Assembly: GCA_025453495.1 (NCBI GenBank)
Contig: JALOQM010000001.1
Span: 155,161-219,160 of the forward strand
Reading direction: 5' to 3'
From: Minisyncoccota bacterium
Lineage (GTDB): Bacteria > Patescibacteriota > Minisyncoccia > Phycocordibacterales > UBA9973
DNA length: 64,000 nucleotides
Below are positions 1 through 64,000 of the stretch, piece after piece. Each line of letters starts with the position of its first letter. Positions within the stretch are counted from its first letter, which is position 1. Both the position numbers and the translations under genes were made by a program. The notes under the pieces are model-generated. The model had not been told where the DNA came from and did not search any database. It saw only the letters and a program-made list of their open reading frames with translations.

Positions 1-882
1 ACCAAGCTTCTTTCGCAGTATAACACCACCGTCCCTTTTTCGGCACTTTTGTCCTGTTCGACGATACGCCTCATGATGTAGGTGAAACCTACCACGTTCT
101 CCAGTAATAGTGCGATAATCAGACGTTGAATCTCCGGAGAAATCGATACCTTTTTTCAAAACTGTTTTCATTGCTGTAAACATACGTCGCATATTTTGCA
201 CGGGGATGTCTACTACTCGTTGTTCTGGATGTACGCCAGCATACCAGAGTATTTCATCAGAGTAGATATTGCCGATGCCGGCAATAACTGTCTGGTCCAT
301 AAGGGCGACTTTAATTTTTTGGTTTGGTTTTTTTGCAAGCACACTACTAAATTGCGTGAATGTAAACGCACGATCAAGTGGTTCAGGTCCGATTGCGCCA
401 AGATGCGAGGATGTGTCAATTGTGTGAGTATTCGCAAACACCAATTTGCCAAATTTTCTCGTATCAGAGAATGCAAGATGTTTGCCATTTGATAAAGAAA
501 ATAAGACATGAATAAAGCGATTGAAGGGATCTTCAAGTGGTCCTTTCTCATGAGGTTTCCAGGTGCCTGCTTTGAGTGAACTTGAAGGGTTTTTGTATGT
601 GTATTTTCCATAGAGAAGATGTCCTGTCATCTTCATGTGTATGAGCATCGTGACCTTTCCAGATAGATCGATCAAGATATTTTTTGCTCGACGTCTCACC
701 CGAAGCACCTTTTTGCCAATAATCGCATTTTTAAATGCAGCAAAATAGGCAGGATTTTTTATATCTTCATTCTTTTTGTTTGTGTGCGTCTGAAGATCAC
801 TCCAGATATCTATAATCTTGAGACCTGGGAGGACTTTTTGTAGTCCTGAAACTGTTGTGTGTACTTCTGGAAGCTCTGGCAT
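1..882 (-). CDS. mutM: Formamidopyrimidine-DNA glycosylase (Fpg/MutM), 3' end truncated by window edge
   Basis: Minus-strand translation from ATG at ~882 gives MPELPEVHTTVSGLQKVLPGLKIIDIW...HLLYGKY... and, near position 1, ...DYRTITGERGRFHLHHEAYRRTGQKCRKRDGGVILRKKLG (zinc-finger C-terminus). The open frame runs off the window start. Track ORFs 196..492 and 213..611 are out-of-frame artefacts inside this gene. Confidence 0.85.
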   Translation of the reverse strand, partial: MPELPEVHTTVSGLQKVLPGLKIIDIWSDLQTHTNKKNEDIKNPAYFAAFKNAIIGKKVLRVRRRAKNILIDLSGKVTMLIHMKMTGHLLYGKYTYKNPSSSLKAGTWKPHEKGPLEDPFNRFIHVLFSLSNGKHLAFSDTRKFGKLVFANTHTIDTSSHLGAIGPEPLDRAFTFTQFSSVLAKKPNQKIKVALMDQTVIAGIGNIYSDEILWYAGVHPEQRVVDIPVQNMRRMFTAMKTVLKKGIDFSGDSTSDYRTITGERGRFHLHHEAYRRTGQKCRKRDGGVILRKKLG

Positions 883-938
883 TTTTCTATTGTAGCAAAA
901 GCACACGCTCTAAAAGTATTTCTGCTATACTTACACTC

Positions 939-1484
939 ATGATTATTGGCATTACAGGCACTATTGGGGCAGGTAAAGGGACTGTCGCAAGGTATTTAGA
1001 AGAAAAAGGGTTCAAGAATTTTTCGGTACGGGAATTTCTTCTTGAGGAGCTTTCTAAACGCGGTCTCCCACACGATCGTGAACACATGACACCTCTTGCC
1101 AATGAACTCCGAAGGACGTACGGTCCAGCACACATTATCCAAACGTTGTATGCAAAAGCAGGGCAGTACACAGGCAACAGCATCATTGAGTCAATCCGCA
1201 ATGAAGGTGAGATACTATTCCTGAAAACAAAACCCGACTTTCATTTACTAGCTGTTGATGCTGATCAAAAAGTGCGCTACAACCGGATTGTACTCCGCGG
1301 AAGTACGACGGATGCCGTCACCTTTGAAACATTCCAGGCACAAGAAGAGAAGGAATCGAAAGGAGTAAATCCCTGGGAGCAGAACCTCAGTGTATGTATC
1401 GCCAATGCAGATGCCATTTTTGTGAATAATGGAACGTTTGATGAACTCAAATTGCAAGTAGAAAAGTACCTAGATATGCAGTGA
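939..1484 (+). CDS. P-loop kinase (dephospho-CoA kinase / nucleotide kinase-like)
   Basis: Internal start MIIGITGTIGAGKGTVARYL has a Walker A GxxxxGKGT; about 180 aa; the upstream part of track ORF 855..1484 overlaps the mutM start and is probably not translated. Confidence 0.5.
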   Translation: MIIGITGTIGAGKGTVARYLEEKGFKNFSVREFLLEELSKRGLPHDREHMTPLANELRRTYGPAHIIQTLYAKAGQYTGNSIIESIRNEGEILFLKTKPDFHLLAVDADQKVRYNRIVLRGSTTDAVTFETFQAQEEKESKGVNPWEQNLSVCIANADAIFVNNGTFDELKLQVEKYLDMQ

Positions 1485-1620
1485 CAAAAAAATTTTCAAA
1501 GTCACTTTAATTTAAAAAAGCTCTGCATTGGTCGAGAATTGAGCTAAAGGTATGTATTGTATTACGTTCTATTGTTAATTTCATAAAATAAGTAATCGCA
1601 TATTTTTGTGAAAAAAACGA

Positions 1621-2193
1621 TCATGCTTTACCTAGAATTTTGAGCGCCTCTTTTACTCGCGCACTTGTATCAGTAATTTCTGATGAAACTTCTTTGAGCG
1701 CATCGCGCGCTTCTTGTTGGGAGTAGCCGAGAGAACGGAGTGCTTCAAGTGCGTCTGTCTCTGTGCGTGTTATGACACCACTTGCGTCTTTGTGCTCAGT
1801 AAGTTTGTCACGAAGTTCAATGATTATCTTCTCGGCAGTTTTTTTGCCGATACCAGACACTTTTGTCAGGTATGAGGTGTCGCCCGAGGCAATAGCTTTT
1901 TTGAGGCTGGCAACAGAACCGACAGCGACGATGCCAAGTGCACCCTTTGGGCCGATACCCGAAACATCAAGAAGCATTTCAAAAAAAGAAAGTTCTTCAA
2001 GTGAATCAAAGCCATAGAGCTCCATGGCATTTTCTCGGACAGCAAGATAAGTGAAGAATGTTCCGCGGTCATTGTTCTTTGATCGAGTGAGTGTCTCTGG
2101 TATGGTGTACACTTTGTACCCAATACCACCGACATCAATAATAAGATATTTATCGGTACGCAAGCGTATAGTGCCGTCTAGGTAGGAAATCAT
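1621..2193 (-). CDS. ruvA: Holliday junction DNA helicase RuvA
   Basis: 190 aa; the ...LLDVSGIGPKGALGIV...VSGIGKKTAEKII... helix-hairpin-helix pair and overall RuvA layout. Confidence 0.9.
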   Translation of the reverse strand: MISYLDGTIRLRTDKYLIIDVGGIGYKVYTIPETLTRSKNNDRGTFFTYLAVRENAMELYGFDSLEELSFFEMLLDVSGIGPKGALGIVAVGSVASLKKAIASGDTSYLTKVSGIGKKTAEKIIIELRDKLTEHKDASGVITRTETDALEALRSLGYSQQEARDALKEVSSEITDTSARVKEALKILGKA

Positions 2194-2293
2194 GTATCTT
2201 AGTATATATGAAATACAGACAGTTTCCCATGGCGGTATTGATTGCGCTTTTGTCTAGTATTTGGTATGCTACTGTGCATTAATCAATTCAATT

Positions 2294-2545
2294 ATGCCAA
2301 TCACCAAATCAGCAAAAAAGGCGCTCCGTTCATCCCTTAAGAAAAAGATGGTCAATGATCGTGTCAAAAGAGCGATGAAAGATTCTATAAAGAAAGTCGC
2401 GAAGCTTGTCAAAGAAAAAAAGGCGGAGGCAAAAGAATTTGTCCCAGCTGCGTATAAAGCGATCGACAAGGCACTCAAAAAAGGTGTCATCAAGAAGAAC
2501 AACGCCGCACGGAAGAAGTCATCTGTTTCGAGGATGACTAAATAA
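2294..2545 (+). CDS. rpsT: 30S ribosomal protein S20
   Basis: MPITKSAKKALRSSLKKKMVNDRVKRAMKD... is a lysine-rich S20 signature; 83 aa from an internal ATG of track ORF 2261..2545. Confidence 0.9.
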   Translation: MPITKSAKKALRSSLKKKMVNDRVKRAMKDSIKKVAKLVKEKKAEAKEFVPAAYKAIDKALKKGVIKKNNAARKKSSVSRMTK

Positions 2546-2548
2546 CAA

Positions 2549-2579
2549 AAAGTCCCGCTTTATGCGGATTTTTTGTATG
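2549..2579 (+). terminator. Rho-independent terminator after rpsT
   Basis: Hairpin TCCCGC-TTTAT-GCGGA followed by a T-run. Confidence 0.5.
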
Positions 2580-2790
2580 ACTCCTCCACTCGTTCCTGCT
2601 TCAGCAACACTACTCACTACGAAAGAAAGCCGGTGTGGCATGAGTATTTGAATACACCAAATGGCGTATATCCGTGTTTCACAAAGACGGTCGGGCAAAA
2701 AAGAACACTGAACCGTAAAATGAGTACAGTCATAACAATAAGCGGAGCAAGATACTACAGCTTCTTTTTTGAAAATGATATACTTTTTCT

Positions 2791-3054
2791 ATGAGACACT
2801 TGTATGAATTTTATGGTACCGAATGCCCGCACTGCATCGACATGCGAACACTTGTTGAGAAACTAAAGAAAGAAGAAAAGATCGAAATTGAAAGTCTTGA
2901 GGTTTGGCACAATGATGAGAATATGAAAAAGCTCGAATCAATGGATAAAGATATGTGCGGTGGGGTGCCTTTCTTTATCAATACACAGACAAACAAATTC
3001 ATCTGTGGTGAAGCAAGTTACGAAGAGTTAAAAGCCTGGGCAAAAGGAGAATAA
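2791..3054 (+). CDS. Thioredoxin/glutaredoxin-like small redox protein
   Basis: 87 aa with a CPHC (CxxC) motif near the N-terminus; thioredoxin-fold-like length. Confidence 0.6.
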   Translation: MRHLYEFYGTECPHCIDMRTLVEKLKKEEKIEIESLEVWHNDENMKKLESMDKDMCGGVPFFINTQTNKFICGEASYEELKAWAKGE

Positions 3055-3088
3055 GACTTTTTAAAATATACAAAGTAGGCAGAAATTG

Positions 3089-3664
3089 TTAGACACTCTT
3101 TGCTGATCTCTTTTTTCTTTTTACATACCAAAGAATCATGACAAATGAGATAGTTGCTGTCGCGACCATAATACCAATGAGCGCAGTGAAACCAAATATC
3201 CCAGCGACAAAACCTCCGATAAATGCTGCGACACCTTGAAAGATGTCTTTGAGTGCTTCAAACTGCCCCCATTGATATGTCTCGACTGCATCTATTGTAT
3301 TGTCTTCAAGTTCAGCATCAAAAGCAGGGTCAGCAATTGCATTGCCAAGTGCAGCCAATACTTGCGCGATAAAGAGCGTTGTGATATTTGAGATAATAAA
3401 GTACGCTCCAATACCCACAAGCCAAATAAACCATCCGAAGGTAAGTAGCAAGAATCTATTTTTTTGACTCCATTGTAGTCGATGAATGAGCAGGGTTGAG
3501 ATACCTGAAATGATATAAAAGACCGCGACTGCGCCTGAAGCTTCAAGGATATCACCACCGATTTTTTGTACGAAGATGGCGTAAATTGGGATAATGATAC
3601 CTTCAGAGAAAGTTGATAGACCGTACGAGGAAATAAGAAGACGGAAAAAAAATTTTGATTTCAT
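3089..3664 (-). CDS. Polytopic membrane protein (MFS half-transporter-like, about 6 TM)
   Basis: 191 aa with several hydrophobic segments and a C-terminal KRKKRSAKS tail. Confidence 0.4.
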   Translation of the reverse strand: MKSKFFFRLLISSYGLSTFSEGIIIPIYAIFVQKIGGDILEASGAVAVFYIISGISTLLIHRLQWSQKNRFLLLTFGWFIWLVGIGAYFIISNITTLFIAQVLAALGNAIADPAFDAELEDNTIDAVETYQWGQFEALKDIFQGVAAFIGGFVAGIFGFTALIGIMVATATISFVMILWYVKRKKRSAKSV

Positions 3665-3825
3665 ATAAGTAGTATATATTACTTTTGCATGAGATATAAG
3701 ACATGAAATAAGATGTATAGATGCATTTTTTCATATTTTCAAATTAATACAAGTATGTTGTTGTAACGTATAGATTTTAGAATCACAAACAGTATATATT
3801 CGCAAATAAAAAAAGGAGGACAATA

Positions 3826-5076
3826 ATGCATGACCCGTATGCGGAATTTACTAAGCATGTTCTGAAAAATGGACTTGAAGTCCATTTTCAATCCTTGAAT
3901 TGTCCATGGATCAGAATAGAAATCGTCGTTCACAGTGGTGGACGAGAAGATCCAGTAGCGATACCTGGACTTGCTCACTTCGTAGAACACCTCGTTAGTC
4001 AAAATATTCCTAACAGAGAATTTAATCATGTAAGAGAGTTTTTTGAAAACTGCGGCGGTTCGGCTCATTTTGGTACCATAGACTATCTATCGACTCAATA
4101 TGGTTTCTTTATTCCAGCTGATCTCGCTATTCTCCGTGAGGTGCTCGAAATTTTTGGTTCAATGCTACTCCAAGCAAGAATTGAAAAGGACATTGAACGC
4201 GAGAGAGAAGTAATCTCACGTCAATTTAATGAAAAATATCCAATTGCCGAAATACTAGAGCTTCAAATAGATATGTACAGAACTCTCTTCAAAGGACATC
4301 GACTTGAAACATGGAATGCACCAATTGGTCGCCCGGAAGGATTTCTTTCGGCAACACAAGGTGACTTACAAAATTTCTACGATACACACTATGTTCCAGC
4401 AAATATGAGCCTAGTTATTATCAGTGGTATCAAAATTGCAGAGATGATAGCTGAACTTGAAAAGAGTCCGCTTGGAATCAAGAAAGATGGTAATCGGAAT
4501 CCAATTTCTAAGGGATGTAATAAGCCTTTAATTTCCGAGCAAAAAACAAGAACCCTAAAGTTTTCTGATTTTTCTAACCTTACGGTTAACCAAATAACAT
4601 ATAGAGTAACATGGGCTCTTCCACCTTCCTTTCACGGACAAGTCTGTAGAATTTTTAGTTTGGTTCTTGATGAGATTTTGTTTAGTGAAATTCGTGAAAA
4701 ACGAAGTCTTACCTACGATATCCATACTTCATATACGTCTTTTCAAGATATATACGAGTATACGATTGTTGGAAGAATTAATCCTGATGCCTCATCATAC
4801 ATTGAAGAACTTGTATATGAATGTATCTCGTTGGTTTCATCAAGACGTGAGTTATTTGATCGAAAATGTAAGTCACTCAAGCAGAGATGTTTTATGGTTG
4901 ATCTTGTTGGGTGGGAATTAGCTCGATTCGCAGCTGAAGATTTAATTGTCCGTCATCGAATTCTTCTAATACAGGAAGGTTTAGATGAATTGAATGGAGT
5001 GACATTTGACATGATTGTTGCATTTGCAACATTTCTTGCTTCTGCACCAAAGTACACATTTATCACGGTTCCATAA
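3826..5076 (+). CDS. M16 (pitrilysin/insulinase) family zinc peptidase
   Basis: HFVEHL inverted zinc-binding motif (HxxEH) near the N-terminus; 416 aa. Confidence 0.7.
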   Translation: MHDPYAEFTKHVLKNGLEVHFQSLNCPWIRIEIVVHSGGREDPVAIPGLAHFVEHLVSQNIPNREFNHVREFFENCGGSAHFGTIDYLSTQYGFFIPADLAILREVLEIFGSMLLQARIEKDIEREREVISRQFNEKYPIAEILELQIDMYRTLFKGHRLETWNAPIGRPEGFLSATQGDLQNFYDTHYVPANMSLVIISGIKIAEMIAELEKSPLGIKKDGNRNPISKGCNKPLISEQKTRTLKFSDFSNLTVNQITYRVTWALPPSFHGQVCRIFSLVLDEILFSEIREKRSLTYDIHTSYTSFQDIYEYTIVGRINPDASSYIEELVYECISLVSSRRELFDRKCKSLKQRCFMVDLVGWELARFAAEDLIVRHRILLIQEGLDELNGVTFDMIVAFATFLASAPKYTFITVP

Positions 5077-5095
5077 AAAAGTAATGATACAACAA

Positions 5096-5133
5096 AGACC
5101 GCCGAGGTTAAACACTCGACGGTCTCTTTTATT
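5096..5133 (+). terminator. Rho-independent terminator after the M16 peptidase gene
   Basis: GACCGCCGAG...CTCGACGGTC hairpin (one mismatch) followed by TTTTATT. Confidence 0.5.
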
Positions 5134-5134
5134 G

Positions 5135-5206
5135 TGCCCTCGCCAGGAATCGAACCTGGATCGCAAGCTCCGCAAGCTAGCATTCTATCCATTAAACTAC
5201 GAGGAC
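5135..5206 (-). tRNA. tRNA-Arg (anticodon read as GCG; one U-U mismatch in the anticodon stem)
   Basis: Minus-strand sequence GTCCTCGTAGTTTAATGGATAGAATGCTAGCTTGCGGAGCTTGCGATCCAGGTTCGATTCCTGGCGAGGGCA. Acceptor 7 bp, D-loop with GG, T-loop TTCGATT, anticodon loop TTGCGGA. CCA is not encoded. Confidence 0.7.
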
Positions 5207-5253
5207 GATTTTTTCTCGAACGGAGTTATATTAGCACAGCCTTGATTTTGAGG

Positions 5254-5805
5254 CTAGAAGCCAAGGTAGTCCATAATTTTGTGAGCTGTTGGCTCATCCC
5301 TATGCTCTTCTGGGAGATACACAGAGAGTACTTCACGTACACGAACTGGATCAGTGTCACCAAGCGGCACACTGATGAGCGGCACTACTGAACGGTTTGA
5401 CATAACAAAGAGAATACTCTCAGCTTCTTTCTCTAGAATAAAAAATGATTTCAATCTTGCGTAGGGATATTTTTCTCGTCCAAGCTCGACATCTTTTGCA
5501 GTAATTTTAAATAGGATCGTTTCAGGTGAGCGGACAGCAAGAAATCCCAAAACCAAGGCAGCAAGTATGATGAATATTGCGAAAAGATAATTTTTATAGA
5601 TGATCGCGGTAACTGCGCTTGCGACAGCAATGACACCAAGCGCCCAAAACCAGTCGACTGATCGATTTTTCTCACGATATTCTGGAGCTGACCATTCGAG
5701 TGTTGGTTTTTCTTCCATACATACTAACTGTAGCAAATCGTTTTCCGAAAGACTAGGTACTATACAAAACAAAAAGCCCGTAAGGGCTTTTTGTTTTAGT
5801 GCCAT
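5254..5805 (-). CDS. Hypothetical membrane protein
   Basis: 183-aa ORF with two adjacent TM helices (WFWALGVIAVASAVTAIIY..LFAIFIILAALVLGFLAV); the true start may be internal (MEEKPTLEW). Confidence 0.4.
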   Translation of the reverse strand: MALKQKALTGFLFCIVPSLSENDLLQLVCMEEKPTLEWSAPEYREKNRSVDWFWALGVIAVASAVTAIIYKNYLFAIFIILAALVLGFLAVRSPETILFKITAKDVELGREKYPYARLKSFFILEKEAESILFVMSNRSVVPLISVPLGDTDPVRVREVLSVYLPEEHRDEPTAHKIMDYLGF

Positions 5806-5832
5806 GTCGATAGCAACGGTCTGTAGTATACA

Positions 5833-6606
5833 CTATTCTGTTTTTTCAGGGAAGGCTAGTTTGAGATCTTCCTTTGCTTTTTCAAGAGTTATTTTGAAAT
5901 CTTGTGCTGCTTGTCTAAAACTCTCATTACGGACTTCAATGAGTGGCTTTAGTACTTCGCCACGTTTTTCGAGTGCTTTTCTATCAGCTTGTAGCTTCTC
6001 TTTTGCGGTTTTGGCGCTCGTCATGAGAACCTCCTTTACTGTTTTTGGGTCGACGCCAGCTTGACAATCAGCAACTGCCTTATCCTGTGCTGCCTGCATT
6101 GCCACTTTGAACTCACTAATCATAGTGTCTACTTCTGTTCTTTGTGATACGACAGCACTGTCGACGCTGTCACGATAGAGTGCAATCGCACTGTCGATCG
6201 CACTCTTGCGAGTTGCGAGAGCGGATGCAAATGTAGATTTAAATGTCGAAACTGCTGCTTTTTGCTCGTCAGTTGTCGCACGAGCTTCAAGCTTTGCAAA
6301 ATGCTCGTTTATATTTTCATCTCTTTCGAGACGTTTTTCTGCAAGTTTCGCATCGCGCTCTTTCCATCTGTCTTCTATTTTTATTTCATTTTGATCACGG
6401 CGTGCTTTGAGCTGTGTCTCTTGCGCATACATGCGCTCTTTTGAGTTTACGCCAAATGTTGTGACGCGTGCACAAATATTTTTTCCTTCAGGGCGTGCGC
6501 CTCCACGCGGTGGCAGTTCATTTGCAAAAGCGAGTGCTGGAGCGAGGAACTGGACTGCGACGAGGAGTGCAATAGTTTTTTTAAACATATTAGATACTAT
6601 TTTCAT
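5833..6606 (-). CDS. Secreted coiled-coil protein (signal peptide plus charged alpha-helical repeats)
   Basis: N-terminal MKIVSNMFKKTIALLVAVQFLAPALAFA signal peptide followed by a K/E/A-rich coiled-coil-like sequence. Confidence 0.5.
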   Translation of the reverse strand: MKIVSNMFKKTIALLVAVQFLAPALAFANELPPRGGARPEGKNICARVTTFGVNSKERMYAQETQLKARRDQNEIKIEDRWKERDAKLAEKRLERDENINEHFAKLEARATTDEQKAAVSTFKSTFASALATRKSAIDSAIALYRDSVDSAVVSQRTEVDTMISEFKVAMQAAQDKAVADCQAGVDPKTVKEVLMTSAKTAKEKLQADRKALEKRGEVLKPLIEVRNESFRQAAQDFKITLEKAKEDLKLAFPEKTE

Positions 6607-6904
6607 TTATCGATTGATCAAATCCAGTAGTGTCATCCGCTGGAATTTGATCCGTTTCGGATGCTGCATATTGATCTTCATTGCCGGTCGATCGGTCGAT
6701 TGCTTCAAAGAGATCGTTGACACTTCCTGTGGCTCTTGGAAGTTCTGCGTGTATTGTTGAAGTATTGTTTTCAGCCTGCCCTGTTTGTGTATCGCTACGA
6801 TTTACGGTGCCACGCGGCCCTCTGTGTATGAGGACTACAATGATGACGATAGCTATAGCAGCGATAAGAGTAAGAAGTATTTTAAATTTTGATGTCATAT
6901 GCAC
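6590..6904 (-). CDS. Small N-terminally membrane-anchored protein
   Basis: MHMTSKFKILLTLIAAIAIVIIVVLI TM anchor followed by a polar tail; overlaps the previous gene by 17 nt. Confidence 0.35.
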   Translation of the reverse strand: MHMTSKFKILLTLIAAIAIVIIVVLIHRGPRGTVNRSDTQTGQAENNTSTIHAELPRATGSVNDLFEAIDRSTGNEDQYAASETDQIPADDTTGFDQSINENSI

Positions 6905-7032
6905 ACTATTTTATAATTTGATCGATCACATTATTTCTAATAATCAGAGGTCCGACCAAGGCCCTCTTCTCTTACTGACGATTGTACCCTACACTTTATG
7001 ACAATACAAAGTTTTATTTCTGTGGTCTAATT

Positions 7033-7185
7033 TTATTGGACCTCAATGCCATTATCACGCATGCCGGCGTCACTATCAGTTTTGGTTTGTGGGACAAAAG
7101 TATTTTTCTTCTGGTTACTTTTGACCATGACAACAGCGATAGCAAAGATGATAAAGAGTATAACAATGATTATTTTTTTGATCAT
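7033..7185 (-). CDS. Small membrane protein (about 50 aa), similar N-terminal anchor to 6590..6904
   Basis: Hand translation MIKKIIIVILFIIFAIAVVMVKSNQKKNTFVPQTKTDSDAGMRDNGIEVQ*; absent from the ORF track (too short). Confidence 0.25.
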   Translation of the reverse strand: MIKKIIIVILFIIFAIAVVMVKSNQKKNTFVPQTKTDSDAGMRDNGIEVQ

Positions 7186-7214
7186 GGTTTGATTATAGTC
7201 CTCTGGTATACTAT

Positions 7215-8363
7215 GTGTCTATGCAATCTGATATATATACTGCATCTGTAGAGCTGCATGCAAAACATGGCGGCAAGCTCGAAACAAAGAGCAAAATTCC
7301 GCTTACGACAAAAGAAGCACTTTCTTTGGCATATACGCCAGGTGTGGCGGAGGTATCACGACGAATCGCGACCGATCCGTCACTCGCTCGAAGCCTTACA
7401 CTAAAAGGCAATACAATTGCGGTGGTAACTGATGGCTCAGCGATTCTCGGACTTGGTGATCTCGGACCACTTGCTGCACTACCGGTCATGGAAGGGAAGG
7501 CTGCGATTTTCAAGGAATTTGGTGGCGTAGACGCATTTCCGATTTGTCTTACTACACAAGATCCCGAAGAGATTATTGCAATAGTTAAAAATATCGCGCC
7601 GACATTTGGTGGTATCAACCTCGAAGACATTTCCGCGCCAAAATGCTTCATGATTGAGGAGCGTCTACGTGCCGAACTTCCGATCCCTGTGATGCACGAT
7701 GATCAGTGGGGAGCAGCGACAGTCACACTTTCGGCACTTATTAATGCACTTTCGCTTCGCGGACTTACCAAAGAAGAAGCACGAGTGGTTGTAAATGGTG
7801 TCGGCGCTGCTGGTGTGGCTATTGGAAGACTCCTGCATGTGTACGGTATAGTGAATACTATTTTTTGTGACAGTAAAGGGATTATTCACGCTGGTCGTAG
7901 TGATCTCACAAAAGAAAAGAAAGAATTGCTAGATGGCAGCGCTCTTTTGCTAAGTGAAGGATCGCTTGCTGATGCACTAGCTGGTGCGCATGTATTCATC
8001 GGTGTTTCAAAGGCCGGTGCTCTTACTCAGGCTATGGTTCGCACAATGGCGCTGCACCCAATCATTTTCGGTCTTGCAAATCCGACGCCCGAGATCATGC
8101 CTGATGAGGCAAAGGCAGCTGGAGCATTTATTGTTGCGACTGGGCGATCTGATTTTCCAAACCAGATTAACAATTCGCTTGTATTTCCTGGGGCATTTCA
8201 AGGTATGCTTCGGGCTGGTATTCCTCAATTTTCAAATGCTGTCTTTATCAGAATTGCAGAAGCACTCGCGCGGTCTGTCAATACTCCTTCACCAGAAAAA
8301 ATTCTGCCATCAATGTTTGATGAAGGAGTCGTTGCGTTGGTGTCTGAGACAGTACAGGGATAG
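7215..8363 (+). CDS. NAD(P)-dependent malic enzyme (short bacterial form)
   Basis: 382 aa; ...LSLAYTPGVA...VVTDGSAILGLGDLG...FGGINLEDI... motifs; an NAD-binding GVGAAG is present. Confidence 0.9.
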   Translation: MSMQSDIYTASVELHAKHGGKLETKSKIPLTTKEALSLAYTPGVAEVSRRIATDPSLARSLTLKGNTIAVVTDGSAILGLGDLGPLAALPVMEGKAAIFKEFGGVDAFPICLTTQDPEEIIAIVKNIAPTFGGINLEDISAPKCFMIEERLRAELPIPVMHDDQWGAATVTLSALINALSLRGLTKEEARVVVNGVGAAGVAIGRLLHVYGIVNTIFCDSKGIIHAGRSDLTKEKKELLDGSALLLSEGSLADALAGAHVFIGVSKAGALTQAMVRTMALHPIIFGLANPTPEIMPDEAKAAGAFIVATGRSDFPNQINNSLVFPGAFQGMLRAGIPQFSNAVFIRIAEALARSVNTPSPEKILPSMFDEGVVALVSETVQG

Positions 8364-8416
8364 TGCATTACCATAGCACTGTTGACACATATAATCTCAA
8401 ATAGCACAATATAATT

Positions 8417-9290
8417 ATGAATCAAGAAGTTGCGCCGTATAGCACAGGAGTGCTGACCGCTACGCCGGAGGTACCTGAATCTCATACACAAGAAGCGTCA
8501 CTTATGCCGCAGCTGTGCTTACGACTCTTGCCTCAAAAGTAGTGAATATGACTCACGACTCGATACTCTTATAAGAAGCAGAGATGACACAGCAGCAAAA
8601 TTGGCTAGTGTTTGGCAAATGCTCAACCTGCCACCACTCACGGAGATACCACCGAGTCTCAAGCATATTGAAGGTAAGATACATGAGATCAACGAGGAAA
8701 AAGCAACATCGAGAAACGCACTCGTGAAATTATGGCACAAGAAGAGAAACAGGCGCTCGTTAGTATGGAAGAGACACGTCTTATCAATGAGGAGATCGCC
8801 CGATTAAGAAAAAAATTTCTTTCGCTTGATAGAGAGAGGTAGTCACTCATTCTTGCTACCGGACGTATCCCATCTGGTGTCGAGCTGATTCTCCCGCGGG
8901 AAATACAGATGTCTCAGACCGAACAGGTTAAGATGTTTATCACTTGCGTACTAGAAGAGGAGCCCATCACGGAAAAAGACATTGCGGATGAGTCGGAAAC
9001 ATTTCGAGCCATGGAAGTATCTGTACGGAAAACCACCGAAGAGAATGTCGATACTGTGGTTTCACGCCTTGAAGCAGGGTCATCGGATATATTGACGGAT
9101 ATCGCCGCGCGGTGCTTTGTGAAGTTGACGAACTGCTTATAGGCTGTGAAGGAGGAAGTTGTGCTCCCGAATCGTTTTTGCAGCGTATAGAAGAACAAAA
9201 TCAAGAAACAGAAAAAGCACAGTCTGCTACAGAACAAATTGTGCAGACGTATACTCCGAACACACAATCAAATTAATTTTTTTTTCAGCA
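8417..9290 (+). pseudogene. Degraded coding region: several short mutually out-of-frame ORFs
   Basis: Only 35-80-aa ORFs in three frames (e.g. 8601..8807, 8909..9142, and a 37-aa coiled-coil ORF at ~8731). Adjacent frames continue sensible peptide across stops. No intact gene in about 0.9 kb. Confidence 0.25.
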
Positions 9291-9302
9291 CTCAACGTGC
9301 TA

Positions 9303-9755
9303 TTAGTGTGGACGTGATGTACCAAGGAGTGTCGTAAATGGGTCAATGGAGATGCCACCGGAGAAATCCCCGAAGCGTGCCCACTTCGGCGTGATCTTGA
9401 TGAATCGGATGTTTGAGTGGAGTGTTTCAATCGGCGCGGTTTTCCCTTTGAGTGTTTGTTCGAGGAGTTTGATGTATATATCCTTAGCGCCGTTCAATTC
9501 TTCTATTTCCTCCGCTATGCCGGTCATCTGAAGCGTCTGGGCAGGCTCTGTCGAATATACGACAAAGGTTACTTCAGGCTGTTCTTTTATGTTTTCGAAT
9601 TTTGTGCTATTGGTGCGGGTATTGAAGTACAGGTGCAAACCATCGTCAAATGTATAATACACAGCCGCTGACTCCATGCCGTGTGAACCGCGCGTCGATA
9701 TGACGCCGATAGTATTTTTTTTGAGAAAGTCGCGTACGTCTTCCGGGATATCCAT
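9303..9755 (-). CDS. Pyridoxamine 5'-phosphate oxidase-like FMN-binding protein (general stress protein 26-like)
   Basis: 150 aa; N-terminal ...FLKKNTIGVISTRGSHGMESAAVYYTFDDGLHLYFNT... is typical of the PNPOx-like split-barrel fold. Confidence 0.65.
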   Translation of the reverse strand: MDIPEDVRDFLKKNTIGVISTRGSHGMESAAVYYTFDDGLHLYFNTRTNSTKFENIKEQPEVTFVVYSTEPAQTLQMTGIAEEIEELNGAKDIYIKLLEQTLKGKTAPIETLHSNIRFIKITPKWARFGDFSGGISIDPFTTLLGTSRPH

Positions 9756-9906
9756 ATAGGCACATTGTACGGATCTCTATGTCAGTTGTCGAGCATACTG
9801 GTTGTTTTCGGCAAAAGTAGAGAGTATTGAGAATATGTGGTTTTCTCGTATGTGGTAATTATTGGCACGATATATACAATCTTTTTATAGTAAGCCCAGG
9901 TGTTCC

Positions 9907-10317
9907 TTAGAGCATATACTGCACATACTCTACTTCAATCTCTTTATCTTCCGCATATTGTATTTCCGATCTGACACCGAGTGAGTGCTCAAAACCAGGA
10001 AGGACGTAGAGTTTGGTGATGAGTCCAGATTGTATGACGCCTTTGTAGAAGATTTCAAATTTTGCCGCATACTCACGCGGCGCGTTATCATGATAGATAT
10101 CAAGATACGGTGTCTGATCAAATACCTGGTGGCCATCCGCTTCAAGTTCGGCAATCATATTTTTCATCACAGAGAGATTGTGCTCAAACTCATCAGTGTC
10201 GACACCAAGTACGCCCGATACCATCACAAAAGAGCCACCAAGAGCGTGCATGTTGGCAAGTGCAGTATCATGCAGGCGAGTGTAATAGTATGTGGAATTT
10301 GTATCGTATGTTTCCAT
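9907..10317 (-). CDS. Hypothetical protein, possibly nucleoside 2-deoxyribosyltransferase-like (DUF4406-like)
   Basis: 136 aa; C-terminal ...LYVLPGFEHSLGVRSEIQYA... resembles the NDT-family Glu-containing motif; lies in an AT-rich block. Confidence 0.35.
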   Translation of the reverse strand: METYDTNSTYYYTRLHDTALANMHALGGSFVMVSGVLGVDTDEFEHNLSVMKNMIAELEADGHQVFDQTPYLDIYHDNAPREYAAKFEIFYKGVIQSGLITKLYVLPGFEHSLGVRSEIQYAEDKEIEVEYVQYML

Positions 10318-10536
10318 TATGTATAAGTGTAAATAAAGTATCGAAAAATTAATTTCTTGTATGCACTAAACACATACTTACTGTATTAATTTACAAGTAA
10401 TATTGGGCATAGCAAAGTTACAACACTGTACACTAAGCATTTCTTTAAATATATTTAGTAATCACAGTATAGTGCTTTTCTATATTTAAATTATCTATTT
10501 GTCTGTCTGGAGTTTTGACTATGCTATCATGTCAAT

Positions 10537-11571
10537 ATGAAACCAATTATATTTAAAGGTAAAGATAGTTTTGCAATCGGTACACAGTTCGGCAAGATAT
10601 ACAAAAAGAATGGGTTTTCAGTTGATTGGATAACTATCAATAAAACTATCTATAGTCAGCAGTTGAAAATATATAAAAAATACTTCCCTAGTTTCTTGGA
10701 CGAACTAAGAGGTATTGCCATCGCTGGTGGATATGACCTTGATATGTTGCAGTATTCGTTCATTGGTAATTCTGTTGAATGGATGATGAGCACAAACAGA
10801 TATACGGCAACAGCATGTTCAGTCTTTGGACTAAAAAAGGGTACTGACTTGTTTGTCGGCAGAAATTATGACTGGTTGCCTGAAACAGAGAAAGTATTCT
10901 GTGTATACAAGACATACAATCCCAAGAATTATGCGCATATTTCTGTTTCAGATATGAATATCTATAAAAAAAGAATAGCGCTTACTGATCAATCATATCT
11001 CCCTGTTGATGCACTCAATGAACATGGACTATATATTGGACTGACGGCTTCAATAAATAATGATTGGGCATATGGTCTATCAAGTATGCATATGATTAAA
11101 TTAGTCGCTGAAACTTGTAAGAACGTAGCGGAGGCAGTGAGATTGTTTAAAAAAGTACCACTAAATTGTGCAAAGAACTTTTTTATTGCTGATGCTCAAG
11201 GAAATATGGTTGTTGTTGAACATTTTTCTGGGCTTAATTTAAAAATAGTAAAGCCAAAAGACGACCTCTTGATACAAACAAACCACTACAATGATCCGGA
11301 GTTTTCCAAACAAGATAAAATACTTTTGTATAGGCCGACAAATACTACATTTCTTCGCTATTATGAAATCTTGCGCGAAGTAAATTTAAGAAAAAAGACC
11401 TTCAAGCAAAAACACATCCTTGAGATTTTAAATAAAGAGGGGTCACTTCTTTTGCAAAACACACCAACGGCGCGTTCGATATGGACATTGTCATTTAATA
11501 TGACAAAAAAACAGTATGTTTTACACTATGATCTGTTTGGTAAAAAAAAGTCACTAAGATTGAAGATTTAA
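10537..11571 (+). CDS. Ntn-hydrolase family protein (peptidase C45 / acyl-CoA:6-APA acyltransferase / choloylglycine hydrolase-like)
   Basis: 344 aa; candidate nucleophile Cys in ...TATACSVFGL...; ...VGRNYDW... segment; about 30% GC. Confidence 0.5.
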   Translation: MKPIIFKGKDSFAIGTQFGKIYKKNGFSVDWITINKTIYSQQLKIYKKYFPSFLDELRGIAIAGGYDLDMLQYSFIGNSVEWMMSTNRYTATACSVFGLKKGTDLFVGRNYDWLPETEKVFCVYKTYNPKNYAHISVSDMNIYKKRIALTDQSYLPVDALNEHGLYIGLTASINNDWAYGLSSMHMIKLVAETCKNVAEAVRLFKKVPLNCAKNFFIADAQGNMVVVEHFSGLNLKIVKPKDDLLIQTNHYNDPEFSKQDKILLYRPTNTTFLRYYEILREVNLRKKTFKQKHILEILNKEGSLLLQNTPTARSIWTLSFNMTKKQYVLHYDLFGKKKSLRLKI

Positions 11572-11850
11572 AATTAGTATATTTCTCGTTTCTTTCCAAG
11601 AACGAAGAAATAGATTACTTAATGTGCGATCTGGCATCTCTTTATCATTCTCGAGAGTTCTTCAATAAGTTTTTGATACCCAAAGCTATTTAAATGTTGC
11701 CTATCTTCAACGTGGTAATTGTCTTTGTTTTTCAATACTTTCCATAGACAGATTCAGAATCTATAACAGCTACATTCATTATTTTGCAATATCTTTAATA
11801 GCATTATTGTGCTCTGTAGGATATATAAAAAATATTTTTTTATATATCAA

Positions 11851-11886
11851 AATAAAAAAAGCGCAACTCCACAAGGAGAAGCGCTT
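11851..11886 (-). terminator. Rho-independent terminator downstream of the SemiSWEET gene
   Basis: Minus strand: GCGC-TTCTCCTTGTGGAGTT-GCGC followed by T7. Confidence 0.5.
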
Positions 11887-11988
11887 TAGATCACTTTTTG
11901 CCATTGGATAGTCCAGTGAATTCAAGTTTGGCATTAATTACAGTACCCACTAAGCCAATATACCTTTGCGGAAGACAGTATGTATTAG

Positions 11989-12312
11989 CTACAGAAGTTT
12001 GACCAGTTTTTGCTTTTTGTCCTTTATGTTGTGGCTTCTTTTTACGATTTTTTTTTGGTAGTGGAAAAACTGAAAAATAATAATGAGTGATAGCACAGAG
12101 CCAGGGGTCTGTGCTATCACTAGTAACAAATCTGGTTTAGTCCAGCCATAAATACTCCAAAAACTGTAGCTGCAAAACACAGTGCAAATGAGTGGTAGAG
12201 AAAGTCCATCGCAGTTTTTTCTACGATTATTTTTGACAATCTGTGCTGGAAGACCAAGCAGAGCGATTGCTAGCGACGCAGTAGTCGCAAGAATTCCGAT
12301 TACTGTAGACAT
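11989..12312 (-). CDS. SemiSWEET / PQ-loop family small sugar transporter (3-TM)
   Basis: 107 aa with three hydrophobic helices and an LPAQIVKNNRRKNCDGLSLPL segment matching the PQ-loop consensus. Confidence 0.55.
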   Translation of the reverse strand: MSTVIGILATTASLAIALLGLPAQIVKNNRRKNCDGLSLPLICTVFCSYSFWSIYGWTKPDLLLVIAQTPGSVLSLIIIFQFFHYQKKIVKRSHNIKDKKQKLVKLL

Positions 12313-12440
12313 TAAATCCTCCTTAATTTTGATTTAGAAAGTACTACTTGACTACAAAGAAGAGTAACATAATAAGTAACAAAATTGAAGAAGCAGTTTT
12401 GACTCGTTGCTGTATTTACTGAAATATAAATTCGTTACTT

Positions 12441-12544
12441 CTTTTGATTGGATATAGTGGGTTCAGTGCCAGAGTGGTGAGGTGCTGTAAGGGTATTTCA
12501 GGGAGTTTTTGTAAGTTGAAATGAGGTACATGGGTCGGGCTCCT
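12441..12544. repeat. Intergenic repeat, family A, copy 1
   Basis: ...GGGTTCAGTGCCAGAGTGGTGAGGTGCTGTAAGGGTATTTCAGGGAGTTTTTGTAAGTTGAAATGAGGTACATGGGTCGGG...; about 80% identical to the copies at 14236, 15590 and 16150. Confidence 0.7.
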
Positions 12545-12796
12545 TTATTTAGGAAACCAACGACACACGATATCAACAACCTCGATCAATTGAATTGCTG
12601 CAATTCCGACCCCGACCACTGTTAGCCAGAAAACTTTGTTTTGAAGCTTATCGTTCTTTTCGTTTGCTTCAGATATTGTCTGATTTAGTTTTCTTATGTC
12701 TGTTACAAGCAACTCAAGACGGTTGTTTGTTGTTGCTGCAAGGTCGCGATCTATTCCATTACCAGTATTTATGATGGGAAATTCATTATCAGCCAT
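12545..12796 (-). CDS. Hypothetical protein with C-terminal TM segment
   Basis: 83-aa ORF immediately followed by repeat A1. Confidence 0.35.
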   Translation of the reverse strand: MADNEFPIINTGNGIDRDLAATTNNRLELLVTDIRKLNQTISEANEKNDKLQNKVFWLTVVGVGIAAIQLIEVVDIVCRWFPK

Positions 12797-12799
12797 ATC

Positions 12800-13186
12800 C
12801 TATTCGGTGTCAGGAAATGTTCCTGTGTATTGGTTCCCAAAATCATCCATACAAGAAACTTTCCAATCATAGTAATCATAAGAGTAAATCGTATGCTTTT
12901 CCGAAGCACTTCTTGCATACGTAGTTTCACTACCGGGGATAGCTGCGTTACCGCCTATGTATGTCCAGATACATGTTGAAGAATTACCACTCGGGATGGA
13001 GAGCGAGTATCCCTCTTTGCCGTCATAAAAAGTACCCACCAGCACACCTGTTGCCTTAATGGTGGTATTGGTTTTTACATCAATAGTCGGATTTTTGCTC
13101 TGAGAATTTCCAAGCCAATAAGCTCCACCGCCAATAATTGCGATAACGATGAGTATTATCCAAATTTGTGAACCTCGATTTTCCAT
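12800..13186 (-). CDS. Hypothetical membrane-anchored protein
   Basis: 128 aa with an N-terminal TM (IWIILIVIAIIGGGAYWL); 3-nt gap to the downstream gene. Confidence 0.4.
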   Translation of the reverse strand: MENRGSQIWIILIVIAIIGGGAYWLGNSQSKNPTIDVKTNTTIKATGVLVGTFYDGKEGYSLSIPSGNSSTCIWTYIGGNAAIPGSETTYARSASEKHTIYSYDYYDWKVSCMDDFGNQYTGTFPDTE

Positions 13187-13189
13187 TGC

Positions 13190-13343
13190 CTAATTATAAC
13201 TTAAACCTACAAACTTAGGTACTCGGGGCATGCCGATAACAGATTCTTAGTGCGGAGAGCGTCGTGTTAGAACTAACCCCCGACAAGCCCAGTAAGGTCA
13301 TTTTAGCACTATTTCAGAATCTTAATCGACGCGTCTCGTGCGG
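13190..13343. repeat. Intergenic repeat, modules B plus C
   Basis: ACTCGGGGCATGCCGATAACAGATTCTTAGTGCGG matches module B at 15545. CCCCGACAAGCCCAGTAAGGTCATTTTAGCAC...GAATCTTAATCGAC matches module C at 17128. Confidence 0.6.
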
Positions 13344-14195
13344 CTAAGATACATCCTCAAAAGAATCGTAACAACTGCGACACAGCCGAGCAATGAGATC
13401 GGAAGCAACATATTTCCCTGGCATGTTTTCAATCATCTCCGGCACTTCAAATGTATAAACTGCAAGAATGAATAAAGGATGCTCACCTTTATAAACAATT
13501 CCAACATCATTGTATGCATTACTTCTTGTTCCTGTTTTGTGAGCAACTCTGGCTTCCACGGGCAGATGAAATGGTAACCGGTAATTGATTTGTTGCATAA
13601 GTAGAATTTTAAGTGCAAGATTGCACAATTCTGAATCAAGCCCTATATGAACCGCTTCCTTCTCGTCGATTGATCCTTTTAAGAACCAATGTATCATTGC
13701 TGCCGCTTCATTCGGGGTAGTGACATTGGTCGTTTCAACTCTTGCGGGAGTATGTGCGGATGCAGAAAGATTTCCATATCTTAACAAGGTCTGATTAAAA
13801 CCAAGAGATGTAATGTATTTATTCAGCCGATCTAATCCAATCATTTCAACAATCCCACCAGTACATGCATTATCGCTAATAGCTACCATGGCGACTAGCG
13901 CATCATGCAAAGATATGACGCATGCATTAGGATCGAAATAATGAAAAATTCCTGAATTGTTATCCTGGTATTTTTTCTGAATAAAGAAATGATCGGTCAG
14001 GTTCAGTTTTCCTGCTTTAATATCAGCAAGAACGCAGGCGAGTATGAAAATCTTTCTGGTGCTTGCGGAAGGCACAATCTCATCACCAAATCTATTGAAG
14101 AATCCTCCTGTCTGAAGATTAATAAACGAGAATCCTATATGGAACGGCTGTTCGTCACACAAGTCTTTCAGTCTCTGCTCAAGGGGTTTTTCCAT
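13344..14195 (-). CDS. Class A beta-lactamase-like serine hydrolase (PBP/beta-lactamase fold)
   Basis: 283 aa with STRKIF (SxxK), AISDNAC (SDN) and AHKTGT (KTG) motifs in the canonical order and spacing. Confidence 0.65.
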   Translation of the reverse strand: MEKPLEQRLKDLCDEQPFHIGFSFINLQTGGFFNRFGDEIVPSASTRKIFILACVLADIKAGKLNLTDHFFIQKKYQDNNSGIFHYFDPNACVISLHDALVAMVAISDNACTGGIVEMIGLDRLNKYITSLGFNQTLLRYGNLSASAHTPARVETTNVTTPNEAAAMIHWFLKGSIDEKEAVHIGLDSELCNLALKILLMQQINYRLPFHLPVEARVAHKTGTRSNAYNDVGIVYKGEHPLFILAVYTFEVPEMIENMPGKYVASDLIARLCRSCYDSFEDVS

Positions 14196-14235
14196 AGTGC
14201 TAATTATATCAGAGAAGCCTTGTTATAAGGACTTC

Positions 14236-14352
14236 GTGCTAGATGTTAGATGCGGGACACTCGGGTTAAGTACCAGAGTAGCGAGACACCGTAAGGGTAT
14301 TCTGGCAGAGTTTTGAGAACTGAAACGAGGTACATGGGTCGGGGTCTACTTT
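14236..14352. repeat. Intergenic repeat, family A, copy 2
   Basis: ACTCGGGTTAAGTACCAGAGTAGCGAGACACCGTAAGGGTATTCTGGCAGAGTTTTGAGAACTGAAACGAGGTACATGGGTCGGGG. Confidence 0.7.
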
Positions 14353-15486
14353 TCAATCTTGGTATATATCTGGAATGTTTTCACCCAAAAATGATTCTAC
14401 TAATAGTTTACCGATCATAATGCCATTAGTTAGCCCATTGCCACCATTTCCGAACAATTCATAATAGCCGTTTTGTTGCGTAATAAAAGGTCTGTTACGA
14501 GTTGGATATAGCAACAGCCCTGTCCATCGGTGCGAAACGGCAAGGTTCTCTTTAGAAGGATTTTGCACAAAAGCAAGGAATCGCTCTATTATTTTTTCTT
14601 CAGCATTCAGCAGGTCTTTTTCAGAAGGATTCAAGTTGATGCTTCCATTTAAGAATAAGCGGTTTCCAATCTTGCGGACAGCAATATAATTATTCCCCGT
14701 ATTCCAAAACATTCCACCTTTATCCCATGATAAGGCAGAAATATCTTCATCTGAAAGTGGCTCCGTAACAAGCGCAAGCTCTCTTTTAATGATTCCATAA
14801 TTTTCTGTAAGATCAGTTTTATTGCTTTCAATTGCAACAACTACTTTCTTTGCATGGATGATTCCATGAGGAGTTGTTACTGTGTGTACATCAAACGATA
14901 GTGCGGGAGTTTGCTCATATACCGAAAGACCTGCTTTTTCGGCAATTTCTGCAAGTCCCCGAACAAATTTGACCGGGTGTAAAGAACAGTCGTTTGCAAC
15001 AAGAAGAGTATCTTTTTTTGGTTCAAATTGAGGTATGATTTCTCCTATAAAATTCGCATGATGTCTTGCCTGTAGTTCGTCTTGCAGCGTTGATATATCC
15101 TGTGACTCCGAAGCAACATATAAACTTCCTGATCGAGAAAAATCACAAGCGATATTATTACTCTCTATTAAAGAAACAACATACTCTCTTGCATCTATAG
15201 TTCGCTGCCATGCTTCTATGGCTTGCTCTTTTCCGAACTGCTTTTCCGCTTCAACAAAATCAATCGCGAGACCTTCAACCACCATACCGCCATTTTTTCC
15301 TGCTGATCCCGATGCGATAACATCTCTTTCGATAAGTACGGTCTTGAATCCTGCTTTTACAGAATGATATGCGGCAGAAACCCCAGTTATTCCAGCACCG
15401 ATAACAACCACGTCTGTTTCTCTATCTTGTTTGAGAGATGGACGAGAAGTGTATGGGATATCAAGCCAATAGGAGATATTTTTCAT
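14353..15486 (-). CDS. FAD-dependent oxidoreductase (DAO/glycine oxidase-like)
   Basis: 377 aa; N-terminal VVVIGAGITGVSAAY Rossmann GxGxxG. Confidence 0.7.
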   Translation of the reverse strand: MKNISYWLDIPYTSRPSLKQDRETDVVVIGAGITGVSAAYHSVKAGFKTVLIERDVIASGSAGKNGGMVVEGLAIDFVEAEKQFGKEQAIEAWQRTIDAREYVVSLIESNNIACDFSRSGSLYVASESQDISTLQDELQARHHANFIGEIIPQFEPKKDTLLVANDCSLHPVKFVRGLAEIAEKAGLSVYEQTPALSFDVHTVTTPHGIIHAKKVVVAIESNKTDLTENYGIIKRELALVTEPLSDEDISALSWDKGGMFWNTGNNYIAVRKIGNRLFLNGSINLNPSEKDLLNAEEKIIERFLAFVQNPSKENLAVSHRWTGLLLYPTRNRPFITQQNGYYELFGNGGNGLTNGIMIGKLLVESFLGENIPDIYQD

Positions 15487-15499
15487 AAATTCATTTTAG

Positions 15500-15679
15500 C
15501 TTAAATCTCGATGTTTAGTAATCGGGTCGCCCCATCCACCTAACCACTCGGGTCATGCCGATAACAGGTTTTTAGTGCGGGCGACTCGGGTTCAGTACCA
15601 GAATGGTGAGGTGTTGTAAGGGTATTTTAGCGGAGTTTTGGAGATTAGAATGAGGTGTGTGGGTCGCTAATCGATTTCT
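15500..15679. repeat. Intergenic repeat, module B fused to family A copy 3
   Basis: AATCGGGTCGCC...CCACTCGGGTCATGCCGATAACAGGTTTTTAGTGCGGGCG (module B) then ACTCGGGTTCAGTACCAGAATGGTGAGGTGTTGTAAGGGTATTTTAGCGGAGTTTTGGAGATTAGAATGAGGTGTGTGGGTCGCTAATCG (module A). Confidence 0.7.
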
Positions 15680-16096
15680 TTAAAATTCGCGATATCTTGC
15701 GTTTCCCGGATGTCCGTACAGATGGATCAGTAATTCCTTATCTGAACCAAAATGTCCTTCAGTTAAGCTAACTTCTGACGTCTTTAAATCTGCTATGATC
15801 TTCTCTAGAACGATATGCGCATCTTTCGATACAGCAAGATTATTTGAGAGGTGAGCAAATGGACAAAGGAACACATTGTTATGTTTGGTGTCTTTACAGA
15901 ATTTAAGGATTTCCTGAGCAAGTTTAGAGGCCTTTTCAGGAGTATCACCCTTCTCAACCGTGATGAATACTAGAATACAATCATGAGAGGACTGCTTCTC
16001 ATCTAAAATATCTCCATACACAATATCTTTAGGACGAGTCGAGAGACCCGTGATAACGGCACCAAAATCTTTACAGTGAAACAAAATTGATCTCAT
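15680..16096 (-). CDS. Hypothetical protein (138 aa)
   Basis: An ORF between two repeats; no motif I can assign with confidence. Confidence 0.35.
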   Translation of the reverse strand: MRSILFHCKDFGAVITGLSTRPKDIVYGDILDEKQSSHDCILVFITVEKGDTPEKASKLAQEILKFCKDTKHNNVFLCPFAHLSNNLAVSKDAHIVLEKIIADLKTSEVSLTEGHFGSDKELLIHLYGHPGNARYREF

Positions 16097-16099
16097 TGG

Positions 16100-16253
16100 T
16101 TATTTACTGCCTAATCTTATTGCTTTAGGTATGTGGGTCTGCCCCACTTGGCGGGCCATGTGGGTTAAGTACCAGGGTGGTGAGTCCGCGTAAGGGTATT
16201 TGGAAAGGGTTTTGAGAATTGAAATGAGGTATGTGGGTCGGGGCACCTTTTAT
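16100..16253. repeat. Intergenic repeat, family A, copy 4 (with GGTATGTGGGTC at both ends)
   Basis: AGGTATGTGGGTCTGCCCCACTTGGCGGGCCATGTGGGTTAAGTACCAGGGTGGTGAGTCCGCGTAAGGGTATTTGGAAAGGGTTTTGAGAATTGAAATGAGGTATGTGGGTCGGGG. Confidence 0.7.
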
Positions 16254-17015
16254 TTATTGCATAAAATCACCAAACTTCACGATATCAGCTTTTGAGCCAA
16301 GAATATGAATCTTTTCTGGTGCTACTGTTAATTGACCGAAGGGTATATTTTCTACTCCAAATTTATTTACATAATTTTCAAGAAAAAAATCTCTTTCAGT
16401 TTCATTTTCCAGCTTAGCAATAACTTCTTCCTTAGAGAGTTTAGTATTTTTTAAGATTTCATTCAGACCTTGATTTTCAATATTTTCCCTCATTTTTTCT
16501 AATTGTTCAAATGAAAGTTTCTTGCCATCTTTATAACTATTTACATCGTAAAGTATTTGCAATAAAGCATCCTTGCCTTCCTTATACACTGATGATATAT
16601 CACTATGATTAATGCTTCCATCTTCAACAATTTGAATATTTCTCGTATTAACTAATACTGGAATTAATACTTTACCGTCTGATTCATAAGCATCATTCCC
16701 ATATGCGTTATATTTTCTTGCAAAAAATACAGCATTTCTTATAGAACAACCTTCTTTTTCTTTTGAGAAGCCATTAATTAATATGTTTTGAAGATTTTTA
16801 GCATCTGTTCCATGATATACAATATCTTTTATCTTGCTTTCAGGAAAAACAGTATCTAAGTATTCAGAATATTGTTCTTTAGTACCAATCTCAGCAAGTT
16901 CAGGATGTTGTTCAAATACGAAATCAACACCTTCTTTAATTTGAAGTTTCTCGATTTTGTTTTCGCCTGAATGCACATTTTCTATTTTTGGAATATTTTG
17001 AGGGAATCCTTCCAT
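16254..17015 (-). CDS. Hypothetical protein (253 aa)
   Basis: ORF with a Glu/Lys-rich C-terminal half; first gene of the same-strand array. Confidence 0.4.
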   Translation of the reverse strand: MEGFPQNIPKIENVHSGENKIEKLQIKEGVDFVFEQHPELAEIGTKEQYSEYLDTVFPESKIKDIVYHGTDAKNLQNILINGFSKEKEGCSIRNAVFFARKYNAYGNDAYESDGKVLIPVLVNTRNIQIVEDGSINHSDISSVYKEGKDALLQILYDVNSYKDGKKLSFEQLEKMRENIENQGLNEILKNTKLSKEEVIAKLENETERDFFLENYVNKFGVENIPFGQLTVAPEKIHILGSKADIVKFGDFMQ

Positions 17016-17039
17016 GCTTCTATTTTAACTTAAATATCT

Positions 17040-17205
17040 TTTTCTAAGTAATCGGGTCGATCTACTCTCATAAGCCTATGAATCACTCCGATACTTAGTT
17101 CTTTTGGCGGGCTACTCGGGTATGGTACCCCGACCGTCAACCCCAGTAAAGCTTTTCTGACGTTTCCGAATCGACCCGGGCGATGTTTGCGGGTCGGGGT
17201 CACCT
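17040..17205. repeat. Intergenic repeat, A-type start plus module C with an 8-bp inverted repeat
   Basis: AATCGGGTCGATC...GGCGGGCTACTCGGGTATGGTACCCCGACCGTCAACCCCAGTAAAGCTTTTCTGAC...GAATCGACCCGGGCGATGTTTGCGGGTCGGGGTC; CCCCGACC and GGTCGGGG flank about 45 nt. Confidence 0.6.
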
Positions 17206-17266
17206 TTTTGAAAATGAGACTTAGGCACAGATTTTCCCCGGATCAAATGCCAACAAATGCCAATTT

Positions 17267-18016
17267 TTGAGATATAATCAGGGCATGACAGTTGGCGAAT
17301 TGGTATATCTGGAAGCACTTAAGAATGGATACAAACCCAAACTTCCCGAGGGCGTTATTTCAACGTTACAAAAGACATTGGAATCATTTCAGAGGGTCTC
17401 CGAAGATATGCGCGGACCAATACAGATGGCAGCTCAAATGGCTGAGCGCATGCAACCGCAGATAGAAACCACGAGAAAGATGGCGTTTCCTAGAATGGCT
17501 GAGTTTAGTGAATCCATTTCTAGAATCTCTTCCCTCTATGACAAAGAGGAAGAATTCGTCATCCCCGCATTTACACGACCGATTCAAGAAGTACGAATCG
17601 TGAACCCCGAGGATATCGCTATAACATCGACCAAGAGTGAGAGAGATTTTGTAATTGCCTCATATCCTCTTCCGAAGAACGCGGTATGGGAATCCCTCGA
17701 CATCCAGTTCATCGATGGGCATTTCGTTAAGGTTTCGTATCCGAACTTGGAATCAAAGAAGTTCAATTATAAGGATATGGGCTTCGTGAACATGAAGACG
17801 ACGAACCCCGATCTGAAATGGAGACTCCTCTACGCAATTGCAGAAAACGACGGAGCTTTAACTACCACGAAATGGGATAGAGGGTTCGGAAGGAACGTAA
17901 AATACGAACTCAACGAGGGACTCAAGCGATTCTTCGGTATGGCGACGAACCCCATTCCTCACTACACCAAGAGAGATGGCTACAAGCCGCTATTTTCTAT
18001 CAGACGCGAAAGATAG
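17267..18016 (+). CDS. Hypothetical protein (249 aa)
   Basis: ORF with a TATAAT-like -10 just upstream (GAGATATAATCAGGGC ATG). Confidence 0.4.
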   Translation: MRYNQGMTVGELVYLEALKNGYKPKLPEGVISTLQKTLESFQRVSEDMRGPIQMAAQMAERMQPQIETTRKMAFPRMAEFSESISRISSLYDKEEEFVIPAFTRPIQEVRIVNPEDIAITSTKSERDFVIASYPLPKNAVWESLDIQFIDGHFVKVSYPNLESKKFNYKDMGFVNMKTTNPDLKWRLLYAIAENDGALTTTKWDRGFGRNVKYELNEGLKRFFGMATNPIPHYTKRDGYKPLFSIRRER

Positions 18017-18024
18017 TCATTTGA

Positions 18025-18160
18025 TTTGCAATGACGAATAAAAGACTTTCTGTCCATACAGGCAGAAGGTCTTTTATTTTATGGCCTATTCCGTCATTCA
18101 CACTCGCTCAATGAAAATAAATTGTCATTTTGTCATTCAATGACGAGTAGATATAGGAGA
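18025..18160. promoter_or_regulatory. Cluster of AATGACG / CGTCATT repeats including a GTCATTCAATGAC palindrome (candidate operator) upstream of the ParB-methyltransferase operon
   Basis: gcAATGACGaat, cCGTCATTcac, tGTCATTttGTCATTcAATGACgag within about 130 bp. Confidence 0.4.
18041..18080 (+). terminator. Rho-independent terminator after 17267..18016
   Basis: AAAGACTTTCTG-TCCATACAGG-CAGAAGGTCTTT followed by TATTTT. Confidence 0.55.
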
Positions 18161-18190
18161 GTTTAATAAAACCCTCTCCTCAATCAACAC

Positions 18191-19486
18191 ATGGCAAAAG
18201 ACAAGATCACATGGTCGCCCGCCACTCGCAGGCTGGTAGACCTCACCAAGAACGGATACAATCCACGCAAGCTAAGCGAGAACGAACGCAGGGATTTGGA
18301 GAAGTCCGTACAAGAATTCGGCACGGTCGTCCCGATAATCCTCAACATCGGCACGCGCGCCAACACCATCATTGGCGGCGAGCAACGCGTTAAAGTATAC
18401 GCCAATCTTGGCATCGACGAAGTCGAGTGCATGGTGCCATCCCGCGAGCTGACGCTCGACGAGGAGCGCGAACTCAATCTCCGCCTTAACAAGAATACCG
18501 GCTCGTGGGACGAGGAACTCCTCAAGGACTTCGACATGAGCGTGCTTCTTGGTGTCGGCTTCGGTGACGACGAGCTTCAGAACCTCTTTGACGATGTCGA
18601 CGTAGTCGATGACGACTACAATCTCGAGAAAGCACTCAAGGAGACGATCACACCGAAAGTGAAATCGGGAGAAATCTGGGAACTCGGCAAACACCGGTTG
18701 CTTGTCGGCGACTCGACCGACGGCGAATCGGTACAGAAGCTCATGGCGGGAGACTTGGCAGACGTCGTCTACTGCGATAGCCCGTACAACATCGGCCTCG
18801 ACTACTCCAAGGGAGTCAGCAATAAAGAAAAATACCAAGGTTCATATTCCAGCAAGGACGACTCCAAGAAAGACAGCGACTTCATGACCTTCTTGGACAA
18901 GAGCATGGATGTCGCGAAATCGGTCAGCAAGAAAGATGCCCACTTCTTCTACTGGTGCGATTCTTCATACGTCGGAATGGTGCAGAGCTTGTATGGCAAG
19001 CACAAGATAGATGCGAAGCGCGTCTGTCTCTGGATCAAGAACAACCAAAACCCGACGCACAAGATCGCCTTCAACAAAGTGTACGAGCCATGCGTGTATG
19101 GCACGATCGGCAAGCCGTACCTGAACACAGGAATGCACAATGCCAACGAGATACTTAATCAGGAAGTGACGACTGGCAATCAAGTCCATGACGAGATACT
19201 CGACATGATCGATATCTGGATCGAGAAGCGCGACAGTGCCCAGTCATATCAGCACCCGACACAGAAACCCGTAACCCTCAACGAGAAGCCACTCAAGCGA
19301 TGCAGCGCACCGCTCCACATTGTCTTTTCCGGATTTGCCGGAAGCGGCAGTGACCTGATCGCCTGCGAGGAACTCGGTCGTGCGTGGCGCGGAGTCGAGA
19401 AGGATCTCATATTCGCAACCATTGTGATCGACCGATGGGAGAAATTTACCAACCAGAAAGCAGTGAAAATCCATGAAGGTAACTAA
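18191..19486 (+). CDS. ParB-like nuclease N-terminal domain fused to an N4/N6 DNA methyltransferase (beta-class)
   Basis: 431 aa; N-terminal ParB/Srx-like segment (...GYNPRKLSENERRDLEKSVQEFG...); methyltransferase motif IV DSPYN, HPTQKP, and motif I FAGSGS; 55% GC versus about 40% in flanking DNA. Confidence 0.75.
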   Translation: MAKDKITWSPATRRLVDLTKNGYNPRKLSENERRDLEKSVQEFGTVVPIILNIGTRANTIIGGEQRVKVYANLGIDEVECMVPSRELTLDEERELNLRLNKNTGSWDEELLKDFDMSVLLGVGFGDDELQNLFDDVDVVDDDYNLEKALKETITPKVKSGEIWELGKHRLLVGDSTDGESVQKLMAGDLADVVYCDSPYNIGLDYSKGVSNKEKYQGSYSSKDDSKKDSDFMTFLDKSMDVAKSVSKKDAHFFYWCDSSYVGMVQSLYGKHKIDAKRVCLWIKNNQNPTHKIAFNKVYEPCVYGTIGKPYLNTGMHNANEILNQEVTTGNQVHDEILDMIDIWIEKRDSAQSYQHPTQKPVTLNEKPLKRCSAPLHIVFSGFAGSGSDLIACEELGRAWRGVEKDLIFATIVIDRWEKFTNQKAVKIHEGN

Positions 19487-20222
19487 CGGAGACATCTTCA
19501 AAGTCGGCGACCACATCATCGCCTGCGGCGACTCGCTCGACAGAGCATTCGTCGGCAAGGTCATCGGTCATAACAAGGTGCGAGCGGTCGTCAGTGATCC
19601 TCCCTATGGGATTGCGTATGTCGAGAACAAGCAGGGATTGGCGAAGATCAGCGCGGATGAAACGAAGGTAATCGCCAACGACCATCTCCAGAGTGAGGAG
19701 GAATACGAGAACTTCACGCGCGGATATCTCGGCGCGGTCATTCCGTACCTTACGGAATACAACGCCGTGTATATCTTCAATGCTGATGCAATGTTCCCGA
19801 GTCTTCGCGCAGGCATGAAAGTGGCGGGCTTCTACTACAGCCAGATGATCATCTGGCTCAAGAACCAGCCCGTCATGAGTCGCAAGGACTACTTGGCAAT
19901 GTACGAACTCATCGCCTACGGCTGGTTCGGCAAGCACAAGATGGAGCGATCAAAGGCGCGGAATGTGATCTACCATCCAAGACCGACAAAATCGAGACTG
20001 CACCCGACGCAAAAGCCGGTGGGACTTCTGCGGAAGATCATTCCGAACTCCACGAAAGTCGGCGACGTCGTCTACGATCCCTTCCTCGGAAGCGGATCAA
20101 CTGCCGTTGCCTGTGAGCACTTAGGTCGAAAGTGCATCGGCATCGAACTTGATGAGGCGTATGTGGCAATTGCGCTCAAGCGGCTCGAGAAGCTCACTGG
20201 CGAAAAGGCTGTGAAGGTATAA
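19473..20222 (+). CDS. DNA methyltransferase (N6-adenine/N4-cytosine, beta-class)
   Basis: 249 aa; SDPPYG (motif IV), HPTQKP, FLGSGST (motif I); overlaps the upstream gene by 14 nt. Confidence 0.8.
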   Translation: MKVTNGDIFKVGDHIIACGDSLDRAFVGKVIGHNKVRAVVSDPPYGIAYVENKQGLAKISADETKVIANDHLQSEEEYENFTRGYLGAVIPYLTEYNAVYIFNADAMFPSLRAGMKVAGFYYSQMIIWLKNQPVMSRKDYLAMYELIAYGWFGKHKMERSKARNVIYHPRPTKSRLHPTQKPVGLLRKIIPNSTKVGDVVYDPFLGSGSTAVACEHLGRKCIGIELDEAYVAIALKRLEKLTGEKAVKV

Positions 20223-20226
20223 CCGT

Positions 20227-20601
20227 ATGCAGGGAGACGATTTTTCCAAGGATCCGTACAAGAAGCAGGTCTACGAAACCTACGCTCTTTGGAAGTCCCT
20301 CCCGTCATTTCTCAAAGGACAGCCGAGAGTCGCGCTTGAGAAGTTTGGCATTGAAGAAGAAGCGGTGTTTGAGCTGCTCTCGATAAAGACACAGCTTGAT
20401 TTCTCAAAGCGATACAACGTCGATACGGGCACGCTCAGTGACTGGAACAAGCGACTTGAAAAAGACGGACTTTCCAAAGACCTGAATGCATGGGCGCGCA
20501 AGCTCACGCCGAACGTCATCTTCGCTCTCTACAAGAACATCATCAAAGGCGGCCGGGCGCATGAAGTGCGAGCGTGGTTTGAGATCGTAGAACATCACTA
20601 A
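20227..20601 (+). CDS. Hypothetical protein (124 aa), translationally coupled
   Basis: Starts 5 nt after the methyltransferase stop; no recognisable motif. Confidence 0.4.
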   Translation: MQGDDFSKDPYKKQVYETYALWKSLPSFLKGQPRVALEKFGIEEEAVFELLSIKTQLDFSKRYNVDTGTLSDWNKRLEKDGLSKDLNAWARKLTPNVIFALYKNIIKGGRAHEVRAWFEIVEHH

Positions 20602-20602
20602 C

Positions 20603-20800
20603 ATGGAACCAATACAACTTGAAGAAATAAATACCATTCTCTCGGACACCCTCCGCAAGGTCGTGAACCGGGAGATATCGCTCAAGCAAGCATCCATGAT
20701 TGCCAAGCTTGCGATGACGCTCTCGAGAAACATCGCCAATACCGAGCTGAAGGATCGGGTCGAATTCCTCGAAAGCATGCTGCAAAAAACACGCATATGA
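20603..20800 (+). CDS. Hypothetical small protein (65 aa)
   Basis: Coupled start/stop with both neighbours. Confidence 0.35.
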   Translation: MEPIQLEEINTILSDTLRKVVNREISLKQASMIAKLAMTLSRNIANTELKDRVEFLESMLQKTRI

Positions 20801-22284
20801 AAAATCTGAATAACATTATTAAGAGATCGAACCTGACGCCGCTTGAGCGAGTTACCATGCTTGTCCATAACGGAGAGCATAGGCAGAAAACGGGTAAAGA
20901 TATGCTCTCGGAAGCAGAACTCAACACCCTCACCCAAGGATGGGCGGCTCGGCTCGGGCAAGCGAATGAATACAATAAATACTTGGAGATTGCTAAGCTT
21001 GAGAACTCGATGCGGATCGATGCGACGATGTTCTCATACCGCGCGGAGCTATCCTTGGTCAGGCATCAGCGATTGCTTTCGTACTGCCTGACCGAGCCGG
21101 AGCGAATGAAAAAATTGATCAATGACGACATAATGGATGGACTCGAGGAAGAAGAGTGTTTGCGGTTCGCGCTCGCTCACACATATCTCGAGTACGGCTC
21201 TGTGTTGCACCTTTTCACTTTCTTCAATCTCCCGAGAGAGATACGAGAGGATCTCGCTCTTTTGGATGACTCTGTTGCGTACAGCAATCAATATCTAGGT
21301 GATGAAGTACAGCTTTATGAAATGTTCAATGCCAGAAAGGTCAATAATGAAGACAAAGATACACTCGTCGACATCATCTTCTCGCGCATATACTACGAAG
21401 GCATCAACAAAATGCGCGGTGAAGGCACTGAGCGGGACGCTTTTATCCTTGGTGGCTACTTTGCGGAATTTCCGCTGAGCGAAGCGATATACAAAACTGC
21501 TCGTGATCTAGGTATCAAGTGTAAGAACCGGGATGAGGAGGAAATATTGGATGATATTGAGTCGTATGCCAAGGAAAAAGCCGTGACTATGGAGCATCTG
21601 ATCAAGGAATCACTGCGCTCGTGGCTTGATGATGGACTATTCACTAAGCAGTTTGCGCCAATCTTCATGAATGGTGGTTTCGATACAGTAAACGGCATTA
21701 CCAGGAAGAACCACAAAAAACTGTTTGAGATTTGGTATGCGGAGCTAGAAAAATCCAAGAGATATTTCAATACTCTTTTCCGTATGCAGAAACTTAAACG
21801 AGAAGAAGCAGAAATAACCGTCCTTGGAGAAACAAAAACTGTAGAGAAACTCACTGGGGAAAGTTTGTATACATGCCAAGAGGATTTGGAATTTGTACGA
21901 GAATACAAAAAGCAAGTCTATATGATTCTGCCGTTTTCAAATCTCGCTTTGTTTATTGAGAAGCATACCAAGCCAATCCAGAAGTACACGACGCTCTGTC
22001 AGTTTAGGAAGCTCGGGAAGAGAGCATCGGATACCTTTGATGCTAATTTCACGGAAGAATATGACAAGCTTATTGAGTCGTATCGGGAAGAAATGACGCT
22101 TCTCAATCACGAACTTGCGAAGTTGACCGATGTGGCAACTGAACATCTATCTGCAAAAGCCGAGGAAGATTTCAGATGCGCTATTCAGATCTGGAACGGC
22201 AGTTTTCGTTTTGATCTCAGAGAAGCCGACGACAAAGCCGACATTATTGAGAAGTATGAGAGGGATTTCAGGAAGGTTATGTAG
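20797..22284 (+). CDS. Hypothetical protein (495 aa), last gene of the methyltransferase operon
   Basis: ATGA overlap with the upstream ORF; no Walker A or other motif identified. Confidence 0.45.
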   Translation: MKNLNNIIKRSNLTPLERVTMLVHNGEHRQKTGKDMLSEAELNTLTQGWAARLGQANEYNKYLEIAKLENSMRIDATMFSYRAELSLVRHQRLLSYCLTEPERMKKLINDDIMDGLEEEECLRFALAHTYLEYGSVLHLFTFFNLPREIREDLALLDDSVAYSNQYLGDEVQLYEMFNARKVNNEDKDTLVDIIFSRIYYEGINKMRGEGTERDAFILGGYFAEFPLSEAIYKTARDLGIKCKNRDEEEILDDIESYAKEKAVTMEHLIKESLRSWLDDGLFTKQFAPIFMNGGFDTVNGITRKNHKKLFEIWYAELEKSKRYFNTLFRMQKLKREEAEITVLGETKTVEKLTGESLYTCQEDLEFVREYKKQVYMILPFSNLALFIEKHTKPIQKYTTLCQFRKLGKRASDTFDANFTEEYDKLIESYREEMTLLNHELAKLTDVATEHLSAKAEEDFRCAIQIWNGSFRFDLREADDKADIIEKYERDFRKVM

Positions 22285-22295
22285 AATCCAGATTC

Positions 22296-22715
22296 TTATC
22301 CAATTACAATATTTTCTCCATTACCAAATTCCATTTCTTTATACATAATCTCGCCTGATTCATTCTTCTTATAAGGAAGTGTGGCGGAAATTACTTTATT
22401 TTCAGCATCCTCCAGATGAATAGAAATTGCACCATCAGTATTTCCTGCATATAGATTCGCATTAAAAGCAATACCGAAAGCATGTAAATCATGTTCTTGC
22501 TTTTTTACTTGGAAACTCTGCATGAGAGAATCAATGACTTCTTTTGGGGTGGGATGTTTTTCTAAAAAATCATTTTCAACGGCAACTATTTCATCTTTTG
22601 AGTTTAAATACATACCGAACGGATAAAATTCACCATGTTGGATTAGCATTTTCTGAGCAAAAGGAACTAGAGCGTTTAGTAACTTATCAAGTTGTGTGCG
22701 TTCTTTTTCATTCAT
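22296..22715 (-). CDS. Candidate immunity protein for the RHS toxin
   Basis: 139-aa ORF overlapping the stop of the 2042-aa toxin gene by 4 nt, the typical toxin/immunity arrangement. Confidence 0.45.
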   Translation of the reverse strand: MNEKERTQLDKLLNALVPFAQKMLIQHGEFYPFGMYLNSKDEIVAVENDFLEKHPTPKEVIDSLMQSFQVKKQEHDLHAFGIAFNANLYAGNTDGAISIHLEDAENKVISATLPYKKNESGEIMYKEMEFGNGENIVIG

Positions 22716-22718
22716 GTT

Positions 22719-25700
22719 TTATTCACTTGTGCCAGAAAGGGCATTACCAATATTTTTCAATGTCGACTTTACACCTCCTAATGCGTTTTGCAAAGGGCCT
22801 GAGAGACGAGTATCCGGGCGAACGTGTAAATCAAGACTATAGTTTGCGTCTTTCGCATAACTTACAAAATCTTTCATTTGGTTTGTGTAATTCAGACGTG
22901 CAACATTTTTAACTTCCATGAGAGATTTTTTTGAGTGATCCAATCCATCGGGTATACGATAGCTAGCAGTTCCAGTAGCGGATTCTATTCTTTCAGTATT
23001 TTTTACAATACCGCTGGCAAGTTCGCCCGCTCTTCCTTTCGCTGCATTTTCGGCAATATCACCTAATACTTTACCTTTTGGCACTTCTCCTGCGGTAACA
23101 GCGCCAAGTATTGCCATAGGATAGTTTCCTTGCTTTGCATCAGTAATAGCTTGAGAAAGTCCGTATTGGCCAACAGGCGTTGTAAGTGATTGCAAGAATG
23201 ATGTAATTTGTGGAGCATTCATTGCGATATACGCCGCAGCAAAAATAAGTTCTCCTGCAAATTTACCACTTGCATCGCTCATCGTAATCGGATTATTCCT
23301 TCCGTATGAATAGCTGTTCAGTGACTGCGGATCGCTCAGGATACTCGTCATATCCCTGCCCGACAGTGCTTTTGTCGGTTTTTCGTCACCAATAGTTAAA
23401 AATACCGGATCCTGAGAAATAAACTTCCCAACATTCCCCTTGTAGTAACGCGCATTCAAGTAATCGAGTCCTGTATCGTTGTCATGAATCTGCCCCACAT
23501 ACTTTCTCTGTTCATTATACGCCCCAGACGAGATGCGGGATTCGCCGAATGGGTAATAATCGAGTTGCTGAGAAATTGCACCTGAGGCGTCAGTGACGGC
23601 GGTAGTTGAACCGAGGTGATCGGTATGGATATAATACGGCGTCACTGTGACCGTCGGATTAGTAACAGTTTCGATCGTGGCGACAAGGGTGCTTCCTGCA
23701 TAGACTTGCTTGGTCTTCTTCGTACCGTCATCGTTGTAATACTTGTTCGGGTATGAGATGTCAGTCGTGCCTGTAACATAGCGGACGCGGTTACCTTCGT
23801 GGTCGTACCAGTAGTTTGCGGTCACTGAGCCGTCAGTACTCGAAACAAGCTGATCGCGGTAGTTCCAGGTATGCGTGAACGTGCCGTCTGACGTCAGATT
23901 GCCGTCATTGTCGTACGTGCGAGTAATACTGTTAATTTTTGTCGCAGCATGCGGATTCGCATACCCGGTGCCGGCATAGACGTATGCGCCCGCTGGACCA
24001 GAGAGCAGATTGCCGAGCGCATCGTAAGCGAATGAATGCGTGTAGTCACCGCCGCTTGCCGTGCCGGTAATGACAGCGTCAGTCAGACGATAGAGTGCGT
24101 CATATGAATACGTAGCGGTCTTTGCAGTATCAGTATCGGATGCATCATCAAGTTCGGTGATATTGCCGACCGGATCATACACATATGCGAAATCCTGCAC
24201 ATGACGGGTCGAATTCGTCGTCAAACGATTGGTTAGGCGGTAGAGCGCTGAAGCAGCATAGGTGTTCATCGTCGTCACGCCGTTCGCATCATTCTGCGTC
24301 TGGACCTGATCCGTCGGACTGTAGTCGAAGTTAGTAATGAGCGCAGTGAACGTGCGCGCAGACGGTTCCCTACGATCAACTGATTCGAGCAAACCGGCAG
24401 TATTGTAGGTGTAGCGAATCTCGGACATATCGGGATAGACGACTGAGGATATATTCCCCTGTCGATCGTAGAACGTGGACGTCGTATAGGTGTTTCCGTT
24501 GATGACCTTGATTTCGTTGACGACCGTGCCTCTCGAATTGTAGAGGTAGGATGTGTCCGCTCCGAGAAGCATGGTCACTGAGCAGAGTTTGCCCGTACCA
24601 TTCGTGCAGCTTGAGTACGAATACGCAATATCCGTGTCGGTGGTTGCAGTGTTGTCTTCCGAAGTGACCTGATTGACGTCGTTATAGGCGTAGTTTGTCG
24701 TCAGTGCGTTCGGACTTACTGTCTGAATAATGTTTCCTGCATCGTCATACGTATATGTCCATATGCCATAGGTTGCATCAGACACAGCGTGCGTGTCTTG
24801 CGCAGTCAGACGACGATCGAGGCCGTCATACGTGAAATTGCGGACGTTCCCGAGCGCATCGGTTATCTTCGTAAGTTTGCCGTTCAAATTCCATTCGTAG
24901 TTCGTGGTATAAGCGCTTGCAGTCGCATAGAATTCGTCGACAGCGGACAAGTTCTCATATGCGTCGTGATAATAACGCTTCATGTTTCCTGCTGGATCAG
25001 TGACAGTGGTCATCCAGTCGTCGTAGGCATTCGTCGTCGTACCAACTGCGTTCGTCGATGTGAGTACGCGACCAATTGGGTCATATGCGTACGTAGTGTA
25101 GAGCGCCGTAGTGGTTGTCGGTGATGTACGAGCAGTACCCGTGCTTGTATAGCGGAGTGATTCTTTCAAGGTCTTGCCGCGAGCATCATATGCCTTATCG
25201 CTCACGTTGAAAGTATTTGATGCTTCCGCTTCTTTGCGCTCCTGGATCAGGCGACCGAGGCCGTCGAAGTACTGATAGGTATCTGCCGTTGTCGAGGTGT
25301 CGAGATAGTCGGTGCGCTGTACTTTTACCGCACCGGAAGTGTCGGTATATGCATATGCCGTTTTTGCAACTGGAGAATACGGTGAAGTACTATCGGGAAT
25401 TTTTTCAGTGAGCACGCGATCAAGGCCGTCATAAACAGTTTGGTAGACGAAGCTGTTCTGATCGGTCACCTGCTTCGGCTTGCCGAGCGAGTAGTCATAG
25501 ACATACTGCGTCGTATGTGAGAGCGGGTCGGTAACAGTTGTTGGGTAGAGATTATAGGTATCGTATGAATACGAGGTTACCTTTCCACGCGGATCGGTAT
25601 CAGAAGTGACAAGACCATATGAGTTATACGCTTTCTGACTATTAATGTAGGTTGTCGACGCTTTCCAATCTTCAACCTTAGTCTGATTACCTTTGTTTAC

Positions 25701-28700
25701 CGATCCATATGAAAGCGTATCGTAATAGTATTTCGACTCTTTGACGGTGGTGGAAGATGCGTCAGTCACTGTGCTGATCTTTGGCACCACCACTCGGGTC
25801 GTCGTGTTTGCCGCATACACATTTGTCGTGGTGCGCTTGTCGGAACCGGTATCAGTGAATGAGCCGTCTGATGCCACTGCATTTACCCTACCCCATTCGG
25901 TCTTCGTCAGGAGCGAGCCGTCCGTGTTGTCATAGGTATATTCGGTCGCAGTATCGGCATGATCTGAATCGCCATCATACGTCAGCACAGTCTGGCGCGC
26001 GAGCTTCACGAAATCGTGGTCAGTGCCGATGTTGTAGTGATCCCACTTATTGACCGTCAGGCGATAGAGATTGTTCGAGCTGTCACGTTCTTCGACACGG
26101 TACGGCTGACCTATTTTTGCAGGGATATCGTTGTATTCACCGTTTGATGTATCAGTGCCATTACCCTGGTGGTAAAAGGTCTTCGTGACATTGCCGACTT
26201 CATCGGTTGTCGTGACGATATTGAAGCCAGCGAGCGTTCTATGTCCGTCTGAGTAGTACTGATACTTGCCGTCCTGATACGAGTACTGTCTCGTTCCGGT
26301 CGTGCCGAATGCGTCGTTCGTCGTGATGTCTTTGACGACTGTTATGGACTGGGACGGACTTCGGGTTATCGGATTCTTGTCATTAATAGGCTGTTCCTTA
26401 TATGTAATGGACATCGAGCCGCCCGCAGGAGCAGTAATGGTTGAAAGATAATCGGATTTTGAACCGGTATTGAGCCAGACGGCATTTGGGTTCGTGATGT
26501 TTGTACTGTTGTTATAGGCAAATATCCAGTCTGGTAGTCCGTCGTTATTTAGATCAGAAAGTCTTGTGTCATAATCAAATCCTACCTGATTTCCATTTGG
26601 ATAGGTTGGCATGGTCCAGCTTGCAAGTAGCCAACCTGTCCCAGTACTAAGCCAAACCTTGTTAGGATTGATAGTGTTTGTGTTGTTGTTATAAGCATTT
26701 ATCCAATCTGGCAGATTATCTCCATTAATATCTGTAAGCTGGGTATCGTAGGCAAATCCGACATGATTACCATTTGTGTATGTAGGCATGGTCCAAGAAA
26801 CTGCTGTCCACCCAATTCCTGTATTCAGCCAGACAGTATTTGGACTGGCTGCTGTTGGGGAATTGTTGTCATATCCATGAATAAAGTCAACAAGACCATC
26901 GGCGTTTACGTCAATAAGTTTGTTCGTATAATGAAATCCAACCTGATTGCCTGTTAGATAAGTCGGCATCGTCCAACTTGCTGATGTCCAGCCAGAGCCG
27001 GTATTCAACCATACTGCATTCGGATTCGTGGTACTCGTATTATTATTAAAGGCATAAATAAAATCTGGAAGAATATCTCCGTTTATATCCACGAGTTGCG
27101 TGTTTGTATGAAACCCGACCTGATTGCCGCTTGGATATAGCGGCATGTTCCACGATGCGTTCGACCAGCCCGATCCAGTGTTAAGCCAGACCGTATTTGG
27201 GTTTACTGTGCTTGTATTGTTGTTGTAAGCATAGATCCAGTCAGGTAAACCATCTCCATTGAGATCGATCAACTGCGTATTTACTGTATGAAAACCTACC
27301 TGGTTACCACTTGGATAAGTCGGTATAGTCCATGATGCTGATGACCAACCCGATCCATTATTGAGCCAGACCGCATTCGGATTCGCGGTGCTTGTATTGT
27401 TATTATAAGCATAGATCCAATCGGGTAGACCATCGCCATTGAGATCAATCAACTGGGTATTCAAAGTATGAAAGCCCACTTGCCCGCCAGTTGGAAATGT
27501 CGGAAACGTCCATGACGCGAGCGACCAGCCAGATCCGGTATTAAGCCACACAGCGTTTGGATTCGTGGTGCTCGTATTGTTATTGAGCGCATACACGAAG
27601 TCCGGCAAATTATCACCGTTTACATCCACAAGCTGCGTTGCGGAAGCGAACCCTACTTGTCGGAGGTCCGGATAGACAGGCATCGTCCATGACGCGAGCG
27701 ACCATTCATCATCCACAGTCTGATAATCGAATGACATCGCCGGGAGTACCGTCGGCGTGCCGCTTTCGTCATAACCCGTTTCGGTAATTGAAGAAAGGAG
27801 CGAACGATTCTGGTTGTGTCCAGGTAGGTATACAAGGTCGTACTTGCGAGTATTTGTACCGTTAATTTTTGCAACAATGCTCGTAACAAGCGAAGCCGGA
27901 GCGACTGAGAAAGCAGGATTATAGACAGTCACGACATCGGGGCGCGAGCCTAACGTAAAGTCGATTTCGAAAATTCCGTCAGTGGTTCCAAAACCAGTGT
28001 AAAAAATCTTCGATGGATAAATCTGCCCTGCGCTTTTGGTATATTCATAGCGGACGAAGTTATCATTCGTATCGCGCGTCTCTTCAAGCATCCACTTATA
28101 GATATTTCCCGAGTTGTCTTGGCGAGCTTGGGCGTTTGCACCGAAGGTATATTTCACACCCTTTTTATCGGTTACCACCCATCCGTTGGAGACGCGTTCG
28201 TATCGCAAGAAATCTCCCTTTTCAGAACGAGGTGCGTAAAGATTTGATCCGAGCGGAACAAGCTCCCCAGAGAGAGATGACGAAAACACATCGCCTGTCG
28301 TATAGAGGTCTTCCGTACCGGTGCGATTGACGCGCTCGATGTATGGAATATTGACGGACCAGCCGTAGCCGACGACAGAGTCGTTAACTTGATTCTCGCT
28401 ATTGTACATAAGCGAGAGATCAGGCGTCATGTCATTTCTGCCTGGTGGAACCTGAATCTTGTAGGTATGGACGAATGCCCCTGTCAGGTTGTCGATTTCA
28501 GGAGAAAGCAATCCTTTTGAATCCTGCGGCGGAAGCGGATCAGGATCTACTTCTGGCGCTTGAGGGGCTGGCGGCTCTATCGGCGGAGCTGCTTGCTGGT
28601 TTTCTTCAGAAACCTGAGTTTCAGTTTCTTCGCTAACGGTTGGCGTCTCAGTCTGTACTTCTGGCTCAGGAGTTATAACAGTTTCCTGAGTTGCTTCCGT

Positions 28701-28847
28701 ATTCGCTGTTTCTTCAGCGAATACGGTCAGGACAGGAGAAAAAAAGATTGAAAATACAAGAACGCATACCGCCAGCTTCCTAAAAAGACCGGATGCTGAT
28801 AATGGGTTTTTTGCGATATGCATATATTGTTTTTCTTGTTTTAACAA
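22719..28847 (-). CDS. Giant secreted SpvB-domain / FG-GAP beta-propeller / RHS (YD-repeat) polymorphic toxin (Tc-toxin TcB-TcC-like fusion) with a variable C-terminal tip
   Basis: 2042 aa. Signal peptide, then a Pro/Glu-rich linker, then an SpvB-like region (...GYGWSVNIPYIERVNRTGTEDLYTTGDVF...). About eight repeats of VDxNGDxLPDxxYAYNNNTSTxNPNAVWLNTGSGW (FG-GAP-like). Many YD repeats (YTYDALGN, YAYDPIGR, FTYDGLDRR, YTYDDAGN...). An RHS-core-like DYYPFGESR...YYKGNVGKFISQDP...NNPITMSDASGKF. A C-terminal domain of about 200 aa containing IPDGLDH...EVKNV, a possible PD-(D/E)xK motif. Confidence 0.85.
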   Translation of the reverse strand: MLKQEKQYMHIAKNPLSASGLFRKLAVCVLVFSIFFSPVLTVFAEETANTEATQETVITPEPEVQTETPTVSEETETQVSEENQQAAPPIEPPAPQAPEVDPDPLPPQDSKGLLSPEIDNLTGAFVHTYKIQVPPGRNDMTPDLSLMYNSENQVNDSVVGYGWSVNIPYIERVNRTGTEDLYTTGDVFSSSLSGELVPLGSNLYAPRSEKGDFLRYERVSNGWVVTDKKGVKYTFGANAQARQDNSGNIYKWMLEETRDTNDNFVRYEYTKSAGQIYPSKIFYTGFGTTDGIFEIDFTLGSRPDVVTVYNPAFSVAPASLVTSIVAKINGTNTRKYDLVYLPGHNQNRSLLSSITETGYDESGTPTVLPAMSFDYQTVDDEWSLASWTMPVYPDLRQVGFASATQLVDVNGDNLPDFVYALNNNTSTTNPNAVWLNTGSGWSLASWTFPTFPTGGQVGFHTLNTQLIDLNGDGLPDWIYAYNNNTSTANPNAVWLNNGSGWSSASWTIPTYPSGNQVGFHTVNTQLIDLNGDGLPDWIYAYNNNTSTVNPNTVWLNTGSGWSNASWNMPLYPSGNQVGFHTNTQLVDINGDILPDFIYAFNNNTSTTNPNAVWLNTGSGWTSASWTMPTYLTGNQVGFHYTNKLIDVNADGLVDFIHGYDNNSPTAASPNTVWLNTGIGWTAVSWTMPTYTNGNHVGFAYDTQLTDINGDNLPDWINAYNNNTNTINPNKVWLSTGTGWLLASWTMPTYPNGNQVGFDYDTRLSDLNNDGLPDWIFAYNNSTNITNPNAVWLNTGSKSDYLSTITAPAGGSMSITYKEQPINDKNPITRSPSQSITVVKDITTNDAFGTTGTRQYSYQDGKYQYYSDGHRTLAGFNIVTTTDEVGNVTKTFYHQGNGTDTSNGEYNDIPAKIGQPYRVEERDSSNNLYRLTVNKWDHYNIGTDHDFVKLARQTVLTYDGDSDHADTATEYTYDNTDGSLLTKTEWGRVNAVASDGSFTDTGSDKRTTTNVYAANTTTRVVVPKISTVTDASSTTVKESKYYYDTLSYGSVNKGNQTKVEDWKASTTYINSQKAYNSYGLVTSDTDPRGKVTSYSYDTYNLYPTTVTDPLSHTTQYVYDYSLGKPKQVTDQNSFVYQTVYDGLDRVLTEKIPDSTSPYSPVAKTAYAYTDTSGAVKVQRTDYLDTSTTADTYQYFDGLGRLIQERKEAEASNTFNVSDKAYDARGKTLKESLRYTSTGTARTSPTTTTALYTTYAYDPIGRVLTSTNAVGTTTNAYDDWMTTVTDPAGNMKRYYHDAYENLSAVDEFYATASAYTTNYEWNLNGKLTKITDALGNVRNFTYDGLDRRLTAQDTHAVSDATYGIWTYTYDDAGNIIQTVSPNALTTNYAYNDVNQVTSEDNTATTDTDIAYSYSSCTNGTGKLCSVTMLLGADTSYLYNSRGTVVNEIKVINGNTYTTSTFYDRQGNISSVVYPDMSEIRYTYNTAGLLESVDRREPSARTFTALITNFDYSPTDQVQTQNDANGVTTMNTYAASALYRLTNRLTTNSTRHVQDFAYVYDPVGNITELDDASDTDTAKTATYSYDALYRLTDAVITGTASGGDYTHSFAYDALGNLLSGPAGAYVYAGTGYANPHAATKINSITRTYDNDGNLTSDGTFTHTWNYRDQLVSSTDGSVTANYWYDHEGNRVRYVTGTTDISYPNKYYNDDGTKKTKQVYAGSTLVATIETVTNPTVTVTPYYIHTDHLGSTTAVTDASGAISQQLDYYPFGESRISSGAYNEQRKYVGQIHDNDTGLDYLNARYYKGNVGKFISQDPVFLTIGDEKPTKALSGRDMTSILSDPQSLNSYSYGRNNPITMSDASGKFAGELIFAAAYIAMNAPQITSFLQSLTTPVGQYGLSQAITDAKQGNYPMAILGAVTAGEVPKGKVLGDIAENAAKGRAGELASGIVKNTERIESATGTASYRIPDGLDHSKKSLMEVKNVARLNYTNQMKDFVSYAKDANYSLDLHVRPDTRLSGPLQNALGGVKSTLKNIGNALSGTSE

Positions 28848-28961
28848 TCTTAATAATATGACTTGATTCTATATGTTAGACGCCAAAAGTAAACTGATCA
28901 GTCGACTCGAGTATATACATAAGTTCTAAAGGAAAACTAAAGTTTATGTGAAGTCCGACTC

Positions 28962-29765
28962 TTATTTTTCCTCTGCCTTATTGAGTATCAGGGAAATCAT
29001 CGCGAGCGGAACCTCATAATCACGAAGTTCAAGAATATATGGCGTCTCCTTTCCATCCTTGAAAATATGGAGGCCGTCTGAGCGAAGCTCAAGCGAACCG
29101 ATCTTCTTAAACGGGAATGAGAACTGCTTGCGATAACCAAGATAGCCGACGCGCTGATTCGTGATATAGAACACGCCAGAATCCTCCTTGTCCATGATCT
29201 CCTTGGAGACGCTTTGTACGCCTATCGATCCGACGCGGTATCGCACGCCTTTCATGATCTTTATCGAACCAGTAAAGCCGCCGTAGTTCACGCGCGTGGT
29301 GACTTTCTTGCGCTTCATCATGTCTGCGGCAATAGCCCAATGAAGTACCTCGTCTTCTTTGAACACGACATTCAGTTCAGCTTGCGCGTTTTCGATTGTC
29401 GGCAATATGCCCTTGTCTACGAGCGCAAGCGTATAATACTTGTTGAAATTGTCTTGGTTGAAGGCGATGTCGCTTTTCGTGAGACTGAAATGGTTGAGCA
29501 ATTTCTCAAGCGCATTCTTTTCGTCATCAGTGATCCGCTTGTCTGAACCCATAGCGGTAAAAACAGAAGCGACCGAGGTCTTATGGATTGCTTTCACATC
29601 GTCATCAGACAAACCAAACTCCTTTTGCATTTCCATGAGTTTCTCGCTTTCATCGAAGGTCAGTTCACTATCGGCAAGGAACGCTGTCATTGACTCTTGA
29701 TACTTCTTGAGTCCATCCCGTTTCTTTAGGTACCGTTTAACAAATCCGGGTAGATGTAGTTTCAT
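28962..29765 (-). CDS. Hypothetical protein (267 aa) upstream of the RHS toxin gene on the same strand
   Basis: ORF; 3-nt gap to the upstream membrane protein gene. Confidence 0.4.
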   Translation of the reverse strand: MKLHLPGFVKRYLKKRDGLKKYQESMTAFLADSELTFDESEKLMEMQKEFGLSDDDVKAIHKTSVASVFTAMGSDKRITDDEKNALEKLLNHFSLTKSDIAFNQDNFNKYYTLALVDKGILPTIENAQAELNVVFKEDEVLHWAIAADMMKRKKVTTRVNYGGFTGSIKIMKGVRYRVGSIGVQSVSKEIMDKEDSGVFYITNQRVGYLGYRKQFSFPFKKIGSLELRSDGLHIFKDGKETPYILELRDYEVPLAMISLILNKAEEK

Positions 29766-29767
29766 GG

Positions 29768-30385
29768 CTAGTTTATCTCTTCAACCTTAACCTCCCAATT
29801 TATTCCGCTGATAACCCGGATGTAATAACGGCCCGGAGCGATATTGCGGTATGTTGTCTGTCCTTCTCCTTGTTCGGATCCTTCGGTTGAGATGGAAAGA
29901 CCAGGTCCAATATAGCCGCCGTTTTCCTTTTCTAGGCTTATGCTCGAGAAACTGCCGACTGTTGAACCGGTAGTCGTTGCAGTAACGCGTACTTTCTTGC
30001 CCGTGATATTGAAAGACTCGGAATCTTGATTGCCTTTGCCTTTGAGTGAATACACTTCCGTGAAGACTTCCTCTTGAGGTGCGGATTTTTCGCTCGTTCC
30101 AGATTGAGAATCAATTACTTGGCGGGCTTCATCTATTGAACCTGATACGATTAGGCCTCCAATGATGAGAATGGCCGCGATGACGAATCGCGCCATGCCG
30201 GAGAAATTGATCTTGAGATATTTCTTGGTGAGCGTGTTGACGATTGGCAATAAAATGACTCCGGCGATGACGACGGCGACATGACCACTCGCAAGACCTG
30301 CGATGATAGTAAGTACGCCAAGGACCCAGAGAACAATTGAACCTGCTGAGACTGATTTAACGGTCTCGTTGTTTTCGTTATGCAT
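29768..30385 (-). CDS. Hypothetical membrane protein (205 aa)
   Basis: Two to three N-terminal TM helices, then an S/T/G-rich extracellular segment. Confidence 0.4.
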   Translation of the reverse strand: MHNENNETVKSVSAGSIVLWVLGVLTIIAGLASGHVAVVIAGVILLPIVNTLTKKYLKINFSGMARFVIAAILIIGGLIVSGSIDEARQVIDSQSGTSEKSAPQEEVFTEVYSLKGKGNQDSESFNITGKKVRVTATTTGSTVGSFSSISLEKENGGYIGPGLSISTEGSEQGEGQTTYRNIAPGRYYIRVISGINWEVKVEEIN

Positions 30386-30708
30386 ATTTTTCTAGCGGGT
30401 TTTTAATTTGGCGGGAATAACAAAAGACTCCCCGCCATCGCGATGGAAACCTTTCGGCCCCACCCGTACCCGTTTCCAGGTACGACCCGCTAGAGTGACT
30501 CTGACGAGGAGTCTTTTATTCTCTAGCGGGATTTTCGACCATATCCTTGGCGCAAACCAAGGGGTTAGGTCTCCTATTAAGTTGTAAAGCGATTATACCC
30601 TTTTTATAGGGTCGTCGCATCCTAGCTCGGATTAGGGAGTTTGTGTAGCGTACTTACCAACAAAGTGGATTAAGCGGACTGGACTTCGTAGGCCTTCTGA
30701 GTCATCCA
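30386..30708. ncRNA. GC-rich highly structured intergenic region (candidate cis-regulatory RNA or ncRNA)
   Basis: Three copies of TCTAGCGGG (two direct, one inverted as ACCCGCTAGAG), giving two mutually exclusive 10-bp pairings, one followed by ATTTT. A further 10-bp pairing AAAAGACTCC/GGAGTCTTTT. Local hairpins GGCGGG..CCCGCC, GTACC..GGTAC, CCTTGG..CCAAGG. Much higher GC than the flanks. Confidence 0.4.
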
Positions 30709-31035
30709 TTGGGTGTGGATGATATCGAGGCGATCATAGACGCCGCCAAGCATTTCAAATACGAGGAAACCGAAACTGCCTATGCCTTTAATCGAATCTC
30801 GCAACTTGCTGACTCGAAATCAAATCTGAAACGAGCGATCAAAGAGCGCGTTCGGCTTTTGTATGCCGCGTATATCTCTTTGGCTTCCTTTATTCCCGAC
30901 GAGGATGTCGACTACATGCTTGGGTTATACGGAAGGCGTACACAAAAGCGATCCGCTAGAATTGTGGCGCGGGTGATGAAAGAGATGGAGGTGCTTGAAA
31001 AAGAAATTCGGAAGTTTAATCCTTTATCTAATTAA
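30709..31035 (+). CDS. Hypothetical protein (108 aa)
   Basis: ORF downstream of the structured region. Confidence 0.35.
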   Translation: MGVDDIEAIIDAAKHFKYEETETAYAFNRISQLADSKSNLKRAIKERVRLLYAAYISLASFIPDEDVDYMLGLYGRRTQKRSARIVARVMKEMEVLEKEIRKFNPLSN

Positions 31036-31060
31036 AATTTGAAATTAATACTCCTTCATT

Positions 31061-31945
31061 TTATATTCCCAAATCACCAAGGGCATCCTCCAGTAAAGGA
31101 ATGATGTCTTTGAAATACACCCTTAACTTTTTTAGGTCGTTAGCGCCATTTGCTCTTCTTTTAATATTTTCCCATTCTTTACGTAGTAAGTACTCATCTC
31201 CAGATAGATTGGTGAGGTTAAAAGACATCTTATCTATGATGTAACTTTTTTCTATTTTCTTATTTAGAAATATTACAGGATAATTTGAATCATCCCAGAA
31301 AAGGAGTTCGTAGGCTGTCGCCACCCCTTTCGAGCCGTTTACTCCCATAACAACTTCAGACCCCTGCGCAAAAAATCTATGTTCAAAATCCTCCCACATT
31401 GCTGGGGTAAATGATTTTGAATCCATTTCTTGCAAGAGTACATTTTCTATAAAGGATGAGAGAGTTTGATAAGCAAAAGTCACTAGTTTTTCGTCTCTTT
31501 TATCATCGGGATTTTTATCTGCGTGAAATAGATTATTTCTGACTTCATACCAGAACTCCACAACATTCATAAAGTCATTCTCGTCAGCAATTTTACCTTG
31601 ATTATCTAGACCGGCTCTGTGATGATAACTCGCATTATTCCACCAACCATTTCCAGTTGTCATCGGTTCTCTTTGTAGGTAGTTGATGAGGTCTATCAAT
31701 CTTTCTTTGTAATCTGGCTCACCATTTATAAAAGCAGTCCATCTTGCTTGATATGTCTCATCGTTTTTGAAATGTTGTATATACGAGCGTTCTTTTGTAT
31801 TCCCAGAAGCTACCTCGATGTCTTGTTTGGAATATTTATATTTTTTCAAAAAAGCTTCAAAGGCGAGATACTCAAAAACATATCGAGAAAAATAATCTTC
31901 TTTCGCCTTTTCGTGCCAATTTCTTATAAGGGAGATATCTGTCAT
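31061..31945 (-). CDS. HEPN-like (Rx4H) domain protein, possible Abi-type defence protein
   Basis: Probable start MTDISLIRNWHEK; ...EVRNNLFHADKN... matches the HEPN R-x4-H motif; AT-rich. Confidence 0.4.
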   Translation of the reverse strand: MTDISLIRNWHEKAKEDYFSRYVFEYLAFEAFLKKYKYSKQDIEVASGNTKERSYIQHFKNDETYQARWTAFINGEPDYKERLIDLINYLQREPMTTGNGWWNNASYHHRAGLDNQGKIADENDFMNVVEFWYEVRNNLFHADKNPDDKRDEKLVTFAYQTLSSFIENVLLQEMDSKSFTPAMWEDFEHRFFAQGSEVVMGVNGSKGVATAYELLFWDDSNYPVIFLNKKIEKSYIIDKMSFNLTNLSGDEYLLRKEWENIKRRANGANDLKKLRVYFKDIIPLLEDALGDLGI

Positions 31946-32169
31946 GTAAGTTGATCGCTTTAAGCATTCGCAAGGCAACTATATCATGCGTAGACAGGAC
32001 TAAAAAGACGATGGAATTTCTTGATTTTTAGGCATTTCGGTTACCAACAGCTACCACTCGGGACGCTCTGGACTCCTAAAAGGCATTGCGTCATTCATGT
32101 AGGTGTATGAACTATACACAAACACAAGCGCCATTAGGGACGACGGCCAAAGTAGTCGTTCCAATCAAA

Positions 32170-33438
32170 ATGAAATACTGCCTTTATGCGAGAAAGTCGA
32201 CAGAGTCGGAAGAGCGGCAGGTACTCAGTATCGACAGTCAAATCAAGGAGATGCTCCAATTAGCAGAGCGCGAAGGACTTGAGATCGTGACGATGAAGCG
32301 CGAAAGCCACTCTGCCAAGGAAACAGGCCAGCGGCCGGTCTTCAACGAGATAATACAGGAACTACATCAAGGAAAGTTCAACGGTATCCTGACATGGGCA
32401 CCAGATCGCATAAGCAGAAATGCTGGCGACCTGGGCAAGATCGTCGACCTCATGGATGCAGGAAAATTACACCAGATACGCACCTTCGGACAGACGTTCG
32501 GCAACAATCCAAATGAGAAATTCCTGCTCATGATTTTAGGCTCGCAGGCCAAGCTCGAAAACGACAACCGAGGCATTAATGTCAAACGTGGGCTGCGAAC
32601 CCGGGTAGAGATGGGCTTATGGCCGGGCATGGCACCGCTCGGCTACCTAAATCAGAAGATGCTCGACAGGAAGTGCCAGATCGCCGTCGATCCCGACCGC
32701 GCCCCGATCGTTCGCAAAATGTTCGAAAAAGTAGCATATGAAGGATGGAGTGGACGGAAGGTCTACAACTGGCTTAGATTTGATCTGAACTTCCATACCA
32801 GAGGCAACAGGCCGCTGACGCTCTCGGGAGTGTATCGAATATTCAATATGCCAATCTATTACGGACCATTTGAATACCCGAGAGACTCCGGCAATTGGTA
32901 CGACGGCAAGCATGAGCCGATCATAACTAAGGAGTTATATGAAAAAGCGCAGGAACAGCTCAAACGTGACAAGATCGTCCGAGAGAATCGAGAGTTTGCA
33001 TTCACTAAGCTATTTACCTGCGGTATGTGTGGCTCAGGCATATCGGCACAGGAGAAATACAAGGAACTGAAAGATGGCACGAATGCCAAGTACGTCTACT
33101 ACTCATGCTCGAAAGCGCGAGACCGAAACTGCAAAAACAAGTATATTCGTGAGGAAGAACTGATCGAGGAGCTACTTAAGATCATCGACAAACTAAACAT
33201 TAATGAATTAGGGATGAGAATGAAGCTTGAGGAGGAAATCAAGCGATTCAATAGACTTCAGAGGCTTGCAACGAAAGGAACGCCCAAGTACAACATCAAC
33301 GAAGATGACGTGAATACAAGAGAGTATGCCAAGTATGTGCTACGAGAAGGAACGCCACTTGAGAAGCGAGAGTTGATGGGTCATCTGAGGAGTAGACTGT
33401 TGCTGAAGGACAAGAAGATTACGCTACTTGATCAATAA
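32170..33438 (+). CDS. Large serine recombinase (resolvase/invertase N-domain, recombinase domain and zinc ribbon)
   Basis: Internal start MKYCLYARKSTESEERQ (catalytic Ser region); ...RISRN...; GINVKRGLRTRVEMG; Cys cluster CGMCGS...YYSCSK; C-terminal coiled coil. Upstream 32050-32075 carries TACCACTCGGGACGC. Confidence 0.85.
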   Translation: MKYCLYARKSTESEERQVLSIDSQIKEMLQLAEREGLEIVTMKRESHSAKETGQRPVFNEIIQELHQGKFNGILTWAPDRISRNAGDLGKIVDLMDAGKLHQIRTFGQTFGNNPNEKFLLMILGSQAKLENDNRGINVKRGLRTRVEMGLWPGMAPLGYLNQKMLDRKCQIAVDPDRAPIVRKMFEKVAYEGWSGRKVYNWLRFDLNFHTRGNRPLTLSGVYRIFNMPIYYGPFEYPRDSGNWYDGKHEPIITKELYEKAQEQLKRDKIVRENREFAFTKLFTCGMCGSGISAQEKYKELKDGTNAKYVYYSCSKARDRNCKNKYIREEELIEELLKIIDKLNINELGMRMKLEEEIKRFNRLQRLATKGTPKYNINEDDVNTREYAKYVLREGTPLEKRELMGHLRSRLLLKDKKITLLDQ

Positions 33439-34420
33439 AATAAGCTTTAAACTCATCCGAGTAGAAGGTAAATTCATTGTAGCTCTCAGCAAACTTTTTA
33501 TTTGTAACATACACGTCCATTGGTTGAGCGTTTGTGTCTATAACAACACAATTAGCTTGATTATTTGTAATAAATGGGAGCTTTCTGCTGTTCCATGCAT
33601 CATATGCAAGGTGTTCTGAATCCGCATTACCAAAGAGTGTAAGCTTGGGCTTAAGCACATCAAGAAAATCATATGACCTGTCTGATTTTCGTCCATGGTG
33701 AGGAGCGATAAGTACGTCAATATCTTTTACATCATCACTATGGTTTTTGAGAATATGATCCCATGTTTTATCGTGGGAATCTCCAGCAAGAAGAATTTTG
33801 CCACCCTTTGAACGGTACAAGATGACATAGGAAGAATCATTATAATCCTCTGCGTCATTTCCTTCTTCAACCAACTTCTTAGTCGGAGATAGGATATATA
33901 ATCCGTCGCCACCACCTTTGCCATTCTCATCATGATTATAATGATGACCTCTTGACCCAGAATAAAGAACGAGTCGTCGAGGGTCACTTTGCGGGTTTTC
34001 ATCACGCATCTTCTTGTAAAACTCCCAATCTTCTGGATCATAAGGGCTACCTTCTTCAAATTCCTTTTCGCATGTATTGTCTGTATCCCAAAAGTTCTGA
34101 GGTTTAAAAATATCAAATAAGACCTTGATCCCTGACATATGATCCATGTCGGGGTGTGTCAAAATAAATCTAAAAACTTTATCCACGCCAAATTCCTTTA
34201 AGTATCTTATTGGATTTACGGGCAATGACTTCTGATTGAAATTACCAGAAACACTTAGTGTTTCAACAACTGCCTCTCTAACGATTTTTTTGAGCTCGTA
34301 GTTCTTTTCATCAGCAATTGCGCTACCGTTACAGATATCGAAAACACTTACATGTCCTGAGGGGTGTTGAATAATCGAGCAATCACCATTCTTAACATTT
34401 AAAAAGTGAAATACTCCCAT
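33419..34420 (-). CDS. Metallo-beta-lactamase-fold protein of the ComEC/Rec2 C-terminal-domain type
   Basis: 333 aa; N-terminal ...FLNVKNGDCSIIQHPSG...; THPDMDHMSG (HxHxDH-like) and LIAPHHGRKSD are typical of ComEC-type metallo-beta-lactamase domains. Confidence 0.6.
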   Translation of the reverse strand: MGVFHFLNVKNGDCSIIQHPSGHVSVFDICNGSAIADEKNYELKKIVREAVVETLSVSGNFNQKSLPVNPIRYLKEFGVDKVFRFILTHPDMDHMSGIKVLFDIFKPQNFWDTDNTCEKEFEEGSPYDPEDWEFYKKMRDENPQSDPRRLVLYSGSRGHHYNHDENGKGGGDGLYILSPTKKLVEEGNDAEDYNDSSYVILYRSKGGKILLAGDSHDKTWDHILKNHSDDVKDIDVLIAPHHGRKSDRSYDFLDVLKPKLTLFGNADSEHLAYDAWNSRKLPFITNNQANCVVIDTNAQPMDVYVTNKKFAESYNEFTFYSDEFKAYFIDQVA

Positions 34421-34425
34421 AGTTT

Positions 34426-35121
34426 TTATTTACCTACATATTCTTGAAAAAGAGAGCGAGCGTATCTCTTTCCGTGATTATGAATTAGTTTTTTATTCAA
34501 AAGCATCAGGAACAGATACGCCAGTGCCATGGCAAGTGAAAGATAGTATGCCGCATGGATGTCTTTAACTAGAGAGAATACAAACATGTTTATAATAGAG
34601 ACAAATACAGAAATAACCGAACATCCGATCAAGTTTCTTATAAACCCGTATTCAATATTTCTCGACAGCAATAGTCGACCATCTTTCAGCGAATGACGAA
34701 TAAGCGTTACTGCTTCAGCAATCGCTTTTCTTGCCTCGGTTTCGTTTCGGATCTCTTCATCGGGAATAAAAATTTGGATGTTATAGTCAACCTTTATTTT
34801 GTCATGAATTTTTTGCTTGAATTGTAGCGTGTACTCACTGTTAGAATGTAAGAGAAAATCTGTTGTGGGCATTCTAGTCTCATCTCGACTAAACCAAGTT
34901 GACTCATAGAGGTCTTTACCTATAGATCTTCCAATAAATGAAAGTAGTATTAGAAAGACAACGGGGGTGGATATGTCGCCGACCCAGCTCACTCCAAAAA
35001 TTAGTTTGAAGAAACCAGACAAATGGTCGTTGAGGAAAAAGAAATAAAGAACTAGAAAAGGAAAGGATGCGAGTATTGCAGGAAGGATTCTTGCCTGAAT
35101 TGTATATTGGTTGAGTTTCAT
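34426..35121 (-). CDS. Hypothetical polytopic membrane protein (231 aa)
   Basis: Two N-terminal and two C-terminal TM segments; lies between the two metallo-beta-lactamase-fold genes with 3-5-nt gaps. Confidence 0.4.
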   Translation of the reverse strand: MKLNQYTIQARILPAILASFPFLVLYFFFLNDHLSGFFKLIFGVSWVGDISTPVVFLILLSFIGRSIGKDLYESTWFSRDETRMPTTDFLLHSNSEYTLQFKQKIHDKIKVDYNIQIFIPDEEIRNETEARKAIAEAVTLIRHSLKDGRLLLSRNIEYGFIRNLIGCSVISVFVSIINMFVFSLVKDIHAAYYLSLAMALAYLFLMLLNKKLIHNHGKRYARSLFQEYVGK

Positions 35122-35123
35122 AT

Positions 35124-36179
35124 TTATTCTTCTACATAATCATGGAATGGCTCCTGTACTGCAGGACCCCATCCTTGTCGGGTGGGAGCGAGATGTGGAT
35201 GACAAAGCGTCATATTTTTAGTTACATATACAAGTGCGCCATACTTTTTGAGTCCGTTGATGACCTTCTTCGATGGGTGTTTATCTGAGTTTTGAGGCGC
35301 AGAAATCGAAGCTATTACTCCGTTTATCCTTTTGAGAACTTTACTACTCATATTTCGCTTACTGCCATGATGAGGAACATCGAGCAGATTTAGTCCTGTG
35401 AGAACTATACCCTTGGTGTCTGCGTAGTCTGCAGCCAGATGGAGTGCCGTTTTACCTGCATCTCCAGTGAAAAGGATCTTATGTCCGTCTATGTTCAAAA
35501 AGACAATTGCACTTGAATTATTTTCTGCGGAGGTTGAATCCGTGTCATCATCAAGAAGATCGATGTGGATAAAATCCTGAATTTTCTTTGCAACGGTCTC
35601 GATCGCTCTTACAGCGGGCGCTAAAAATCCCAAGGCGGCAACAGGCTCTGGGGTAGAACGGAAATGAGCAAGAAGACCCTGATAATATTCCTTCGATGGA
35701 CCAAGTACGTGCAGTGCATCATTGAATCCAGTAACACCCTGAAACGGTTCAACGATTTGGACACCTTTCTTCTTTGCAATTGCCTCAAGATCACTCGCAT
35801 GTTGCAGAGCTTTTTCCAATTTATCACTCAAGCCAGAGGATGTGATACGCCCGTTAACGAAATGCTTTTTAATATCTTCTGCATGTTCCCATGGCCTGTG
35901 CATAGCTAGAGTAGTTACATTGAGTTTTTCTAGGACAACAGTGAGTCCAGACGCGTGATCGGCATCAGGATGGGTACAGAATACAACGTCGACAATTTCT
36001 GTGCCGTAGTATGTTTTGATGTGATTAACAAGTGTCTCTCCAGACTCTTTTGTTCCTCCGTCGATTACGATAACAGTTTGCTCTGTTCTTGGGCCTGTCA
36101 GGTTTCCGAAGCGAAGTGCGATAGCGTCGCCTCCTTTTTCTCCTTCTCCTACAGGAATGTAGTCAATTTCATAAGCCAT
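35124..36179 (-). CDS. Metallo-beta-lactamase-fold protein of the ComEC/Rec2 C-terminal-domain type (paralogue of 33419..34420)
   Basis: 351 aa; VIDGGTKESGE...VDVVFCTHPDADHASGL...LLDVPHHGSKRNMSS. Confidence 0.6.
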   Translation of the reverse strand: MAYEIDYIPVGEGEKGGDAIALRFGNLTGPRTEQTVIVIDGGTKESGETLVNHIKTYYGTEIVDVVFCTHPDADHASGLTVVLEKLNVTTLAMHRPWEHAEDIKKHFVNGRITSSGLSDKLEKALQHASDLEAIAKKKGVQIVEPFQGVTGFNDALHVLGPSKEYYQGLLAHFRSTPEPVAALGFLAPAVRAIETVAKKIQDFIHIDLLDDDTDSTSAENNSSAIVFLNIDGHKILFTGDAGKTALHLAADYADTKGIVLTGLNLLDVPHHGSKRNMSSKVLKRINGVIASISAPQNSDKHPSKKVINGLKKYGALVYVTKNMTLCHPHLAPTRQGWGPAVQEPFHDYVEE

Positions 36180-36191
36180 ATAAAGTTAGTG

Positions 36192-36812
36192 CTAAAATTT
36201 TGGTAATACTGACACGACAACTCCTTGGATATGAAAATCATCCGTAAGAATTATTGGCTGATGAGTGGGGTTTGTCGATTTTGGCTTCAGCATTACAAAA
36301 TCACCTTGAGGATGATACTCCTTAACGGTAGCGTCATCATCTATAAGAGCTACGACTTTTTGACCAGGATCAGCTGAGGACTGTTGCTTCACCAGAAGCA
36401 AGTCTCCGTCGTTGATGCCAGCTTTATTCATAGAGTCGCCATTTGCACGAAGTAGGAAGTACTTTGATCCTGGCTTCACCATACTTACAGAAACTGGGAT
36501 CATAGCTTCGACATTTTCTTCGGCAAGCATAGGCGCGCCACAGGATACACTTCCAATCAAGGGAAGCGAGATGGTTCGGGCCACGATACCTTCTCTTAGG
36601 TCTTTAATGAACTGAAGGGTGCCGTCGGTCTTTTTCTTTAGAAATCCTCCAGACTCAAGTTCTTCGAGAAGCAACATCGCTGATCGAGGAGACTTATAAT
36701 CCAAAGCATCCATCAGCTTTCTGACAGAGGGAACCTTTCCGAAATGCATCACGTTGTTGCGGATGAACTTCAGGGCTTCACGTGCTTTTTGGCTTAACTC
36801 TTTGTCACTCAT
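36192..36812 (-). CDS. lexA: LexA-type repressor (wHTH plus S24 peptidase)
   Basis: 206 aa; C-terminal GDSM (Ser nucleophile) and a downstream Lys (VKEYHP); N-terminal HTH. Confidence 0.8.
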   Translation of the reverse strand: MSDKELSQKAREALKFIRNNVMHFGKVPSVRKLMDALDYKSPRSAMLLLEELESGGFLKKKTDGTLQFIKDLREGIVARTISLPLIGSVSCGAPMLAEENVEAMIPVSVSMVKPGSKYFLLRANGDSMNKAGINDGDLLLVKQQSSADPGQKVVALIDDDATVKEYHPQGDFVMLKPKSTNPTHQPIILTDDFHIQGVVVSVLPKF

Positions 36813-36830
36813 GATACAAAGTGTATCATA
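36811..36830. promoter_or_regulatory. Perfect 7-3-7 palindrome TGATACA-AAG-TGTATCA overlapping the lexA start codon (candidate LexA box)
   Basis: Seen directly; TTGACT (-35-like) about 35 nt upstream on the coding strand. Confidence 0.4.
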
Positions 36831-36960
36831 CTGTATACTTAAAAGTCAATAACGTAAAAGAGCGACACTGATCGCTCTTTTTGCTACAACCATGAAGCCT
36901 TGTGGGTCGCGCTACCTCCTTAGGCAGTCGGGATACAAAACTAACAGGTTGTCAATGCGG

Positions 36961-37048
36961 AGGAGGTGAGATTCGAACTCACGGACCACGTAAATGGTCT
37001 CCTGTTTTCAAGACAGGTGCCTTCAACCACTCAGCCACTCCTCCGTAT
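36961..37048 (-). tRNA. tRNA-Ser (anticodon TGA), class II with long variable arm
   Basis: Minus strand GGAGGAGTGGCTGAGTGGTTGAAGGCACCTGTCTTGAAAACAGGAGACCATTTACGTGGTCCGTGAGTTCGAATCTCACCTCCTCCG. Confidence 0.85.
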
Positions 37049-37113
37049 AGGCAGAGCTTAACAGAAAACCCCCTTGAAATCAAAGCTGATTTCAAGGGGG
37101 TTTTCTTAGGGGT

Positions 37114-37377
37114 TTATTTTGTCACTTTTTCGACGTCATGTTCAAGCTTCTTTGCAGTGCCTTTCAGATCATGTTTTATATCTTTGATCTGCTTTTTTGC
37201 AATGTAAAAGAGGTAAAAAATATCAAGAATCGCAAATGTATTTAGTATAAGAAGTGCGATAAACCAGACTTTATGTGAACGCTTTGCTGCTGTCCAGAGG
37301 GCATAGCCTTTCCATGGGAGTACCCACAAAATGATGAGCAAGGAAATAAGGGGACCGTATTGCATTAATGTATTCAT
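37114..37377 (-). CDS. Small membrane protein (87 aa)
   Basis: Internal start MNTLMQYGPLISLLIILWVLPWKGYALW... The upstream part of track ORF 37114..37815 lies antisense to ruvX and is likely spurious. Confidence 0.45.
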   Translation of the reverse strand: MNTLMQYGPLISLLIILWVLPWKGYALWTAAKRSHKVWFIALLILNTFAILDIFYLFYIAKKQIKDIKHDLKGTAKKLEHDVEKVTK

Positions 37378-37435
37378 GTCGACATGATAACAAAGGTAAG
37401 CACATAAGACAATAAAAGAAAACCTATGGTATTGT

Positions 37436-37867
37436 TTGTATATGCGACACCTCGGTATCGATTTTGGCTCAAAGCGGGTAGGTCTTGCGCTCTCAGATGA
37501 GAACGGTATGCTCGCATTTCCGCAGTCTATTTTGCAAAATGATCTGACACTTGTAGAACATATCACTACTTTGTGTAGAGATGCACATGTCGGTGAAATT
37601 GTCATTGGCGAATCTCTTGATAGTTCCGGTAGACCAAATCCGATCATGCAGGACGTGAAAGCATTTGCTGTAAAGATCGGGAAGGCGACTGGACTACCTA
37701 TAGTCTTCCAAAAAGAATACATGACCTCACTTGAGGCAAGGCGGCCGATCGATGGCAAAAAGGCATTGGTCGCGCGCAAGGAAAAGATCGAGCAGACACT
37801 GGCCGCTGACGCCAAAGCCGCCGCATTGATCCTGCAAAGGTATCTAGATAAAGTACATTTTGACTAA
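37436..37867 (+). CDS. ruvX: RuvC-like Holliday junction resolvase-like protein YqgF/RuvX (pre-16S rRNA nuclease)
   Basis: LGIDFGSKRVGLALSDENGMLAFP... N-terminus and overall size of about 140 aa. Confidence 0.8.
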   Translation: MYMRHLGIDFGSKRVGLALSDENGMLAFPQSILQNDLTLVEHITTLCRDAHVGEIVIGESLDSSGRPNPIMQDVKAFAVKIGKATGLPIVFQKEYMTSLEARRPIDGKKALVARKEKIEQTLAADAKAAALILQRYLDKVHFD

Positions 37868-37885
37868 TCGCTAACACCTATTTCA

Positions 37886-38209
37886 ATGATCACCATAGAT
37901 GACTTCGCAAAAATAGAAATAAAGCTCGGGACAATTATCGAAGCTGATTTTGTGCCTGATGCAGATAAATTGCTTCGACTTAAGATAGATTTCGGTACTG
38001 AAGTACGCCAGATTGTCTCTGGTATCCGTGAGTATTATCCTGACCCATCGGCACTCATCGGCAAACAGATTCCGGTGCTTACCAATCTCGAACCGCGGAT
38101 GATCAAAGGACTTGAATCAAACGGCATGATTGTCGCCGCAGGTGATGAAGATGATTTCACACTGCTCGAATCGACGAAGAAGGTGACGAACGGCACTGCC
38201 GTCAGATAA
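37886..38209 (+). CDS. tRNA-binding protein (CsaA/Trbp111, EMAP-like OB fold)
   Basis: 107 aa; IEIKLGTIIEADFVPDADKLLRLKIDFG...GMIVAAG. Confidence 0.75.
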   Translation: MITIDDFAKIEIKLGTIIEADFVPDADKLLRLKIDFGTEVRQIVSGIREYYPDPSALIGKQIPVLTNLEPRMIKGLESNGMIVAAGDEDDFTLLESTKKVTNGTAVR

Positions 38210-38213
38210 TCCA

Positions 38214-38810
38214 ATGAAAGAATTTCTCAACAAGAGAAAAGAGGCGCTCTTCAGGTGGAGCGAGCGGCATGTCCAAGGGCCGCATGGCAAGTGGTGGCTT
38301 GCCGGCATTTCATTCGCGGAATCTTCTTTCTTTCCGATTCCACCCGACCTATTTTTGATCGGGATGCTCATGGGCAAAGACCGTTCGCGCTGGGCGCGGT
38401 ATGCACTCATCACTACTATCGCTTCAGTCGCCGGCGGACTCTTTGGCTATCTAATCGGCTATCTTTTTTTCTCGCTTATTGGTGCGAAAATTGTTGCATT
38501 GTATGGACTTGAATCTGCTGTGGCGCATGTGCGCACGCTCTATGCCGACAATGCGTTTTTTGCCATTCTTGTTGCAGGTTTTACTCCCATACCGTATAAG
38601 GTATTTACTATTGCAGCGGGACTGTTTCATATACATCTCCCGATATTCATTATTGCTTCGCTCCTTGGGCGTGGTGGGAGATTTTTTATTGTCAGTTTCC
38701 TTATGCGGCGTTATGGTGGCAAGCTCGGTGAGCTTGTCTATCGGTATTTCAACTTATTCTCGCTTATAGTTGTCGCACTCATTGTCCTTGGTTTCTACTT
38801 TCTTGTCTGA
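38214..38810 (+). CDS. DedA/YqaA-family membrane protein
   Basis: FAESSFFPIPPDLFLIGM matches the DedA signature; several TM segments. Confidence 0.55.
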   Translation: MKEFLNKRKEALFRWSERHVQGPHGKWWLAGISFAESSFFPIPPDLFLIGMLMGKDRSRWARYALITTIASVAGGLFGYLIGYLFFSLIGAKIVALYGLESAVAHVRTLYADNAFFAILVAGFTPIPYKVFTIAAGLFHIHLPIFIIASLLGRGGRFFIVSFLMRRYGGKLGELVYRYFNLFSLIVVALIVLGFYFLV

Positions 38811-38843
38811 CGCAAGACTTTCTGTGGTGTATACTTAGAACAT

Positions 38844-39788
38844 ATGCGCCATATGTTGTACACAAAAGAATTTATCGCACGGAAACTCTCCCGCGCTTCG
38901 ACACTTGGTCTTGATCTTTCTGATGGGGCGATACACTACCTCTCGCTCAAAAAGGCAAAGCATGGCTTAGCTATACGTACGTACGGCACGACCGCTCTCT
39001 CTGACGCTGTATATGCACATGGCTTCATCAAAGATGCGCCCAAACTCCTCTCAATACTCAAACTAATCAAGAAGAAAACCACTATCCGTTATGTCCGCGC
39101 GTCTATTCCAGAAGAACAAGTCTATGTAGTTGATATGACACTCCCGATTGCGGACAAGAAAAAAGTCATCGAAAAGATTACTGCACGTCTTATCGACATA
39201 TTGCCAGCATTCTTTGATGACATGCTTATTAATTATGAGATTCTCTCTGAAGATAAGGAATCATTTCATCTAAACGTCGCGATTGCCAAGAAAACATTTG
39301 TGCATGAGTATCTCAAGCTCCTTTCCGATGCAGGATTTTCTGTCGTCTCACTTGCATTTCGCACAGCAGCGACTACGCATGCACTCATTGGCAAAAAAGA
39401 TACTGAGTCAAAACTCATTGTTTCGCTTGAGCAGACAAAGCTTTGTGTTTTTGGAGTAGTAAGTGGAATTGTGTTTGCAAGCATTGTCTCTGAACTCGAT
39501 TCGCCAAGAAACTTCCATCTTATCAAAGAGAAAATTGATCGTGTCTATGTCGAGTGGACCCGTGCGCAGCCTGGTCAGCAGTTTGGCCCAGTATTGCTTG
39601 TGGGTCAGACTGCGCACGAAGGAGGACTTCTAGAGTATCTTTCGGTATCACTCAAGCTTCCGATAGTGCTTGCAAACGTCTGGGAGAATGTCAGTACATT
39701 TGATCACTACATTCCTGAGATTCCGCGTAATCTTTCGCTTGGCTATCATGCGGCGATTGGTCTTGCGCTTGCTGATTTTGAGAAATAA
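38844..39788 (+). CDS. Actin-like ATPase, type IV pilus PilM-like (or FtsA-like)
   Basis: 314 aa; ...LGLDLSDGAIHYLSLKK... N-terminus; PilM-like size. Confidence 0.4.
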   Translation: MRHMLYTKEFIARKLSRASTLGLDLSDGAIHYLSLKKAKHGLAIRTYGTTALSDAVYAHGFIKDAPKLLSILKLIKKKTTIRYVRASIPEEQVYVVDMTLPIADKKKVIEKITARLIDILPAFFDDMLINYEILSEDKESFHLNVAIAKKTFVHEYLKLLSDAGFSVVSLAFRTAATTHALIGKKDTESKLIVSLEQTKLCVFGVVSGIVFASIVSELDSPRNFHLIKEKIDRVYVEWTRAQPGQQFGPVLLVGQTAHEGGLLEYLSVSLKLPIVLANVWENVSTFDHYIPEIPRNLSLGYHAAIGLALADFEK

Positions 39789-39828
39789 GCACTGCGTGTT
39801 ACTATTTTTGCGTTCTTAGAGAACGACT

Positions 39829-39900
39829 GTCCTCGTAGTTCAATGGATAGAACGAGGGACTTCTAATCCCTAAATCTAGGTTCGATTCCTAGCGAGGGCA
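39829..39900 (+). tRNA. tRNA-Arg (anticodon TCT)
   Basis: GTCCTCGTAGTTCAATGGATAGAACGAGGGACTTCTAATCCCTAAATCTAGGTTCGATTCCTAGCGAGGGCA; anticodon stem AGGGA/TCCCT, loop CTTCTAA. Confidence 0.85.
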
Positions 39901-40017
39901 CAGAGGTGCAAAAAGCAAGATAGTTTTGCTTGCAGGCACCAGTGTGAGCCAAGGCAATGATTTTGTTTTAGTAGGCTTACAGAAATGATACAGTACAGTA
40001 GTTTGCAAAAATAATAT

Positions 40018-40090
40018 GCGCGATTAGCTCAGTTGGTAGAGCAATCCGTTTACACCGGAAAGGTCGGGGGTTCAAGTCCCTCATCGCGCA
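40018..40090 (+). tRNA. tRNA-Val (anticodon TAC)
   Basis: GCGCGATTAGCTCAGTTGGTAGAGCAATCCGTTTACACCGGAAAGGTCGGGGGTTCAAGTCCCTCATCGCGCA. Confidence 0.85.
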
Positions 40091-40094
40091 CACT

Positions 40095-40628
40095 ATGAGT
40101 TTTTTGTATCATTATATTCCCAAAAAAGTTGAGGGTACTATTTTATATCCCCTGAACCTACTCAAGGAGAAGTATCCAGAATTGTCTGTCATGTATGTAA
40201 AGAAATATGTCGGACGTGAAGAAATTATGGAGCAGCGTTTACTAATCCTTGATTGCCTGTGGAACGATGTATTGCACTTTACCGCAGTGCATCCAAAAGA
40301 TTTAAAACAGGCACTGGTAGAAGCAGGACAGCCAGAGACGTTCATGATGTCATTTTATCAGATTGATCCAATGGTACTCGATCCAAAAAATACTATTATC
40401 TATTTGAATACACAGACACGAAAAGAAGACAGCATGCTTGAGCAAAATTTCGTTTCGTATACTCCAAAAGAACTTGCTCAGTACTCCTTTTTGCCAGAAA
40501 GAACAAAAGCATACTATGTTTATATGTATCAACATGAACATGCATTACCGCTTATGTATAAATGGGTTCCGCATATTCTATACAAAGGTACTTTAGATAT
40601 TTCAAATGCAGTAGTTGTCACTGTATAA
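40095..40628 (+). CDS. Hypothetical protein (177 aa)
   Basis: ORF starting 5 nt after tRNA-Val. Confidence 0.4.
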   Translation: MSFLYHYIPKKVEGTILYPLNLLKEKYPELSVMYVKKYVGREEIMEQRLLILDCLWNDVLHFTAVHPKDLKQALVEAGQPETFMMSFYQIDPMVLDPKNTIIYLNTQTRKEDSMLEQNFVSYTPKELAQYSFLPERTKAYYVYMYQHEHALPLMYKWVPHILYKGTLDISNAVVVTV

Positions 40629-40629
40629 C

Positions 40630-41364
40630 ATGCAAACAATCTCTATCCTCTACGAAAATGAACACCTCCTCGTCATCGACAAACCGAGTGGGCTTGTGGT
40701 GCATGCCGACGGCAAGACGGACGAGCTGACGCTTGTCGATTGGTTACTTCAGAAATATCCAGAGATAAAAGATATTGGTGAGCCAATGGAAACTACCAAT
40801 CAGAAGACAGGCGAGAAGGTTACTATTGTCCGCCCCGGGATTGTGCATCGTATCGATCGAGATACATCAGGTTGTCTGGTGATCGCAAAAAACCAGGAGA
40901 TGTACTTGTTCTTGAAAAGACAATTTCAAGAAAGAAAGATAGATAAGACGTACAAGGCTATTGTCTGGGGATGTGTGAAGAATGACACCGGTAAGATCAC
41001 CGCACCGATCGGCAGGAGTGGATCTGATTTCCGCAAGTGGACCGCCCAGCGTGGCGCGCGTGGAGAGCTTCGGGAAGCAGTGACTGAGTACAAAGTGCTC
41101 GATCGCTTCGAGCGAGGTAGTCATGCATTCTCTTTTGTCGAGGTCTGTCCAAAGACCGGACGCACACACCAGATCCGCGTGCATTTCAAATATCTCAATC
41201 ATCCGATACTTTGCGATACGCTCTATGCAGAGAAACTACCATGCGTACTTGGTATTGGGAGACTTGCCCTACATGCAGCAATGATTTCTTTTACGAATCT
41301 ACAAGGAGAGAATATCACTGTTGAAGCGCCGCTGCCAGATGATTTTGTCCGTGCGTTGAAATAG
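40630..41364 (+). CDS. RluA-family pseudouridine synthase
   Basis: ...VHRIDRDTSGCLVIAKN... (catalytic Asp motif); likely start MQTISILYENEHLLVIDKP. Confidence 0.8.
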   Translation: MQTISILYENEHLLVIDKPSGLVVHADGKTDELTLVDWLLQKYPEIKDIGEPMETTNQKTGEKVTIVRPGIVHRIDRDTSGCLVIAKNQEMYLFLKRQFQERKIDKTYKAIVWGCVKNDTGKITAPIGRSGSDFRKWTAQRGARGELREAVTEYKVLDRFERGSHAFSFVEVCPKTGRTHQIRVHFKYLNHPILCDTLYAEKLPCVLGIGRLALHAAMISFTNLQGENITVEAPLPDDFVRALK

Positions 41365-41774
41365 TGCACGACGATACACATATTTTTTCTCATTACTTCT
41401 TTATTTATTTTTTTACCATTGCTTGTATTTGATCTTGCTACGTTCTACATAGATAGTTCATCAAAAGTTTTACAAAATCAAAACTCATGAAAACGACACA
41501 GTGAGGCGACTTCTCTGGGTTGCTCTTGGTGGAGGGAAGAGGAATTGATGGGACGAGAGCACATTGTCTTGTCCTATCTGAAATCTAATCTATGTATGTG
41601 TACTTGGATACTTTTCTGATACGGTACTATTTCTTCACAACGATTCAGTGTGGACGATTTCGATCCTGCAAAGTAGAGGTGAAACAGATTACTTTAAAGT
41701 AATATTTGATATGATAACTGGACTTGCAGTAGCTCTTGAATATACTTCTATACCCGATTGGTGATTTTCCTTGA

Positions 41775-41806
41775 CCGGAGTTCTGTAGCAAGACTTCGGT
41801 TTTTTA
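41775..41806 (+). terminator. Orphan rho-independent terminator in a 500-nt intergenic spacer (possible 3' end of an sRNA)
   Basis: CCGGAGT-TCTGTAGCAAG-ACTTCGG followed by TTTTTT; there is no + strand gene for about 430 nt upstream. Confidence 0.35.
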
Positions 41807-41877
41807 TATTGACTTCTTGTTTTTGTACTGCATAATAGTTTCAGTTTAACCAACACTGCTCTTGGAGGGGCAACATC

Positions 41878-42558
41878 ATGAAACAGTTCTTTTTTATTAC
41901 AGTTTTCGTAATCACGCCATTTTTCGTTCTCACGACAGAAGCACAAAATGTAAAAAAATCGGGGAAAGAAAAAAAGCCGAAGTATGAAATTGTCGGCAAG
42001 GTTGTTGGATACAGCAATCAAGCATATGCACATTTTTTTTCCGGCACTATCATCGTGCAAACGACGCATGGCAATGACACAGTAGAAAGTTGTGGTGATC
42101 GTGATATTTTAATTCTTTGCCGCAACAGCAACGGTGACATTACCAGTTATTTCACCATCGGCGGCCCTGGGAAAGATACCGTCTGCTGTATGACTAGCAG
42201 TCACACAGATACCCTTCTCATAGCTGGCGGATACTCTGATACTGCCAAGATTGCTGATTCTCAGTGTATTGCGAGAAGCGGTATGGATGCATTCCTTGTT
42301 CGCGTGACGAAATCGGGAAAGGTGCTCTGGATGCAGACATGGGGTGCGAGCGGCGATGATTGTTGTACCTGGGTGTGGCGTCCTGGAAAAGACGTAGAGA
42401 CACGTGTACGCTACGAAGCGAAAGAAAACGAGGATATTCACGTTGTCAGCTCGGTTTTCTACACTGCTCCGTCTGACGGGGTGTACATTTTCACCCTGCG
42501 GTTCAATCATGTCGGTCGCCTGATTTCTGATACTGACAGGATTTTTCCCACATTCTAA
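41878..42558 (+). CDS. Secreted hypothetical protein (signal peptide; Cys-rich)
   Basis: MKQFFFITVFVITPFFVLTTEAQ signal peptide; preceded by TTGACT-18-TAATAG promoter-like elements. Confidence 0.45.
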   Translation: MKQFFFITVFVITPFFVLTTEAQNVKKSGKEKKPKYEIVGKVVGYSNQAYAHFFSGTIIVQTTHGNDTVESCGDRDILILCRNSNGDITSYFTIGGPGKDTVCCMTSSHTDTLLIAGGYSDTAKIADSQCIARSGMDAFLVRVTKSGKVLWMQTWGASGDDCCTWVWRPGKDVETRVRYEAKENEDIHVVSSVFYTAPSDGVYIFTLRFNHVGRLISDTDRIFPTF

Positions 42559-42653
42559 TACAACGCTCGGGTGCAGAAACAATGCCAGGCTTCATTATAG
42601 GAGCCTGGCATTTTCGTTGCATGGGCAAAAATTGTGTGGTAGTATCGTCGCGT

Positions 42654-43055
42654 ATGACAAAGACAGCAATGAAACTCACTCCAGTCGAAATGGATGCACG
42701 CAAGAATCTCGGCTTCCGCTCGGGCGATACCGTCCGTGTCTGGTCAAAGATTCTCGAAAAGGGCAAGACTCGCCTACAGGCATTTGAAGGTCTCGTCCTT
42801 TCTCGCAAGCATGGTACGACTGGTACCAATGCGATGTTTACCATCCGCAAGGTATCAAACGCAGTCGGTGTTGAGCGTATTTTTCCACTCTACTCTCCAA
42901 ATATCGATAAGATTGAGATCGTAAAGAAGTCCAAGGCTCGTCGCTCTAAGCTCTACTACATAAGGACAAAGGCGACAAAAGACATCCGTCGCAAGATCAA
43001 GAAAGCATCATTCGACACTGGAGAACCAAAAGAAAAAATAGAAACAGAAGCATAA
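42654..43055 (+). CDS. rplS: 50S ribosomal protein L19
   Basis: Internal start MTKTAMKLTPVEMDARKNLGFRSGDTVRVWSKILEKGKTRLQAFEGLVL... Confidence 0.85.
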   Translation: MTKTAMKLTPVEMDARKNLGFRSGDTVRVWSKILEKGKTRLQAFEGLVLSRKHGTTGTNAMFTIRKVSNAVGVERIFPLYSPNIDKIEIVKKSKARRSKLYYIRTKATKDIRRKIKKASFDTGEPKEKIETEA

Positions 43056-43060
43056 AAAAC

Positions 43061-43090
43061 AAATCCCGCCTTTTGGTGGGATTTGTTTTT
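43061..43090 (+). terminator. Rho-independent terminator after rplS
   Basis: AAATCCCGCC-TTTT-GGTGGGATTT followed by GTTTTT. Confidence 0.5.
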
Positions 43091-43104
43091 GATATACTTT
43101 TTGT

Positions 43105-43473
43105 ATGGATATAGAACTTACAAAGAAAAAATGCCAGCCGTGTGAAAAGAAGGGGAGTAAGCCATTTGATCAAGTAGAAGCCGAGCGATATGTCGCCGAA
43201 GTCCCTGGATGGGAACTCTCTCAAGTGCATTCAGAAGGACAGGCTACACCTGTCTTGAAAATTTCTCGGACATTCGAATTCAAAGATTTCATTGGCTCGA
43301 TGGATTTTATAAATGCAGTTGCTGATATTGCTGAAGCCGAAGGACACCATCCAGATATATACATTTTTTATAACAAAGTGCGACTTGAATTATATACACA
43401 TGCGATCGACGGATTGTCGGAGAATGATTTCATTGTTGCGGCAAAGATACATAGGATCATGCAGTTTCACTAG
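43105..43473 (+). CDS. Pterin-4a-carbinolamine dehydratase (PCD/DCoH)-like protein
   Basis: ...EAEGHHPDIYIFYNKVRLELYTHAIDGLS... matches the PCD signature (E-x3-HHP...Y...H-x3-GLS). Confidence 0.65.
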   Translation: MDIELTKKKCQPCEKKGSKPFDQVEAERYVAEVPGWELSQVHSEGQATPVLKISRTFEFKDFIGSMDFINAVADIAEAEGHHPDIYIFYNKVRLELYTHAIDGLSENDFIVAAKIHRIMQFH

Positions 43474-43522
43474 ACTTTACTTGCGTATTTGCTATAACTA
43501 AAACGTCTTTTTAAGACGATAT

Positions 43523-43595
43523 GGTGCCTATAGTGTAATGGTTAGCACTGGAGTCTGTGGATCTCCCAGTTCGGGTTCAAATCCCGATAGGCACC
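43523..43595 (+). tRNA. tRNA-His (anticodon GTG) with encoded G-1
   Basis: G-GTGCCTATAGTGTAATGGTTAGCACTGGAGTCTGTGGATCTCCCAGTTCGGGTTCAAATCCCGATAGGCAC-C; G-1 opposite discriminator C. Confidence 0.8.
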
Positions 43596-43679
43596 CACGA
43601 GTCAGCAGCCGGTTTTGCGACCGACACGGCTGAAATAGGTAGAGTTTTGGTTCTCGACCGCTTAGGGTAATTTATCAAA

Positions 43680-44318
43680 ATGGAACAATCAATCATCGAG
43701 TATCTTAAAGAAAAATATTCGCCTAGAGCCATTATTCTTGCTGGATCACGTGCAATAGGAAAGGAAACAGAAGACAGTGATTGGGATATATTTGTTTTTG
43801 CTGAAAAAGATTATCCCGACGGTTATTTTGTTTGGAATAATCAGCTGCTCGACATAACAATTCATAGCTGGCCGAAACCCGACAATTGGGTTTTTACGAT
43901 TCCGTTTGGTCCGCTTTGGCCAGTTAAAGTTCTGTATGACGATACTCAAGGAGTATTTGATCAGATACTCAAACGCACTAAAGATGTGTATGAACTTGGT
44001 CCACTTGTAACCTATTCTAATGGGTGTCGAGAACGTCTTGATAAGTTAGAGCGTTGGAAAGGCAAAATTGGAAAATACAAAACTAATTCCGAAGTTCAAT
44101 TTTATTACGCCGGGATTATTTTTGAGTTTGCTATCCGTGTATGGTTCGAACAGCAGAATATATGGCCACTTACTCCTTCGCTTGCAGTTCCGTACATCCG
44201 GGAGAAAGACTCTAAATTTGCTGACATGATCAGTTCTTTTGTAAATCAGAAAGGCGAGAGTCTGGTTCTTCTCACTAATGAAATTGTGAACCATCTGCGG
44301 TCTCTCAGAAAAGAATAA
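43680..44318 (+). CDS. Nucleotidyltransferase (KNTase / minimal nucleotidyltransferase-like) protein
   Basis: ...LAGSRAIGKETEDSDWDIFVF... matches the GS-x9-13-DxD signature of pol-beta-type nucleotidyltransferases; 212 aa with a helical C-terminal domain. Confidence 0.55.
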   Translation: MEQSIIEYLKEKYSPRAIILAGSRAIGKETEDSDWDIFVFAEKDYPDGYFVWNNQLLDITIHSWPKPDNWVFTIPFGPLWPVKVLYDDTQGVFDQILKRTKDVYELGPLVTYSNGCRERLDKLERWKGKIGKYKTNSEVQFYYAGIIFEFAIRVWFEQQNIWPLTPSLAVPYIREKDSKFADMISSFVNQKGESLVLLTNEIVNHLRSLRKE

Positions 44319-44320
44319 CC

Positions 44321-44728
44321 ATGAATTCGATTGCCCATGTAGAAATCAATGTCAGAAATCTAAGAATATCGACTTCATTCTGGTCTGATTTTCTCGCTAC
44401 TCTTGGTTGGAAACAGTTCGATGTCGGCCATTCTTCGGTTTCCGGTTTTGAAGCCCCTGATGGAACACATTTGTTTCTTGTTCAAACAGAGGAGCGTTTC
44501 TTAAGCTCAGGTTTTCATCGAAAGAATATTGGCCTGAATCATGTCGCGTTCAGAGTAGACGCTCCAGAAAAAGTGGATGCATTTGCTGATTTCTTAAAAG
44601 AGAAAAGTATCCCGGTTCTGTATGGAGGTCCAAAAGAGTATTCGTCTGAATACAGCAGGGAACACTACTACGCAGTTTTCTTTGAAGATCCGGATCGGAT
44701 TAAAGTCGAGGTTGTTTTCTATAAGTAA
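44321..44728 (+). CDS. Glyoxalase/bleomycin-resistance/VOC family protein
   Basis: 135 aa; MNSIAHVEINVRNL...GLNHVAFRVD...YAVFFEDPDRIKVEVVF are paired beta-alpha-beta-beta-beta modules. Confidence 0.6.
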   Translation: MNSIAHVEINVRNLRISTSFWSDFLATLGWKQFDVGHSSVSGFEAPDGTHLFLVQTEERFLSSGFHRKNIGLNHVAFRVDAPEKVDAFADFLKEKSIPVLYGGPKEYSSEYSREHYYAVFFEDPDRIKVEVVFYK

Positions 44729-44729
44729 A

Positions 44730-45005
44730 TTAATCTGCCAAGGTAATTTTCTTTTCGGTCACCAATAATTTGTTTCTTAAGTTTTCCAAAAGTTCTCGCT
44801 TCTCGTGGATTGTGCCTTCTTTCAGTAGGTACTTCGCATACATCCGAATATCAACTTCTTTCTCCTTCAGTTTCTTCTCGTCTTTGATTCTAAACACGCT
44901 TGATCGTAATTTATTGTGTCTTGCCCCAAGTTGATTAAAATGTAACGTGCTCTCCTTTAAGGGCCAGAAAAGCCTGTATTTACAGGATGGTTTATTTGTA
45001 TCCAA
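44730..45005 (-). pseudogene. Remnant of a serine recombinase gene (C-terminal about 40 aa retained)
   Basis: C-terminus [38 protein letters not shown] aligns with the C-terminus of the 32170..33438 recombinase ([39 protein letters not shown]); no catalytic domain upstream. Confidence 0.5.
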
Positions 45006-45095
45006 GGTTTAACCTTAGAATGTATGCTTTTTAAGTAATGTAATTATTTATTAATAAACACTGATCTTTATCTTCAGTACGTTATACTTATCTTT

Positions 45096-46595
45096 ATGAA
45101 ACCGATTGATGAACTAAAAAGGCGTTTGCTTGAGATAGCGCATCTCTCTTCTGCACTTGCACTCTTACACTGGGATCAGGAAGTCCATATGCCAAAAAAG
45201 GGTGGTGCGTCCCGAGCACTCGTGATTGCAGAGCTGACTGGTCTTATCCATCAGAAGCTTGTCGCGCTTGATGTTGATCGCGTGCTGACTAAGCTCCAGC
45301 TAGCAGTAAAAAAGGGAACACTCAAAGGAAAAGACAAAGTCATTGTCCTTGAGACGGCACGTACTTTTGAACGAGAGCGGAAACTCCCTGAGGCTTTTGT
45401 GCGCGACATGGCAGAAACAATATCCAAAGCACAATCGGTATGGGCTACCGCTCGAGCACAAAACAATTTCACCTTGTTCCGTCCATGGCTTGAAAAGATA
45501 GTTGCGCTCAAGCGAAAAGAAGCGACATACGTTGGCTACCGTGCATCACCGTATGATGCACTGCTTGATGCATTTGAACCCGACATGACCACACAAGAGG
45601 CAGCACGTATACTGCATGATCTCAAAGATTTTCTCGTGTCATTTCTCAAAGAACTTCAGAGTCGTCCTCAAGCTGCGAAACAACGTCTTTCTCTAAAAGC
45701 TACATTTCCAATTGCAGAGCAAAAAAAGTTCAATGCAGTGCTCGCAAGTGAAATCGGATTTGATCTTGCTGCTGGTGTGATTGAGGAGAGTACGCATCCG
45801 TTTACGACAAATTTCCATCCGCATGATGTGCGTTTCACGACGCGGTATCGTACCGACGATATTATACACGCCATTGGTTCGACTATACATGAGGCGGGAC
45901 ACGGTCTCTATGAGCAAGGTCTTCCAGCGGAGCATTTTGGTACACCACTTGCAGAGGCGGTATCGCTCGGTGTTCATGAATCACAGTCACGTATGTGGGA
46001 AAATATGATTGGCAAGAGTAAGCCATTCTGGAGGTATTTTTATCCGAAGCTCAAAAAGCAATTTCCAGAAGCATTTGGGAAGATTACACTAGAAGATTTT
46101 TATCATGCGATCAACCGCGTCACGCCATCACTTATCCGCACTGAAGCAGATGAAGTCACGTACAACTTGCACATTATCATCCGCTTTGAAATCGAAAAGG
46201 AGCTTATCGAAGGGAGTATTGCTGTCCGTGACGTTCCTCTGATCTGGCAATCAAAAGTCAAAGAATATCTCGGAATCTCCGTGAAGGACGACGCGCATGG
46301 AGCGCTTCAGGACGTCCACTGGTCTGCGGGGCTCTTTGGGTATTTCCCGACGTATACATTTGGCAATCTCTATGCAGCACAGTTCTTTGCGGCTATGGAG
46401 CGAGAGCTTCCTGTAACAGCGCTTCTTGCAAAGGGTACATTTGGTCCAGTGCGCGAGTGGCTTAGGAAGCATATCCATTCACATGGAAAGCGCTATACCG
46501 CCGGAGCACTTGTGAAAAAAGTGACAGGTGAACCTCTCAATAGTCGTTACTTTGCTGACTATTTAAAGAAAAAATATAGAGACATTAAAAAGTAA
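45096..46595 (+). CDS. M32 family carboxypeptidase (Taq carboxypeptidase-like)
   Basis: 499 aa; HEAGHGLYEQG (HExxH) and a downstream HESQS; M32 layout. Confidence 0.8.
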   Translation: MKPIDELKRRLLEIAHLSSALALLHWDQEVHMPKKGGASRALVIAELTGLIHQKLVALDVDRVLTKLQLAVKKGTLKGKDKVIVLETARTFERERKLPEAFVRDMAETISKAQSVWATARAQNNFTLFRPWLEKIVALKRKEATYVGYRASPYDALLDAFEPDMTTQEAARILHDLKDFLVSFLKELQSRPQAAKQRLSLKATFPIAEQKKFNAVLASEIGFDLAAGVIEESTHPFTTNFHPHDVRFTTRYRTDDIIHAIGSTIHEAGHGLYEQGLPAEHFGTPLAEAVSLGVHESQSRMWENMIGKSKPFWRYFYPKLKKQFPEAFGKITLEDFYHAINRVTPSLIRTEADEVTYNLHIIIRFEIEKELIEGSIAVRDVPLIWQSKVKEYLGISVKDDAHGALQDVHWSAGLFGYFPTYTFGNLYAAQFFAAMERELPVTALLAKGTFGPVREWLRKHIHSHGKRYTAGALVKKVTGEPLNSRYFADYLKKKYRDIKK

Positions 46596-46635
46596 CTATC
46601 TTAGTAAGATTGTTAGATTGTCTCATGAGAAAACA

Positions 46636-46664
46636 AAAACGCCACATAGGCGTTTTTGTTTTCT
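46636..46664 (+). terminator. Rho-independent terminator after the carboxypeptidase gene
   Basis: AAAACGCC-ACATAG-GCGTTTTTGTTTT. Confidence 0.55.
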
Positions 46665-46717
46665 AGACCCCGTGGTATAGTGTGACCGGCTAAAAACTTC
46701 ATTCACTAACTAAACAA

Positions 46718-47449
46718 ATGCTCATGATAGCACTGTATTTTTTGCTGGCGCACTGGTTTTTATCATTGTTCTGCCAGACATTTTTTCTGCACCGGTATGC
46801 ATCACACAAGATGTTTACTATGAAGAGAGGGACAGAGCGATTCTTCTATTTCCTCACTTTTCTTTTTCAAGGATCATCATTTCTCAATCCTCGAGCATAC
46901 GCACTCATGCATCGCATGCATCACGAGTATAGTGATACAGAAAAAGATCCACATCCGCCACATTTAGTAAAAGATATTTGGCGACTTATGCTTCGGACAC
47001 GAGATATCTATAGTGATTTTGTGTCCCGTCGAGTACTTCCAGAAAACCAGTTTGATGGGGACTATCCAGAATGGCCCGCGCTTGATTCTTTTGGGAATCG
47101 CTGGAGCGTCCGGATCGGTTTTGGGGTATTGTACATTGTGCTGTATTGCTTTTTTGTAGAAGAATGGTGGCTCTTTTTTCTTTTGCCTATCCATTTTCTC
47201 ATGGGTCCTATCCATGGAGCAATCGTTAATTGGTGCGGACATAAATACGGCTACGCCAATTACAACAATGAAGATAAGTCAAAGAATACTTTTCCTATTG
47301 AACTGTTTCTGATGGGGGAACTTTTCCAAAACAACCACCATAAGTTTCCCAAAAAAGGAAATTTCGCAGTTCGTTGGTTTGAATTTGATCCAACATGGCC
47401 AATAATCAAGTTACTGGATTGGTGTGGAGTAATTAGGTTGAAAACATAA
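46718..47449 (+). CDS. Membrane fatty-acid (acyl-lipid/acyl-CoA) desaturase family protein
   Basis: His boxes HRYASH, HRMHHEY and a C-terminal QNNHH; several TM segments. Confidence 0.65.
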   Translation: MLMIALYFLLAHWFLSLFCQTFFLHRYASHKMFTMKRGTERFFYFLTFLFQGSSFLNPRAYALMHRMHHEYSDTEKDPHPPHLVKDIWRLMLRTRDIYSDFVSRRVLPENQFDGDYPEWPALDSFGNRWSVRIGFGVLYIVLYCFFVEEWWLFFLLPIHFLMGPIHGAIVNWCGHKYGYANYNNEDKSKNTFPIELFLMGELFQNNHHKFPKKGNFAVRWFEFDPTWPIIKLLDWCGVIRLKT

Positions 47450-47460
47450 AAGATAATAAA

Positions 47461-47489
47461 AACACTATGGCAGTGCCCTAGTGTTTTTT
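47461..47489 (+). terminator. Rho-independent terminator after the desaturase gene
   Basis: AACACTA-TGGCAGTGCCC-TAGTGTT followed by TTTTTC. Confidence 0.5.
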
Positions 47490-47540
47490 CTTGAGTGAAG
47501 AATGTAACAAGTGTTTGCAGCAGATAGTTTGGTATACTAT

Positions 47541-48101
47541 ATGTCTATGTTATATACAGGAAAAGGCGACAGTGGTACAACAAAACTCTTCAACACTCCT
47601 TCAGGCGAGCGGTTGCCAAAAACACATCCAGTTTTTGAAGCGCTTGGCACTGTAGATGAACTTGTGGCGCAACTCGGTCTTCTAAAAGTCGGCTTGCGCT
47701 CTACTGATCTTATGATCGGAGAAGTCAGAGCAGATATCGTGACGCATAACGTACAAGAAGCATTGTTTACTCTGCAGGCGGAGCTTGCAGGAGCAGGTAT
47801 GTCGATTGCCGAAGAGCGTGTAACTGAGCTTGGAGCGCTTGTTGATGAGATTGAGAACTTACTACCCCCTATAAAGACTTTTTTTATCGCTGGCGCTACC
47901 GAGCTTTCGGCACAAGCAGATGTTTGTCGTACTATTTCTCGACGCATGGAGCGCACAGTACTGCATGCTGTTTCGGCTGGAATCAAAGTATCTCCAGCCT
48001 CACTTGCGTATGCAAATCGTCTTTCAAGTCTCCTCTATGCCATTGCGCGCTTCTCTAGCTATAGTGCTGGTGTCGATGAAGCTCCGCCATCATATACGTA
48101 G
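47541..48101 (+). CDS. ATP:cob(I)alamin adenosyltransferase, PduO/MMAB type
   Basis: N-terminal YTGKGDSGTT motif; about 185 aa; internal start of track ORF 47511..48101. Confidence 0.7.
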   Translation: MSMLYTGKGDSGTTKLFNTPSGERLPKTHPVFEALGTVDELVAQLGLLKVGLRSTDLMIGEVRADIVTHNVQEALFTLQAELAGAGMSIAEERVTELGALVDEIENLLPPIKTFFIAGATELSAQADVCRTISRRMERTVLHAVSAGIKVSPASLAYANRLSSLLYAIARFSSYSAGVDEAPPSYT

Positions 48102-48110
48102 CCTTCTACT

Positions 48111-48602
48111 ATGTTTAAGGAAGACTTACTCGCAGTCAAGAAACTTCATACTGACGGTCATCTGCATTGGCGGATTGTCTGGCGTGTATCTATCCTCCTT
48201 CTTTACTCCATTGTCTTTCTTGGTATTGCGTCTTACCACTTTTTTGCTGATACTCTCAATTTCTTTATAGCGTCTGGTCTCTACTCTATTGGCTTCTTGC
48301 TCGGCTTTTTTTTGGTTTCAAAAATGTTTCGTATTCACTGGGACAAAGAACGTGCACTCGTTATCGCAAGTGGCATGAATTTTTTTGGGTTCTTCATACT
48401 TCTCCTATATGCGGCACTTCGCTATTGGTCAAATAATGTTGTTGATTATCTCTTGCATCCTGATGCTGCAAGAGTTCCAGGTCTGACATTTTGTTTTGTT
48501 GCAGGAATCATGCTCGGGAGATTTTTCTATACAGTGATAGCAATTAGAAGGGTACACAGTGATAGTTGGGTTACACACAAGTATAAAATTGACAATATTT
48601 GA
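48111..48602 (+). CDS. Hypothetical membrane protein (4 TM)
   Basis: 163-aa hydrophobic ORF. Confidence 0.35.
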   Translation: MFKEDLLAVKKLHTDGHLHWRIVWRVSILLLYSIVFLGIASYHFFADTLNFFIASGLYSIGFLLGFFLVSKMFRIHWDKERALVIASGMNFFGFFILLLYAALRYWSNNVVDYLLHPDAARVPGLTFCFVAGIMLGRFFYTVIAIRRVHSDSWVTHKYKIDNI

Positions 48603-48665
48603 TATACATGTTATTTATAAATTTATGATCTTTTAAACTAAATATTCACCATAAAACGACAGAAC

Positions 48666-49187
48666 ATGTTAAAACTCGCAATAATTGCCACAGGCGGTCA
48701 AATGGTTATTCCTGGTAGAGATATGGTTGCACCGCCTGATCTCATTACAGACCAAAGTTTCAAATCACGACTCAATGACTATATTTTGAGAGCCGATTAC
48801 ATGCCAGCTGCTCGTCCTGAAGCAGGCATACTCAAGCGCCCATCAATTATTGAAGTGTTTGAAAAAGGTGTTACTCTCGAAGACATCTTTGATTTAGCAC
48901 GAACTAAAACTGGTGTAGCGTTGTATGATGTACTTGGTCTTTGTCTTGTGCTCGAAGCTGAGATTGAGTTCCTGTTTGCCAATATACCTGAAAAAGGCAA
49001 TAAGCTGATTGCTCTCAAAGAACATAGGAAAAAATCTAAGAATTCTGAAATTCTCATATCGCCTTCTCTGTGCTGGTTTGAACTCAACAATGATGAAAAA
49101 AAGATTAATGCTATTGTTTTCAACTATAGCCACCTTACACAAGAATTATTCAAGCCCGGTAGTCGTCTTATCTTTTTTCACGATTGA
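48666..49187 (+). CDS. Hypothetical protein (173 aa)
   Basis: ORF with a downstream terminator. Confidence 0.35.
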   Translation: MLKLAIIATGGQMVIPGRDMVAPPDLITDQSFKSRLNDYILRADYMPAARPEAGILKRPSIIEVFEKGVTLEDIFDLARTKTGVALYDVLGLCLVLEAEIEFLFANIPEKGNKLIALKEHRKKSKNSEILISPSLCWFELNNDEKKINAIVFNYSHLTQELFKPGSRLIFFHD

Positions 49188-49210
49188 ATAGATAGATGTT
49201 ATTTTTTTTA

Positions 49211-49245
49211 GAACGCGCCCTCTGATTCAGGCGCGTTCTTTTATT
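49211..49245 (+). terminator. Rho-independent terminator
   Basis: GAACGCGCC-CTCTGATTCA-GGCGCGTTC followed by TTTTATTTC. Confidence 0.55.
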
Positions 49246-49281
49246 TCTTTTTCTATTCTTTCTATCTATAATACGAATGTC

Positions 49282-50160
49282 ATGATGACACTAAAGCAGA
49301 TACTAATTACTGAACCTTCTCCGGAGTATGAGCTGATTGACTCAGGCGACGGCAAAAAACTCGAGCGGTACGGACGTTTTGTTTTTTCGCGTCCTGATCC
49401 ACAAGTACTCTGGTCAAGATGTCTTCCAGTCTCTGTGTGGCGCAACGCCGATCTTGAATTTGTCCGGAAAGGAAAAGAAACGAAGTGGAATGTCGCAGCG
49501 CACGTCCCGAAAGAGTGGCCAATACATTTTTGTGGAGTCACTATGCTTATCCGCCCCACAAGCTTCAAGCACACCGGAGTATTCCCTGAGCAGGAGGGGA
49601 ACTGGCAGTGGATTCGTGAGTGTATCAGAGCAGTGAAGCAACCAGTGCGAGTCTTGAATCTCTTTGGTTACACTGGTGGAGCGACGCTTGTCGCAGCTTT
49701 GGCTGGTGCTGAAGTGACGCATGTAGACGGCTCTAAAGCTGCAATTGCTTGGGCACGCGAAAATGCCGCTCTGTCTGGTCTTTCTGAAGCCCCGATTCGT
49801 TGGATGCTTGATGATGTCAAAGTATTTCTCAAAAAAGAACTAAAGCGTGGTAAACGCTACGACGGCATCATTATGGATCCACCGACTTTTGGCTATGGAC
49901 CAAAAAAGGAACTCTGGAAGATTGAAGAAGATTTCATGGAGCTTCTCGCGCTTACTCGCCAGATACTTACCGATACTCCACTTTTTGTGCTTGCAAGTGG
50001 CTATGCTTCTGGCTATTCTCCAGTGACGTATGGTAATTGTTTTGAAATAACTTTTTCTGATCTTGGTGGCAGTATCACAGCTGGAGAGCTTGCACTGCGA
50101 GAATCGTCTTCCGGACGATTGCTCCCGGCGGGTATTTTTGCAAGGTGGTCTCGTGAGTAA
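49282..50160 (+). CDS. Class I SAM-dependent rRNA methyltransferase (RlmI/RlmK/YccW-like)
   Basis: ...LNLFGYTGGATL... (motif I-like) and ...IIMDPPTFGYG... (DPPxF motif IV); 292 aa. Confidence 0.65.
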   Translation: MMTLKQILITEPSPEYELIDSGDGKKLERYGRFVFSRPDPQVLWSRCLPVSVWRNADLEFVRKGKETKWNVAAHVPKEWPIHFCGVTMLIRPTSFKHTGVFPEQEGNWQWIRECIRAVKQPVRVLNLFGYTGGATLVAALAGAEVTHVDGSKAAIAWARENAALSGLSEAPIRWMLDDVKVFLKKELKRGKRYDGIIMDPPTFGYGPKKELWKIEEDFMELLALTRQILTDTPLFVLASGYASGYSPVTYGNCFEITFSDLGGSITAGELALRESSSGRLLPAGIFARWSRE

Positions 50161-50161
50161 T

Positions 50162-50662
50162 ATGCTATACTTTCCCCGTATGAAGAAAGAAAAAAAGAAA
50201 AGCGCTCAAACAGCGCGGTCAATTATTTATATAATTCTTATCGTTGTCCTTATCGGTGGCCTTGCATATCTTGGCTTTCGGTCAAAGGAGAACGGTGCTA
50301 TGCAAGGTATGGTAACGCTTGAAAATGGTTTGCAGTATGAGATCACAAAAGAAGGTAGTGGTCCTGGGATTAAAAGTGGTGAAGTTGCGGTAGTGAACTA
50401 TACTGGTCGTCTTGAAGACGGTACAGTATTTGATTCAAATGTTGACCCAGCATTTGGACACACAGTTGTGTTTGAATTCGTCATCGACGAGGGTGCGGTT
50501 ATCAAGGGTTGGGATATCGGTGTCAAAGGTATGAAAGTTGGTGAGAAGCGCACACTTGTACTTCCTCCAGAGCTTGGCTACGGTTCTAGCTCGATTGGTC
50601 TAATTCCTCCGAATGCAACACTTATTTTTGATGTCGAACTTCTTGAGATCAAACAAGATTAA
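50162..50662 (+). CDS. FKBP-type peptidyl-prolyl cis-trans isomerase with N-terminal membrane anchor
   Basis: Internal start MLYFPRMKKEKKK; TM segment; FKBP domain ...GVKSGEVAVVNYTGRLEDGTVFDS...IKGWDIGVKGMKVGEKRTLVLPPELGYG...LIFDVELLEI. Confidence 0.8.
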   Translation: MLYFPRMKKEKKKSAQTARSIIYIILIVVLIGGLAYLGFRSKENGAMQGMVTLENGLQYEITKEGSGPGIKSGEVAVVNYTGRLEDGTVFDSNVDPAFGHTVVFEFVIDEGAVIKGWDIGVKGMKVGEKRTLVLPPELGYGSSSIGLIPPNATLIFDVELLEIKQD

Positions 50663-50689
50663 TAATAACAGATAGACTCTACATACTAT

Positions 50690-51484
50690 ATGGAACAATT
50701 TTTTGGAGGAAAAAAATTTGCAAAGTCACTCATCATACTCGCAAGTGTGATCTCAGTGTTCTTTGTAGTAAAAATAGTCTCGACTATCAGAGAATACAAA
50801 TATATCGGCCAAGACGTACTTTCAAATCGTACTATTACAGTCGAGGGTAAAGGTGAAGAATTTGCAATTCCAGATATCGCGACGATTTCGTTTGGTGCGC
50901 AGCAAGACGGTGCTACTGTAGTTGAAGCACAGAAAGAAGTAACTAGAAAAATTGATGCAGCGCTCGCTGTTATCACTGCTGCAAATATTGCAGAAAAAGA
51001 TATCAAGACTGTTGAGTATAGTGCAGTGCCGAGATATGAAATACAGCCGCCATGTCTTAACTATTTCTGCCCAAGTCGTGACCAGAAGATTATCGGCTAT
51101 ACAGTTAATCAGACTATTTCCGTAAAGGTTCGTGATACAGAGAAAGTCAGTGCTCTTCTTGATGGTCTTGCTAAGGCAGAAGTGACAAATATCTCTGGTC
51201 CGGATTTTAGTGTTGATGATGAAGATGCTATGCGCGCAAAAGCCCGTGCGAAGGCTATCGATGACGCAAAAGCGAAAGCAACGGTGCTTTCTAAGCAGCT
51301 TGGCGTTAAACTAGTTCGCATTGCGAATTTCAGTGAGTCTGGCAACTATCCAATATACTATGCAAAATCAGCGGTTGGTATGGGTGCGAGTATGGAAGTT
51401 GCGACAGCAATGCCAACACCAGCACTTCCAGTGGGAGAGAACAAGATTACTTCAAACGTGACTATTACCTACGAGATCAGATAA
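50690..51484 (+). CDS. SIMPL-domain (DUF541) protein, N-terminal TM anchor
   Basis: 264 aa; ...ITVEGKGEEFAIPDIATISFGAQ... at the N-terminus and ...ITSNVTITYEI at the C-terminus are typical of SIMPL/BP26-like proteins. Confidence 0.5.
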   Translation: MEQFFGGKKFAKSLIILASVISVFFVVKIVSTIREYKYIGQDVLSNRTITVEGKGEEFAIPDIATISFGAQQDGATVVEAQKEVTRKIDAALAVITAANIAEKDIKTVEYSAVPRYEIQPPCLNYFCPSRDQKIIGYTVNQTISVKVRDTEKVSALLDGLAKAEVTNISGPDFSVDDEDAMRAKARAKAIDDAKAKATVLSKQLGVKLVRIANFSESGNYPIYYAKSAVGMGASMEVATAMPTPALPVGENKITSNVTITYEIR

Positions 51485-51496
51485 CGGAGTATATAT

Positions 51497-51524
51497 AAAA
51501 AAGCCCCACTTATGGGGCTTTTTT
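51497..51524 (+). terminator. Rho-independent terminator after the SIMPL gene
   Basis: AAAAAGCCCCACTTATGGGGCTTTTTT. Confidence 0.65.
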
Positions 51525-51622
51525 ATATATACATTGACTTCACTACATTGAAATGATACTCTGCAAGCAAGCCCCGCGGGGTGTTTTTTAATAAGAGTAG
51601 TATTTCCGCGGCGATTAACATC

Positions 51623-51805
51623 ATGAAAATCACTGAATACATAAAAGATACAAAAGGAGAACTTAAGCATGTCAATTGGCCGACACGGTCGCAAACAGTG
51701 ATCTTCACTGTTGTCGTCATTATTCTTTCGCTTGTATTAGCCTATGCGCTTGGGCTTTTTGACTTTGCATTTGCGCAAATTTGGCAGAAGATAATTGGCT
51801 ACTAA
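51623..51805 (+). CDS. secE: Preprotein translocase subunit SecE
   Basis: 60 aa: MKITEYIKDTKGELKHVNWPTRSQTVIFTVVVIILSLVLAYALGLFD...; immediately upstream of nusG. A second hairpin (CCCCGCGGGG followed by Ts) lies in the leader at ~51568. Confidence 0.8.
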   Translation: MKITEYIKDTKGELKHVNWPTRSQTVIFTVVVIILSLVLAYALGLFDFAFAQIWQKIIGY

Positions 51806-51813
51806 TCACATAT

Positions 51814-52359
51814 ATGTCAAAACAAGAAACTACAGGAGCACGTAATTGGTACGCGATTCATACCTATGCAGGATATGAAAATGCTGTTCTTCGTAATCTC
51901 AAGCAGCGTATCGATTCTCTTGGTATGAATGACAAGATTTTTAATGTCGTTGTACCAACAGAAAAGAAGATCAAGATCAAAGGCGGCAAGCGCACTGAAT
52001 CAGAAGAAAAAATCTATCCTGGCTACGTGCTTGTCGATATGGTTGTCACCGATGATTCTTGGTACGTCGTTCGTAATACACCGCGCGTCACGGGATTCGT
52101 CGGCGCAGGAGTCAATCCTGTCCCGCTTGCTAAAGAAGAAGTAGATTTCCTTTTCAAGCGCATGGAGCATGATACTGCCAAGCACAATATCGAGCTTGAA
52201 GTTGGAGAGACAATCATCATTAACGATGGTCCATTCAAAGATCTTGAAGGGAAGGTAGACGAAGTTGATTCTGATCGTGGTAAGGTTAAAGTGCTTGTGT
52301 CGATGTTTGGACGCGAGACACCAGTGGAGCTCGACTTCCTCCAAGTCAGAAAACTCTAA
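51814..52359 (+). CDS. nusG: Transcription termination/antitermination factor NusG
   Basis: Internal start MSKQETTGARNWYAIHTYAGYEN (NGN domain); C-terminal KOW ...GETIIINDGPFKDLEGKVDEVD... Confidence 0.85.
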   Translation: MSKQETTGARNWYAIHTYAGYENAVLRNLKQRIDSLGMNDKIFNVVVPTEKKIKIKGGKRTESEEKIYPGYVLVDMVVTDDSWYVVRNTPRVTGFVGAGVNPVPLAKEEVDFLFKRMEHDTAKHNIELEVGETIIINDGPFKDLEGKVDEVDSDRGKVKVLVSMFGRETPVELDFLQVRKL

Positions 52360-52465
52360 AAGACATAATTGCGTACTTTGGGTTTATTTGGTAATCTGTC
52401 GACACTGTTACTAGTTTCTGGCTTCTACTTAAACCCTAACAGCAAAAAGCTAAAAGCAAATTTAT

Positions 52466-52891
52466 ATGGCAGCTAAAAAAATAACAAAAAAGATCAAATT
52501 ACAGATCGCAGCCGGTAAGGCGACACCTGCTCCACCACTTGGTCCTGCACTCGGTCAGGCTGGTATCAATATCGGCGAGTTCGTTACCAAATTCAACGCC
52601 GCGACATCGAGCATGATGGGAGATACCGTTTCTGTAGTCATCTCTGTGTTTGAAGACAGAACATATGATTTCCAGATCAAGACACCACCGACAACTGGTC
52701 TCATCCTCAAAGCAGCAGGTGTTGAGAAAGGTTCTGGTAAGGTGCCAGCAAAGGCTGGCTCGATCACTAAAGGTAAGCTCAAGGAAATCGCTGAAAAGAA
52801 AATGCCTGATTTGAATGCTAACGATATCGAAGCAGCCATGAAGATTGTCGCAGGATCTGCTAAATCAATGGGAATCGAAATCAAAGACTAA
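52466..52891 (+). CDS. rplK: 50S ribosomal protein L11
   Basis: [45 protein letters not shown]... Confidence 0.9.
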
Positions 52892-52903
52892 TCACTAATA
52901 CAA

Positions 52904-52927
52904 AAACCGCCATACGGCGGTTTTTGT
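52904..52927 (+). terminator. Rho-independent terminator after rplK
   Basis: AAAACCGCC-ATAC-GGCGGTTTTTG. Confidence 0.6.
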
Positions 52928-52988
52928 ATTGCTCGACGGATGCGTCCTCCCGTGGTAATCTCTGAGCAGAAACCAATCAAAACTGAAA

Positions 52989-53807
52989 ATGAAAGCAGCC
53001 AGTACCACCAACAGCCAGATCAAGTCGCTTGTCAGCACTGGTCGTGCAATGTTCGATATGCCGGTCACCGACATGGTTGAGCAAGCAATCCCATACTTCC
53101 TGCAATTAACACAGGAAGATGAAGCAAGGAGGATGCAATGGCTTGTTGACCTTTCAGGCGACAGGCATGATCCTGATGACGGTCTCGTCGAAAAGAACGG
53201 CGAGGGGACTGATGACCGAAAATTCTTTTTCCATTACCGACCCCACATCGAGCACATAATCCACGCAAACGGCGGGAATACTGTAAAGTACGGAAAGTAC
53301 ATCAGTCTTCTTTCGGAAATTTACCGGCAGTGTGAACACACGTTCCAGGGAATTATTGGCGGTATCGATGAAGCATTACCCGGCTATCGATTGCTGGAAA
53401 AGTACATGAAGCTGAAGCCAGGAGAGCGCGGAGTGCTCCGTTTGCTTTTTTACAAACCGGGCAACCGCATCCTTGCCAAGGCGCATACCGACCGCAATTT
53501 CGGCACACTGCATATCCATGAATCATATCCGGGATTGTATCTTGATGATGACAAGGAGTGCTTTAAGGTAGAGCGGGACAAGTCACTCGTCTTTTTCGGG
53601 GAAAAAGCGAGCATTGAAACAGATGGGGCACTCAAGCCTTCCATTCATTATGTGGAAGCCACAACATCGGAGTGGCGCTGGTCGGTGGTGTATTTTGCGC
53701 ATATCGAGTGCCGGCTTAGCCAGCACGAGATCGAAGCTATCGTGAAAAAGAAAAAAACCGAGTTTTCATACCCAAATCACGGTAACGAGACGCATTGCCC
53801 AAGGTAA
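52989..53807 (+). CDS. Hypothetical protein, possibly 2OG-Fe(II) oxygenase-like
   Basis: 272 aa; candidate HxD...H triad (AHTDRN ... SIHYVEA); about 50% GC, well above neighbouring genes; sits where rplA would be expected. Confidence 0.3.
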   Translation: MKAASTTNSQIKSLVSTGRAMFDMPVTDMVEQAIPYFLQLTQEDEARRMQWLVDLSGDRHDPDDGLVEKNGEGTDDRKFFFHYRPHIEHIIHANGGNTVKYGKYISLLSEIYRQCEHTFQGIIGGIDEALPGYRLLEKYMKLKPGERGVLRLLFYKPGNRILAKAHTDRNFGTLHIHESYPGLYLDDDKECFKVERDKSLVFFGEKASIETDGALKPSIHYVEATTSEWRWSVVYFAHIECRLSQHEIEAIVKKKKTEFSYPNHGNETHCPR

Positions 53808-53882
53808 CTGCCATCGGCATTAGCCGAAGTTGCTCTATGGGTTGGGCGGTAAAAAGGATTTTTTGAAAAAGAAATCCTTTTT

Positions 53883-54365
53883 TTATTTCTCCAAAACAAC
53901 ATACGAATACGGTACGCCTGTTTTTTCGTCTATTAGTTTTTCTTCAGAAATCACTTTTTTGAAATCACTGTAGTCAGGGAAAAATACATCAGCCTCTTTG
54001 TGATCATCTATGATCGTAAGATAGAGACGATCAGCTATATTGATCGACTGGCGGTATATTTCCGCGCCACCGATGATGAAAATAGCAGTGCCGGATTCTC
54101 TTGCTTTTGCGAGCGCTTCATCGAGTGAATGCGCCACGATGACACCTTCTGGCGGAGTAAAATCGCTATTTCTTGTGATCACGATATTGTGGCGGTCGGG
54201 GAGTGTCCGTCCGATTGATTCAAATGTTTTTCGCCCCACGATGATCACATTGCCGGTCGTGAGCGCGCGAAAGCGCTTCAAATCAGCACTGATGCGATAG
54301 AGAAGCTCATTCTTAGAGCCAAGCCCGCGATCACTCTTTTGTATGGCGGCGATTAGCGCGATCAT
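53883..54365 (-). CDS. folA: Dihydrofolate reductase
   Basis: 160 aa; [52 protein letters not shown]... Confidence 0.9.
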   Translation of the reverse strand: MIALIAAIQKSDRGLGSKNELLYRISADLKRFRALTTGNVIIVGRKTFESIGRTLPDRHNIVITRNSDFTPPEGVIVAHSLDEALAKARESGTAIFIIGGAEIYRQSINIADRLYLTIIDDHKEADVFFPDYSDFKKVISEEKLIDEKTGVPYSYVVLEK

Positions 54366-55330
54366 CAGACGGCGATCGGTGCTTTGATGGCATCGTGCGG
54401 ATTGTAGTCGACCAGTTCGAAATCATCGATCGTGAAATCTTCGATGTTCTTGATAGCAGGATTGATCTTCATTGTTGGCATCGGACGGATGTCATTTTCG
54501 CGGGCAAGCTGCGTTGCTACCTGATCGAGATGATTGAGGTACAGGTGCACGTCGCCGCCGGTCCAGACGAACTCTCCCGGCACAAGTCCGGTCACTTGCG
54601 CGATCATCATGGTCAAGAGGGCATACGAAGCGATATTAAATGGAACACCGAGAAATGTATCGCATGAGCGTTGATAGAGTTGGCAAGATAATTTCCCATC
54701 TGCGACATAAAATTGGAAGAGACAGTGGCATGGCGGAAGTCCTGCTTTTGCCATCTCATCTATATCAGCAACATTCCATGCAGAGACGATTATGCGACGA
54801 GAGTCAGGAGACTTCTTGATCTGTTCGATGACCTGCGCGAGCTGATCGATATGCGCGCCGTTTGGCGCGGGCCAGTTGCGCCACTGGTAGCCATAGATGG
54901 GACCAAGGTTCCCATACTCTTTTGCGAAGACAGCATCTGATACTATTTTTTCTACGAATTCTTTGATACCAGACTGCCATTCTGGAGAATCAGATTTTGG
55001 CACAGGTATATTGTTTTTGACCAGATACGCTTTGTATGGCCACTCGTCCCAGATATGCACATTATTGTCGGCAAGATACTTGAGATTGCTATCACCACGG
55101 ACAAACCAGATAAGCTCATGGATGATTGCTTTGATCGGTACTTTTTTTGTAGTGAGAAGTGGGAAGCCGTCGGCGAGATTAAACCGCATCTGGTAACCAA
55201 AGACGCTTTTTGTTCCGGTACCTGTACGATCAGTTTTGGTTGCGCCTTCACTCATGATGTGTTTGAGGAGTGCGAGATAGGTTGTATCAACGTGTGTTTT
55301 TTGCATACTTTTATTATATGTCCTTTTCAT
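54365..55330 (-). CDS. thyA: Thymidylate synthase (ThyA)
   Basis: ...[20 protein letters not shown]... and ...[42 protein letters not shown]... (catalytic Cys); overlaps folA by 1 nt. Confidence 0.9.
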
Positions 55331-55485
55331 TCAATACCCAACATATAGCATCTGTATGCGATCGTGCATAAATAGTTATATTTTGGATGTTGCTGTAATG
55401 TGCTACAATAGCACTATAGCAATCCATACTACTCTCATGATTTAACTTTCTTCCGCCACATTTTTATTACTCATCTAACCCGGCA

Positions 55486-56679
55486 ATGCCGTCTACTTAC
55501 ATGAAAGATACACAGATACAAAAACTCATCAAGGCGGAAGCAAAAAGACAAAAAAACGTTATCAATCTCATCGCATCTGAGAACTACGTTTCCAAAGATG
55601 TACTGACCGCACTTGGCTCAGAACTTACAAATAAATACGCCGAAGGCTATCCTGGTCGCAGATACTATGGCGGTAATGAAATCGTCGACAAGGTAGAACT
55701 CCTCTGTATTTCGCGCGCGCTCAAACTATTTAAATTAAAACCAACCGAGTGGCACGTGAACGCACAACTTCTCTCTGGTTCGCCAGCGAACTTCGCACTT
55801 TACTCTGCGCTCGTGCCAATCGGTGGGAAAATTATGGGCATGAAGCTCTCCTCCGGCGGCCACCTTACACATGGCCACCCATTGTCGATGACTGGAAAAC
55901 TGTGGAAACCAATACAGTTTGAACTTGATTCGCAGAGAGAAATTATTGATTACGATGCACTTTTAAAAATTGCGATAAAAGAAAAGCCAGATATGATTGT
56001 CGCAGGATTTACTGCGTATCCGCGTATCGTTGATTTCAAAAAGTTTCGTAAGATAGCAGATGCATGTGGTGCATTGCTCCATGTCGATATGGCACACTTT
56101 TCTGGGCTTGTTGCGGGTGGACAGTATCCATCGCCATTTCCATATGCTGATACTGTCATGACAACGACACACAAGAGCCTCCGCGGTCCACGTCAAGCAC
56201 TTGTCTTTGTCCGCAAAGATGCGCGAGAATTTGATAAGAAACTCGACAAGATGGTTATCCCAGGCCTCTTTGGTGGACCACATGAGAATAATATTGCTGC
56301 TGTCGCTGTTGCACTCAAAGAAGCTGATTCACCAGTATTCAAGAAATATGCAAAACAAGTCATCCAGAACGCTAAGACACTCGCCAAAGAATTACAGAAA
56401 CGTGGCTGGCGCATTATCTCTGGTGGTACAGATTCTCATCTCATTCTTGTGGATACTTGGATGCAAGGTGCTGGTGTTTCTGGTAAAGAGGCGAGTATAA
56501 GACTCGAAAAAGCCGGTATTATCGTGAATATGAATACAATTCCTGGTGATACACGTTCAGTTATGGATCCGTCGGGTATTCGTCTTGGTACCTGTGCAGA
56601 GACGACTCGTGGCAAGAAAGAGAAGGATATGCTAAAGATTGCCGAGAAAATAGATACGGCACTCCGCGCGAAAAAATAA
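55486..56679 (+). CDS. glyA: Serine hydroxymethyltransferase
   Basis: ...GGHLTHGHPLS... and ...TTTHKSLRGPR... (PLP lysine); 397 aa. Confidence 0.9.
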   Translation: MPSTYMKDTQIQKLIKAEAKRQKNVINLIASENYVSKDVLTALGSELTNKYAEGYPGRRYYGGNEIVDKVELLCISRALKLFKLKPTEWHVNAQLLSGSPANFALYSALVPIGGKIMGMKLSSGGHLTHGHPLSMTGKLWKPIQFELDSQREIIDYDALLKIAIKEKPDMIVAGFTAYPRIVDFKKFRKIADACGALLHVDMAHFSGLVAGGQYPSPFPYADTVMTTTHKSLRGPRQALVFVRKDAREFDKKLDKMVIPGLFGGPHENNIAAVAVALKEADSPVFKKYAKQVIQNAKTLAKELQKRGWRIISGGTDSHLILVDTWMQGAGVSGKEASIRLEKAGIIVNMNTIPGDTRSVMDPSGIRLGTCAETTRGKKEKDMLKIAEKIDTALRAKK

Positions 56680-57089
56680 TGAAAATTTTTATCTGTTCTA
56701 GTAAACATTTCTACCCACATGTCGCTCCTATTAAGGAGGCGCTTGAGAAAGCAGATCACGTTATCACACTTCCCAACAGTTACGATAATCCTACGAAAGA
56801 ATTTGAAATGAAAGATAGTGGACAAGAAGTGCATAGTGTCTGGAAGGGTGAAATGCTCAAGCTTCAGAGCATGAAAGTTGCAGCCAATGACGCGATTCTT
56901 GTTTTAAATATGGAAAAAAATGGTCAGCAGAATTACATTGGTGGAGCCACCTTTCTTGAAATTTTCAAAGCGTTTGAGCTTGGTAAAAAAATCTTTTTGT
57001 ATAATCCGATTCCCGAAAATATACTAAAAGATGAATTATGCGGCATGAACCCTACTGTTATTAATGGTAATTTAGAGCTGATACTATGA
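56679..57089 (+). CDS. Nucleoside 2-deoxyribosyltransferase-like protein
   Basis: 136 aa; MKIFICSS... N-terminus and ...YIGGATFLEIFKAFELGKKIFLY... Rossmann-like NDT layout; overlaps the next gene by 4 nt. Confidence 0.45.
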   Translation: MKIFICSSKHFYPHVAPIKEALEKADHVITLPNSYDNPTKEFEMKDSGQEVHSVWKGEMLKLQSMKVAANDAILVLNMEKNGQQNYIGGATFLEIFKAFELGKKIFLYNPIPENILKDELCGMNPTVINGNLELIL

Positions 57090-57496
57090 AAATCTATTTT
57101 GCAGGGTCGATACGAGGAGGTAGAGATGATGCAGCACTGTATGCAGAGATTATCAAGCTACTTGCTAATTATGGTGAGGTGTTGACGGAACACATTGGTC
57201 TTAAGGATCTTTCATCTTTGGGTGAAGAGCGAACTCCTCAAGACATTTACGAACGCGATATGGATTGGTTGCTTGGTGCCGATGTCCTCGTCGCTGAAGT
57301 GACGACGACGAGTCTCGGTGTAGGGTATGAAATCGGAGAAGCAGTTGCAGTCGGTAAGCGTATTATGTGTTTGTATCGCGAGCAGGAAGGTAAAAAATTG
57401 TCAGCGATGATCGATGGTAATCCAGAGCTCAAAGTCGTGCGCTACGAAGAAGTAAAAGAGCTCAAGAATGTCTTTGATTCATTTTTTAATAAATAA
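57086..57496 (+). CDS. 2'-deoxynucleoside 5'-phosphate N-hydrolase (DNPH1/Rcl)-like N-deoxyribosyltransferase-family protein
   Basis: MKIYFAGSIRGGRDD... N-terminus and ...VLVAEVTTTSLGVGYEIGEA... match the Rcl/DNPH1 signature. Confidence 0.65.
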   Translation: MKIYFAGSIRGGRDDAALYAEIIKLLANYGEVLTEHIGLKDLSSLGEERTPQDIYERDMDWLLGADVLVAEVTTTSLGVGYEIGEAVAVGKRIMCLYREQEGKKLSAMIDGNPELKVVRYEEVKELKNVFDSFFNK

Positions 57497-57501
57497 TTTT
57501 T

Positions 57502-58191
57502 ATGAAAAAAGGGAAACTCATAGTCATCGACGGGACAGACGGATGCGGTAAGGCGACACAAGCTGCGCTTTTAGTCAGTCTTCTTAAAAAAGAAGGATAT
57601 AAAGTAAAAACAATAGATTTTCCTCGTTACTATGATAATTTTTTTGGAAAATTAATTGGTGAATGTCTGGCGGGTAAGCATGGTAATTTTCTTGCCGTCG
57701 ATTCGCATATTGCATCTGTATTATATGCAGCCGACCGATTTGAATCAGGTGCAATCATAAAGAAGTGGGTCGAACAAGGATATATAGTTGTTACTGATCG
57801 ATACGTCAGCTCAAGTCAAATTCATCAAGCAGCAAAAATTAAGAATAAAAAAGAAAGAAAAAAGTTTCTTGATTGGCTAGACCAAATGGAATATGAAGTA
57901 TTTAAGATTCCTAAGCCAGATATGGTTATGTACCTTGATGTCTCAGTAGAGCTGAGTCAAAAGTTAATGAGAAACAAGGATCAGGCCTACAAGAAGAGAT
58001 ATCTCGAGGGGTCTTTTGATCAGGCAGAAAATGATATAAAGCACCTAACTGATTCAAAGAAAAATTCACGCGATTTGATTCGTGAGTATGGCTGGGTGCA
58101 GATTGATTGCACAAGTAGAGGCAAGATGTTATCAAGAGAAGATATTGCGGAGAAAATCTACGCAAAAATAAAGCCGCTAGTGAAGAAATAA
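57502..58191 (+). CDS. tmk: Thymidylate kinase
   Basis: MKKGKLIVIDGTDGCGKATQ (P-loop) ...VVTDRY... LID region. Confidence 0.9.
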   Translation: MKKGKLIVIDGTDGCGKATQAALLVSLLKKEGYKVKTIDFPRYYDNFFGKLIGECLAGKHGNFLAVDSHIASVLYAADRFESGAIIKKWVEQGYIVVTDRYVSSSQIHQAAKIKNKKERKKFLDWLDQMEYEVFKIPKPDMVMYLDVSVELSQKLMRNKDQAYKKRYLEGSFDQAENDIKHLTDSKKNSRDLIREYGWVQIDCTSRGKMLSREDIAEKIYAKIKPLVKK

Positions 58192-59879
58192 TGTCAATTA
58201 CCAACCAACTCAAAACAATAATCATAGAACTTTTGACCGAACTCGGGATTGAAAATCCGAGCGTATCCTTTGAGCATCCGACCGAGCTTGTGCATGGTGA
58301 CTATTCGACGAATGTCGCGATGGTATATGCCAAAGAACTCAAGAAAAATCCTCGTGTACTTGCAGAAGAGGTCAAGAAATACATACAGAATCAGAAACCA
58401 GATACGATTGAGAATATAGAAATCGCTGGTCCAGGGTTTATTAATTTCTTTCTCTCAAAGCAGTTTTTTGTCGATAGTTTGAAGCACATTATTCGCGAAG
58501 GTGATCAGTTTGGTAGCAATCAAGATGGCGCTGGGAAGAAAGTACTAGTCGAGTATTCGTCACCAAATATCGCAAAACCCTTTACCGTTGGCCATTTACG
58601 CTCGACGATTATCGGTGACGCGGTCGCGAATTTGCTTGCTTTTAGCGGCTATACGGTTATTCGTGACAATCATCTTGGCGATTGGGGGACACAGTTTGGC
58701 AAACTGATTGTCGCGATCAAGAAGTGGGGAGATTTTGAGGCAATCAAAAAAAGCCAAACACCGATCAAAGAGCTCGTCGATTTGTATGTGAAATTCCATG
58801 ATGAGGCAGAAAAAGACGCTTCACTTGAGGATGAAGGACGCGCATGGTTTACCAAGCTCGAACAAGGCGACAGTGACGCGCGTGCGCTGTGGCAGATGTG
58901 TGTCGCACTTTCGATGCAAGAATTTGATCGTATCTATGCACGGCTTCGTGTGAGTGCATTTGATACTGCTCTTGGTGAGAGTTTTTTTGAAGATAAGATG
59001 GCTGCGGTGCTTGTTGATGTAAAAGCAACAAATATTGCCAAAGAATCCGAAGGCGCATATCTTATCTTTTTTGACGAAGAAAAGACGAAATTACCACCAC
59101 TTATGCTCACTAAGAAAGACGGTTCATCGCTCTACGCCCTTCGCGATCTTGCCGCTGATCGCTATCGCAGAGAGACATATGGTACTGATATCACAATCAT
59201 CAATGAAGTCGGTGCTGAGCAGTCGCAGTATTTCCGTCAGATATTTGAAGCAGAAGAACTGCTCGGGTATTTCCCGAAGTCACAGCGCGTGCATATCGGA
59301 CATGGGCTCTATCGCTTTGCGGAAGGGAAGATGTCGACACGCAAAGGCAATGTCATTTGGCTTGATGATATATTGAACGAAGCAGAAAAGCGCGCTGGTG
59401 AACTCAATGAAGCAACAAAGACTGATGTCGCACTCGCGGCGATTAAGTTCAATGATCTCAAACGTGAAGCAATCAAAGATATTGTCTTTGATTGGGATGA
59501 AATACTCAACCTCCATGGCGACACTGGACCGTATCTGCAGTATGCGCATGCACGTTGTGTATCAGTGCTTGAGAAAGCACGTGAGTCGCTTATTGAGCCG
59601 GTTGCAACAGATACACTACAGCAAGCAGGGTCAGTAGAGAAACTTGTCTATCGTTTTCCGGAAATAGTCTCTCGTGCGACTAGTGAGTATGCACCGCATT
59701 ACATTGCGACGTATCTCATCGAGCTTGCGCATGCGTTTTCTACTTACTATGCTGAGACAAAAATTGTTGATCCTGAAGATCATCTTTCTCCGTATAAAGT
59801 CGGTCTCACAAAGGCAGTCAAAATAGTTTTAAAAAATGGGCTGTCTCTCCTTGGTATTCCGACACCAGAGAAGATGTAA
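58191..59879 (+). CDS. argS: Arginyl-tRNA synthetase
   Basis: 562 aa; ...SSPNIAKPFTVGHLRSTIIGDAV... (HIGH-type motif) and C-terminal DALR anticodon-binding region. Confidence 0.9.
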   Translation: MSITNQLKTIIIELLTELGIENPSVSFEHPTELVHGDYSTNVAMVYAKELKKNPRVLAEEVKKYIQNQKPDTIENIEIAGPGFINFFLSKQFFVDSLKHIIREGDQFGSNQDGAGKKVLVEYSSPNIAKPFTVGHLRSTIIGDAVANLLAFSGYTVIRDNHLGDWGTQFGKLIVAIKKWGDFEAIKKSQTPIKELVDLYVKFHDEAEKDASLEDEGRAWFTKLEQGDSDARALWQMCVALSMQEFDRIYARLRVSAFDTALGESFFEDKMAAVLVDVKATNIAKESEGAYLIFFDEEKTKLPPLMLTKKDGSSLYALRDLAADRYRRETYGTDITIINEVGAEQSQYFRQIFEAEELLGYFPKSQRVHIGHGLYRFAEGKMSTRKGNVIWLDDILNEAEKRAGELNEATKTDVALAAIKFNDLKREAIKDIVFDWDEILNLHGDTGPYLQYAHARCVSVLEKARESLIEPVATDTLQQAGSVEKLVYRFPEIVSRATSEYAPHYIATYLIELAHAFSTYYAETKIVDPEDHLSPYKVGLTKAVKIVLKNGLSLLGIPTPEKM

Positions 59880-60533
59880 ATGAAAAAAAAGAAAGTAATA
59901 ATTTTTGATATGGATGGAGTGCTTTTTGACTCTATACCATTTGCGGAGAAATATTTCCTTGAGAGGCACCCCGGGGTTACATCGAAAATGTATAGAGAGC
60001 TTTCCTCTGGAAATTATCTTGAAGAAGTTAAAAAATATTCTAATTTCAAAAAAAACTACACGCCGGAAGATGAAAAAAAATCAGCTGAATGGTATACGGA
60101 ACAGAAAAAAAGAACTCCTTTATTTAAAGGTATTGAAGAGTTATTAGCAGACTTGCATGCCAAAAGTTACATACTTGCACTAAATACGAGTGCGTATAAA
60201 GAGAAGTGTCTCCCACTCCTTATTCATTCAAGAATTGAGCAAATGTTTGATTTTATTGGAACTGCAGAAGTCGCCAAAACAAAGGTTGAAAAATTCAATT
60301 TAATTCTACGTAAATATAAAGTTGGGAAAGAGGATATCGTTTTTGTAACTGATTCCTTAGGAGATCTTAAGGAGGCGTATATATCACATATTCCCACAAT
60401 TGCTGTTACCTGGGGTGTTCATGACAGAAAGCATTTTCTTGATCCACAATATTCAAATTTGATCAAAATTGTGGATACGGTTGAAGATTTGAGAGATACT
60501 ATCTTTGGTGTTTTTGCGTTAGAAAAAATATAG
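59880..60533 (+). CDS. HAD-superfamily hydrolase (beta-phosphoglucomutase-like)
   Basis: VIIFDMDGVLFDS (DxDG motif I); 217 aa. Confidence 0.8.
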   Translation: MKKKKVIIFDMDGVLFDSIPFAEKYFLERHPGVTSKMYRELSSGNYLEEVKKYSNFKKNYTPEDEKKSAEWYTEQKKRTPLFKGIEELLADLHAKSYILALNTSAYKEKCLPLLIHSRIEQMFDFIGTAEVAKTKVEKFNLILRKYKVGKEDIVFVTDSLGDLKEAYISHIPTIAVTWGVHDRKHFLDPQYSNLIKIVDTVEDLRDTIFGVFALEKI

Positions 60534-60544
60534 CTTGCAAATTC

Positions 60545-60820
60545 TCTCATGCACGCTAGTATGAGGGTACAAGCGACGACGAGGGTATCACCTCGTCTGC
60601 CCGCGCCAAAAGCGGGTAAAGCTTCGGGAAGAACTGTCCGCCGACGCCAAAGCTTCGGCGAGACACAATAGACCCCGACGGGTAAGCCCGTTAGCGCTGT
60701 AAATAAGCATCCGCCTATGCGAAAGCTACAGCGTGATAAAACAAGGTGGTACCGCGGGATGAAACTCGCCCTTGGATTATGATGGTTATCGTAATTCGTG
60801 GGCGATTTTTATTTTTTTTA
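60545..60820 (+). promoter_or_regulatory. T-box riboswitch leader (Ile-specific, specifier AUC) with intrinsic terminator, upstream of ileS
   Basis: Hairpin GACGAGG-GTATCAC-CCTCGTC with AUC followed by a purine in the loop (~60578-60598). Conserved T-box sequence AAGGTGGTACCGCGG at ~60743-60757. Terminator CTCGCCC...GGGCGA followed by T10 (~60765-60820). Confidence 0.6.
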
Positions 60821-60823
60821 TAT

Positions 60824-63800
60824 ATGGAAAACAAACAAAATCAAACAGACAAATCAACAACAGCACTTCGTTCCGCTGACGCAAAATCCGCTATGGCTGA
60901 CAGGGAGGAAGCAATATTGAAGCTTTGGGAGGAAAAAGATATTTTTACAAAGACTCTTGAAAAAGAATCACCAAAAGGAGAATTCGTTTTCTACGAAGGA
61001 CCACCAACTGCAAATGGCAAGCCAGGCATTCATCATCTCGAAGGTCGTGCCTTTAAAGATGCGATCCCGCGCTACAAGACAATGCAAGGGTATCACGTGC
61101 GTCGCAAAGGTGGCTGGGATACGCATGGTCTACCAGTGGAACTTCAAGTCGAAAAGAAGCTCGGATTGAAATCGAAAAAAGAGATTGAAGCCTATGGTAT
61201 TGCGAAGTTTAACCAGGAATGTAAAGAGAGCGTTTGGGAATATCGCGACATCTGGGAGAAATTTACGACTCGTATCGGGTATTGGGTGGATCAGAAAGAT
61301 CCATATGTAACCTATGACAATGGATATATTGAATCCTTGTGGAGTGTGCTTGCGCATGTCGAGAAAAAAGAACTTCTCTATAAGGATTACAAAGTGGTGC
61401 CGTGGTGTCCTCGCTGTGGCACTGCGCTTTCTTCACACGAGCTCGCGCAGGGTTATGAAGATGTGAAGGATTTGTCTGTGTATGTGAAGTTTAAAGTCGC
61501 TGGACAAGAGAATACCTATTTGCTTGCATGGACGACGACACCATGGACATTGCCTGGCAACGTCGCGCTTGCGGTGGGTAAGGATGTTGAATATGTTGTT
61601 GTTCAGCATATTGGCACAACTGTTTTTACTACCGATGATGGAAATTACAAACCTCCTACTTTAGAGAAACTAATTTTATCAAAAGATGTCTTTGTAAAAG
61701 AAGATAAAAAGGTTAATCCTACCGACCCACAAAGTAAAAAGTATTTTTTTGGTGATCTCAATAATATTTATGAAATTGTTGGTGAACATAAAGGAAGTGA
61801 TCTCATAGGTTTCTCATATATACCACTCTATCCATTTCTCAAAGACAATCTGCCTGAAAGCGAAAAAGCCAAGCTCGATCGCGCATTCAAAATCTATACT
61901 GCTGATTTTGTCACGACGACGGACGGCACTGGTATTGTGCATATTGCGCCAATGTACGGCAATGACGACTTCGATCTTGGGACAAAAGAAGGGCTCCCGA
62001 AATACCACATCGTAAACGAAGATGGCACATTTAAGTCGGAGACGGGATTTCTTACTGGACAATTTGTAAAGGAAGAAACTGTTGCAGTTTCTGTAATCAA
62101 AGATCTTGCGTCACGTGATCTCCTTTTCAAAAAAGAAAAATACGAGCACAGCTATCCGCATTGCTGGCGTTGTAAGACACCGCTTATCTACTACGCTCGT
62201 GATTCGTGGTATATTCGCATGTCATCACTCAAGAATACGCTTGTAGAAGAAAACAAGTCGATCAATTGGGAGCCTGCGCATATACAAGACGGTCGTTTCG
62301 GTGAGTGGTTGAAGGACATAAAAGATTGGGCTATTTCACGTGAACGCTACTGGGGTACACCGCTTCCGATTTGGGAAACTCTAGATCGAAGTGAGCGTAT
62401 TGTTGTCGATTCGCTCGAGACACTTAAAAAGTATGTCAAAAAATCAGGTAATACCTACTTTGTCATGCGGCACGGTGAATCTGAGAACAATCTCACACGG
62501 ACGATTTCTGTCGTTGCTGATGCGCCCGATCATCTGACTGAGAATGGAAGAGTGCAAGTGCGTACATCAGCAAAGCAGTTGCAGCAAGAAGGATTTGATC
62601 TTATTATCGCATCACCATTTGTACGCACGAGAGAAACAGCAGCAATTATGGCAGAAGTACTTGGTATTCCAAATGAATCAGTTGTCATTGATGAACGTCT
62701 CAGCGAAATGAATCCAGGTGACTTTGGTGGTACAACATGGAAGGAATATCACGAACGTATCCCAAAGACAGTAGAGAATTTCAAAACAGCGCTTCCTGGT
62801 GGTGAATCATATCAACAAGTAAAACAGCGTATTGGTGAAATGTTGTATGGTCTTGAAGAAAAATATCAAAATAAAAAGATACTGTTGGTTACCCATGGAA
62901 GTCCTTTTTGGACACTGTCTGCAGTGATCAATGGACATACTCCACAACAAGTTATTGACATGCTTGCAATGGATGATGAATTGCGTTTTATTAAAAATGC
63001 AGAACATAGAAAACTAGATTTTGCTCCATTGCCACACAATGCGGAGTATGAGCTTGATCTGCATCGTCCTTTCATTGATGACATCGTGCTTGTAAAAGAT
63101 GGTAAAGAGTATCACCGTGTAAAGGAGGTAATGGATGTGTGGTTTGATTCAGGTGCTATGCCGTTTGCACAAGACCATTATCCTTTTGCAAATAAAGAAT
63201 GGGTAGAAGGTCCAGGGTATCCAGCAGACTTTATATCTGAAGGTGTTGATCAGACACGTGGATGGTTTTATACACTGCACGCTGTCGGTATCCTTATGGG
63301 CAGAGGATATGCGTATAAAAATGTCATCTGTCTCGGACATATTCTCGATGCAGAAGGCAAGAAAATGTCTAAGTCACTCGGAAATGTTGTCGATCCGTGG
63401 ATTATGATGGACAAATACGGTGTCGATACACTGCGTCTGTGGATGTACTCAGTCAATCAACCAGGTGATTCAAAGAATTTCGATGAGCGGACAGTTGCGG
63501 AACTCCACAACAAAATTTTTAACCTGCTATATAATGTCGTTTCATTTTATGAGCTCTATCGTGATACATCTCTTGAGGATACGGCCTTGTCGACATCAGT
63601 GCATGTGCTTGATAGATGGATCACGGCACGTCTTGATGAGCTCACCGAAAAAGTAACAAAAAATCTTGACGCATTTAAACTCCTTGAACCAGTGCGCGAA
63701 ATCCGCACGTTCATCGATGATCTTTCAACATGGTATGTCCGCCGTTCACGTGATCGTATGAAAGATGGCGATACGGCAGCAAAGCAGACACTGTATGCTG

Positions 63801-64000
63801 TGCTCAAAAAACTCATCATGATTATGGCGCCGTTTGCCCCATTTGCCACAGAAGACCTCTGGCAGAAACTAAAGACTACAAACGACGTCGAAAGTGTGCA
63901 TTTGGCAAAGTGGCCTGATACAACTGAGTTTTCTCAAGAAGAGATAGCTCGTATGCAAGAAGTCCGTATGGTTGTCTCAAGTGGTCTTGAAGCACGACAA
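60824..64000 (+). CDS. ileS: Isoleucyl-tRNA synthetase, 3' end beyond window; carries an in-frame inserted domain of about 190 aa resembling a histidine phosphatase (PGAM superfamily)
   Basis: MENKQNQ...PPTANGKPGIHHLEGRA (HIGH)...WAISRERYWGTPLPIWE ... [..NTYFVMRHGESENNLTRTI...LLVTHGSPFW...] ...DLHRPFIDDI...DVWFDSG...GKKMSKSLGN (KMSKS). Single open frame with no stops; start is approximate to within 1 nt. Confidence 0.85.
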   Translation, partial: MENKQNQTDKSTTALRSADAKSAMADREEAILKLWEEKDIFTKTLEKESPKGEFVFYEGPPTANGKPGIHHLEGRAFKDAIPRYKTMQGYHVRRKGGWDTHGLPVELQVEKKLGLKSKKEIEAYGIAKFNQECKESVWEYRDIWEKFTTRIGYWVDQKDPYVTYDNGYIESLWSVLAHVEKKELLYKDYKVVPWCPRCGTALSSHELAQGYEDVKDLSVYVKFKVAGQENTYLLAWTTTPWTLPGNVALAVGKDVEYVVVQHIGTTVFTTDDGNYKPPTLEKLILSKDVFVKEDKKVNPTDPQSKKYFFGDLNNIYEIVGEHKGSDLIGFSYIPLYPFLKDNLPESEKAKLDRAFKIYTADFVTTTDGTGIVHIAPMYGNDDFDLGTKEGLPKYHIVNEDGTFKSETGFLTGQFVKEETVAVSVIKDLASRDLLFKKEKYEHSYPHCWRCKTPLIYYARDSWYIRMSSLKNTLVEENKSINWEPAHIQDGRFGEWLKDIKDWAISRERYWGTPLPIWETLDRSERIVVDSLETLKKYVKKSGNTYFVMRHGESENNLTRTISVVADAPDHLTENGRVQVRTSAKQLQQEGFDLIIASPFVRTRETAAIMAEVLGIPNESVVIDERLSEMNPGDFGGTTWKEYHERIPKTVENFKTALPGGESYQQVKQRIGEMLYGLEEKYQNKKILLVTHGSPFWTLSAVINGHTPQQVIDMLAMDDELRFIKNAEHRKLDFAPLPHNAEYELDLHRPFIDDIVLVKDGKEYHRVKEVMDVWFDSGAMPFAQDHYPFANKEWVEGPGYPADFISEGVDQTRGWFYTLHAVGILMGRGYAYKNVICLGHILDAEGKKMSKSLGNVVDPWIMMDKYGVDTLRLWMYSVNQPGDSKNFDERTVAELHNKIFNLLYNVVSFYELYRDTSLEDTALSTSVHVLDRWITARLDELTEKVTKNLDAFKLLEPVREIRTFIDDLSTWYVRRSRDRMKDGDTAAKQTLYAVLKKLIMIMAPFAPFATEDLWQKLKTTNDVESVHLAKWPDTTEFSQEEIARMQEVRMVVSSGLEARQ

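Follow-up and report, generated by a model that had tools for sequence, protein, structure and literature searches.

The 64-kb window (the whole stretch of 64,000 nucleotides that was analysed) contains a large RHS gene followed by a small gene. We regard the two, with a probability of about 0.8, as a toxin and its immunity partner of the polymorphic RHS 'cocoon' type, which Candidatus Pacebacteria carries as an accessory cassette (Table 1). The reading frame of the large gene is unbroken over 22719..28847 (minus strand), with 2042 codons in the ORF list and its translation when counted from TTG; the first ATG lies at 28823, 8 codons downstream of that in-frame TTG at 28847. The 2034-aa product was identical to an NCBI record, 'putative toxin [Candidatus Pacebacteria bacterium]'. 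From the N- to the C-terminus it consists of a putative Sec signal peptide, an acidic linker, an SpvB-like region, seven FG-GAP blades, an RHS/YD shell, an Rhs core and a Tox-REase-7 tip. The domains were scored against Pfam and NCBIfam, and all those named in the preliminary description (SpvB, FG-GAP_3, RHS_repeat, Rhs_assc_core and Tox-REase-7) matched significantly. The motifs it quoted were found in the toxin sequence, its 139-, 267- and 205-aa reading frames are in the ORF list at the coordinates it gave, and the small-genome lineage it supposed agrees with the source names, which place the organism in the Patescibacteria/CPR.

Table 1. Features of the cassette, in window coordinates.
Feature	Coordinates	Strand	Residues	Basis or detail
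Whole toxin-immunity cassette, 6.68 kb	22285..28961			Bounded by two stop codons, those of the 495-aa gene (22284) and the 267-aa gene (28962)
Candidate immunity protein, cytoplasmic, family A1	22296..22715	-	139 aa	Stop 22296-22298; 3-nt spacer from toxin
RHS polymorphic toxin gene (putative)	22719..28823	-	2034 aa	ATG 28823; stop TAA 22719-22721
Tox-REase-7 PD-(D/E)xK nuclease domain	22791..23036	-	1930-2011	Pfam PF15649
Tip, N-terminal part	23037..23264	-	1854-1929	KFAGELIFAAAYIAMNAPQ...AILGAVTAGE; hydrophobic, Gly/Ala-rich
Rhs-associated core with self-cleaving aspartyl-protease motif	23265..23558	-		TIGR03696 (Rhs_assc_core)
RHS/YD-repeat shell	23559..26423	-	801-1755	RHS_repeat E=1.5e-14; YD_repeat_2x; both above cut-off
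Seven-bladed FG-GAP (integrin-like) beta-propeller	26424..27698	-	376-800	FG-GAP_3 E=5e-17
SpvB/TcB N-terminal-like region	27699..28496	-	110-375	Pfam SpvB E=7e-12; family profile
Acidic Glu/Pro/Thr-rich low-complexity linker	28497..28715	-	37-109	Composition
Putative signal peptide, Sec-type	28716..28823	-	1-36	MHIAKNPLSASGLFRKLAVCVLVFSIFFSPVLTVFA followed by EE; read from sequence
Intergenic region, 114 nt, 5' of toxin gene, with putative promoter	28848..28961	-		Promoter-like site; upstream cassette edge by synteny

The first 36 residues, with a basic n-region, a 20-residue hydrophobic core and VFA ahead of an acidic stretch, read as a probable Sec signal peptide. The linker behind it contains 15 Glu, 14 Pro, 10 Thr and 7 Gln in 73 residues. 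A promoter-like TTTACT-16-TAGAAT is located at 28893 to 28866 in front of the gene, detected by consensus scan only and in a number of sites not above the shuffled expectation. The family profile aligned the SpvB-like region with TcdB1, YenB and SpvB (6p0x). Seven DxNGD motifs (residues 400, 460, 520, 579, 638, 698 and 757) follow at a spacing of about 59-60 aa, and the DNA of the propeller repeats at 26461-27704 with a period of 177-180 nt. The FG-GAP repeats reported earlier are thus present, but their number is seven by both measures rather than about eight. The family profile also matched integrin alpha-V propellers and the propeller region of TcdB1/YenB, and the shell matched, in PDB, the Rhs cocoons Tse15, Tse5 and RhsP-like, together with TccC3/TccC2/YenC2.

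Compared with PDB, the family profile found TcdB2-TccC3 (E=2e-60), TcdB1 (E=8e-29) and YenB (E=2e-27), and also TccC2 and YenC2; TcdB1/YenB were collinear with it over the SpvB-propeller part (341-827), which bears out the homology to TcB plus TcC proposed previously. TcB-TcC (Photorhabdus TcdB2-TccC3, PDB 4o9x and 6h6e; Yersinia YenB/YenC2, 4igl) are the best solved-structure relatives and share the SpvB-like start, the propeller inserted at ~340-830, the YD shell and the aspartyl-protease core, which releases the enclosed tip. Unlike them, the protein described here is one polypeptide, not two, starts with a putative Sec signal peptide, has no TcA nearby, and carries a nuclease tip with a candidate immunity gene, not a eukaryote-directed enzyme. 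It could be the BC component of a Tc (ABC) toxin, whose TcA, encoded elsewhere in the genome, would dock on the propeller and inject the tip as in Photorhabdus and Yersinia; these structure matches and the equivalent placement of the propeller are consistent with that, and the window covers 64 kb of a contig that is at least 251 kb long. However, the absence of a nearby TcA-like translocator was confirmed within the 64-kb window, in which no other ORF exceeds 562 aa (TcA is >2000 aa), and no TcA-like gene or Pfam family was found in six related loci. Antibacterial polymorphic toxins, moreover, typically combine a nuclease tip with an immunity gene, whereas Tc effectors do not, and Zhang et al. 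treat SpvB + propeller + RHS proteins as a class of their own (PMC3482391). A Tc complex is consequently very improbable.

That class, the 'TcdB/TcaC' polymorphic toxins of Zhang, de Souza, Anantharaman, Iyer & Aravind 2012 (PMC3482391), is composed of a signal peptide, SpvB, an integrin-like beta-propeller, RHS repeats, a variable toxin and an immunity gene. Judged by its sequence, the toxin is a member, as the same parts occur in the same order, the tip varies among homologues and a small gene follows. In contrast, the 2012 table includes neither Tox-REase-7 among the tips of the class nor Patescibacteria among its hosts, and the candidate immunity protein is not among the families given there for Tox-REase-7 (ImmHEAT, Imm23 and Imm54). 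At least 925 homologues of the SpvB/propeller/RHS architecture were found, mostly in Patescibacteria and mostly of ~1900-2900 aa, with HNH, VanY-type peptidase (PF02557/PF13539), RNase, Tox-GHH and Tox-REase-7 tips. A small gene lies directly after the toxin in all five homologue loci whose DNA or gene lists were inspected. The suggestion that a B-C fusion without TcA is unusual is therefore withdrawn, given at least 925 homologues with polymorphic tips in a class defined in 2012.

The great abundance of this toxin class in Patescibacteria, to which the producer belongs, bears on the target. The toxin might be aimed at the host of an episymbiont rather than at competing kin, with the nuclease freeing nucleotides that the bacterium cannot make and the immunity gene preventing suicide only; predicted Sec export and the long linker could display it on the surface. 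Against this, variable tips, the immunity genes that match them and, in related loci (L003, L006), orphan tip cassettes are hallmarks of kin competition (PMC3482391), and proteins built in this way are also known from free-living phyla and one archaeon. We consider a host target unlikely, though not far-fetched.

The Rhs core scored 55.4 bits with TIGR03696 (cut-off, 32.5 bits), covering profile positions 1-75 of 76. Its catalytic aspartates, D1805 (FISQDP) and D1850 (MSDASGK), align with D1369 and D1391 of Tse15, which have been shown to be essential (PMC11461821). Both were invariant in an alignment of 28 homologues, in which conservation ends right after the second Asp/DPxG motif and the tip beyond varies. 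Cleavage is predicted just after residue ~1853. The terminal motif is DASGK here, in place of the usual DPxG(L/W), and the spacer between the catalytic aspartates is ~45 residues, compared with 22 in Tse15. T6SS Rhs effectors (Tse15, Tse5, RhsA/RhsP) and WapA of Bacillus/Streptococcus likewise share the YD cocoon, the Asp-pair cleavage chemistry, a polymorphic tip and a downstream immunity gene, and WapA is Sec-exported; they differ in that the present toxin has no PAAR/VgrG-binding or clade domain and no T6SS, and its N-terminal module is SpvB plus FG-GAP.

The tip after the predicted cleavage site is about 180 aa (~181) long, of which the nuclease domain makes up just 82 aa. It had been described as a tip of about 200 aa with a possible nuclease motif; the length is corrected, and the nuclease assignment is upheld by a match to Tox-REase-7 (PF15649) of 80.3 bits (gathering cut-off, 25; E=1.2e-22) over the full profile (1-84/84). 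The signature GxxxE, IxD, ExK and Q is complete and conserved (GRAGE E1934, RIPD D1959, EVK E1970/K1972 and Q1982). A restriction-endonuclease (PD-(D/E)xK) fold is predicted from the model, which resembles nucleases of this fold, the T6SS toxin TseT among them; TseT-TsiT (Tox-REase-5) of Pseudomonas aeruginosa (PDB 7dym, 9oz0) is among the closest known systems. The same Pfam domain and signature are found in CdiA tips of Pseudomonas and Acinetobacter and in candidate T6SS effectors of Campylobacter (CJ488_0980/0982), which differ in delivery scaffold and immunity family. DNase activity has been reported for one CdiA tip, and breakage of chromosomal DNA for a Tox-REase-7 CdiA tip from Acinetobacter. 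Residues 1854-1929 have low pLDDT in the structure model, and related orphan tips contain Gly/Ala-rich hydrophobic stretches in the equivalent position; this part is possibly a membrane-entry or linker segment.

A YD shell with a propeller is also the teneurin superfold, and bacterial teneurin-like proteins reach 77 bits with the profile, so the protein might be a teneurin-like surface adhesin or receptor with a vestigial tip. This is hardly credible, as the catalytic residues of both protease and nuclease are intact, a cognate small gene lies behind the toxin gene, the propeller is of the FG-GAP and not the NHL type, and even bacterial teneurin-like proteins (Raoelijaona et al. 2026, PMC13018210; PDB 9pt5, 9ifo) are toxins with immunity genes. 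Those proteins share the Sec-/surface-exposed YD shell enclosing a toxin, a propeller, a downstream immunity gene and the lack of a known dedicated injector, whereas they carry FN-plug and an NHL propeller. TcB-TcC scored 207 bits, compared with the 77 bits above, and only the YD-shell part matched 9pt5/9ifo (73-77 bits). With its FG-GAP propeller, the toxin was not assigned to the teneurin-like class (FN-plug + NHL + YD superfold).

The toxin stop codon TAA (22719-22721) is followed by the spacer AAC and by the ATG of the 139-aa ORF at 22715, so that the 4-nt overlap claimed before is contradicted. AlphaFold modelled the 139-aa protein as a long helix on an antiparallel sheet (pLDDT 92). It had no match in Pfam, NCBIfam, PADLOC, PHROG or PDB, and together with 45 members of its family, A1, it gave no Pfam/NCBIfam hit at E up to 0.1 or 0.01. 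Assignment to ImmHEAT, Imm23 or Imm54 was rejected, as neither the protein nor its relatives showed a sequence match; by hhalign, A1 is unrelated both to the HEAT protein at L006 and to the L005 partner of 134 aa. A1 comprises at least 714 cluster representatives and is unannotated.

Besides the window, A1 lies directly 3' of Tox-REase-7 tips at five other places: L001/L002 (homologue 47% identical), the Ryanbacteria locus L003/L004 (hhalign 98.6%), L046/L047, L061 and L073. Therefore, the 139-aa protein is probably the immunity protein for the tip, and the earlier proposal of a downstream immunity gene is plausible. It could instead be a widespread small protein with another role, protection being provided by encapsulation/export or another gene. 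Of 80 genomic A1 loci, about 76 lack an upstream toxin, and ~95% of sampled members are solitary, in unrelated contexts, so that A1 could have another primary role; the family matches no curated immunity family, the most similar tips (55-65% identical) have HEAT-repeat proteins behind them instead of A1, and the tips that A1 does follow fall into more than one clade. Yet no other neighbour is conserved across the 80 loci, and the sole one to recur in distant phyla is a Tox-REase-7 tip, always directly upstream on the same strand, at six places including the window and in both tip subfamilies. Toxin and partner, moreover, diverged together (63% identity for the toxin and 47% for the partner between the window and L002), and polymorphic toxin systems often include immunity genes that stand alone as 'orphans' (PMC3482391). 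We thus hold a non-immunity role to be rather improbable.

By homology with TcB-TcC and Rhs proteins, and if the two genes form a toxin-immunity pair, the signal peptide would take the toxin out of the cell, and the SpvB-like region and YD repeats would form a closed shell with the seven-bladed propeller at one opening. The core protease (D1805/D1850) would then cut after ~1853 and leave the ~180-aa tip free, probably unfolded, inside the shell. Contact with a target cell may trigger release and entry of the tip, possibly aided by its hydrophobic first 75 residues, and no TcA-type translocator would take part. Toxicity would result from cutting of nucleic acid, most likely DNA, by the Tox-REase-7 domain (E1934, D1959, E1970, K1972), which the cytoplasmic 139-aa protein would bind and block, shielding the producer and its kin.

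In syntenic metagenome loci, the two upstream genes adjoin the 495-aa gene directly. The homologous stops of the flanking genes are 6 nt apart in L121 (5907/5914), the two genes overlap by 4 nt in L095 (1998/1995), and L123 has the same gene order. Because the upstream genes abut the 495-aa gene in these loci, the 6.7-kb toxin-immunity pair is, as read from synteny, an accessory insert placed where two convergent genes meet. The idea of an operon of three or four genes that includes the two co-oriented upstream genes (28962..30385), previously counted as part of the unit, was rejected, since they belong to a conserved backbone that also exists without the toxin. Orphan core/tip cassettes downstream, which serve tip replacement, are a frequent though not an essential feature of the 'TcdB/TcaC' class; no second RHS-core or tip copy was found in the 64-kb window, whereas such copies exist in L003/L004 and L006. 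The toxin class is very large and known, and the novelty here is modest, namely an uncatalogued, putatively protective protein and the apparent insertion of the cassette into a conserved block. This host block holds a LOOT RNA, two methylases and a serine recombinase.

The RHS protein, hereafter the toxin, is encoded by a single long reading frame of 2042 codons counted from a TTG (ORF listing and translation). Its first ATG, at position 28823, gives a product of 2034 aa that matches in length and sequence the NCBI entry 'putative toxin [Candidatus Pacebacteria bacterium]' on a 251-kb contig. Residues are numbered here from this ATG, and the numbers used in the preliminary description are higher by 8. 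Scanning with Pfam and NCBIfam recovered every domain listed in that description, namely SpvB (E = 7e-12), FG-GAP_3 (E = 5e-17), RHS_repeat (E = 1.5e-14), YD_repeat_2x, Rhs_assc_core (profile positions 1-75 of 76; 55.4 bits, cut-off 32.5) and Tox-REase-7 (profile positions 1-84 of 84; E = 1.2e-22, 80.3 bits, cut-off 25). The propeller is encoded by DNA repeating with a period of 177-180 nt, and the count of its DxNGD motifs is one short of the roughly eight FG-GAP repeats first estimated.

Features of the window and of the toxin (nt, window coordinates; aa, toxin residues)
Feature	Position	Strand	Remarks
Copies of a 90-nt sequence	15577..15666, 16151..16240 nt
253-aa ORF	16254..17015 nt	-
Conserved backbone	18191..33438 nt
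ParB-fused and plain DNA methylases	18191..20222 nt
495-aa gene	20797..22284 nt	+
First variable slot	junction 22284/28962 nt
139-aa ORF (family A1)	22296..22715 nt	-
Toxin reading frame from TTG	22719..28847 nt	-
Region encoding the tail of the tip	22722..22790 nt
267-aa gene	28962..29765 nt	-
LOOT RNA	30446..30571 nt	-
Second variable slot	30572..32085 nt
305-aa gene	31061..31978 nt
Large serine recombinase	32086..33438 nt	+
tRNA-Ser	36957..37044 nt
Inverted repeat	37063..37106 nt
Signal peptide	1-36 aa		Typical Sec type, read by eye: basic start, 20 hydrophobic residues, VFA before EE
Linker	37-109 aa		Glu/Pro/Thr-rich
SpvB-like block	110-375 aa
FG-GAP propeller	376-800 aa		Seven blades; DxNGD at 400, 460, 520, 579, 638, 698, 757
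YD shell	801-1755 aa
Rhs core	1756-1853 aa
Tip	1854-2034 aa
Tox-REase-7 domain	1930-2011 aa

In an alignment of 28 homologues, conservation ends right after D1850-x-x-G1853; this break marks the classical boundary at which the scaffold gives way to the polymorphic tip. The toxin residues D1805 (FISQDP) and D1850 (MSDASGK) are invariant in this alignment and align with D1369 and D1391 of Tse15, both of which are essential for self-cleavage of that toxin (PMC11461821). The last core motif reads DASGK instead of the usual DPxG(L/W), and the catalytic aspartates are ~45 residues apart, whereas those of Tse15 are separated by 22; the longer spacing is common to the whole toxin family in the alignment. 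The first 75 residues of the tip are hydrophobic, Gly/Ala-rich and modelled with low confidence, and similar Gly/Ala-rich hydrophobic stretches are present in related tips. The Tox-REase-7 signature 'GxxxE, IxD, ExK, Q' (Zhang et al. 2012, PMC3482391) appears in the toxin tip as GRAGE, RIPD, EVK and Q1982; all of 33 aligned tips share R-I-P-D, K, N, Q and D. The full-length profile match together with this signature argues for a nuclease-like fold of the C-terminal domain, in line with the preliminary description, and the tip is regarded as a putative nuclease. The Tox-REase-7 tip of an Acinetobacter CdiA is reported to break chromosomal DNA. Orphan copies of the RHS core or tip were not found within the 64-kb window. 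Two related loci carry orphan core/tip fragments downstream of the main gene (16432..20924 in L003/L004 and 8758..10110 in L006), each followed by small ORFs; these fragments are a classical store for tip replacement.

The sole PDB matches of the single toxin sequence were T6SS Rhs proteins. With a profile of the family, the best match was TcdB2-TccC3 (E = 2e-60, 207 bits); TcdB1 and YenB (chain residues ~336-804) were collinear with profile positions 341-827, covering the end of the SpvB part and the propeller, TccC2 and YenC2 matched the C-terminal half, Tse15 was also among the matches, and bacterial teneurin-like proteins matched at 73-77 bits. The toxin is thus correctly called TcB-TcC-like as a matter of homology. 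The absence of TcA, however, is not unusual, contrary to the preliminary description, as at least 925 homologous proteins (E < 1e-10, mostly ~1900-2900 aa) were found, most of them with the same SpvB, FG-GAP and RHS scaffold, and the class was already defined in 2012. The arrangement is exactly that of the 'TcdB/TcaC' class of polymorphic toxins, composed of signal peptide, SpvB, integrin-like propeller, RHS and variable tip (Zhang et al. 2012, PMC3482391). Where the source of a homologue is named, Patescibacteria predominate (Paceibacterota, Parcubacteria, Nomura-, Uhr-, Doudna- and Ryanbacteria), the remainder being a few other phyla and one archaeon. The tips of the homologues vary among HNH, VanY-type peptidase (PF02557/PF13539), ribonucleases, Tox-GHH, Ntox44, peptidase M91 and Tox-REase-7. 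A TcA-like gene was found neither in the 64-kb window, where no other ORF exceeds 562 aa, nor in any of six related loci. The literature search on this architecture in Patescibacteria found just a passing mention in a Saccharibacteria genome paper; in 2018 a similar RHS toxin, accompanied by an immunity gene, was reported from a Saccharibacteria genome (PMC6031116). The toxin class, tip and logic are all known, the NCBI name already being that of a putative toxin, and combining a Tox-REase-7 tip with the scaffold extends the 2012 catalogue only trivially. TcA-free cocoons of this kind are apparently a frequent type of large toxin in Patescibacteria, and little is understood of how this group interacts with its hosts and rivals; delivery of a passenger from a cocoon without an injector is a mechanistic question raised too by the recently solved bacterial teneurin-like toxins.

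The 139-aa ORF starts 3 nt after the toxin stop codon (TAA-AAC-ATG) instead of overlapping it by 4 nt as first described. Its product has no signal peptide and showed no match in Pfam, NCBIfam, PHROGs, PADLOC or PDB by direct sequence search; 45 members of its family, A1, showed none in Pfam and NCBIfam, and A1 members are named 'hypothetical protein' throughout in their sources. An exhaustive HMMER search gave at least 714 cluster representatives at E <= 1e-3 (68 at E <= 1e-10), as against two relatives from a word-indexed search. Nearly all relatives are 130-170 aa long, and the conserved pattern is LLNxLxPFAQxML..HGEFYPFG ... DAI.V.LEH ... LPY. A protein of 3230 aa (P0123), in which 17 short repeats match residues 84-115 of the 139-aa protein (E = 8e-31), was excluded as a repeat artefact; its repeats are probably based on a similar beta-hairpin.

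The gene for the sole close relative of the 139-aa protein (47% identical, at L001/L002) has an 11-nt overlap with the end of a gene fragment encoding a Tox-REase-7 tip, which is 63% identical to the toxin tip over that domain. P0113, a Ryanbacteria RHS protein with a Tox-REase-7 tip, is followed 5 nt on by a 134-aa A1 member (hhalign 98.6%, E = 1e-15). Among 80 genomic A1 loci from many phyla, an RHS protein or fragment lies directly upstream of A1 at three distinct loci (L046=L047, L061 and L073), each time with a divergent Tox-REase-7 tip, and neighbour clustering revealed no other recurrent neighbour in the 80 loci. This recurrent pairing supports the earlier assignment of the 139-aa ORF as an immunity gene, but about 76 of the 80 A1 loci have no adjacent toxin, and the tips closest to that of the toxin (55-65% identical) are followed by HEAT-repeat proteins of ~230 aa, an immunity type listed for Tox-REase-7 (Zhang et al. 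2012, PMC3482391). One tip is followed by a 134-aa protein unrelated to A1. A single clade of A1-paired tips was also considered and rejected, as these tips did not form a clade when tested. We favour, with a probability of roughly 0.75-0.8, the reading that Tox-REase-7 tips have recruited several inhibitor families, of which A1 is an uncatalogued one, with A1 genes occurring mostly as orphan or solitary copies. With at least 714 clusters, no annotation and a confidently predicted fold, A1 represents a new candidate inhibitor of a nuclease toxin family. In an alignment of Tox-REase-7 tips (A3), the C-terminal tail is divergent and Lys/Ser/Leu-rich in the A1-paired Patescibacteria tips of the window, L002 and L003, and HEAT-paired tips end in a conserved ...(I/V)xL(R/N)(F/Y)LP, also written ...(L/F)LP. 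As a lead only, the divergent tail may determine immunity specificity.

By analogy with the homologues named here, the toxin would be exported by Sec and fold into a TcB-TcC-like cocoon, one opening of which the propeller would occupy, and aspartyl self-cleavage would follow after about residue 1853. Contact with a target cell would release the tip of ~180 aa, which would pass the membrane, possibly aided by its hydrophobic first part, and cut nucleic acid with its PD-(D/E)xK site, while the 139-aa protein would neutralise the tip in the producer and its kin. The victim may be either the host cell or a rival Patescibacteria cell.

In the three closest loci, the metagenome stretches L095, L121 and L123, two methylase genes and the 124-aa and 495-aa genes (forward) are followed by the 267-aa gene, the 205-aa gene and LOOT (reverse), with the recombinase beyond, and the proteins are 44-93% identical to those of the window. 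The 495-aa and 267-aa genes stand tail to tail in all three, with 6 nt separating the two stops in L121 (5907/5914) and a 4-nt overlap of the genes in L095 (1998/1995). In the window, the corresponding junction is occupied by the immunity gene and the toxin gene, together with 114 nt upstream of the latter. Because the two flanking genes abut in L095 and L121, the toxin-immunity pair (6.68 kb) is an accessory cassette that has been inserted here, and its insertion site represents a presence/absence polymorphism within a conserved block. The 267-aa and 205-aa genes, which the preliminary description had placed in the toxin unit as two co-oriented upstream genes, belong to the backbone, since they are present in syntenic loci without a toxin. 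The 267-, 205-, 305- and 495-aa proteins were also considered as conserved RHS partners and rejected, being absent in six of six other RHS loci.

The backbone consists of methylase, methylase, 124-aa, 495-aa, 267-aa, 205-aa, LOOT, 108-aa and recombinase, with at least two variable slots. The first holds the RHS cassette in the window and is empty in L095, L121 and L123; the second holds the 305-aa gene (weak DzbB-like match) in the window and nothing in L095, which lacks that gene. L121 has two other genes (355 aa and 839 aa) between LOOT and the recombinase, and L122 and L129 have no homologue of the 267-aa or 205-aa gene. Genes outside 18.2-33.4 kb lack homologues in LOOT loci, save weak matches (29-36%) for two of them in three loci. 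No direct or inverted repeats of note flank the cassette or the backbone, and neither ends nor att sites nor empty sites came to light; the GC profile was uninformative, and the promoter/terminator scan did not exceed the shuffled expectation. The block fits a putatively mobile or at least modular element. Mobile-element genes also tend to lie by related toxin cassettes (ArdC-like genes in L091), and integrases and IS66 adjoin orphan tips in related loci. A 2069-aa homologue of the toxin with the same Tox-REase-7 tip (P0040, JGI 3300050046) is encoded directly after phage-tail-like genes (Phage_tube_2 and a faint Phage_GPD) and before a tyrosine integrase; possibly, some toxins of this kind travel with, or are delivered by, tail-like particles.

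In the window, a full-length LOOT RNA (Rfam RF03000; 81.5 bits, cut-off 46.4) is located upstream of the 205-aa gene, at a distance of 60 nt, and is equipped with a TATAAT-like box and a T-run of its own. L005, a second Tox-REase-7 RHS locus, carries LOOT (17696..17815, minus strand) and a serine recombinase as the window does, with no synteny between the two beyond the RHS gene. A 22-base pattern derived from these two copies matched 57 metagenome stretches (L093-L149) and no viral contig; all 11 matches tested reached the Rfam threshold for LOOT, and none of the 57 stretches contains an RHS gene. A homologue of the large serine recombinase of the window (56-90% identical) was present in 18 of the 57, in each case 5' of LOOT and in divergent orientation, and six further stretches carry distant recombinases. 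Where at least 6 kb was available on that side, 13 of 19 LOOT loci had the close homologue, a strong linkage. In about half, homologues of the ParB-fused and plain DNA methylases occur as well. LOOT may be part of a modular or mobile element and not a free-standing sRNA, and the conserved block with its recombinase and methylases offers a first genomic context for an RNA typed in Rfam as just sRNA. A more far-reaching combination, which we consider rather unlikely as a whole, would make the toxin-immunity pair cargo in a variable slot of an undescribed Patescibacteria element comprising LOOT, the serine recombinase and the ParB-fused and plain methylases, with LOOT as a functional RNA of the element and the 139-aa protein as founder of a new Tox-REase-7 immunity family with a helix-on-sheet (pilin-like) fold. 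Modestly new are the A1 family, the clean presence/absence evidence for the cassette, and the link of LOOT with recombinase and methylases.

The N-terminus of the 267-aa protein weakly resembles TerB (Pfam, E = 0.003), and residues 16-101 of the protein match the PADLOC candidate defence protein PDC-S48 (E = 1e-11). The 495-aa protein, encoded downstream of the two DNA methylases, had no match in Pfam, PHROGs or PADLOC and is kept in LOOT loci at 44-62% identity; judging from its position, it may act as a restriction-modification nuclease. The two copies of a 90-nt sequence, 73% identical and 574 nt apart, lie just upstream (plus strand) of the 253-aa ORF, which itself is in a stretch of low GC content (0.33); they may represent a repeated non-coding element. 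Immediately beside tRNA-Ser, a perfect inverted repeat of 20 nt enclosing a 4-nt loop looks like a terminator-type hairpin.

Follow-up and report, generated by a model that had tools for sequence, protein, structure and literature searches.

The spacer between a minus-strand open reading frame (ORF, 29768-30385) and a plus-strand gene at 30709 raises the question of which of its strands carries an RNA, and what such an RNA may do for the genes around it. It lies in a window of 64,000 nucleotides, the whole stretch of DNA that was analysed here, from a metagenome-assembled genome of Candidatus Paceibacterota (CPR). A preliminary description, made by eye, had pictured the spacer as an alternative-structure regulatory RNA with mutually exclusive pairings, much higher in GC than both of its neighbours, terminator-like on the plus strand, and without a match to any known family.

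The LOOT RNA on the minus strand

It is near certain that the minus strand of the spacer encodes a LOOT RNA (Rfam RF03000) at 30446-30571, and the family that had escaped recognition by eye is thus a catalogued one. When both strands were searched with cmscan, a match was found on the minus strand only; it covered the full model (positions 1-121 of 121, helices P1-P4) and scored 81.5 bits (E = 2.6e-15), above the gathering score of 46.4, and model R1, built in this analysis, gave 122 bits for the same core. Full Rfam scans of the window and 42 loci returned LOOT as the sole significant non-tRNA match. Helix P1 (30537-30571), with its conserved internal loop CCUAA / AUGG, and the A-rich linker GAAAAU that separates it from P2 (30531-30536) were located from the Rfam consensus alignment and the MFE structure, and are followed by two 3' hairpins with GAAA tetraloops: P3 (30465-30484), in which 8 of 8 pairs have changed on both sides among homologues, and P4 (30446-30461), placed by the Rfam alignment and homologue covariation. 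The window LOOT accordingly carries all of the family's conserved motifs, and the conserved-nucleotide columns were invariant in the 8 sequences compared. Across 11 aligned homologues, 97.3% of the cells in the core helices were paired and 26 of 31 pairs were compensatory, a pairing as good as this being reached by none of 500 shuffles, with slid controls at 30-46%. One helix of the Rfam model, the upper P2 helix, forms only weakly in the window and in the sampled clade (non-canonical marks in the cmscan alignment); here that region pairs instead with a segment, c, that lies beyond the model.

The LOOT family was described from ocean metagenomes, and to our knowledge no organism was assigned to it in its description. 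Rfam lists it under the type 'Gene; sRNA'. It derives from the Weinberg/Breaker ZWD collection, is depicted as a 'metagenomic-based RNA' in PMC7779021, and is absent from the main text of the 2017 discovery paper; our literature search found no paper on the function of LOOT, nor on LOOT in CPR bacteria.

Whichever strand is folded, the spacer region is more stable than its shuffles (minus strand, z = -4.2; plus strand, z = -3.0), and the plus strand does hold a terminator-like site (30497-30513, followed by TTTTATTCTC). Both points would suit a plus-strand attenuator or terminator, in which a hairpin at 30486-30530 with an ATTTT tail acts on the gene at 30709, but we find this reading hardly credible. 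The Rfam match is confined to the minus strand, and read from the plus strand the G·U pairs of the RNA are A·C mismatches. A terminator would also have no upstream plus-strand gene to act on, the flanking ORF 29768-30385 being a minus-strand one, and in all loci compared the element holds its conserved position relative to minus-strand ORFs. Since the RNA is on the minus strand, the ATTTT tail, which exists as such on the plus strand only, is irrelevant to it. The GC contrast also proved minor, the spacer reaching 0.483 against 0.471 and 0.453 in the flanking ORFs; the 126-nt LOOT core alone reaches 0.54, and the window mean is 0.43.

Genomic position and neighbouring genes

Homologous loci were gathered into a comparison set of 13 distinct LOOT loci, the window among them. 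This sample is biased, as its loci were retrieved either with a single P3 sequence pattern or by way of recombinase homologues, and it consists of loci other than the original marine LOOT sequences. The pattern scan of metagenomes yielded LOOT in 6 of 29 loci and that of genomes in one of six (L005), the other five being chance matches (Cupriavidus, Acinetobacter, Eubacterium, an actinobacterium); in viral contigs, pattern GGGTCGTACCNNGAAANNGGTACG had zero matches and pattern GTCGTACCNNGAAANNGGTACG retrieved a single locus (L037) that contains no LOOT. The hosts are CPR/Patescibacteria (Paceibacterota, Saccharibacteria, Kaiserbacteria), together with IMG/VR contigs.

An ORF starts on the same strand 41-79 nt downstream of the Rfam match in all 13 loci. 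In the window, this first gene (29768-30385, minus strand) encodes a 205-aa predicted membrane protein (NCBI MCU0660176.1), the N-terminus of which is conserved in L051 and L089, and no Shine-Dalgarno sequence is visible by eye before it. The second gene (28962-29765, minus strand) encodes 267 aa, and the putative operon, beginning at the ATG at 30385, would comprise these two genes and that of an Rhs toxin. The 267-aa protein partially matches the PADLOC candidate-defence model PDC-S48 (E = 1e-11), and L060 has an equivalent 267-aa gene in the corresponding place after LOOT; Pfam, PHROGs and PADLOC otherwise gave weak or partial matches for this protein and nothing for the 205-aa protein, the 108-aa protein encoded at 30709-31035 and the 305-aa protein. 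Across the loci, the proteins encoded downstream of LOOT are diverse in size (168-403 aa) and unrelated to each other, and include membrane/secreted proteins, a Dam methylase followed by a PD-(D/E)XK nuclease, and a 252-aa protein.

Upstream of the RNA, a divergent large serine recombinase gene (32086-33438, plus strand) lies 1.5 kb from LOOT, and homologous recombinase genes are found 0.15-3.2 kb from LOOT in most other loci. The distance is 3.2 kb in L051/L080, and in L009 and L015/L025 the recombinase gene is absent within 1.5 kb upstream. Among the close recombinase homologues examined, about half lack a neighbouring LOOT; homologues without LOOT are those of L039, L040 and L042-L044 (scanned with filters off) and, further, of L053-L059, L070-L079, L081-L084, L085-L088 and L092-L096. 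In CPR genomes, this large serine recombinase family is itself very common and strongly conserved.

A -10-like box, TATAAT (30592-30597, minus strand), is located 20 nt upstream of LOOT and is abutted by the palindrome ACCCT-N6-AGGGT (30598-30613). Of 11 leaders, 7 have a similar TAnnnT box, often preceded by TGn, at 17-23 nt before LOOT; a consensus scan that also demanded a -35 box gave no promoter. On the minus strand, the terminator scan of the window found no terminator-like site between LOOT and the ATG, nor anywhere across 30300-30800, its two terminator-like sites being on the plus strand, which is not that of the RNA. By eye, no U-tract follows P5, the hairpin next downstream of the core, in any of the 13 leader sequences. 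The hairpin plus U-tract on the transcribed strand that marks an intrinsic terminator or attenuator was thus not found, and neither was the own terminator of a trans-acting sRNA, a result which bears on the functional label and not on family membership.

The Rfam model ends at P4, whereas the window and the 12 other leaders carry on with c, P5 and usually a further segment, d, up to the start codon. From the sequence we infer both the boundaries of the transcript and its nature: LOOT would here be the 5' domain of a leader of ~190-200 nt belonging to the operon that starts at ATG 30385, and not a free-standing small RNA.

Competing pairings within the leader

The lower P2 helix is formed by a 5' arm, a (CCCGCUAGAG, 30521-30530, minus strand), and a 3' arm, a' (CUCUAGCGGG, 30486-30495, minus strand). 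A third copy of arm a, termed d (A-CCCGCUAGA, 30391-30400, minus strand), ends 5 nt before the ATG and offers a' an alternative partner over 10 bp. The preliminary description had noted a segment near 30486 able to pair perfectly with either an upstream or a downstream copy, and this holds exactly over 10 nt, the two choices being a' with d or a' with a in P2: ACCCGCTAGAG at 30485-30495 is a perfect 10-nt complement of both TCTAGCGGGT (30391-30400) and CTCTAGCGGG (30521-30530), and the outer copies are embedded in a 17-nt direct repeat (30388-30404 and 30519-30535). With up to one mismatch allowed, CCCGCTAGAG occurs in the 64 kb as the three local copies and at one unrelated one-mismatch site (13739-13748), which argues for action in cis.

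To compare these segments between loci, concatenated arms were joined by constant artificial linkers, which keep a gapless register and are not biological sequence. The a·a' helix was 96% paired, with 10 of 11 pairs compensatory and none of 500 shuffles equal to it. In 9 of the 13 leaders, d is an exact copy of arm a over 8-17 nt and ends 1-5 nt before the ATG. Six different arm sequences have a matching d (CCCGCTAGAG, CCGACCAAGGC, CCGACAAAAG, CCGTCCAAAG, CCTATCAAGCA, CCGCTAAAGTG), copies of an arm from a different class are only 3-6 nt long, and the a'·d pair count exceeded that of all 500 shuffles, even with three d-less rows counted. The leaders of the window, L051 and L089 precede one gene family yet have three different a/a'/d triplets. 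When the LOOT core was searched for the segment that pairs best with the start region, the best pairing contained a'·d in 7 of 8 d-bearing leaders tested, the exception being L041. The remaining four of the 13 leaders (L009, L026, L038, L090) have no d, so that occlusion through a'·d cannot be a universal output; L026 is the sole one of these with a substitute, its P2 tip pairing with the Shine-Dalgarno sequence.

A second and longer competition involves this P2 tip, B (30496-30520, minus strand), which folds into a short hairpin (GACUC/GAGUC) with an A-rich internal loop and has ~21 bp of complementarity to c (30418-30442, minus strand). Segment c, antisense to B, contains the purine-rich GGCGGGGAG and UUUUGUU. 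A crossing 10-bp helix had been proposed for this region, and it is indeed present, as part of a B·c pairing of 18-24 bp that covaries in 13 of 13 leaders; its strands, AAAAGACTCC (30422-30431) and GGAGTCTTTT (30508-30517), are inside a 19-nt inverted repeat. RNAduplex gave -31.9 kcal/mol for the window (z = -7.2, 4 G·U pairs), and -24.6 to -36.7 kcal/mol (z = -2.9 to -8.1, 1-6 G·U pairs) across the 13 leaders, with a mean of -26.1 kcal/mol for B and c from their own partner against -15.2 ± 4.7 across classes. Its many G·U pairs make the helix strand-specific: read from the opposite strand, the two segments lose much of their pairing strength in 10 of the 11 leaders collected first and in the two added later. 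Given that c begins 1-4 nt past the Rfam match and changes in step with the P2 tip, the conserved unit extends towards the ORF. The 5' half of c has an alternative partner in the predicted hairpin P5 (c·c', 30409-30437, minus strand), with a 9-bp stem and a U-rich loop; a hairpin is predicted at this position in all 13 leaders, with differing stem sequences. A leader peptide, read as a short ORF from the UUG in UUUUGUU after the purine-rich part of c, was considered and rejected, its frame and stop not being conserved among the leaders.

Comparison of homologous spacers for covariation, as the preliminary description had proposed, has produced 13 LOOT loci, with covariation of B/c in all of them and of d with a/a' in nine. 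What stands of the alternative-structure RNA described there is the mutually exclusive pairing, reinforced by the covariation of d with the arms in six classes and of B·c throughout; the plus-strand and attenuator reading, the unmatched family and the GC contrast have fallen away.

Repeats of this kind next to a recombinase gene could also belong to the DNA, as binding, crossover or inversion sites of the large serine recombinase with the RNA structure as a by-product. Such a view would be in keeping with the presence of the gene 0.15-3.2 kb away in most loci, with the exact direct repetition of a and d over up to 17 nt, and with the a·a' helix, which is made of Watson-Crick pairs only and is the sole point of site geometry in its favour. 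Against it, P1, P3, P4 and B·c are rich in G·U pairs, GNRA loops accompany the core helices, B·c is much weaker on the other strand, and d keeps its distance of 1-5 nt to start codons and not to the recombinase gene, which is 3.2 kb off or missing within 1.5 kb upstream in the loci named above, just as LOOT is missing near about half of the close homologues. Known sites of large serine recombinases are imperfect palindromes of ~40-50 bp around a 2-bp crossover, and not 10-bp triple repeats. With neither a recombinase-tied geometry nor DNA-level symmetry found, and with the strand-specific G·U pairs and the fixation of d at start codons countering the suspicion that the repeats are simply recombinase sites, we judge a DNA-level origin very improbable.

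The Rfam type invites a different explanation, namely that LOOT is a free-standing trans-acting small RNA, to which the ORF position and the repeats are incidental or for which they mark an adjacent target site. Its compact stable fold and own -10-like box would agree with this, as would the lack of a single family among the downstream genes and of d in 4 of 13 leaders. We nevertheless consider it improbable, given that every one of the 13 loci has an ORF in the same orientation 41-79 nt downstream, that no minus-strand terminator follows LOOT in the window, and that the covariation of c with the P2 tip carries the conserved unit towards that ORF. In addition, d is present only at the start codon of the adjacent gene (apart from the one unrelated one-mismatch site elsewhere in the window), and a', buried in a 10-bp stem, would make a poor seed for pairing in trans.

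A proposed switch at the translation start

Based on the sequence comparisons and predicted folds, we propose that the LOOT leader is probably a cis-acting conformational switch on translation initiation. In Fold I, the Rfam fold, a·a' would form together with P5 and the small hairpin at the P2 tip; both d and the start region, A-rich and devoid of a Shine-Dalgarno sequence, would stay single-stranded, such that ribosome loading would be possible. In Fold II, c would pair with B over 18-24 bp, in a manner sterically incompatible with a·a', and the released a' could then pair with d and occlude the initiation region. P1, P3 and P4, which hold the most conserved nucleotides and two GNRA loops, would be unchanged between the folds and are the likely platform through which a ligand, a protein or the time after transcription may set the fold balance. 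Control of the ORF 29768-30385 at translation initiation is more likely than control by transcription attenuation, a candidate that we rejected on account of a P5 without a U-tract by eye and a window without a minus-strand terminator.

For the folds with a·a' and with a'·d, nearly equal energies are predicted. Between Fold I and the a'·d fold, the predicted gap is 0.4-7 kcal/mol across leaders (-77.7 against -78.4 kcal/mol in the window), and a nested B·c fold alone is predicted to be 0-20 kcal/mol less stable than Fold I. Fold II with both B·c and a'·d would be a pseudoknot with a near-zero linker between B and a', and its feasibility and energy are uncertain.

The proposed switch can be set beside known systems. 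In the E. coli thiM TPP riboswitch, the translational expression platform works with anti-SD and anti-anti-SD strands. The LOOT leader resembles it in that a' would pair either with a strand of the putative sensor domain (a) or with the initiation region (d), at near-equal predicted energies, but differs in what would be sequestered, namely an exact duplicate of the sensor arm and not a Shine-Dalgarno sequence, and in the additional exchange of B·c against P5, which is much longer. Further, while the 5' UTR position and the mutually exclusive pairings are those of a riboswitch, no ligand is known and the downstream genes show no consistent link to one pathway or transport function; their heterogeneity offers no hint of a ligand, unlike in classical riboswitches.

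The mRNAs of hok/sok-type systems refold from metastable co-transcriptional structures and are inhibited by long-range fold-back. By analogy, the local hairpins formed first in the LOOT leader may compete with a longer and more stable long-range helix that alters access to the start region, and LOOT, too, is an element on mobile DNA. Its loci differ from hok/sok in having no antisense sok-like gene, no small toxin ORF (the downstream proteins being diverse, of 168-403 aa) and no 3'-end pairing.

The immI operon of phage P1 has the layout a1/b1 - c4 - a2/b2, and this parallel suggests that LOOT might be a c4-like antisense RNA, as in phages P1 and P7, which is cut from its own leader and uses a' and the P2 tip to bind d and c in mRNAs of the same element. 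In both cases repeats flank an RNA that carries their complements (a, a', d; and b', b, c, where b' and b are the 3' and 5' strands of the tip hairpin), the last repeat is at the translation start of the next gene, in c4 its ribosome binding region, and the elements are mobile or prophage-like. Yet c and d do not follow one another on the target in the order that colinearity with B and a' on LOOT would require, so that no single continuous antisense duplex could form, both pairing segments are within helices of the LOOT fold, and the Rfam scans of the window and 42 loci gave no significant non-tRNA match besides LOOT. We therefore think a c4-like role unlikely, and somewhat more so than action as a free-standing sRNA.

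Returning to the cis-acting switch, its broadest form may be put forward tentatively: instead of an sRNA, LOOT could be the sensor domain of an unrecognised class of cis-acting RNA switches, be it a riboswitch that responds to a ligand or protein or a co-transcriptional 'timer', and this switch would gate the translation of the first downstream gene in integrative elements of CPR/Patescibacteria with a large serine recombinase, by a double strand exchange from P2 and P5 to B·c and a'·d. We would thereby also infer an effect on translation and a signal to which it responds. If the family assignment alone holds, the finding amounts to one more ordinary example of a catalogued motif.

Many structured RNAs are orphans for which there is nothing more than a covariance model built from metagenomes, and LOOT belongs among them. 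To this, our analysis adds hosts in the CPR/Patescibacteria, a niche that is often beside a large serine recombinase gene, and the proposal of a bistable leader with a hairpin arm duplicated at the start codon, for which compensatory mutations can be designed from the long B·c helix and from the joint covariation of a, a' and d. If the switch holds in its broadest form, the exact copy of the P2 arm at a start codon would be a simple predictor of the gene that each LOOT controls. If the mechanism is true, other Rfam 'sRNA' motifs would be worth rechecking for missed 3' expression platforms, and LOOT would represent a rare case of RNA-based gene control in CPR bacteria, the regulation of which is almost unknown.

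A LOOT RNA in the spacer

The spacer at 30386-30708 is bordered by a 205-aa ORF on the minus strand (29768-30385) and a 108-aa ORF on the plus strand (30709-31035), both of which match public gene calls (the contig is JGI Ga0392395_0000052). Scanning both strands against Rfam 15, a check proposed in the preliminary description, returned one strong match, on the minus strand at 30446-30571, to the LOOT RNA (RF03000). It scores 81.5 bits, the gathering score being 46.4, and spans the whole model (positions 1-121 of 121). The feature is real, and its family is already catalogued. LOOT is a motif derived from metagenomes in the Weinberg/Breaker collection (PMC7779021), and is typed by Rfam as "Gene; sRNA". 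Our literature search found no paper on its function, and one methods paper has remarked on its unusual "cross-covariations". Along the minus strand, the RNA consists of P1 (30571-30537), an A-rich linker, a lower P2 built from arms a (30530-30521) and a' (30495-30486), the P2 tip B (30520-30496), P3 (30484-30465) and P4 (30461-30446), the last two capped by GAAA loops, and folding of the minus-strand RNA gave z = -4.2.

The preliminary description had proposed mutually exclusive 10-bp pairings, and these are exact: ACCCGCTAGAG at 30485-30495 is complementary over 10 nt to both TCTAGCGGGT (30391-30400) and CTCTAGCGGG (30521-30530), the latter "downstream" pairing being lower P2. The outer copies are parts of a 17-nt direct repeat, and the crossing pair AAAAGACTCC (30422-30431) / GGAGTCTTTT (30508-30517) is found inside a 19-nt inverted repeat. 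Allowing one mismatch, the 10-mer occurs only at the three spacer sites and one unrelated site in the whole 64 kb. The spacer had also been described as much richer in GC than its neighbors, which it is not (0.483 vs 0.471 and 0.453 in the flanking ORFs); only the 126-nt core reaches 0.54.

Conserved pairings beyond the Rfam match

Pattern scans and recombinase-guided look-ups yielded 13 distinct LOOT leaders, i.e. the window and 12 others, each of which matches Rfam LOOT or our own model (R1). These are L005 (a Candidatus Saccharibacteria metagenome-assembled genome), L009, L015 (identical to L028), L025, L026, L031, L038 and L041 (both IMG/VR viral contigs), L051 (identical to L052 and to L080, which comes from NCBI assembly GCA_001781215.1 and whose recombinase bait is named as Candidatus Kaiserbacteria), L060 (one LOOT match of 69.7 bits common to L060 through L068), L089, and L090 (same match as L091). 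The sample is biased (one P3 sequence and recombinase neighbors), and the extension described below is claimed for these leaders. When 11 cores were aligned to the model, 97.3% of cells paired and both sides changed in 26 of 31 pairs, which was reached by 0 of 500 shuffles, with slid controls at 30-46%.

The crossing helix exists as well, at 18-24 bp rather than the 10 bp first described, as the P2 tip B is antisense over its full length (20-25 nt) to a segment, c, beginning 1-4 nt past the Rfam match. B·c is found in all 13 leaders (-24.6 to -36.7 kcal/mol; z = -2.9 to -8.1 against shuffles; 1-6 G·U pairs per helix), and its mean energy is -26.1 kcal/mol with a leader's own c vs -15.2 ± 4.7 with the c of other classes. 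On the opposite strand the B/c pairing is much weaker in all but one of the first 11 leaders and in the two found later (window -22.9 vs -31.9 kcal/mol on the LOOT strand), so the constraint acts on LOOT-strand RNA. This weaker pairing, together with the minus-strand LOOT match, led us to reject the plus-strand terminator initially read into the spacer. Two terminator-like hairpins with T-tracts do occur on that strand, one (30347-30368) inside the 5' end of the minus-strand ORF and one (30497-30513) being the complement of the P2 tip. Both are probably by-products of no significance, but could provide a stop for antisense transcription. P5, a local hairpin between the 5' half of c and a strand further downstream, is likewise formed in all 13 leaders, with variable stem sequences and a U-rich loop.

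The "upstream" partner first noted for a' is d, a third copy of arm a directly in front of the start codon. Nine of 13 leaders have an exact copy (8-17 nt) that stops 1-5 nt short of the ATG, and in each of six arm classes d matches its own arm (CCCGCTAGAG in the window, L005 and L031; CCGACCAAGGC in L015 and L025; CCGACAAAAG in L041; CCGTCCAAAG in L051; CCTATCAAGCA in L060; CCGCTAAAGTG in L089), with just 3-6 nt copies of an arm being held by leaders of other classes. Although the window, L051 and L089 have a downstream gene in common (N-termini MHNENNETVKSVSAGSIVLW, MNNENTEAVKSVSAGSIVLW and MNNESNETVKSVSAGSIVLW), each has an a/a'/d triplet of its own. In a gapless alignment (A7) in which artificial linkers connect the a, a' and d segments of 11 nt each, a·a' shows 96% pairing and compensatory changes at 10 of 11 pairs, and a'·d is 69.7% paired (three leaders without d included) vs 53.3% in shuffles, a level reached by 0 of 500; since the d windows were picked by similarity to a, the cross-class control is the fairer test. 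Where d is present, the stretch leading up to the ATG is A-rich and no Shine-Dalgarno sequence is visible. A visible Shine-Dalgarno-like stretch is present in three of the four leaders without d (L026 GAGGAG, L090 AAGGA, L038 TAGGA), and that of L026 is complementary to the P2 tip (9 bp, -15.2 kcal/mol).

Across nine distinct sequences in A7, a·a' (30486-30495 / 30521-30530) contains Watson-Crick pairs only, unlike P1, P3, P4 and B·c with their many G·U pairs. It may be that a and d have to serve a' equally well as partners, or that a constraint lies in the DNA. If the repeats were a recombinase site in DNA, the absence of G·U from a·a' would be accommodated, but the strand-specific G·U pairs elsewhere speak against that reading, as does the link between d and start codons.

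A same-strand ORF starts 41-79 nt past the Rfam match in 13 of 13 leaders, and in the window the minus strand shows no terminator-like site from LOOT to the ATG. The free-standing sRNA implied by the Rfam label therefore fits poorly, with a co-oriented ORF invariably following, a terminator missing, and conservation running on into c and d. A processed antisense RNA like c4 of phage P1 is another rival, as c4 has the same repeat-complement-repeat layout as the LOOT leader; here, however, the pairing segments are not colinear and lie inside helices. In the window a -10-like box, TATAAT (30597-30592), stands 20 nt upstream of LOOT, and such a box, often TGnTAnnAT, is found 17-23 nt upstream in 7 of 11 leaders; no promoter emerged from a consensus scan in which a -35 box was required as well. 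The -10-like box is abutted or overlapped by a short palindrome in the window (30598-30613, ACCCT-N6-AGGGT), L005, L038 and L089 (both GATAGC-N5-7-GCTATC), and L051 and L060 (both ATACCA-N7-TGGTAT). The palindrome could serve as an operator or, with an earlier transcription start, as an additional 5' hairpin.

Genes and mobile elements around LOOT

The contig's arginyl-tRNA synthetase (MCU0660215.1) and the 205-aa ORF (MCU0660176.1) are identical to proteins of a metagenome-assembled genome labelled Candidatus Pacebacteria/Paceibacterota. On its own strand, LOOT is followed by the 205-aa membrane protein, a 267-aa protein (28962-29765, minus), a 2042-aa Rhs/YD-repeat polymorphic toxin (22719-28847, minus; SpvB, FG-GAP, RHS repeats and a C-terminal Tox-REase-7 nuclease domain) and a 139-aa ORF (22296-22715, minus; no family match), possibly the immunity protein of the toxin; these last two share the orientation of the LOOT-led genes. 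The 267-aa protein has a partial match to the PADLOC candidate defence model PDC-S48 (~85 aa, E = 1e-11 to 1e-12) and a weak one to TerB, and the same succession of membrane protein and 267-aa protein recurs after LOOT in L060 (267-aa gene at 2138-2941, minus), with a 265-aa version in L080. Overall, the proteins downstream of LOOT are unrelated, including small membrane or secreted proteins, a 252-aa uncharacterised protein, and a D12 Dam methylase followed by a PD-(D/E)XK nuclease. The latter restriction-modification pair is led by LOOT in L015 (6200-7500; D12-class Dam methylase, 2e-63, then PDDEXK_11 nuclease, 2e-39), L025 and L028, where a 386-aa uncharacterised protein takes the place of the recombinase divergently upstream.

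Upstream of LOOT in the window, and divergent from it, come the 108-aa ORF, then an ORF of 305 aa with low GC, and then the gene for a large serine recombinase (32086-33438, plus). The 305-aa ORF (31061-31978, minus; GC 0.31-0.41 vs ~0.47 around it) has a weak PADLOC DzbB match (3e-4) and no other, and looks like separately acquired DNA. A LexA-like repressor (36192-36812, minus; Peptidase_S24 and LexA DNA-binding domain) and an adjoining tRNA-Ser gene (36957-37044, minus) lie 2.8 kb past the recombinase gene. Among loci found without recombinase bait, the window, L005, L026 and L031 have a large serine recombinase gene no more than 1.6 kb away, and L009 and L015/L025 do not. At E < 1e-60 there are at least 7,999 relatives of the window recombinase, a lower bound as only 8,000 candidates were scored; the best 120 of these are 74-95% identical, and the organism-named ones among those 120 belong to Nomura-, Uhr-, Kaiser- and Paceibacteria, which are different CPR classes. 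Such conservation is striking for a mobile-element gene. LOOT was 0.17-3.2 kb away in 5 of 10 recombinase homologues examined. In two IMG/VR contigs without LOOT, a tRNA gene directly follows the recombinase 3' end (L039 5451-5525; L043 5457-5511), which suggests integration at tRNA genes, and L090 contains a terminase-like gene; the recombinase-bearing elements look integrative and partly prophage-like. At L083, which has a close recombinase homologue and no LOOT, a bAvd accessory-variability-determinant-like gene and a reverse transcriptase fragment (RVT_1) at 2163-3609 suggest a diversity-generating retroelement.

A proposed switch on translation initiation

Because B is directly joined to a and a', a B·c helix of ~20 bp is incompatible with the 10-bp a·a' stem (an exclusion argued from geometry, not computed), so the leader has at least two folds of conserved, covarying pairings. 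Fold I would comprise a·a', a small tip hairpin and P5, leaving d free, and in Fold II B·c would form and the freed a' would pair with d. Under constrained folding, Fold I and the nested a'·d fold are 0.4-7 kcal/mol apart (window -77.7 and -78.4 kcal/mol), and B·c plus a'·d, with no pseudoknot penalty, falls below Fold I in all eight leaders tested (window -94.5 kcal/mol). The strongest partner of the start region in the LOOT core contains a'·d in seven of eight d-bearing leaders tested, the exception being L041.

The leader is best read as a cis-acting switch on translation initiation. Covariation, positions and computed energies are what the data show; we infer the transcript boundaries, the effect on translation and the signal. 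Fold I would be the first to form during transcription and would permit initiation, and Fold II would block it, with P1, P3 and P4 constant between folds; it is at these helices that the balance would be set, by a ligand, a protein or slow refolding. To judge from the papers searched, neither the 3' extension nor the three-way covariation seems to have been described before, and with them an orphan "sRNA" becomes a cis-regulatory leader, found in CPR mobile elements, that can be tested.

What the first reader, a model, noticed from the sequence alone, without database searches (positions are those of the whole stretch)
31061..36190. Island of HEPN-like gene, large serine recombinase, two ComEC-type metallo-beta-lactamase-fold proteins and a membrane protein, abutting lexA and tRNA-Ser
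A large serine recombinase is followed on the opposite strand by three tightly packed genes with 3-5-nt gaps: a metallo-beta-lactamase-fold protein, a polytopic membrane protein, and a second metallo-beta-lactamase-fold protein. Both metallo-beta-lactamase proteins have ComEC C-terminal-domain hallmarks (GDxxxI..P.G, HPDxDHxxG, PHHGSK/R). A HEPN (Rx4H) protein lies upstream. lexA and tRNA-Ser(TGA) follow immediately, and tRNA loci are common integration hot spots. Two standalone ComEC-nuclease-like proteins bracketing a membrane protein is not a module I recognise. It could be a DNA-uptake or DNA-degrading device, or a defence module mobilised by the recombinase.
Basis: partly seen in the sequence, partly recalled or inferred. 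Interest (0 to 1): 0.62.

Follow-up and report, generated by a model that had tools for sequence, protein, structure and literature searches.

The report
LexA-controlled MBL nuclease plus membrane-protein cassette
A small mobile island next to tRNA-Ser in a Candidatus Pacebacteria genome carries a serine recombinase and one operon encoding its own LexA repressor, two ComEC-like nucleases and a membrane protein. This is a variant of an untested candidate anti-phage system that also sits in prophages, conjugative elements and the known P2 phage defence hotspot.

Summary
All six genes and the tRNA are real and at the stated coordinates. lexA is not a flank. It is the first gene of a tightly packed operon, lexA-MBL1-TM-MBL2 (36812 to 33419, minus strand).

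This block plus the 3' end of the recombinase gene is 88% identical in DNA, and 94-99% in protein (dN/dS 0.02-0.04), to a distantly related genome. No other DNA in the window aligns with the 21 kb held from that genome. There it sits beside a different tRNA-Ser.

MBL1 matches PADLOC candidate PDC-M48B over its full length (1.6e-86). In 68 of 76 loci from other species, a small membrane protein follows MBL1 directly. This partner comes from at least three families. The window's 231-aa type is not PDC-M48A.

LexA-type regulators sit directly upstream in 25 of 80 loci. Near relatives of this recombinase flank the cassette in six loci, often next to a tRNA.

The HEPN gene is probably a real HEPN protein, but it is independent cargo.

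Best reading: a DNA-damage-inducible, membrane-associated DNA-degrading defence or exclusion module. The function is inferred, not shown. A split ComEC is rejected.

The parts
36957..37044 (-). tRNA-Ser(TGA). Its 3' end faces the cassette and is the likely insertion target or boundary.
   Evidence: ARAGORN. Related cassettes abut tRNA-Ser(GCT) in L001 and L051, tRNA-Arg(GCG) in L022 and tRNA-Gln in L124. In L126 and L026 a tRNA (Asn, Lys) lies beside or overlapping the recombinase gene at the far end of the island. In L022 the homologous tRNA-Ser(TGA) site with syntenic RuvX, tRNA_bind and PilM is empty.
36820..36849 (-). Promoter-like site for the operon: TTGACT, 18 nt, TG-n-TACACT. The -10 ends 8 nt before the lexA ATG, so the mRNA may be leaderless.
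   Evidence: Consensus scan. The sequence is conserved in L001. The 16-mer ACAGTATGATACACTT is shared with a Chitinophagales locus, L073.
36812..36828 (.). Perfect palindrome TGATAC-N5-GTATCA. It overlaps the -10 box and the lexA start codon. Candidate LexA operator.
   Evidence: This is the only perfect copy in the 64-kb window and is identical in L001. Analogous repeats such as TGTGTACA-N2-TGTGTACA lie upstream of F-type lexA in L025, L031 and L019. Binding was not tested.
36192..36812 (-). LexA-type repressor (winged-helix LexA_DNA_bind plus S24 peptidase). First gene of the operon.
   Evidence: Pfam. TIGR00498 scores 157.6 bits against a cutoff of 110.95. The cleavage-site equivalent Cys-Gly, the GDSM serine and the VKEY lysine are visible in the sequence. 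It is 99% identical to L001, and 48-61% identical to cassette-linked LexA in Bacteroidetes, Chitinophagales, Deltaproteobacteria and Bdellovibrionales MAGs.
35124..36179 (-). MBL1: cytoplasmic ComEC-like metallo-beta-lactamase-fold hydrolase, predicted to be a nuclease. It is the conserved core of the system.
   Evidence: PADLOC PDC-M48B (PDLC04676) 1.6e-86 over the full length, with weaker hits to LmuA, RTasMBL and Avs1a. 1956 homologues in the database. H70, D72, D74, H75, D240, H270 and H271 are invariant. ComEC MBL domains are the best PDB matches.
34426..35121 (-). D-type membrane partner: 231 aa, with two TM helices, a roughly 100-aa helical domain, then two more TM helices.
33419..34420 (-). 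MBL2: second, divergent ComEC-like MBL-fold hydrolase. Optional third component.
   Evidence: PADLOC PDC-M48B (PDLC04673) 1.3e-34. The motifs THPDMDH, GDSHD and PHHGRK are in the sequence. A second MBL lies within 2.5 kb of MBL1 in 10 of 81 loci. It is 95% identical to L001 with dN/dS 0.026.
32107..33438 (+). Large serine recombinase. It looks intact and is the probable mobiliser of the island.
   Evidence: Pfam Resolvase, Recombinase and Zn_ribbon_recom. PHROG integrase 7.7e-66. Close relatives (E 1e-120 to 1e-197) lie beside MBL1-TM in L010, L011, L016, L025, L028 and L051 and in L124. In L001 only its last ~95 codons remain, fused to a ParB_N fragment.
31061..31945 (-). HEPN-domain protein: N-terminal HEPN fold with Rx4H, plus a C-terminal alpha/beta domain. 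A neighbour, not part of the cassette.

Best explanation
What it is: lexA-MBL1-TM-MBL2 is one operon. It is a LexA-regulated variant of the PADLOC candidate defence system PDC-M48, which pairs a ComEC-like MBL nuclease with a small membrane protein. Together with a large serine recombinase, the operon is cargo on an island of about 5 kb inserted at the 3' end of tRNA-Ser(TGA).

Proposed working, all steps inferred:
1. The LexA-type repressor binds the palindrome that overlaps its own promoter and keeps the operon low.
2. RecA-stimulated self-cleavage, triggered by DNA damage or by phage or plasmid replication, derepresses the operon.
3. The 4-TM protein presents a conserved domain, predicted from its charge distribution to face the cytoplasm, which recruits or activates the cytoplasmic MBL nuclease(s) at the inner face of the membrane.
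4. The nucleases degrade DNA there. This may be incoming foreign DNA, or the cell's own DNA as in abortive infection.

Shown here: gene content, operon packing, mobility, the family relationships, and the recurrent gene linkages.
For: - Operon: gaps are 12, 2 and 5 nt, all on one strand. One promoter-like site overlaps a unique perfect palindrome.
- Recent horizontal transfer as a unit: window 33154-37037 is 88% identical to L001, and nothing else in the window aligns with the 21 kb held for L001. Cassette proteins are 94-99% identical, whereas the PilM proteins encoded on the two contigs share only 26% over a 127-aa local match.
- All four genes are under strong purifying selection, dN/dS 0.02-0.04.
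- Core pair: a protein with at least two TM segments follows MBL1 directly in 68 of 76 loci from many phyla. The partners fall into at least three families, one of which is PDC-M48A.
- MBL1 is PDC-M48B at 1.6e-86.
- LexA-type gene directly upstream in 25 of 80 loci, 15 co-directional and 10 divergent. This includes Bacteroidetes, which a published survey reports as lacking canonical LexA (PMC8565304).
- Regulator identity does not track MBL1 identity, so the regulator has been recruited repeatedly.
- A conserved inverted repeat, GGATAAC-N-GTTATC, lies 31-78 nt upstream of MBL1 in four divergent loci.
- Defence or mobile context. Examples are an EcoRII/Vsr/DUF2326 island, a position next to an E2/E1/JAB-patatin-MBL cluster, and a PLD-SNF2 plus MmeI-like island and an ICE. 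The MBL also occurs on 29 IMG/VR viral contigs and on 57 plasmids.
- P2-like coliphages carry MBL plus a PDC-M48A-type TM protein right after gene A. This is the gpA-gpQ defence hotspot of PMC9122126.
- One D-type module is fused to a PNP_UDP_1 effector domain, and one MBL2 carries an AGS_C sensor domain.
Against: - No member of this family has been tested. PDC-M48 is only a candidate, and no paper in the library mentions it.
- Nuclease activity is inferred from similarity to ComEC, LmuA and Avs1a MBL domains. MBL-fold enzymes have many other substrates.
- The window's lexA passes NCBI's LexA equivalog cutoff, so it could also be the cell's only SOS regulator. Other lexA copies could not be checked.
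- LexA is absent from most loci (55 of 80), so SOS control is not a defining feature of the family.
- No interaction between the TM protein and the MBL proteins was modelled.
- No att sites were identified.
Confidence: 0.6

Rival explanations
1. Selfish function of a phage-satellite-like or integrative element. The repressor is the element's own CI-like switch. MBL+TM then serves the element itself, for example host-DNA degradation, lysis or release on induction, addiction, or interference with a helper phage.
For: In L010, L011, L016, L025, L027, L028 and L075 the cassette sits in compact elements together with TerL (phrog_38, 1.9e-76), TerS and a ParB-N6_N4 methyltransferase. A B-type serine recombinase was also found in five of these seven loci. 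The layout, with a repressor co-transcribed with two or three accessory genes, recalls lambda cI-rexA-rexB (background knowledge). The cassette is also present in prophages and ICEs.
Against: The MBL+TM pair also occurs without any repressor, recombinase or packaging genes in most loci. It also sits inside classical chromosomal defence islands. The window's island has no packaging genes. Exclusion of competitors by a mobile element is itself a form of defence, so this overlaps the main explanation.
Confidence: 0.15
2. Ordinary SOS DNA-repair operon. lexA is the cell's own SOS regulator, and the MBL proteins are damage-inducible repair nucleases comparable to the MBL/beta-CASP repair nucleases.
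For: lexA scores above the LexA equivalog cutoff. It has an autoregulation-type operator. SOS operons often begin with lexA (background knowledge).
Against: The distribution across phyla is patchy, and the cassette proteins show 53-70% identity with homologues from other phyla. A near-identical cassette occurs in a distantly related genome at another locus. A syntenic relative, L022, lacks it at tRNA-Ser(TGA). The cassette is found in phages, plasmids and ICEs. The obligatory membrane partner is unexplained by a repair role.
Confidence: 0.1
3. Restriction-modification-like system. A linked DNA methyltransferase protects self DNA from the MBL nuclease.
For: N6_N4 methyltransferases lie within 5 kb in 14 of 81 loci. 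LexA-methyltransferase fusion proteins occur in L029 and L071, and apparently in L014. A C5 methyltransferase sits next to the LexA-like gene in L126. The window itself has homologues of both methyltransferases at 18191-20222.
Against: Most loci have no methyltransferase nearby. The methyltransferase family varies while MBL1 stays highly conserved. ParB-methyltransferases are common orphan genes of phages (phrog_498). In the window they lie 12 kb away, beyond an Rhs toxin locus.
Confidence: 0.1
4. Split or degenerate ComEC: a DNA-uptake device built from separate parts.
For: Both MBL proteins are most similar to ComEC MBL domains among solved structures. There are weak TIGR00361 hits. Patescibacteria are thought to rely on DNA uptake (background knowledge).
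Against: TIGR00361 scores are 57 and 35 bits against a cutoff of 190. The membrane protein has four TM helices and no Competence-domain hit. There is no OB-fold or DUF4131 part. The genes are under strong purifying selection, so they are not decaying fragments. The module is mobile and widespread in taxa that have intact ComEC.
Confidence: 0.05

Closest known systems
PADLOC candidate system PDC-M48 (PDC-M48A small membrane protein plus PDC-M48B MBL-fold protein). Candidate only, not validated.
   Same: MBL1 matches PDC-M48B over its full length (1.6e-86) and MBL2 matches another PDC-M48B model (1.3e-34). The layout, MBL followed directly by a small membrane protein, is the same. True PDC-M48A partners occur with close MBL1 homologues in other loci.
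   Different: The window's membrane protein is a different family. It has no PADLOC hit even at E=10, and hhalign gives 0.4% probability against PDC-M48A-type proteins. The window's version adds a second MBL and a co-transcribed LexA repressor.
ComEC/Rec2 C-terminal MBL nuclease domain
   Same: It is the closest solved structure by sequence. The HxDxDH-type motif and the PHHGS motif are shared.
   Different: The window's proteins are standalone and lack signal peptides. MBL1 has an insertion of about 70 residues relative to the ComEC domain. There is no Competence channel domain or OB-fold domain. Scores are below the ComEC family cutoff.
MBL-fold effectors of known defence systems: Lamassu LmuA (MBL type), Avs1a, the DRT RT-associated MBL, and the 6A-MBL system enzyme
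   Same: The MBL catalytic domain is homologous: LmuA 5.9e-29, RTasMBL 1.1e-22, Avs1a 8.6e-12, and 6A-MBL 2.7e-14 for MBL2.
   Different: None of the partner proteins is present: no SMC-like LmuB, no STAND NTPase, no reverse transcriptase, no E1/E2/JAB. NCBIfam scores are far below the cutoffs.
Lambda cI-rexA-rexB, where an S24-family repressor is co-transcribed with an exclusion system that includes a polytopic membrane protein
   Same: The logic of the layout is the same: a self-cleaving S24 repressor gene comes first, followed by a cytoplasmic protein and a 4-TM membrane protein, on an integrative element. This is an analogy from background knowledge.
   Different: No sequence relationship was found. 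The repressor here has a LexA winged-helix DNA-binding domain. The cytoplasmic partners are MBL hydrolases.

Membership tests
PADLOC PDC-M48 | PDC-M48B MBL-fold protein | tested here: met
   PDLC04676 at 1.6e-86, covering residues 2-350 against 2-356 of a 357-position model.
PADLOC PDC-M48 | PDC-M48A membrane protein encoded next to the MBL | tested here: not met
   The window's D protein has no PADLOC hit at E up to 10. hhalign of the D family against the M48A-type alignment gives probability 0.4%. A positive control worked: the 168-aa L012 partner hits PDC-M48A at 3.3e-62. A different membrane protein occupies the same position.
PADLOC PDC-M48 | Demonstrated anti-phage activity | not testable with these tools
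   No paper in the library mentions PDC-M48.
ComEC/Rec2 (TIGR00361) | Whole-protein score above the family cutoff | tested here: not met
   57.4 bits (MBL1) and 35.4 bits (MBL2) against a cutoff of 190.
ComEC/Rec2 (TIGR00361) | Polytopic Competence channel domain and N-terminal OB-fold domain | tested here: not met
   No such Pfam hits in any of the three proteins. The membrane protein has only four TM helices.
ComEC/Rec2 (TIGR00361) | MBL domain with metal-binding motifs | tested here: met
   THPDxDH, GD and PHHG are present and invariant. The best PDB matches are ComEC.
LexA (TIGR00498) | Score above cutoff, with LexA winged-helix domain plus S24 peptidase domain | tested here: met
   157.6 bits against 110.95. 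Pfam LexA_DNA_bind and Peptidase_S24.
LexA (TIGR00498) | Self-cleavage site and Ser/Lys dyad | tested here: met
   The sequence shows V-S-C-G-A-P, a Cys-Gly site as in UmuD, plus G-D-S-M and V-K-E-Y. Cleavage itself was not tested.
LexA (TIGR00498) | Controls a chromosomal SOS regulon | not testable with these tools
   Only one perfect copy of the candidate operator exists in the 64-kb window. The rest of the genome was not available.
Large serine recombinase | Resolvase catalytic domain, Recombinase domain and zinc ribbon | tested here: met
   All three Pfam domains score above cutoff. PHROG integrase 7.7e-66.
Large serine recombinase | Identifiable att sites flanking the element | tested here: inconclusive
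   There is no partial tRNA copy and no convincing direct repeat. Serine integrases need only a very short shared core, so absence of repeats is not informative.
HEPN superfamily (upstream gene) | Rx4-6H motif | tested here: met
   R136 and H141 are invariant in 33 homologues.
HEPN superfamily (upstream gene) | HEPN four-helix fold or a match to a HEPN family model | tested here: inconclusive
6A-MBL anti-phage system (NF058524) | MBL enzyme above cutoff, plus ubiquitin-like E1/E2/JAB partners | tested here: not met
   53.1 bits against a cutoff of 220. No E1, E2 or JAB genes lie in the island.
Restriction-modification | Cognate methyltransferase adjacent to the nuclease | tested here: not met
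   No methyltransferase lies in 31-37 kb. The nearest are at 18191-20222. 67 of 81 loci lack one within 5 kb.

The most novel reading that the evidence does not exclude
A DNA-damage-gated, membrane-anchored ComEC-like nuclease system. It would be an immune or exclusion module that carries its own LexA-type sensor and switch, and spreads with it between phyla, including Bacteroidetes, which otherwise lack canonical LexA. The nuclease core can be plugged into at least three unrelated membrane partners. The D-type membrane module would be a general-purpose platform for effectors, since it is also found fused to a PNP nucleosidase domain. The LexA-methyltransferase fusions would then tie the same switch to DNA modification.
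Probability: 0.3. Interest if true: 0.75.

Novelty: new variant of a known kind. Interest (0 to 1): 0.55.

Why it matters
- The MBL+membrane-protein pair is widespread. There are about 1956 MBL1 homologues at E up to 1e-5, and 1869 cluster representatives of the D-type partner. It occurs in many phyla and in phages, plasmids and ICEs, yet nobody has tested it.
- The window gives a compact, complete, selection-maintained example in a Candidate Phyla Radiation bacterium (Candidatus Pacebacteria), a group where defence biology is little known.
- E. coli P2-like phages carry a testable version of the pair in an experimentally established defence hotspot. This makes the question directly approachable at the bench.
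- If the LexA link is functional, it would be a clear case of a defence-type module wired to the RecA/SOS signal by a portable repressor.
- It also shows that a gene scoring as a bona fide lexA can be mobile cargo. This matters for reconstructions of SOS regulons.

Tried and rejected
- **att sites.** I searched for a second copy of the tRNA-Ser 3' end and for direct or inverted repeats across 28.8-37.3 kb. Only short, chance-level repeats turned up.
- **Gram-positive SOS box.** GAAC-N4-GTTC gave two hits far from the locus, which is chance level.
- **Packaging genes in the window.** Homologues of the TerL and TerS seen in related elements were not found by phmmer. ORFs 20227-20601 and 20797-22284 have no Pfam or PHROG hit.
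- **Literature.** PDC-M48 returned no papers. The 6A-MBL system is a different system with ubiquitin-related components. Rst_Hydrolase-3Tm is a HAD-like hydrolase, not an MBL. The Patescibacteria SOS paper (PMID 28618189) is not held in the library.
- **HMM drift.** My iterated LexA profile drifted into methyltransferases and recombinases through a chimeric ORF. All LexA counts therefore use single-sequence phmmer hits only.
- **MBL-TM fusion.** The one long protein carrying a D module (P0329) has a PNP_UDP_1 domain, not an MBL domain.
- **HEPN gene as part of the cassette.** Rejected. An iterative search of the cassette loci found no homologue.


Full report

Yes. The ORF list gives these genes:
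- a 305-aa ORF at 31061-31978(-)
- a 450-aa ORF at 32086-33438(+)
- a 333-aa ORF at 33419-34420(-)
- a 231-aa ORF at 34426-35121(-)
- a 351-aa ORF at 35124-36179(-)
- a 206-aa ORF at 36192-36812(-)

ARAGORN finds tRNA-Ser(TGA) at 36957-37044(-).

Pfam confirms a large serine recombinase with Resolvase, Recombinase and Zn_ribbon_recom domains. It also confirms MBL-fold hits for the two hydrolases, and LexA_DNA_bind plus Peptidase_S24 for the last ORF. That ORF passes NCBI's LexA equivalog cutoff, 157.6 against 110.95 bits.

The ComEC-type label is fair. Among solved structures, the best sequence matches for both MBL proteins are ComEC MBL domains.

A 100% identical public protein places the window in a Candidatus Pacebacteria MAG.

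**2. The unit is an operon that starts with lexA.**

lexA, MBL1, TM and MBL2 lie on one strand, with gaps of 12, 2 and 5 nt.

One promoter-like site, TTGACT-18-TGnTACACT, ends 8 nt before the lexA ATG. A perfect palindrome, TGATAC-N5-GTATCA at 36812-36828, overlaps it. This is the only perfect copy in the window.

MBL2 and the recombinase converge and overlap by 20 nt.

**3. The cassette is mobile.**

Window 33154-37037 aligns at 88% DNA identity to locus L001, a JGI metagenome contig. No other DNA in the window aligns with the 21 kb held for L001.

Protein identities to L001 are 99% (LexA), 96% (MBL1), 94% (TM) and 95% (MBL2). dN/dS is 0.02-0.04 for all four genes. The PilM proteins encoded on the two contigs share only 26% identity over a 127-aa local match. 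So a functional four-gene block moved recently between distantly related genomes.

In L001 the block lies beside tRNA-Ser(GCT) and RecG, not tRNA-Ser(TGA) and RuvX. There the recombinase is reduced to its last ~95 codons, fused to a ParB_N fragment.

A more distant relative, L022, keeps the window's flanking synteny: the tRNA-Arg(GCG) block on one side, and tRNA-Ser(TGA), RuvX, tRNA_bind and PilM on the other. It has no cassette at tRNA-Ser(TGA). It carries MBL1-TM next to tRNA-Arg(GCG) instead.

Other islands abut tRNA-Ser(GCT) in L051 and tRNA-Gln in L124. In L126 and L026 a tRNA (Asn, Lys) lies beside or overlapping the recombinase gene at the far end of the island.

No att repeats were found. 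For a serine integrase this is not informative.

**4. What is conserved across 81 loci from different species.**

- *Membrane partner.* MBL1 is followed within -160 to +300 nt by an ORF with at least two hydrophobic segments in 68 of 76 loci that have room downstream. The gap is mostly -3 to +20 nt.
- *Partner families.* The partner belongs to at least three families:
  - the window's D type, about 230-250 aa with a 2+2 TM layout, in 45 loci
  - a type of about 162 aa, which is PADLOC PDC-M48A (3.3e-62)
  - a type of about 215-230 aa, found mainly in Gammaproteobacteria, with a weak Csx27 hit (1.3e-5)
- *Relationship between partners.* D and PDC-M48A are unrelated by profile comparison. D and the 215-230-aa type align co-linearly, but weakly.
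- *Second MBL.* Present within 2.5 kb in 10 loci.
- *LexA-type gene.* Directly upstream in 25 of 80 loci, 15 co-directional and 10 divergent.
- *Serine recombinases.* Present in 12 loci. Six of these are close relatives of the window's recombinase (E below 1e-100).
- *N6_N4 methyltransferases.* Within 5 kb in 14 loci.

**5. The LexA link looks functional, not accidental.**

- LexA proteins 48-61% identical to the window's sit next to MBL1 in Deltaproteobacteria, Bdellovibrionales, Bacteroidetes and Chitinophagales MAGs. A published survey reports that Bacteroidetes lack canonical LexA (PMC8565304).
- LexA identity does not track MBL1 identity. In L005, MBL1 is 70% identical but LexA only 30%. 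In L073, MBL1 is 45% identical but LexA 60%. Different S24 regulators have therefore been recruited repeatedly.
- In four loci with the divergent arrangement, a conserved inverted repeat, GGATAAC-N5-7-CTTGTTTAGGTTAT(C/G), lies 31-78 nt upstream of MBL1. Five of the eight matches in 3.9 Mb of searched sequence lie upstream of MBL1, the fifth 1035 nt away.
- In L029 and L071 the LexA-type protein is fused to an N6_N4 methyltransferase. L014 shows an apparent fusion with a partial methyltransferase match.

**6. Context elsewhere is mobile and defence-like.**

- L005 is embedded among EcoRII, Vsr, a C5 methylase, DUF2326/MC6/CTD10, AAA_15-HNH and a NERD helicase.
- L007 lies next to an E2/E1/JAB-patatin-MBL cluster.
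- L125 lies next to PLD-SNF2 and an MmeI-like enzyme.
- L126 lies in an ICE with T4SS coupling proteins and a relaxase.
- Seven loci carry compact elements with TerL, TerS, a ParB-methyltransferase, LexA, MBL1 and TM. Five of them also have a B-type serine recombinase.
- MBL1 homologues occur on 29 IMG/VR viral contigs, on 57 plasmids and in 8 phage records.
- In P2-like coliphages (P2_4E6b, D8, 11W, 12W), the MBL gene and a convergent 165-aa PDC-M48A-type membrane gene lie directly after replication gene A. This is the cos-proximal gpA-gpQ locus that Rousset et al. showed to be a hotspot of anti-phage systems (PMC9122126). The pair is not among the systems described in that paper's main text.

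**7. The proteins.**

*MBL1 and MBL2.* MBL1 has invariant H70, D72, D74, H75, D240, H270 and H271. MBL2 keeps THPDMDH, GDSHD and PHHGRK. Neither has a signal peptide.

*Membrane protein.* It models confidently (pLDDT 92.3) as an all-helical protein. It has four membrane helices and a conserved helical domain of about 100 residues. That domain and both termini are rich in Lys and Arg, so they are predicted to be cytoplasmic. This topology is an inference. The protein has no solved or viral structural relative. Nearly all of the best-scoring 150 of its 1869 family representatives are standalone. One carries an N-terminal PNP_UDP_1 domain, a domain reused by defence systems. One MBL2 homologue carries an AGS_C sensor domain.

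**8. The HEPN gene.**

**9. Most likely mechanism (inferred).**

1. A LexA-type repressor holds the operon down through the operator at its promoter.
2. RecA-stimulated self-cleavage during DNA damage or foreign-DNA replication derepresses the operon.
3. The membrane protein recruits or activates the cytoplasmic ComEC-like nuclease(s) at the membrane.
4. DNA is degraded there.

None of these steps was tested. The rival readings are listed separately:
- a selfish function for the element
- a plain SOS repair operon
- a restriction-modification-like system
- a split ComEC

The split ComEC is effectively excluded.

**10. Novelty.**

The MBL core is already catalogued as the untested PADLOC candidate PDC-M48. 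The following appear undescribed, in the sense that no paper in the searched library mentions PDC-M48 and general keyword searches turned up nothing relevant:
- the D-type membrane partner
- the second MBL
- the portable LexA switch
- the serine-recombinase and tRNA association

I rate this a new variant of a known kind, of moderate interest.

Noticed in passing
window 18191-19486(+) and 19473-20222(+): A ParB_N-N6_N4 methyltransferase and a second N6_N4 methyltransferase. They are close homologues (9e-127 and 4e-80) of the pair that lies directly beside lexA-MBL1-TM in L010, L011 and L027. Here they lie 12 kb away. The next ORF, 20227-20601, has a homologue beside the recombinase in L124. The window may therefore hold a larger, rearranged composite element.
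   Followed up: partly
window 22719-28847(-) and 22296-22715(-): A 2042-aa SpvB/RHS/YD-shell polymorphic toxin with a C-terminal Tox-REase-7 domain. It is followed by a 139-aa probable immunity gene. It lies between the methyltransferases and the island.
   Followed up: no
window 28962-29765(-) and 29768-30385(-): A 267-aa protein with a weak TerB hit and PADLOC PDC-S48 hits (1.1e-11). It is tightly coupled to a 205-aa membrane protein. This may be another candidate defence pair just left of the island.
   Followed up: no
L029:2179-3573(-), L071:4376-5977(-), L014:8614-9921(-): Single ORFs that fuse a complete LexA (winged helix plus S24) to an N6_N4 DNA methyltransferase. They are divergent from MBL1. 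The L014 ORF may be an overextended call, because its methyltransferase match is partial.
   Followed up: partly
L010:4808-13432, L025:3925-11747, L028:4119-12710, L016:2426-11759: Compact elements carrying a serine recombinase, TerL, TerS, a ParB-methyltransferase, LexA, MBL1 and TM. No capsid or tail genes were identified among the ORFs that were scanned. They look like phage satellites or remnants.
   Followed up: partly
L126:4484-6106 with tRNA-Asn 4513-4585; L026:7700-9271 with tRNA-Lys 7689-7764; L051, L124: Islands bounded by a large serine recombinase at one end and a tRNA gene at or overlapping the other. tRNA targeting is usually associated with tyrosine integrases.
   Followed up: no
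P0329 (500 aa): A PNP_UDP_1 nucleosidase-like domain (residues 5-242) fused to a D-type membrane module (270-496). This suggests the membrane module is a reusable platform for different effector enzymes.
   Followed up: partly
L127 (NC_049389.1, 29118-30706): In coliphage P2_4E6b the MBL gene is annotated as a tail protein. This is probably a propagated PHROG label (phrog_7043). The gene sits in the gpA-gpQ defence hotspot, alongside a PDC-M48A-type membrane gene.
   Followed up: partly
window 37063-37106: A perfect 20-bp inverted repeat with a 4-nt loop, just 5' of tRNA-Ser. It looks like a strong hairpin, possibly a terminator.
   Followed up: no
L019:11101-12459(+): The second MBL in this deltaproteobacterial locus carries a C-terminal AGS_C nucleotide-sensor domain. 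The gene order is LexA, MBL1, MBL2-AGS_C, TM.
   Followed up: no
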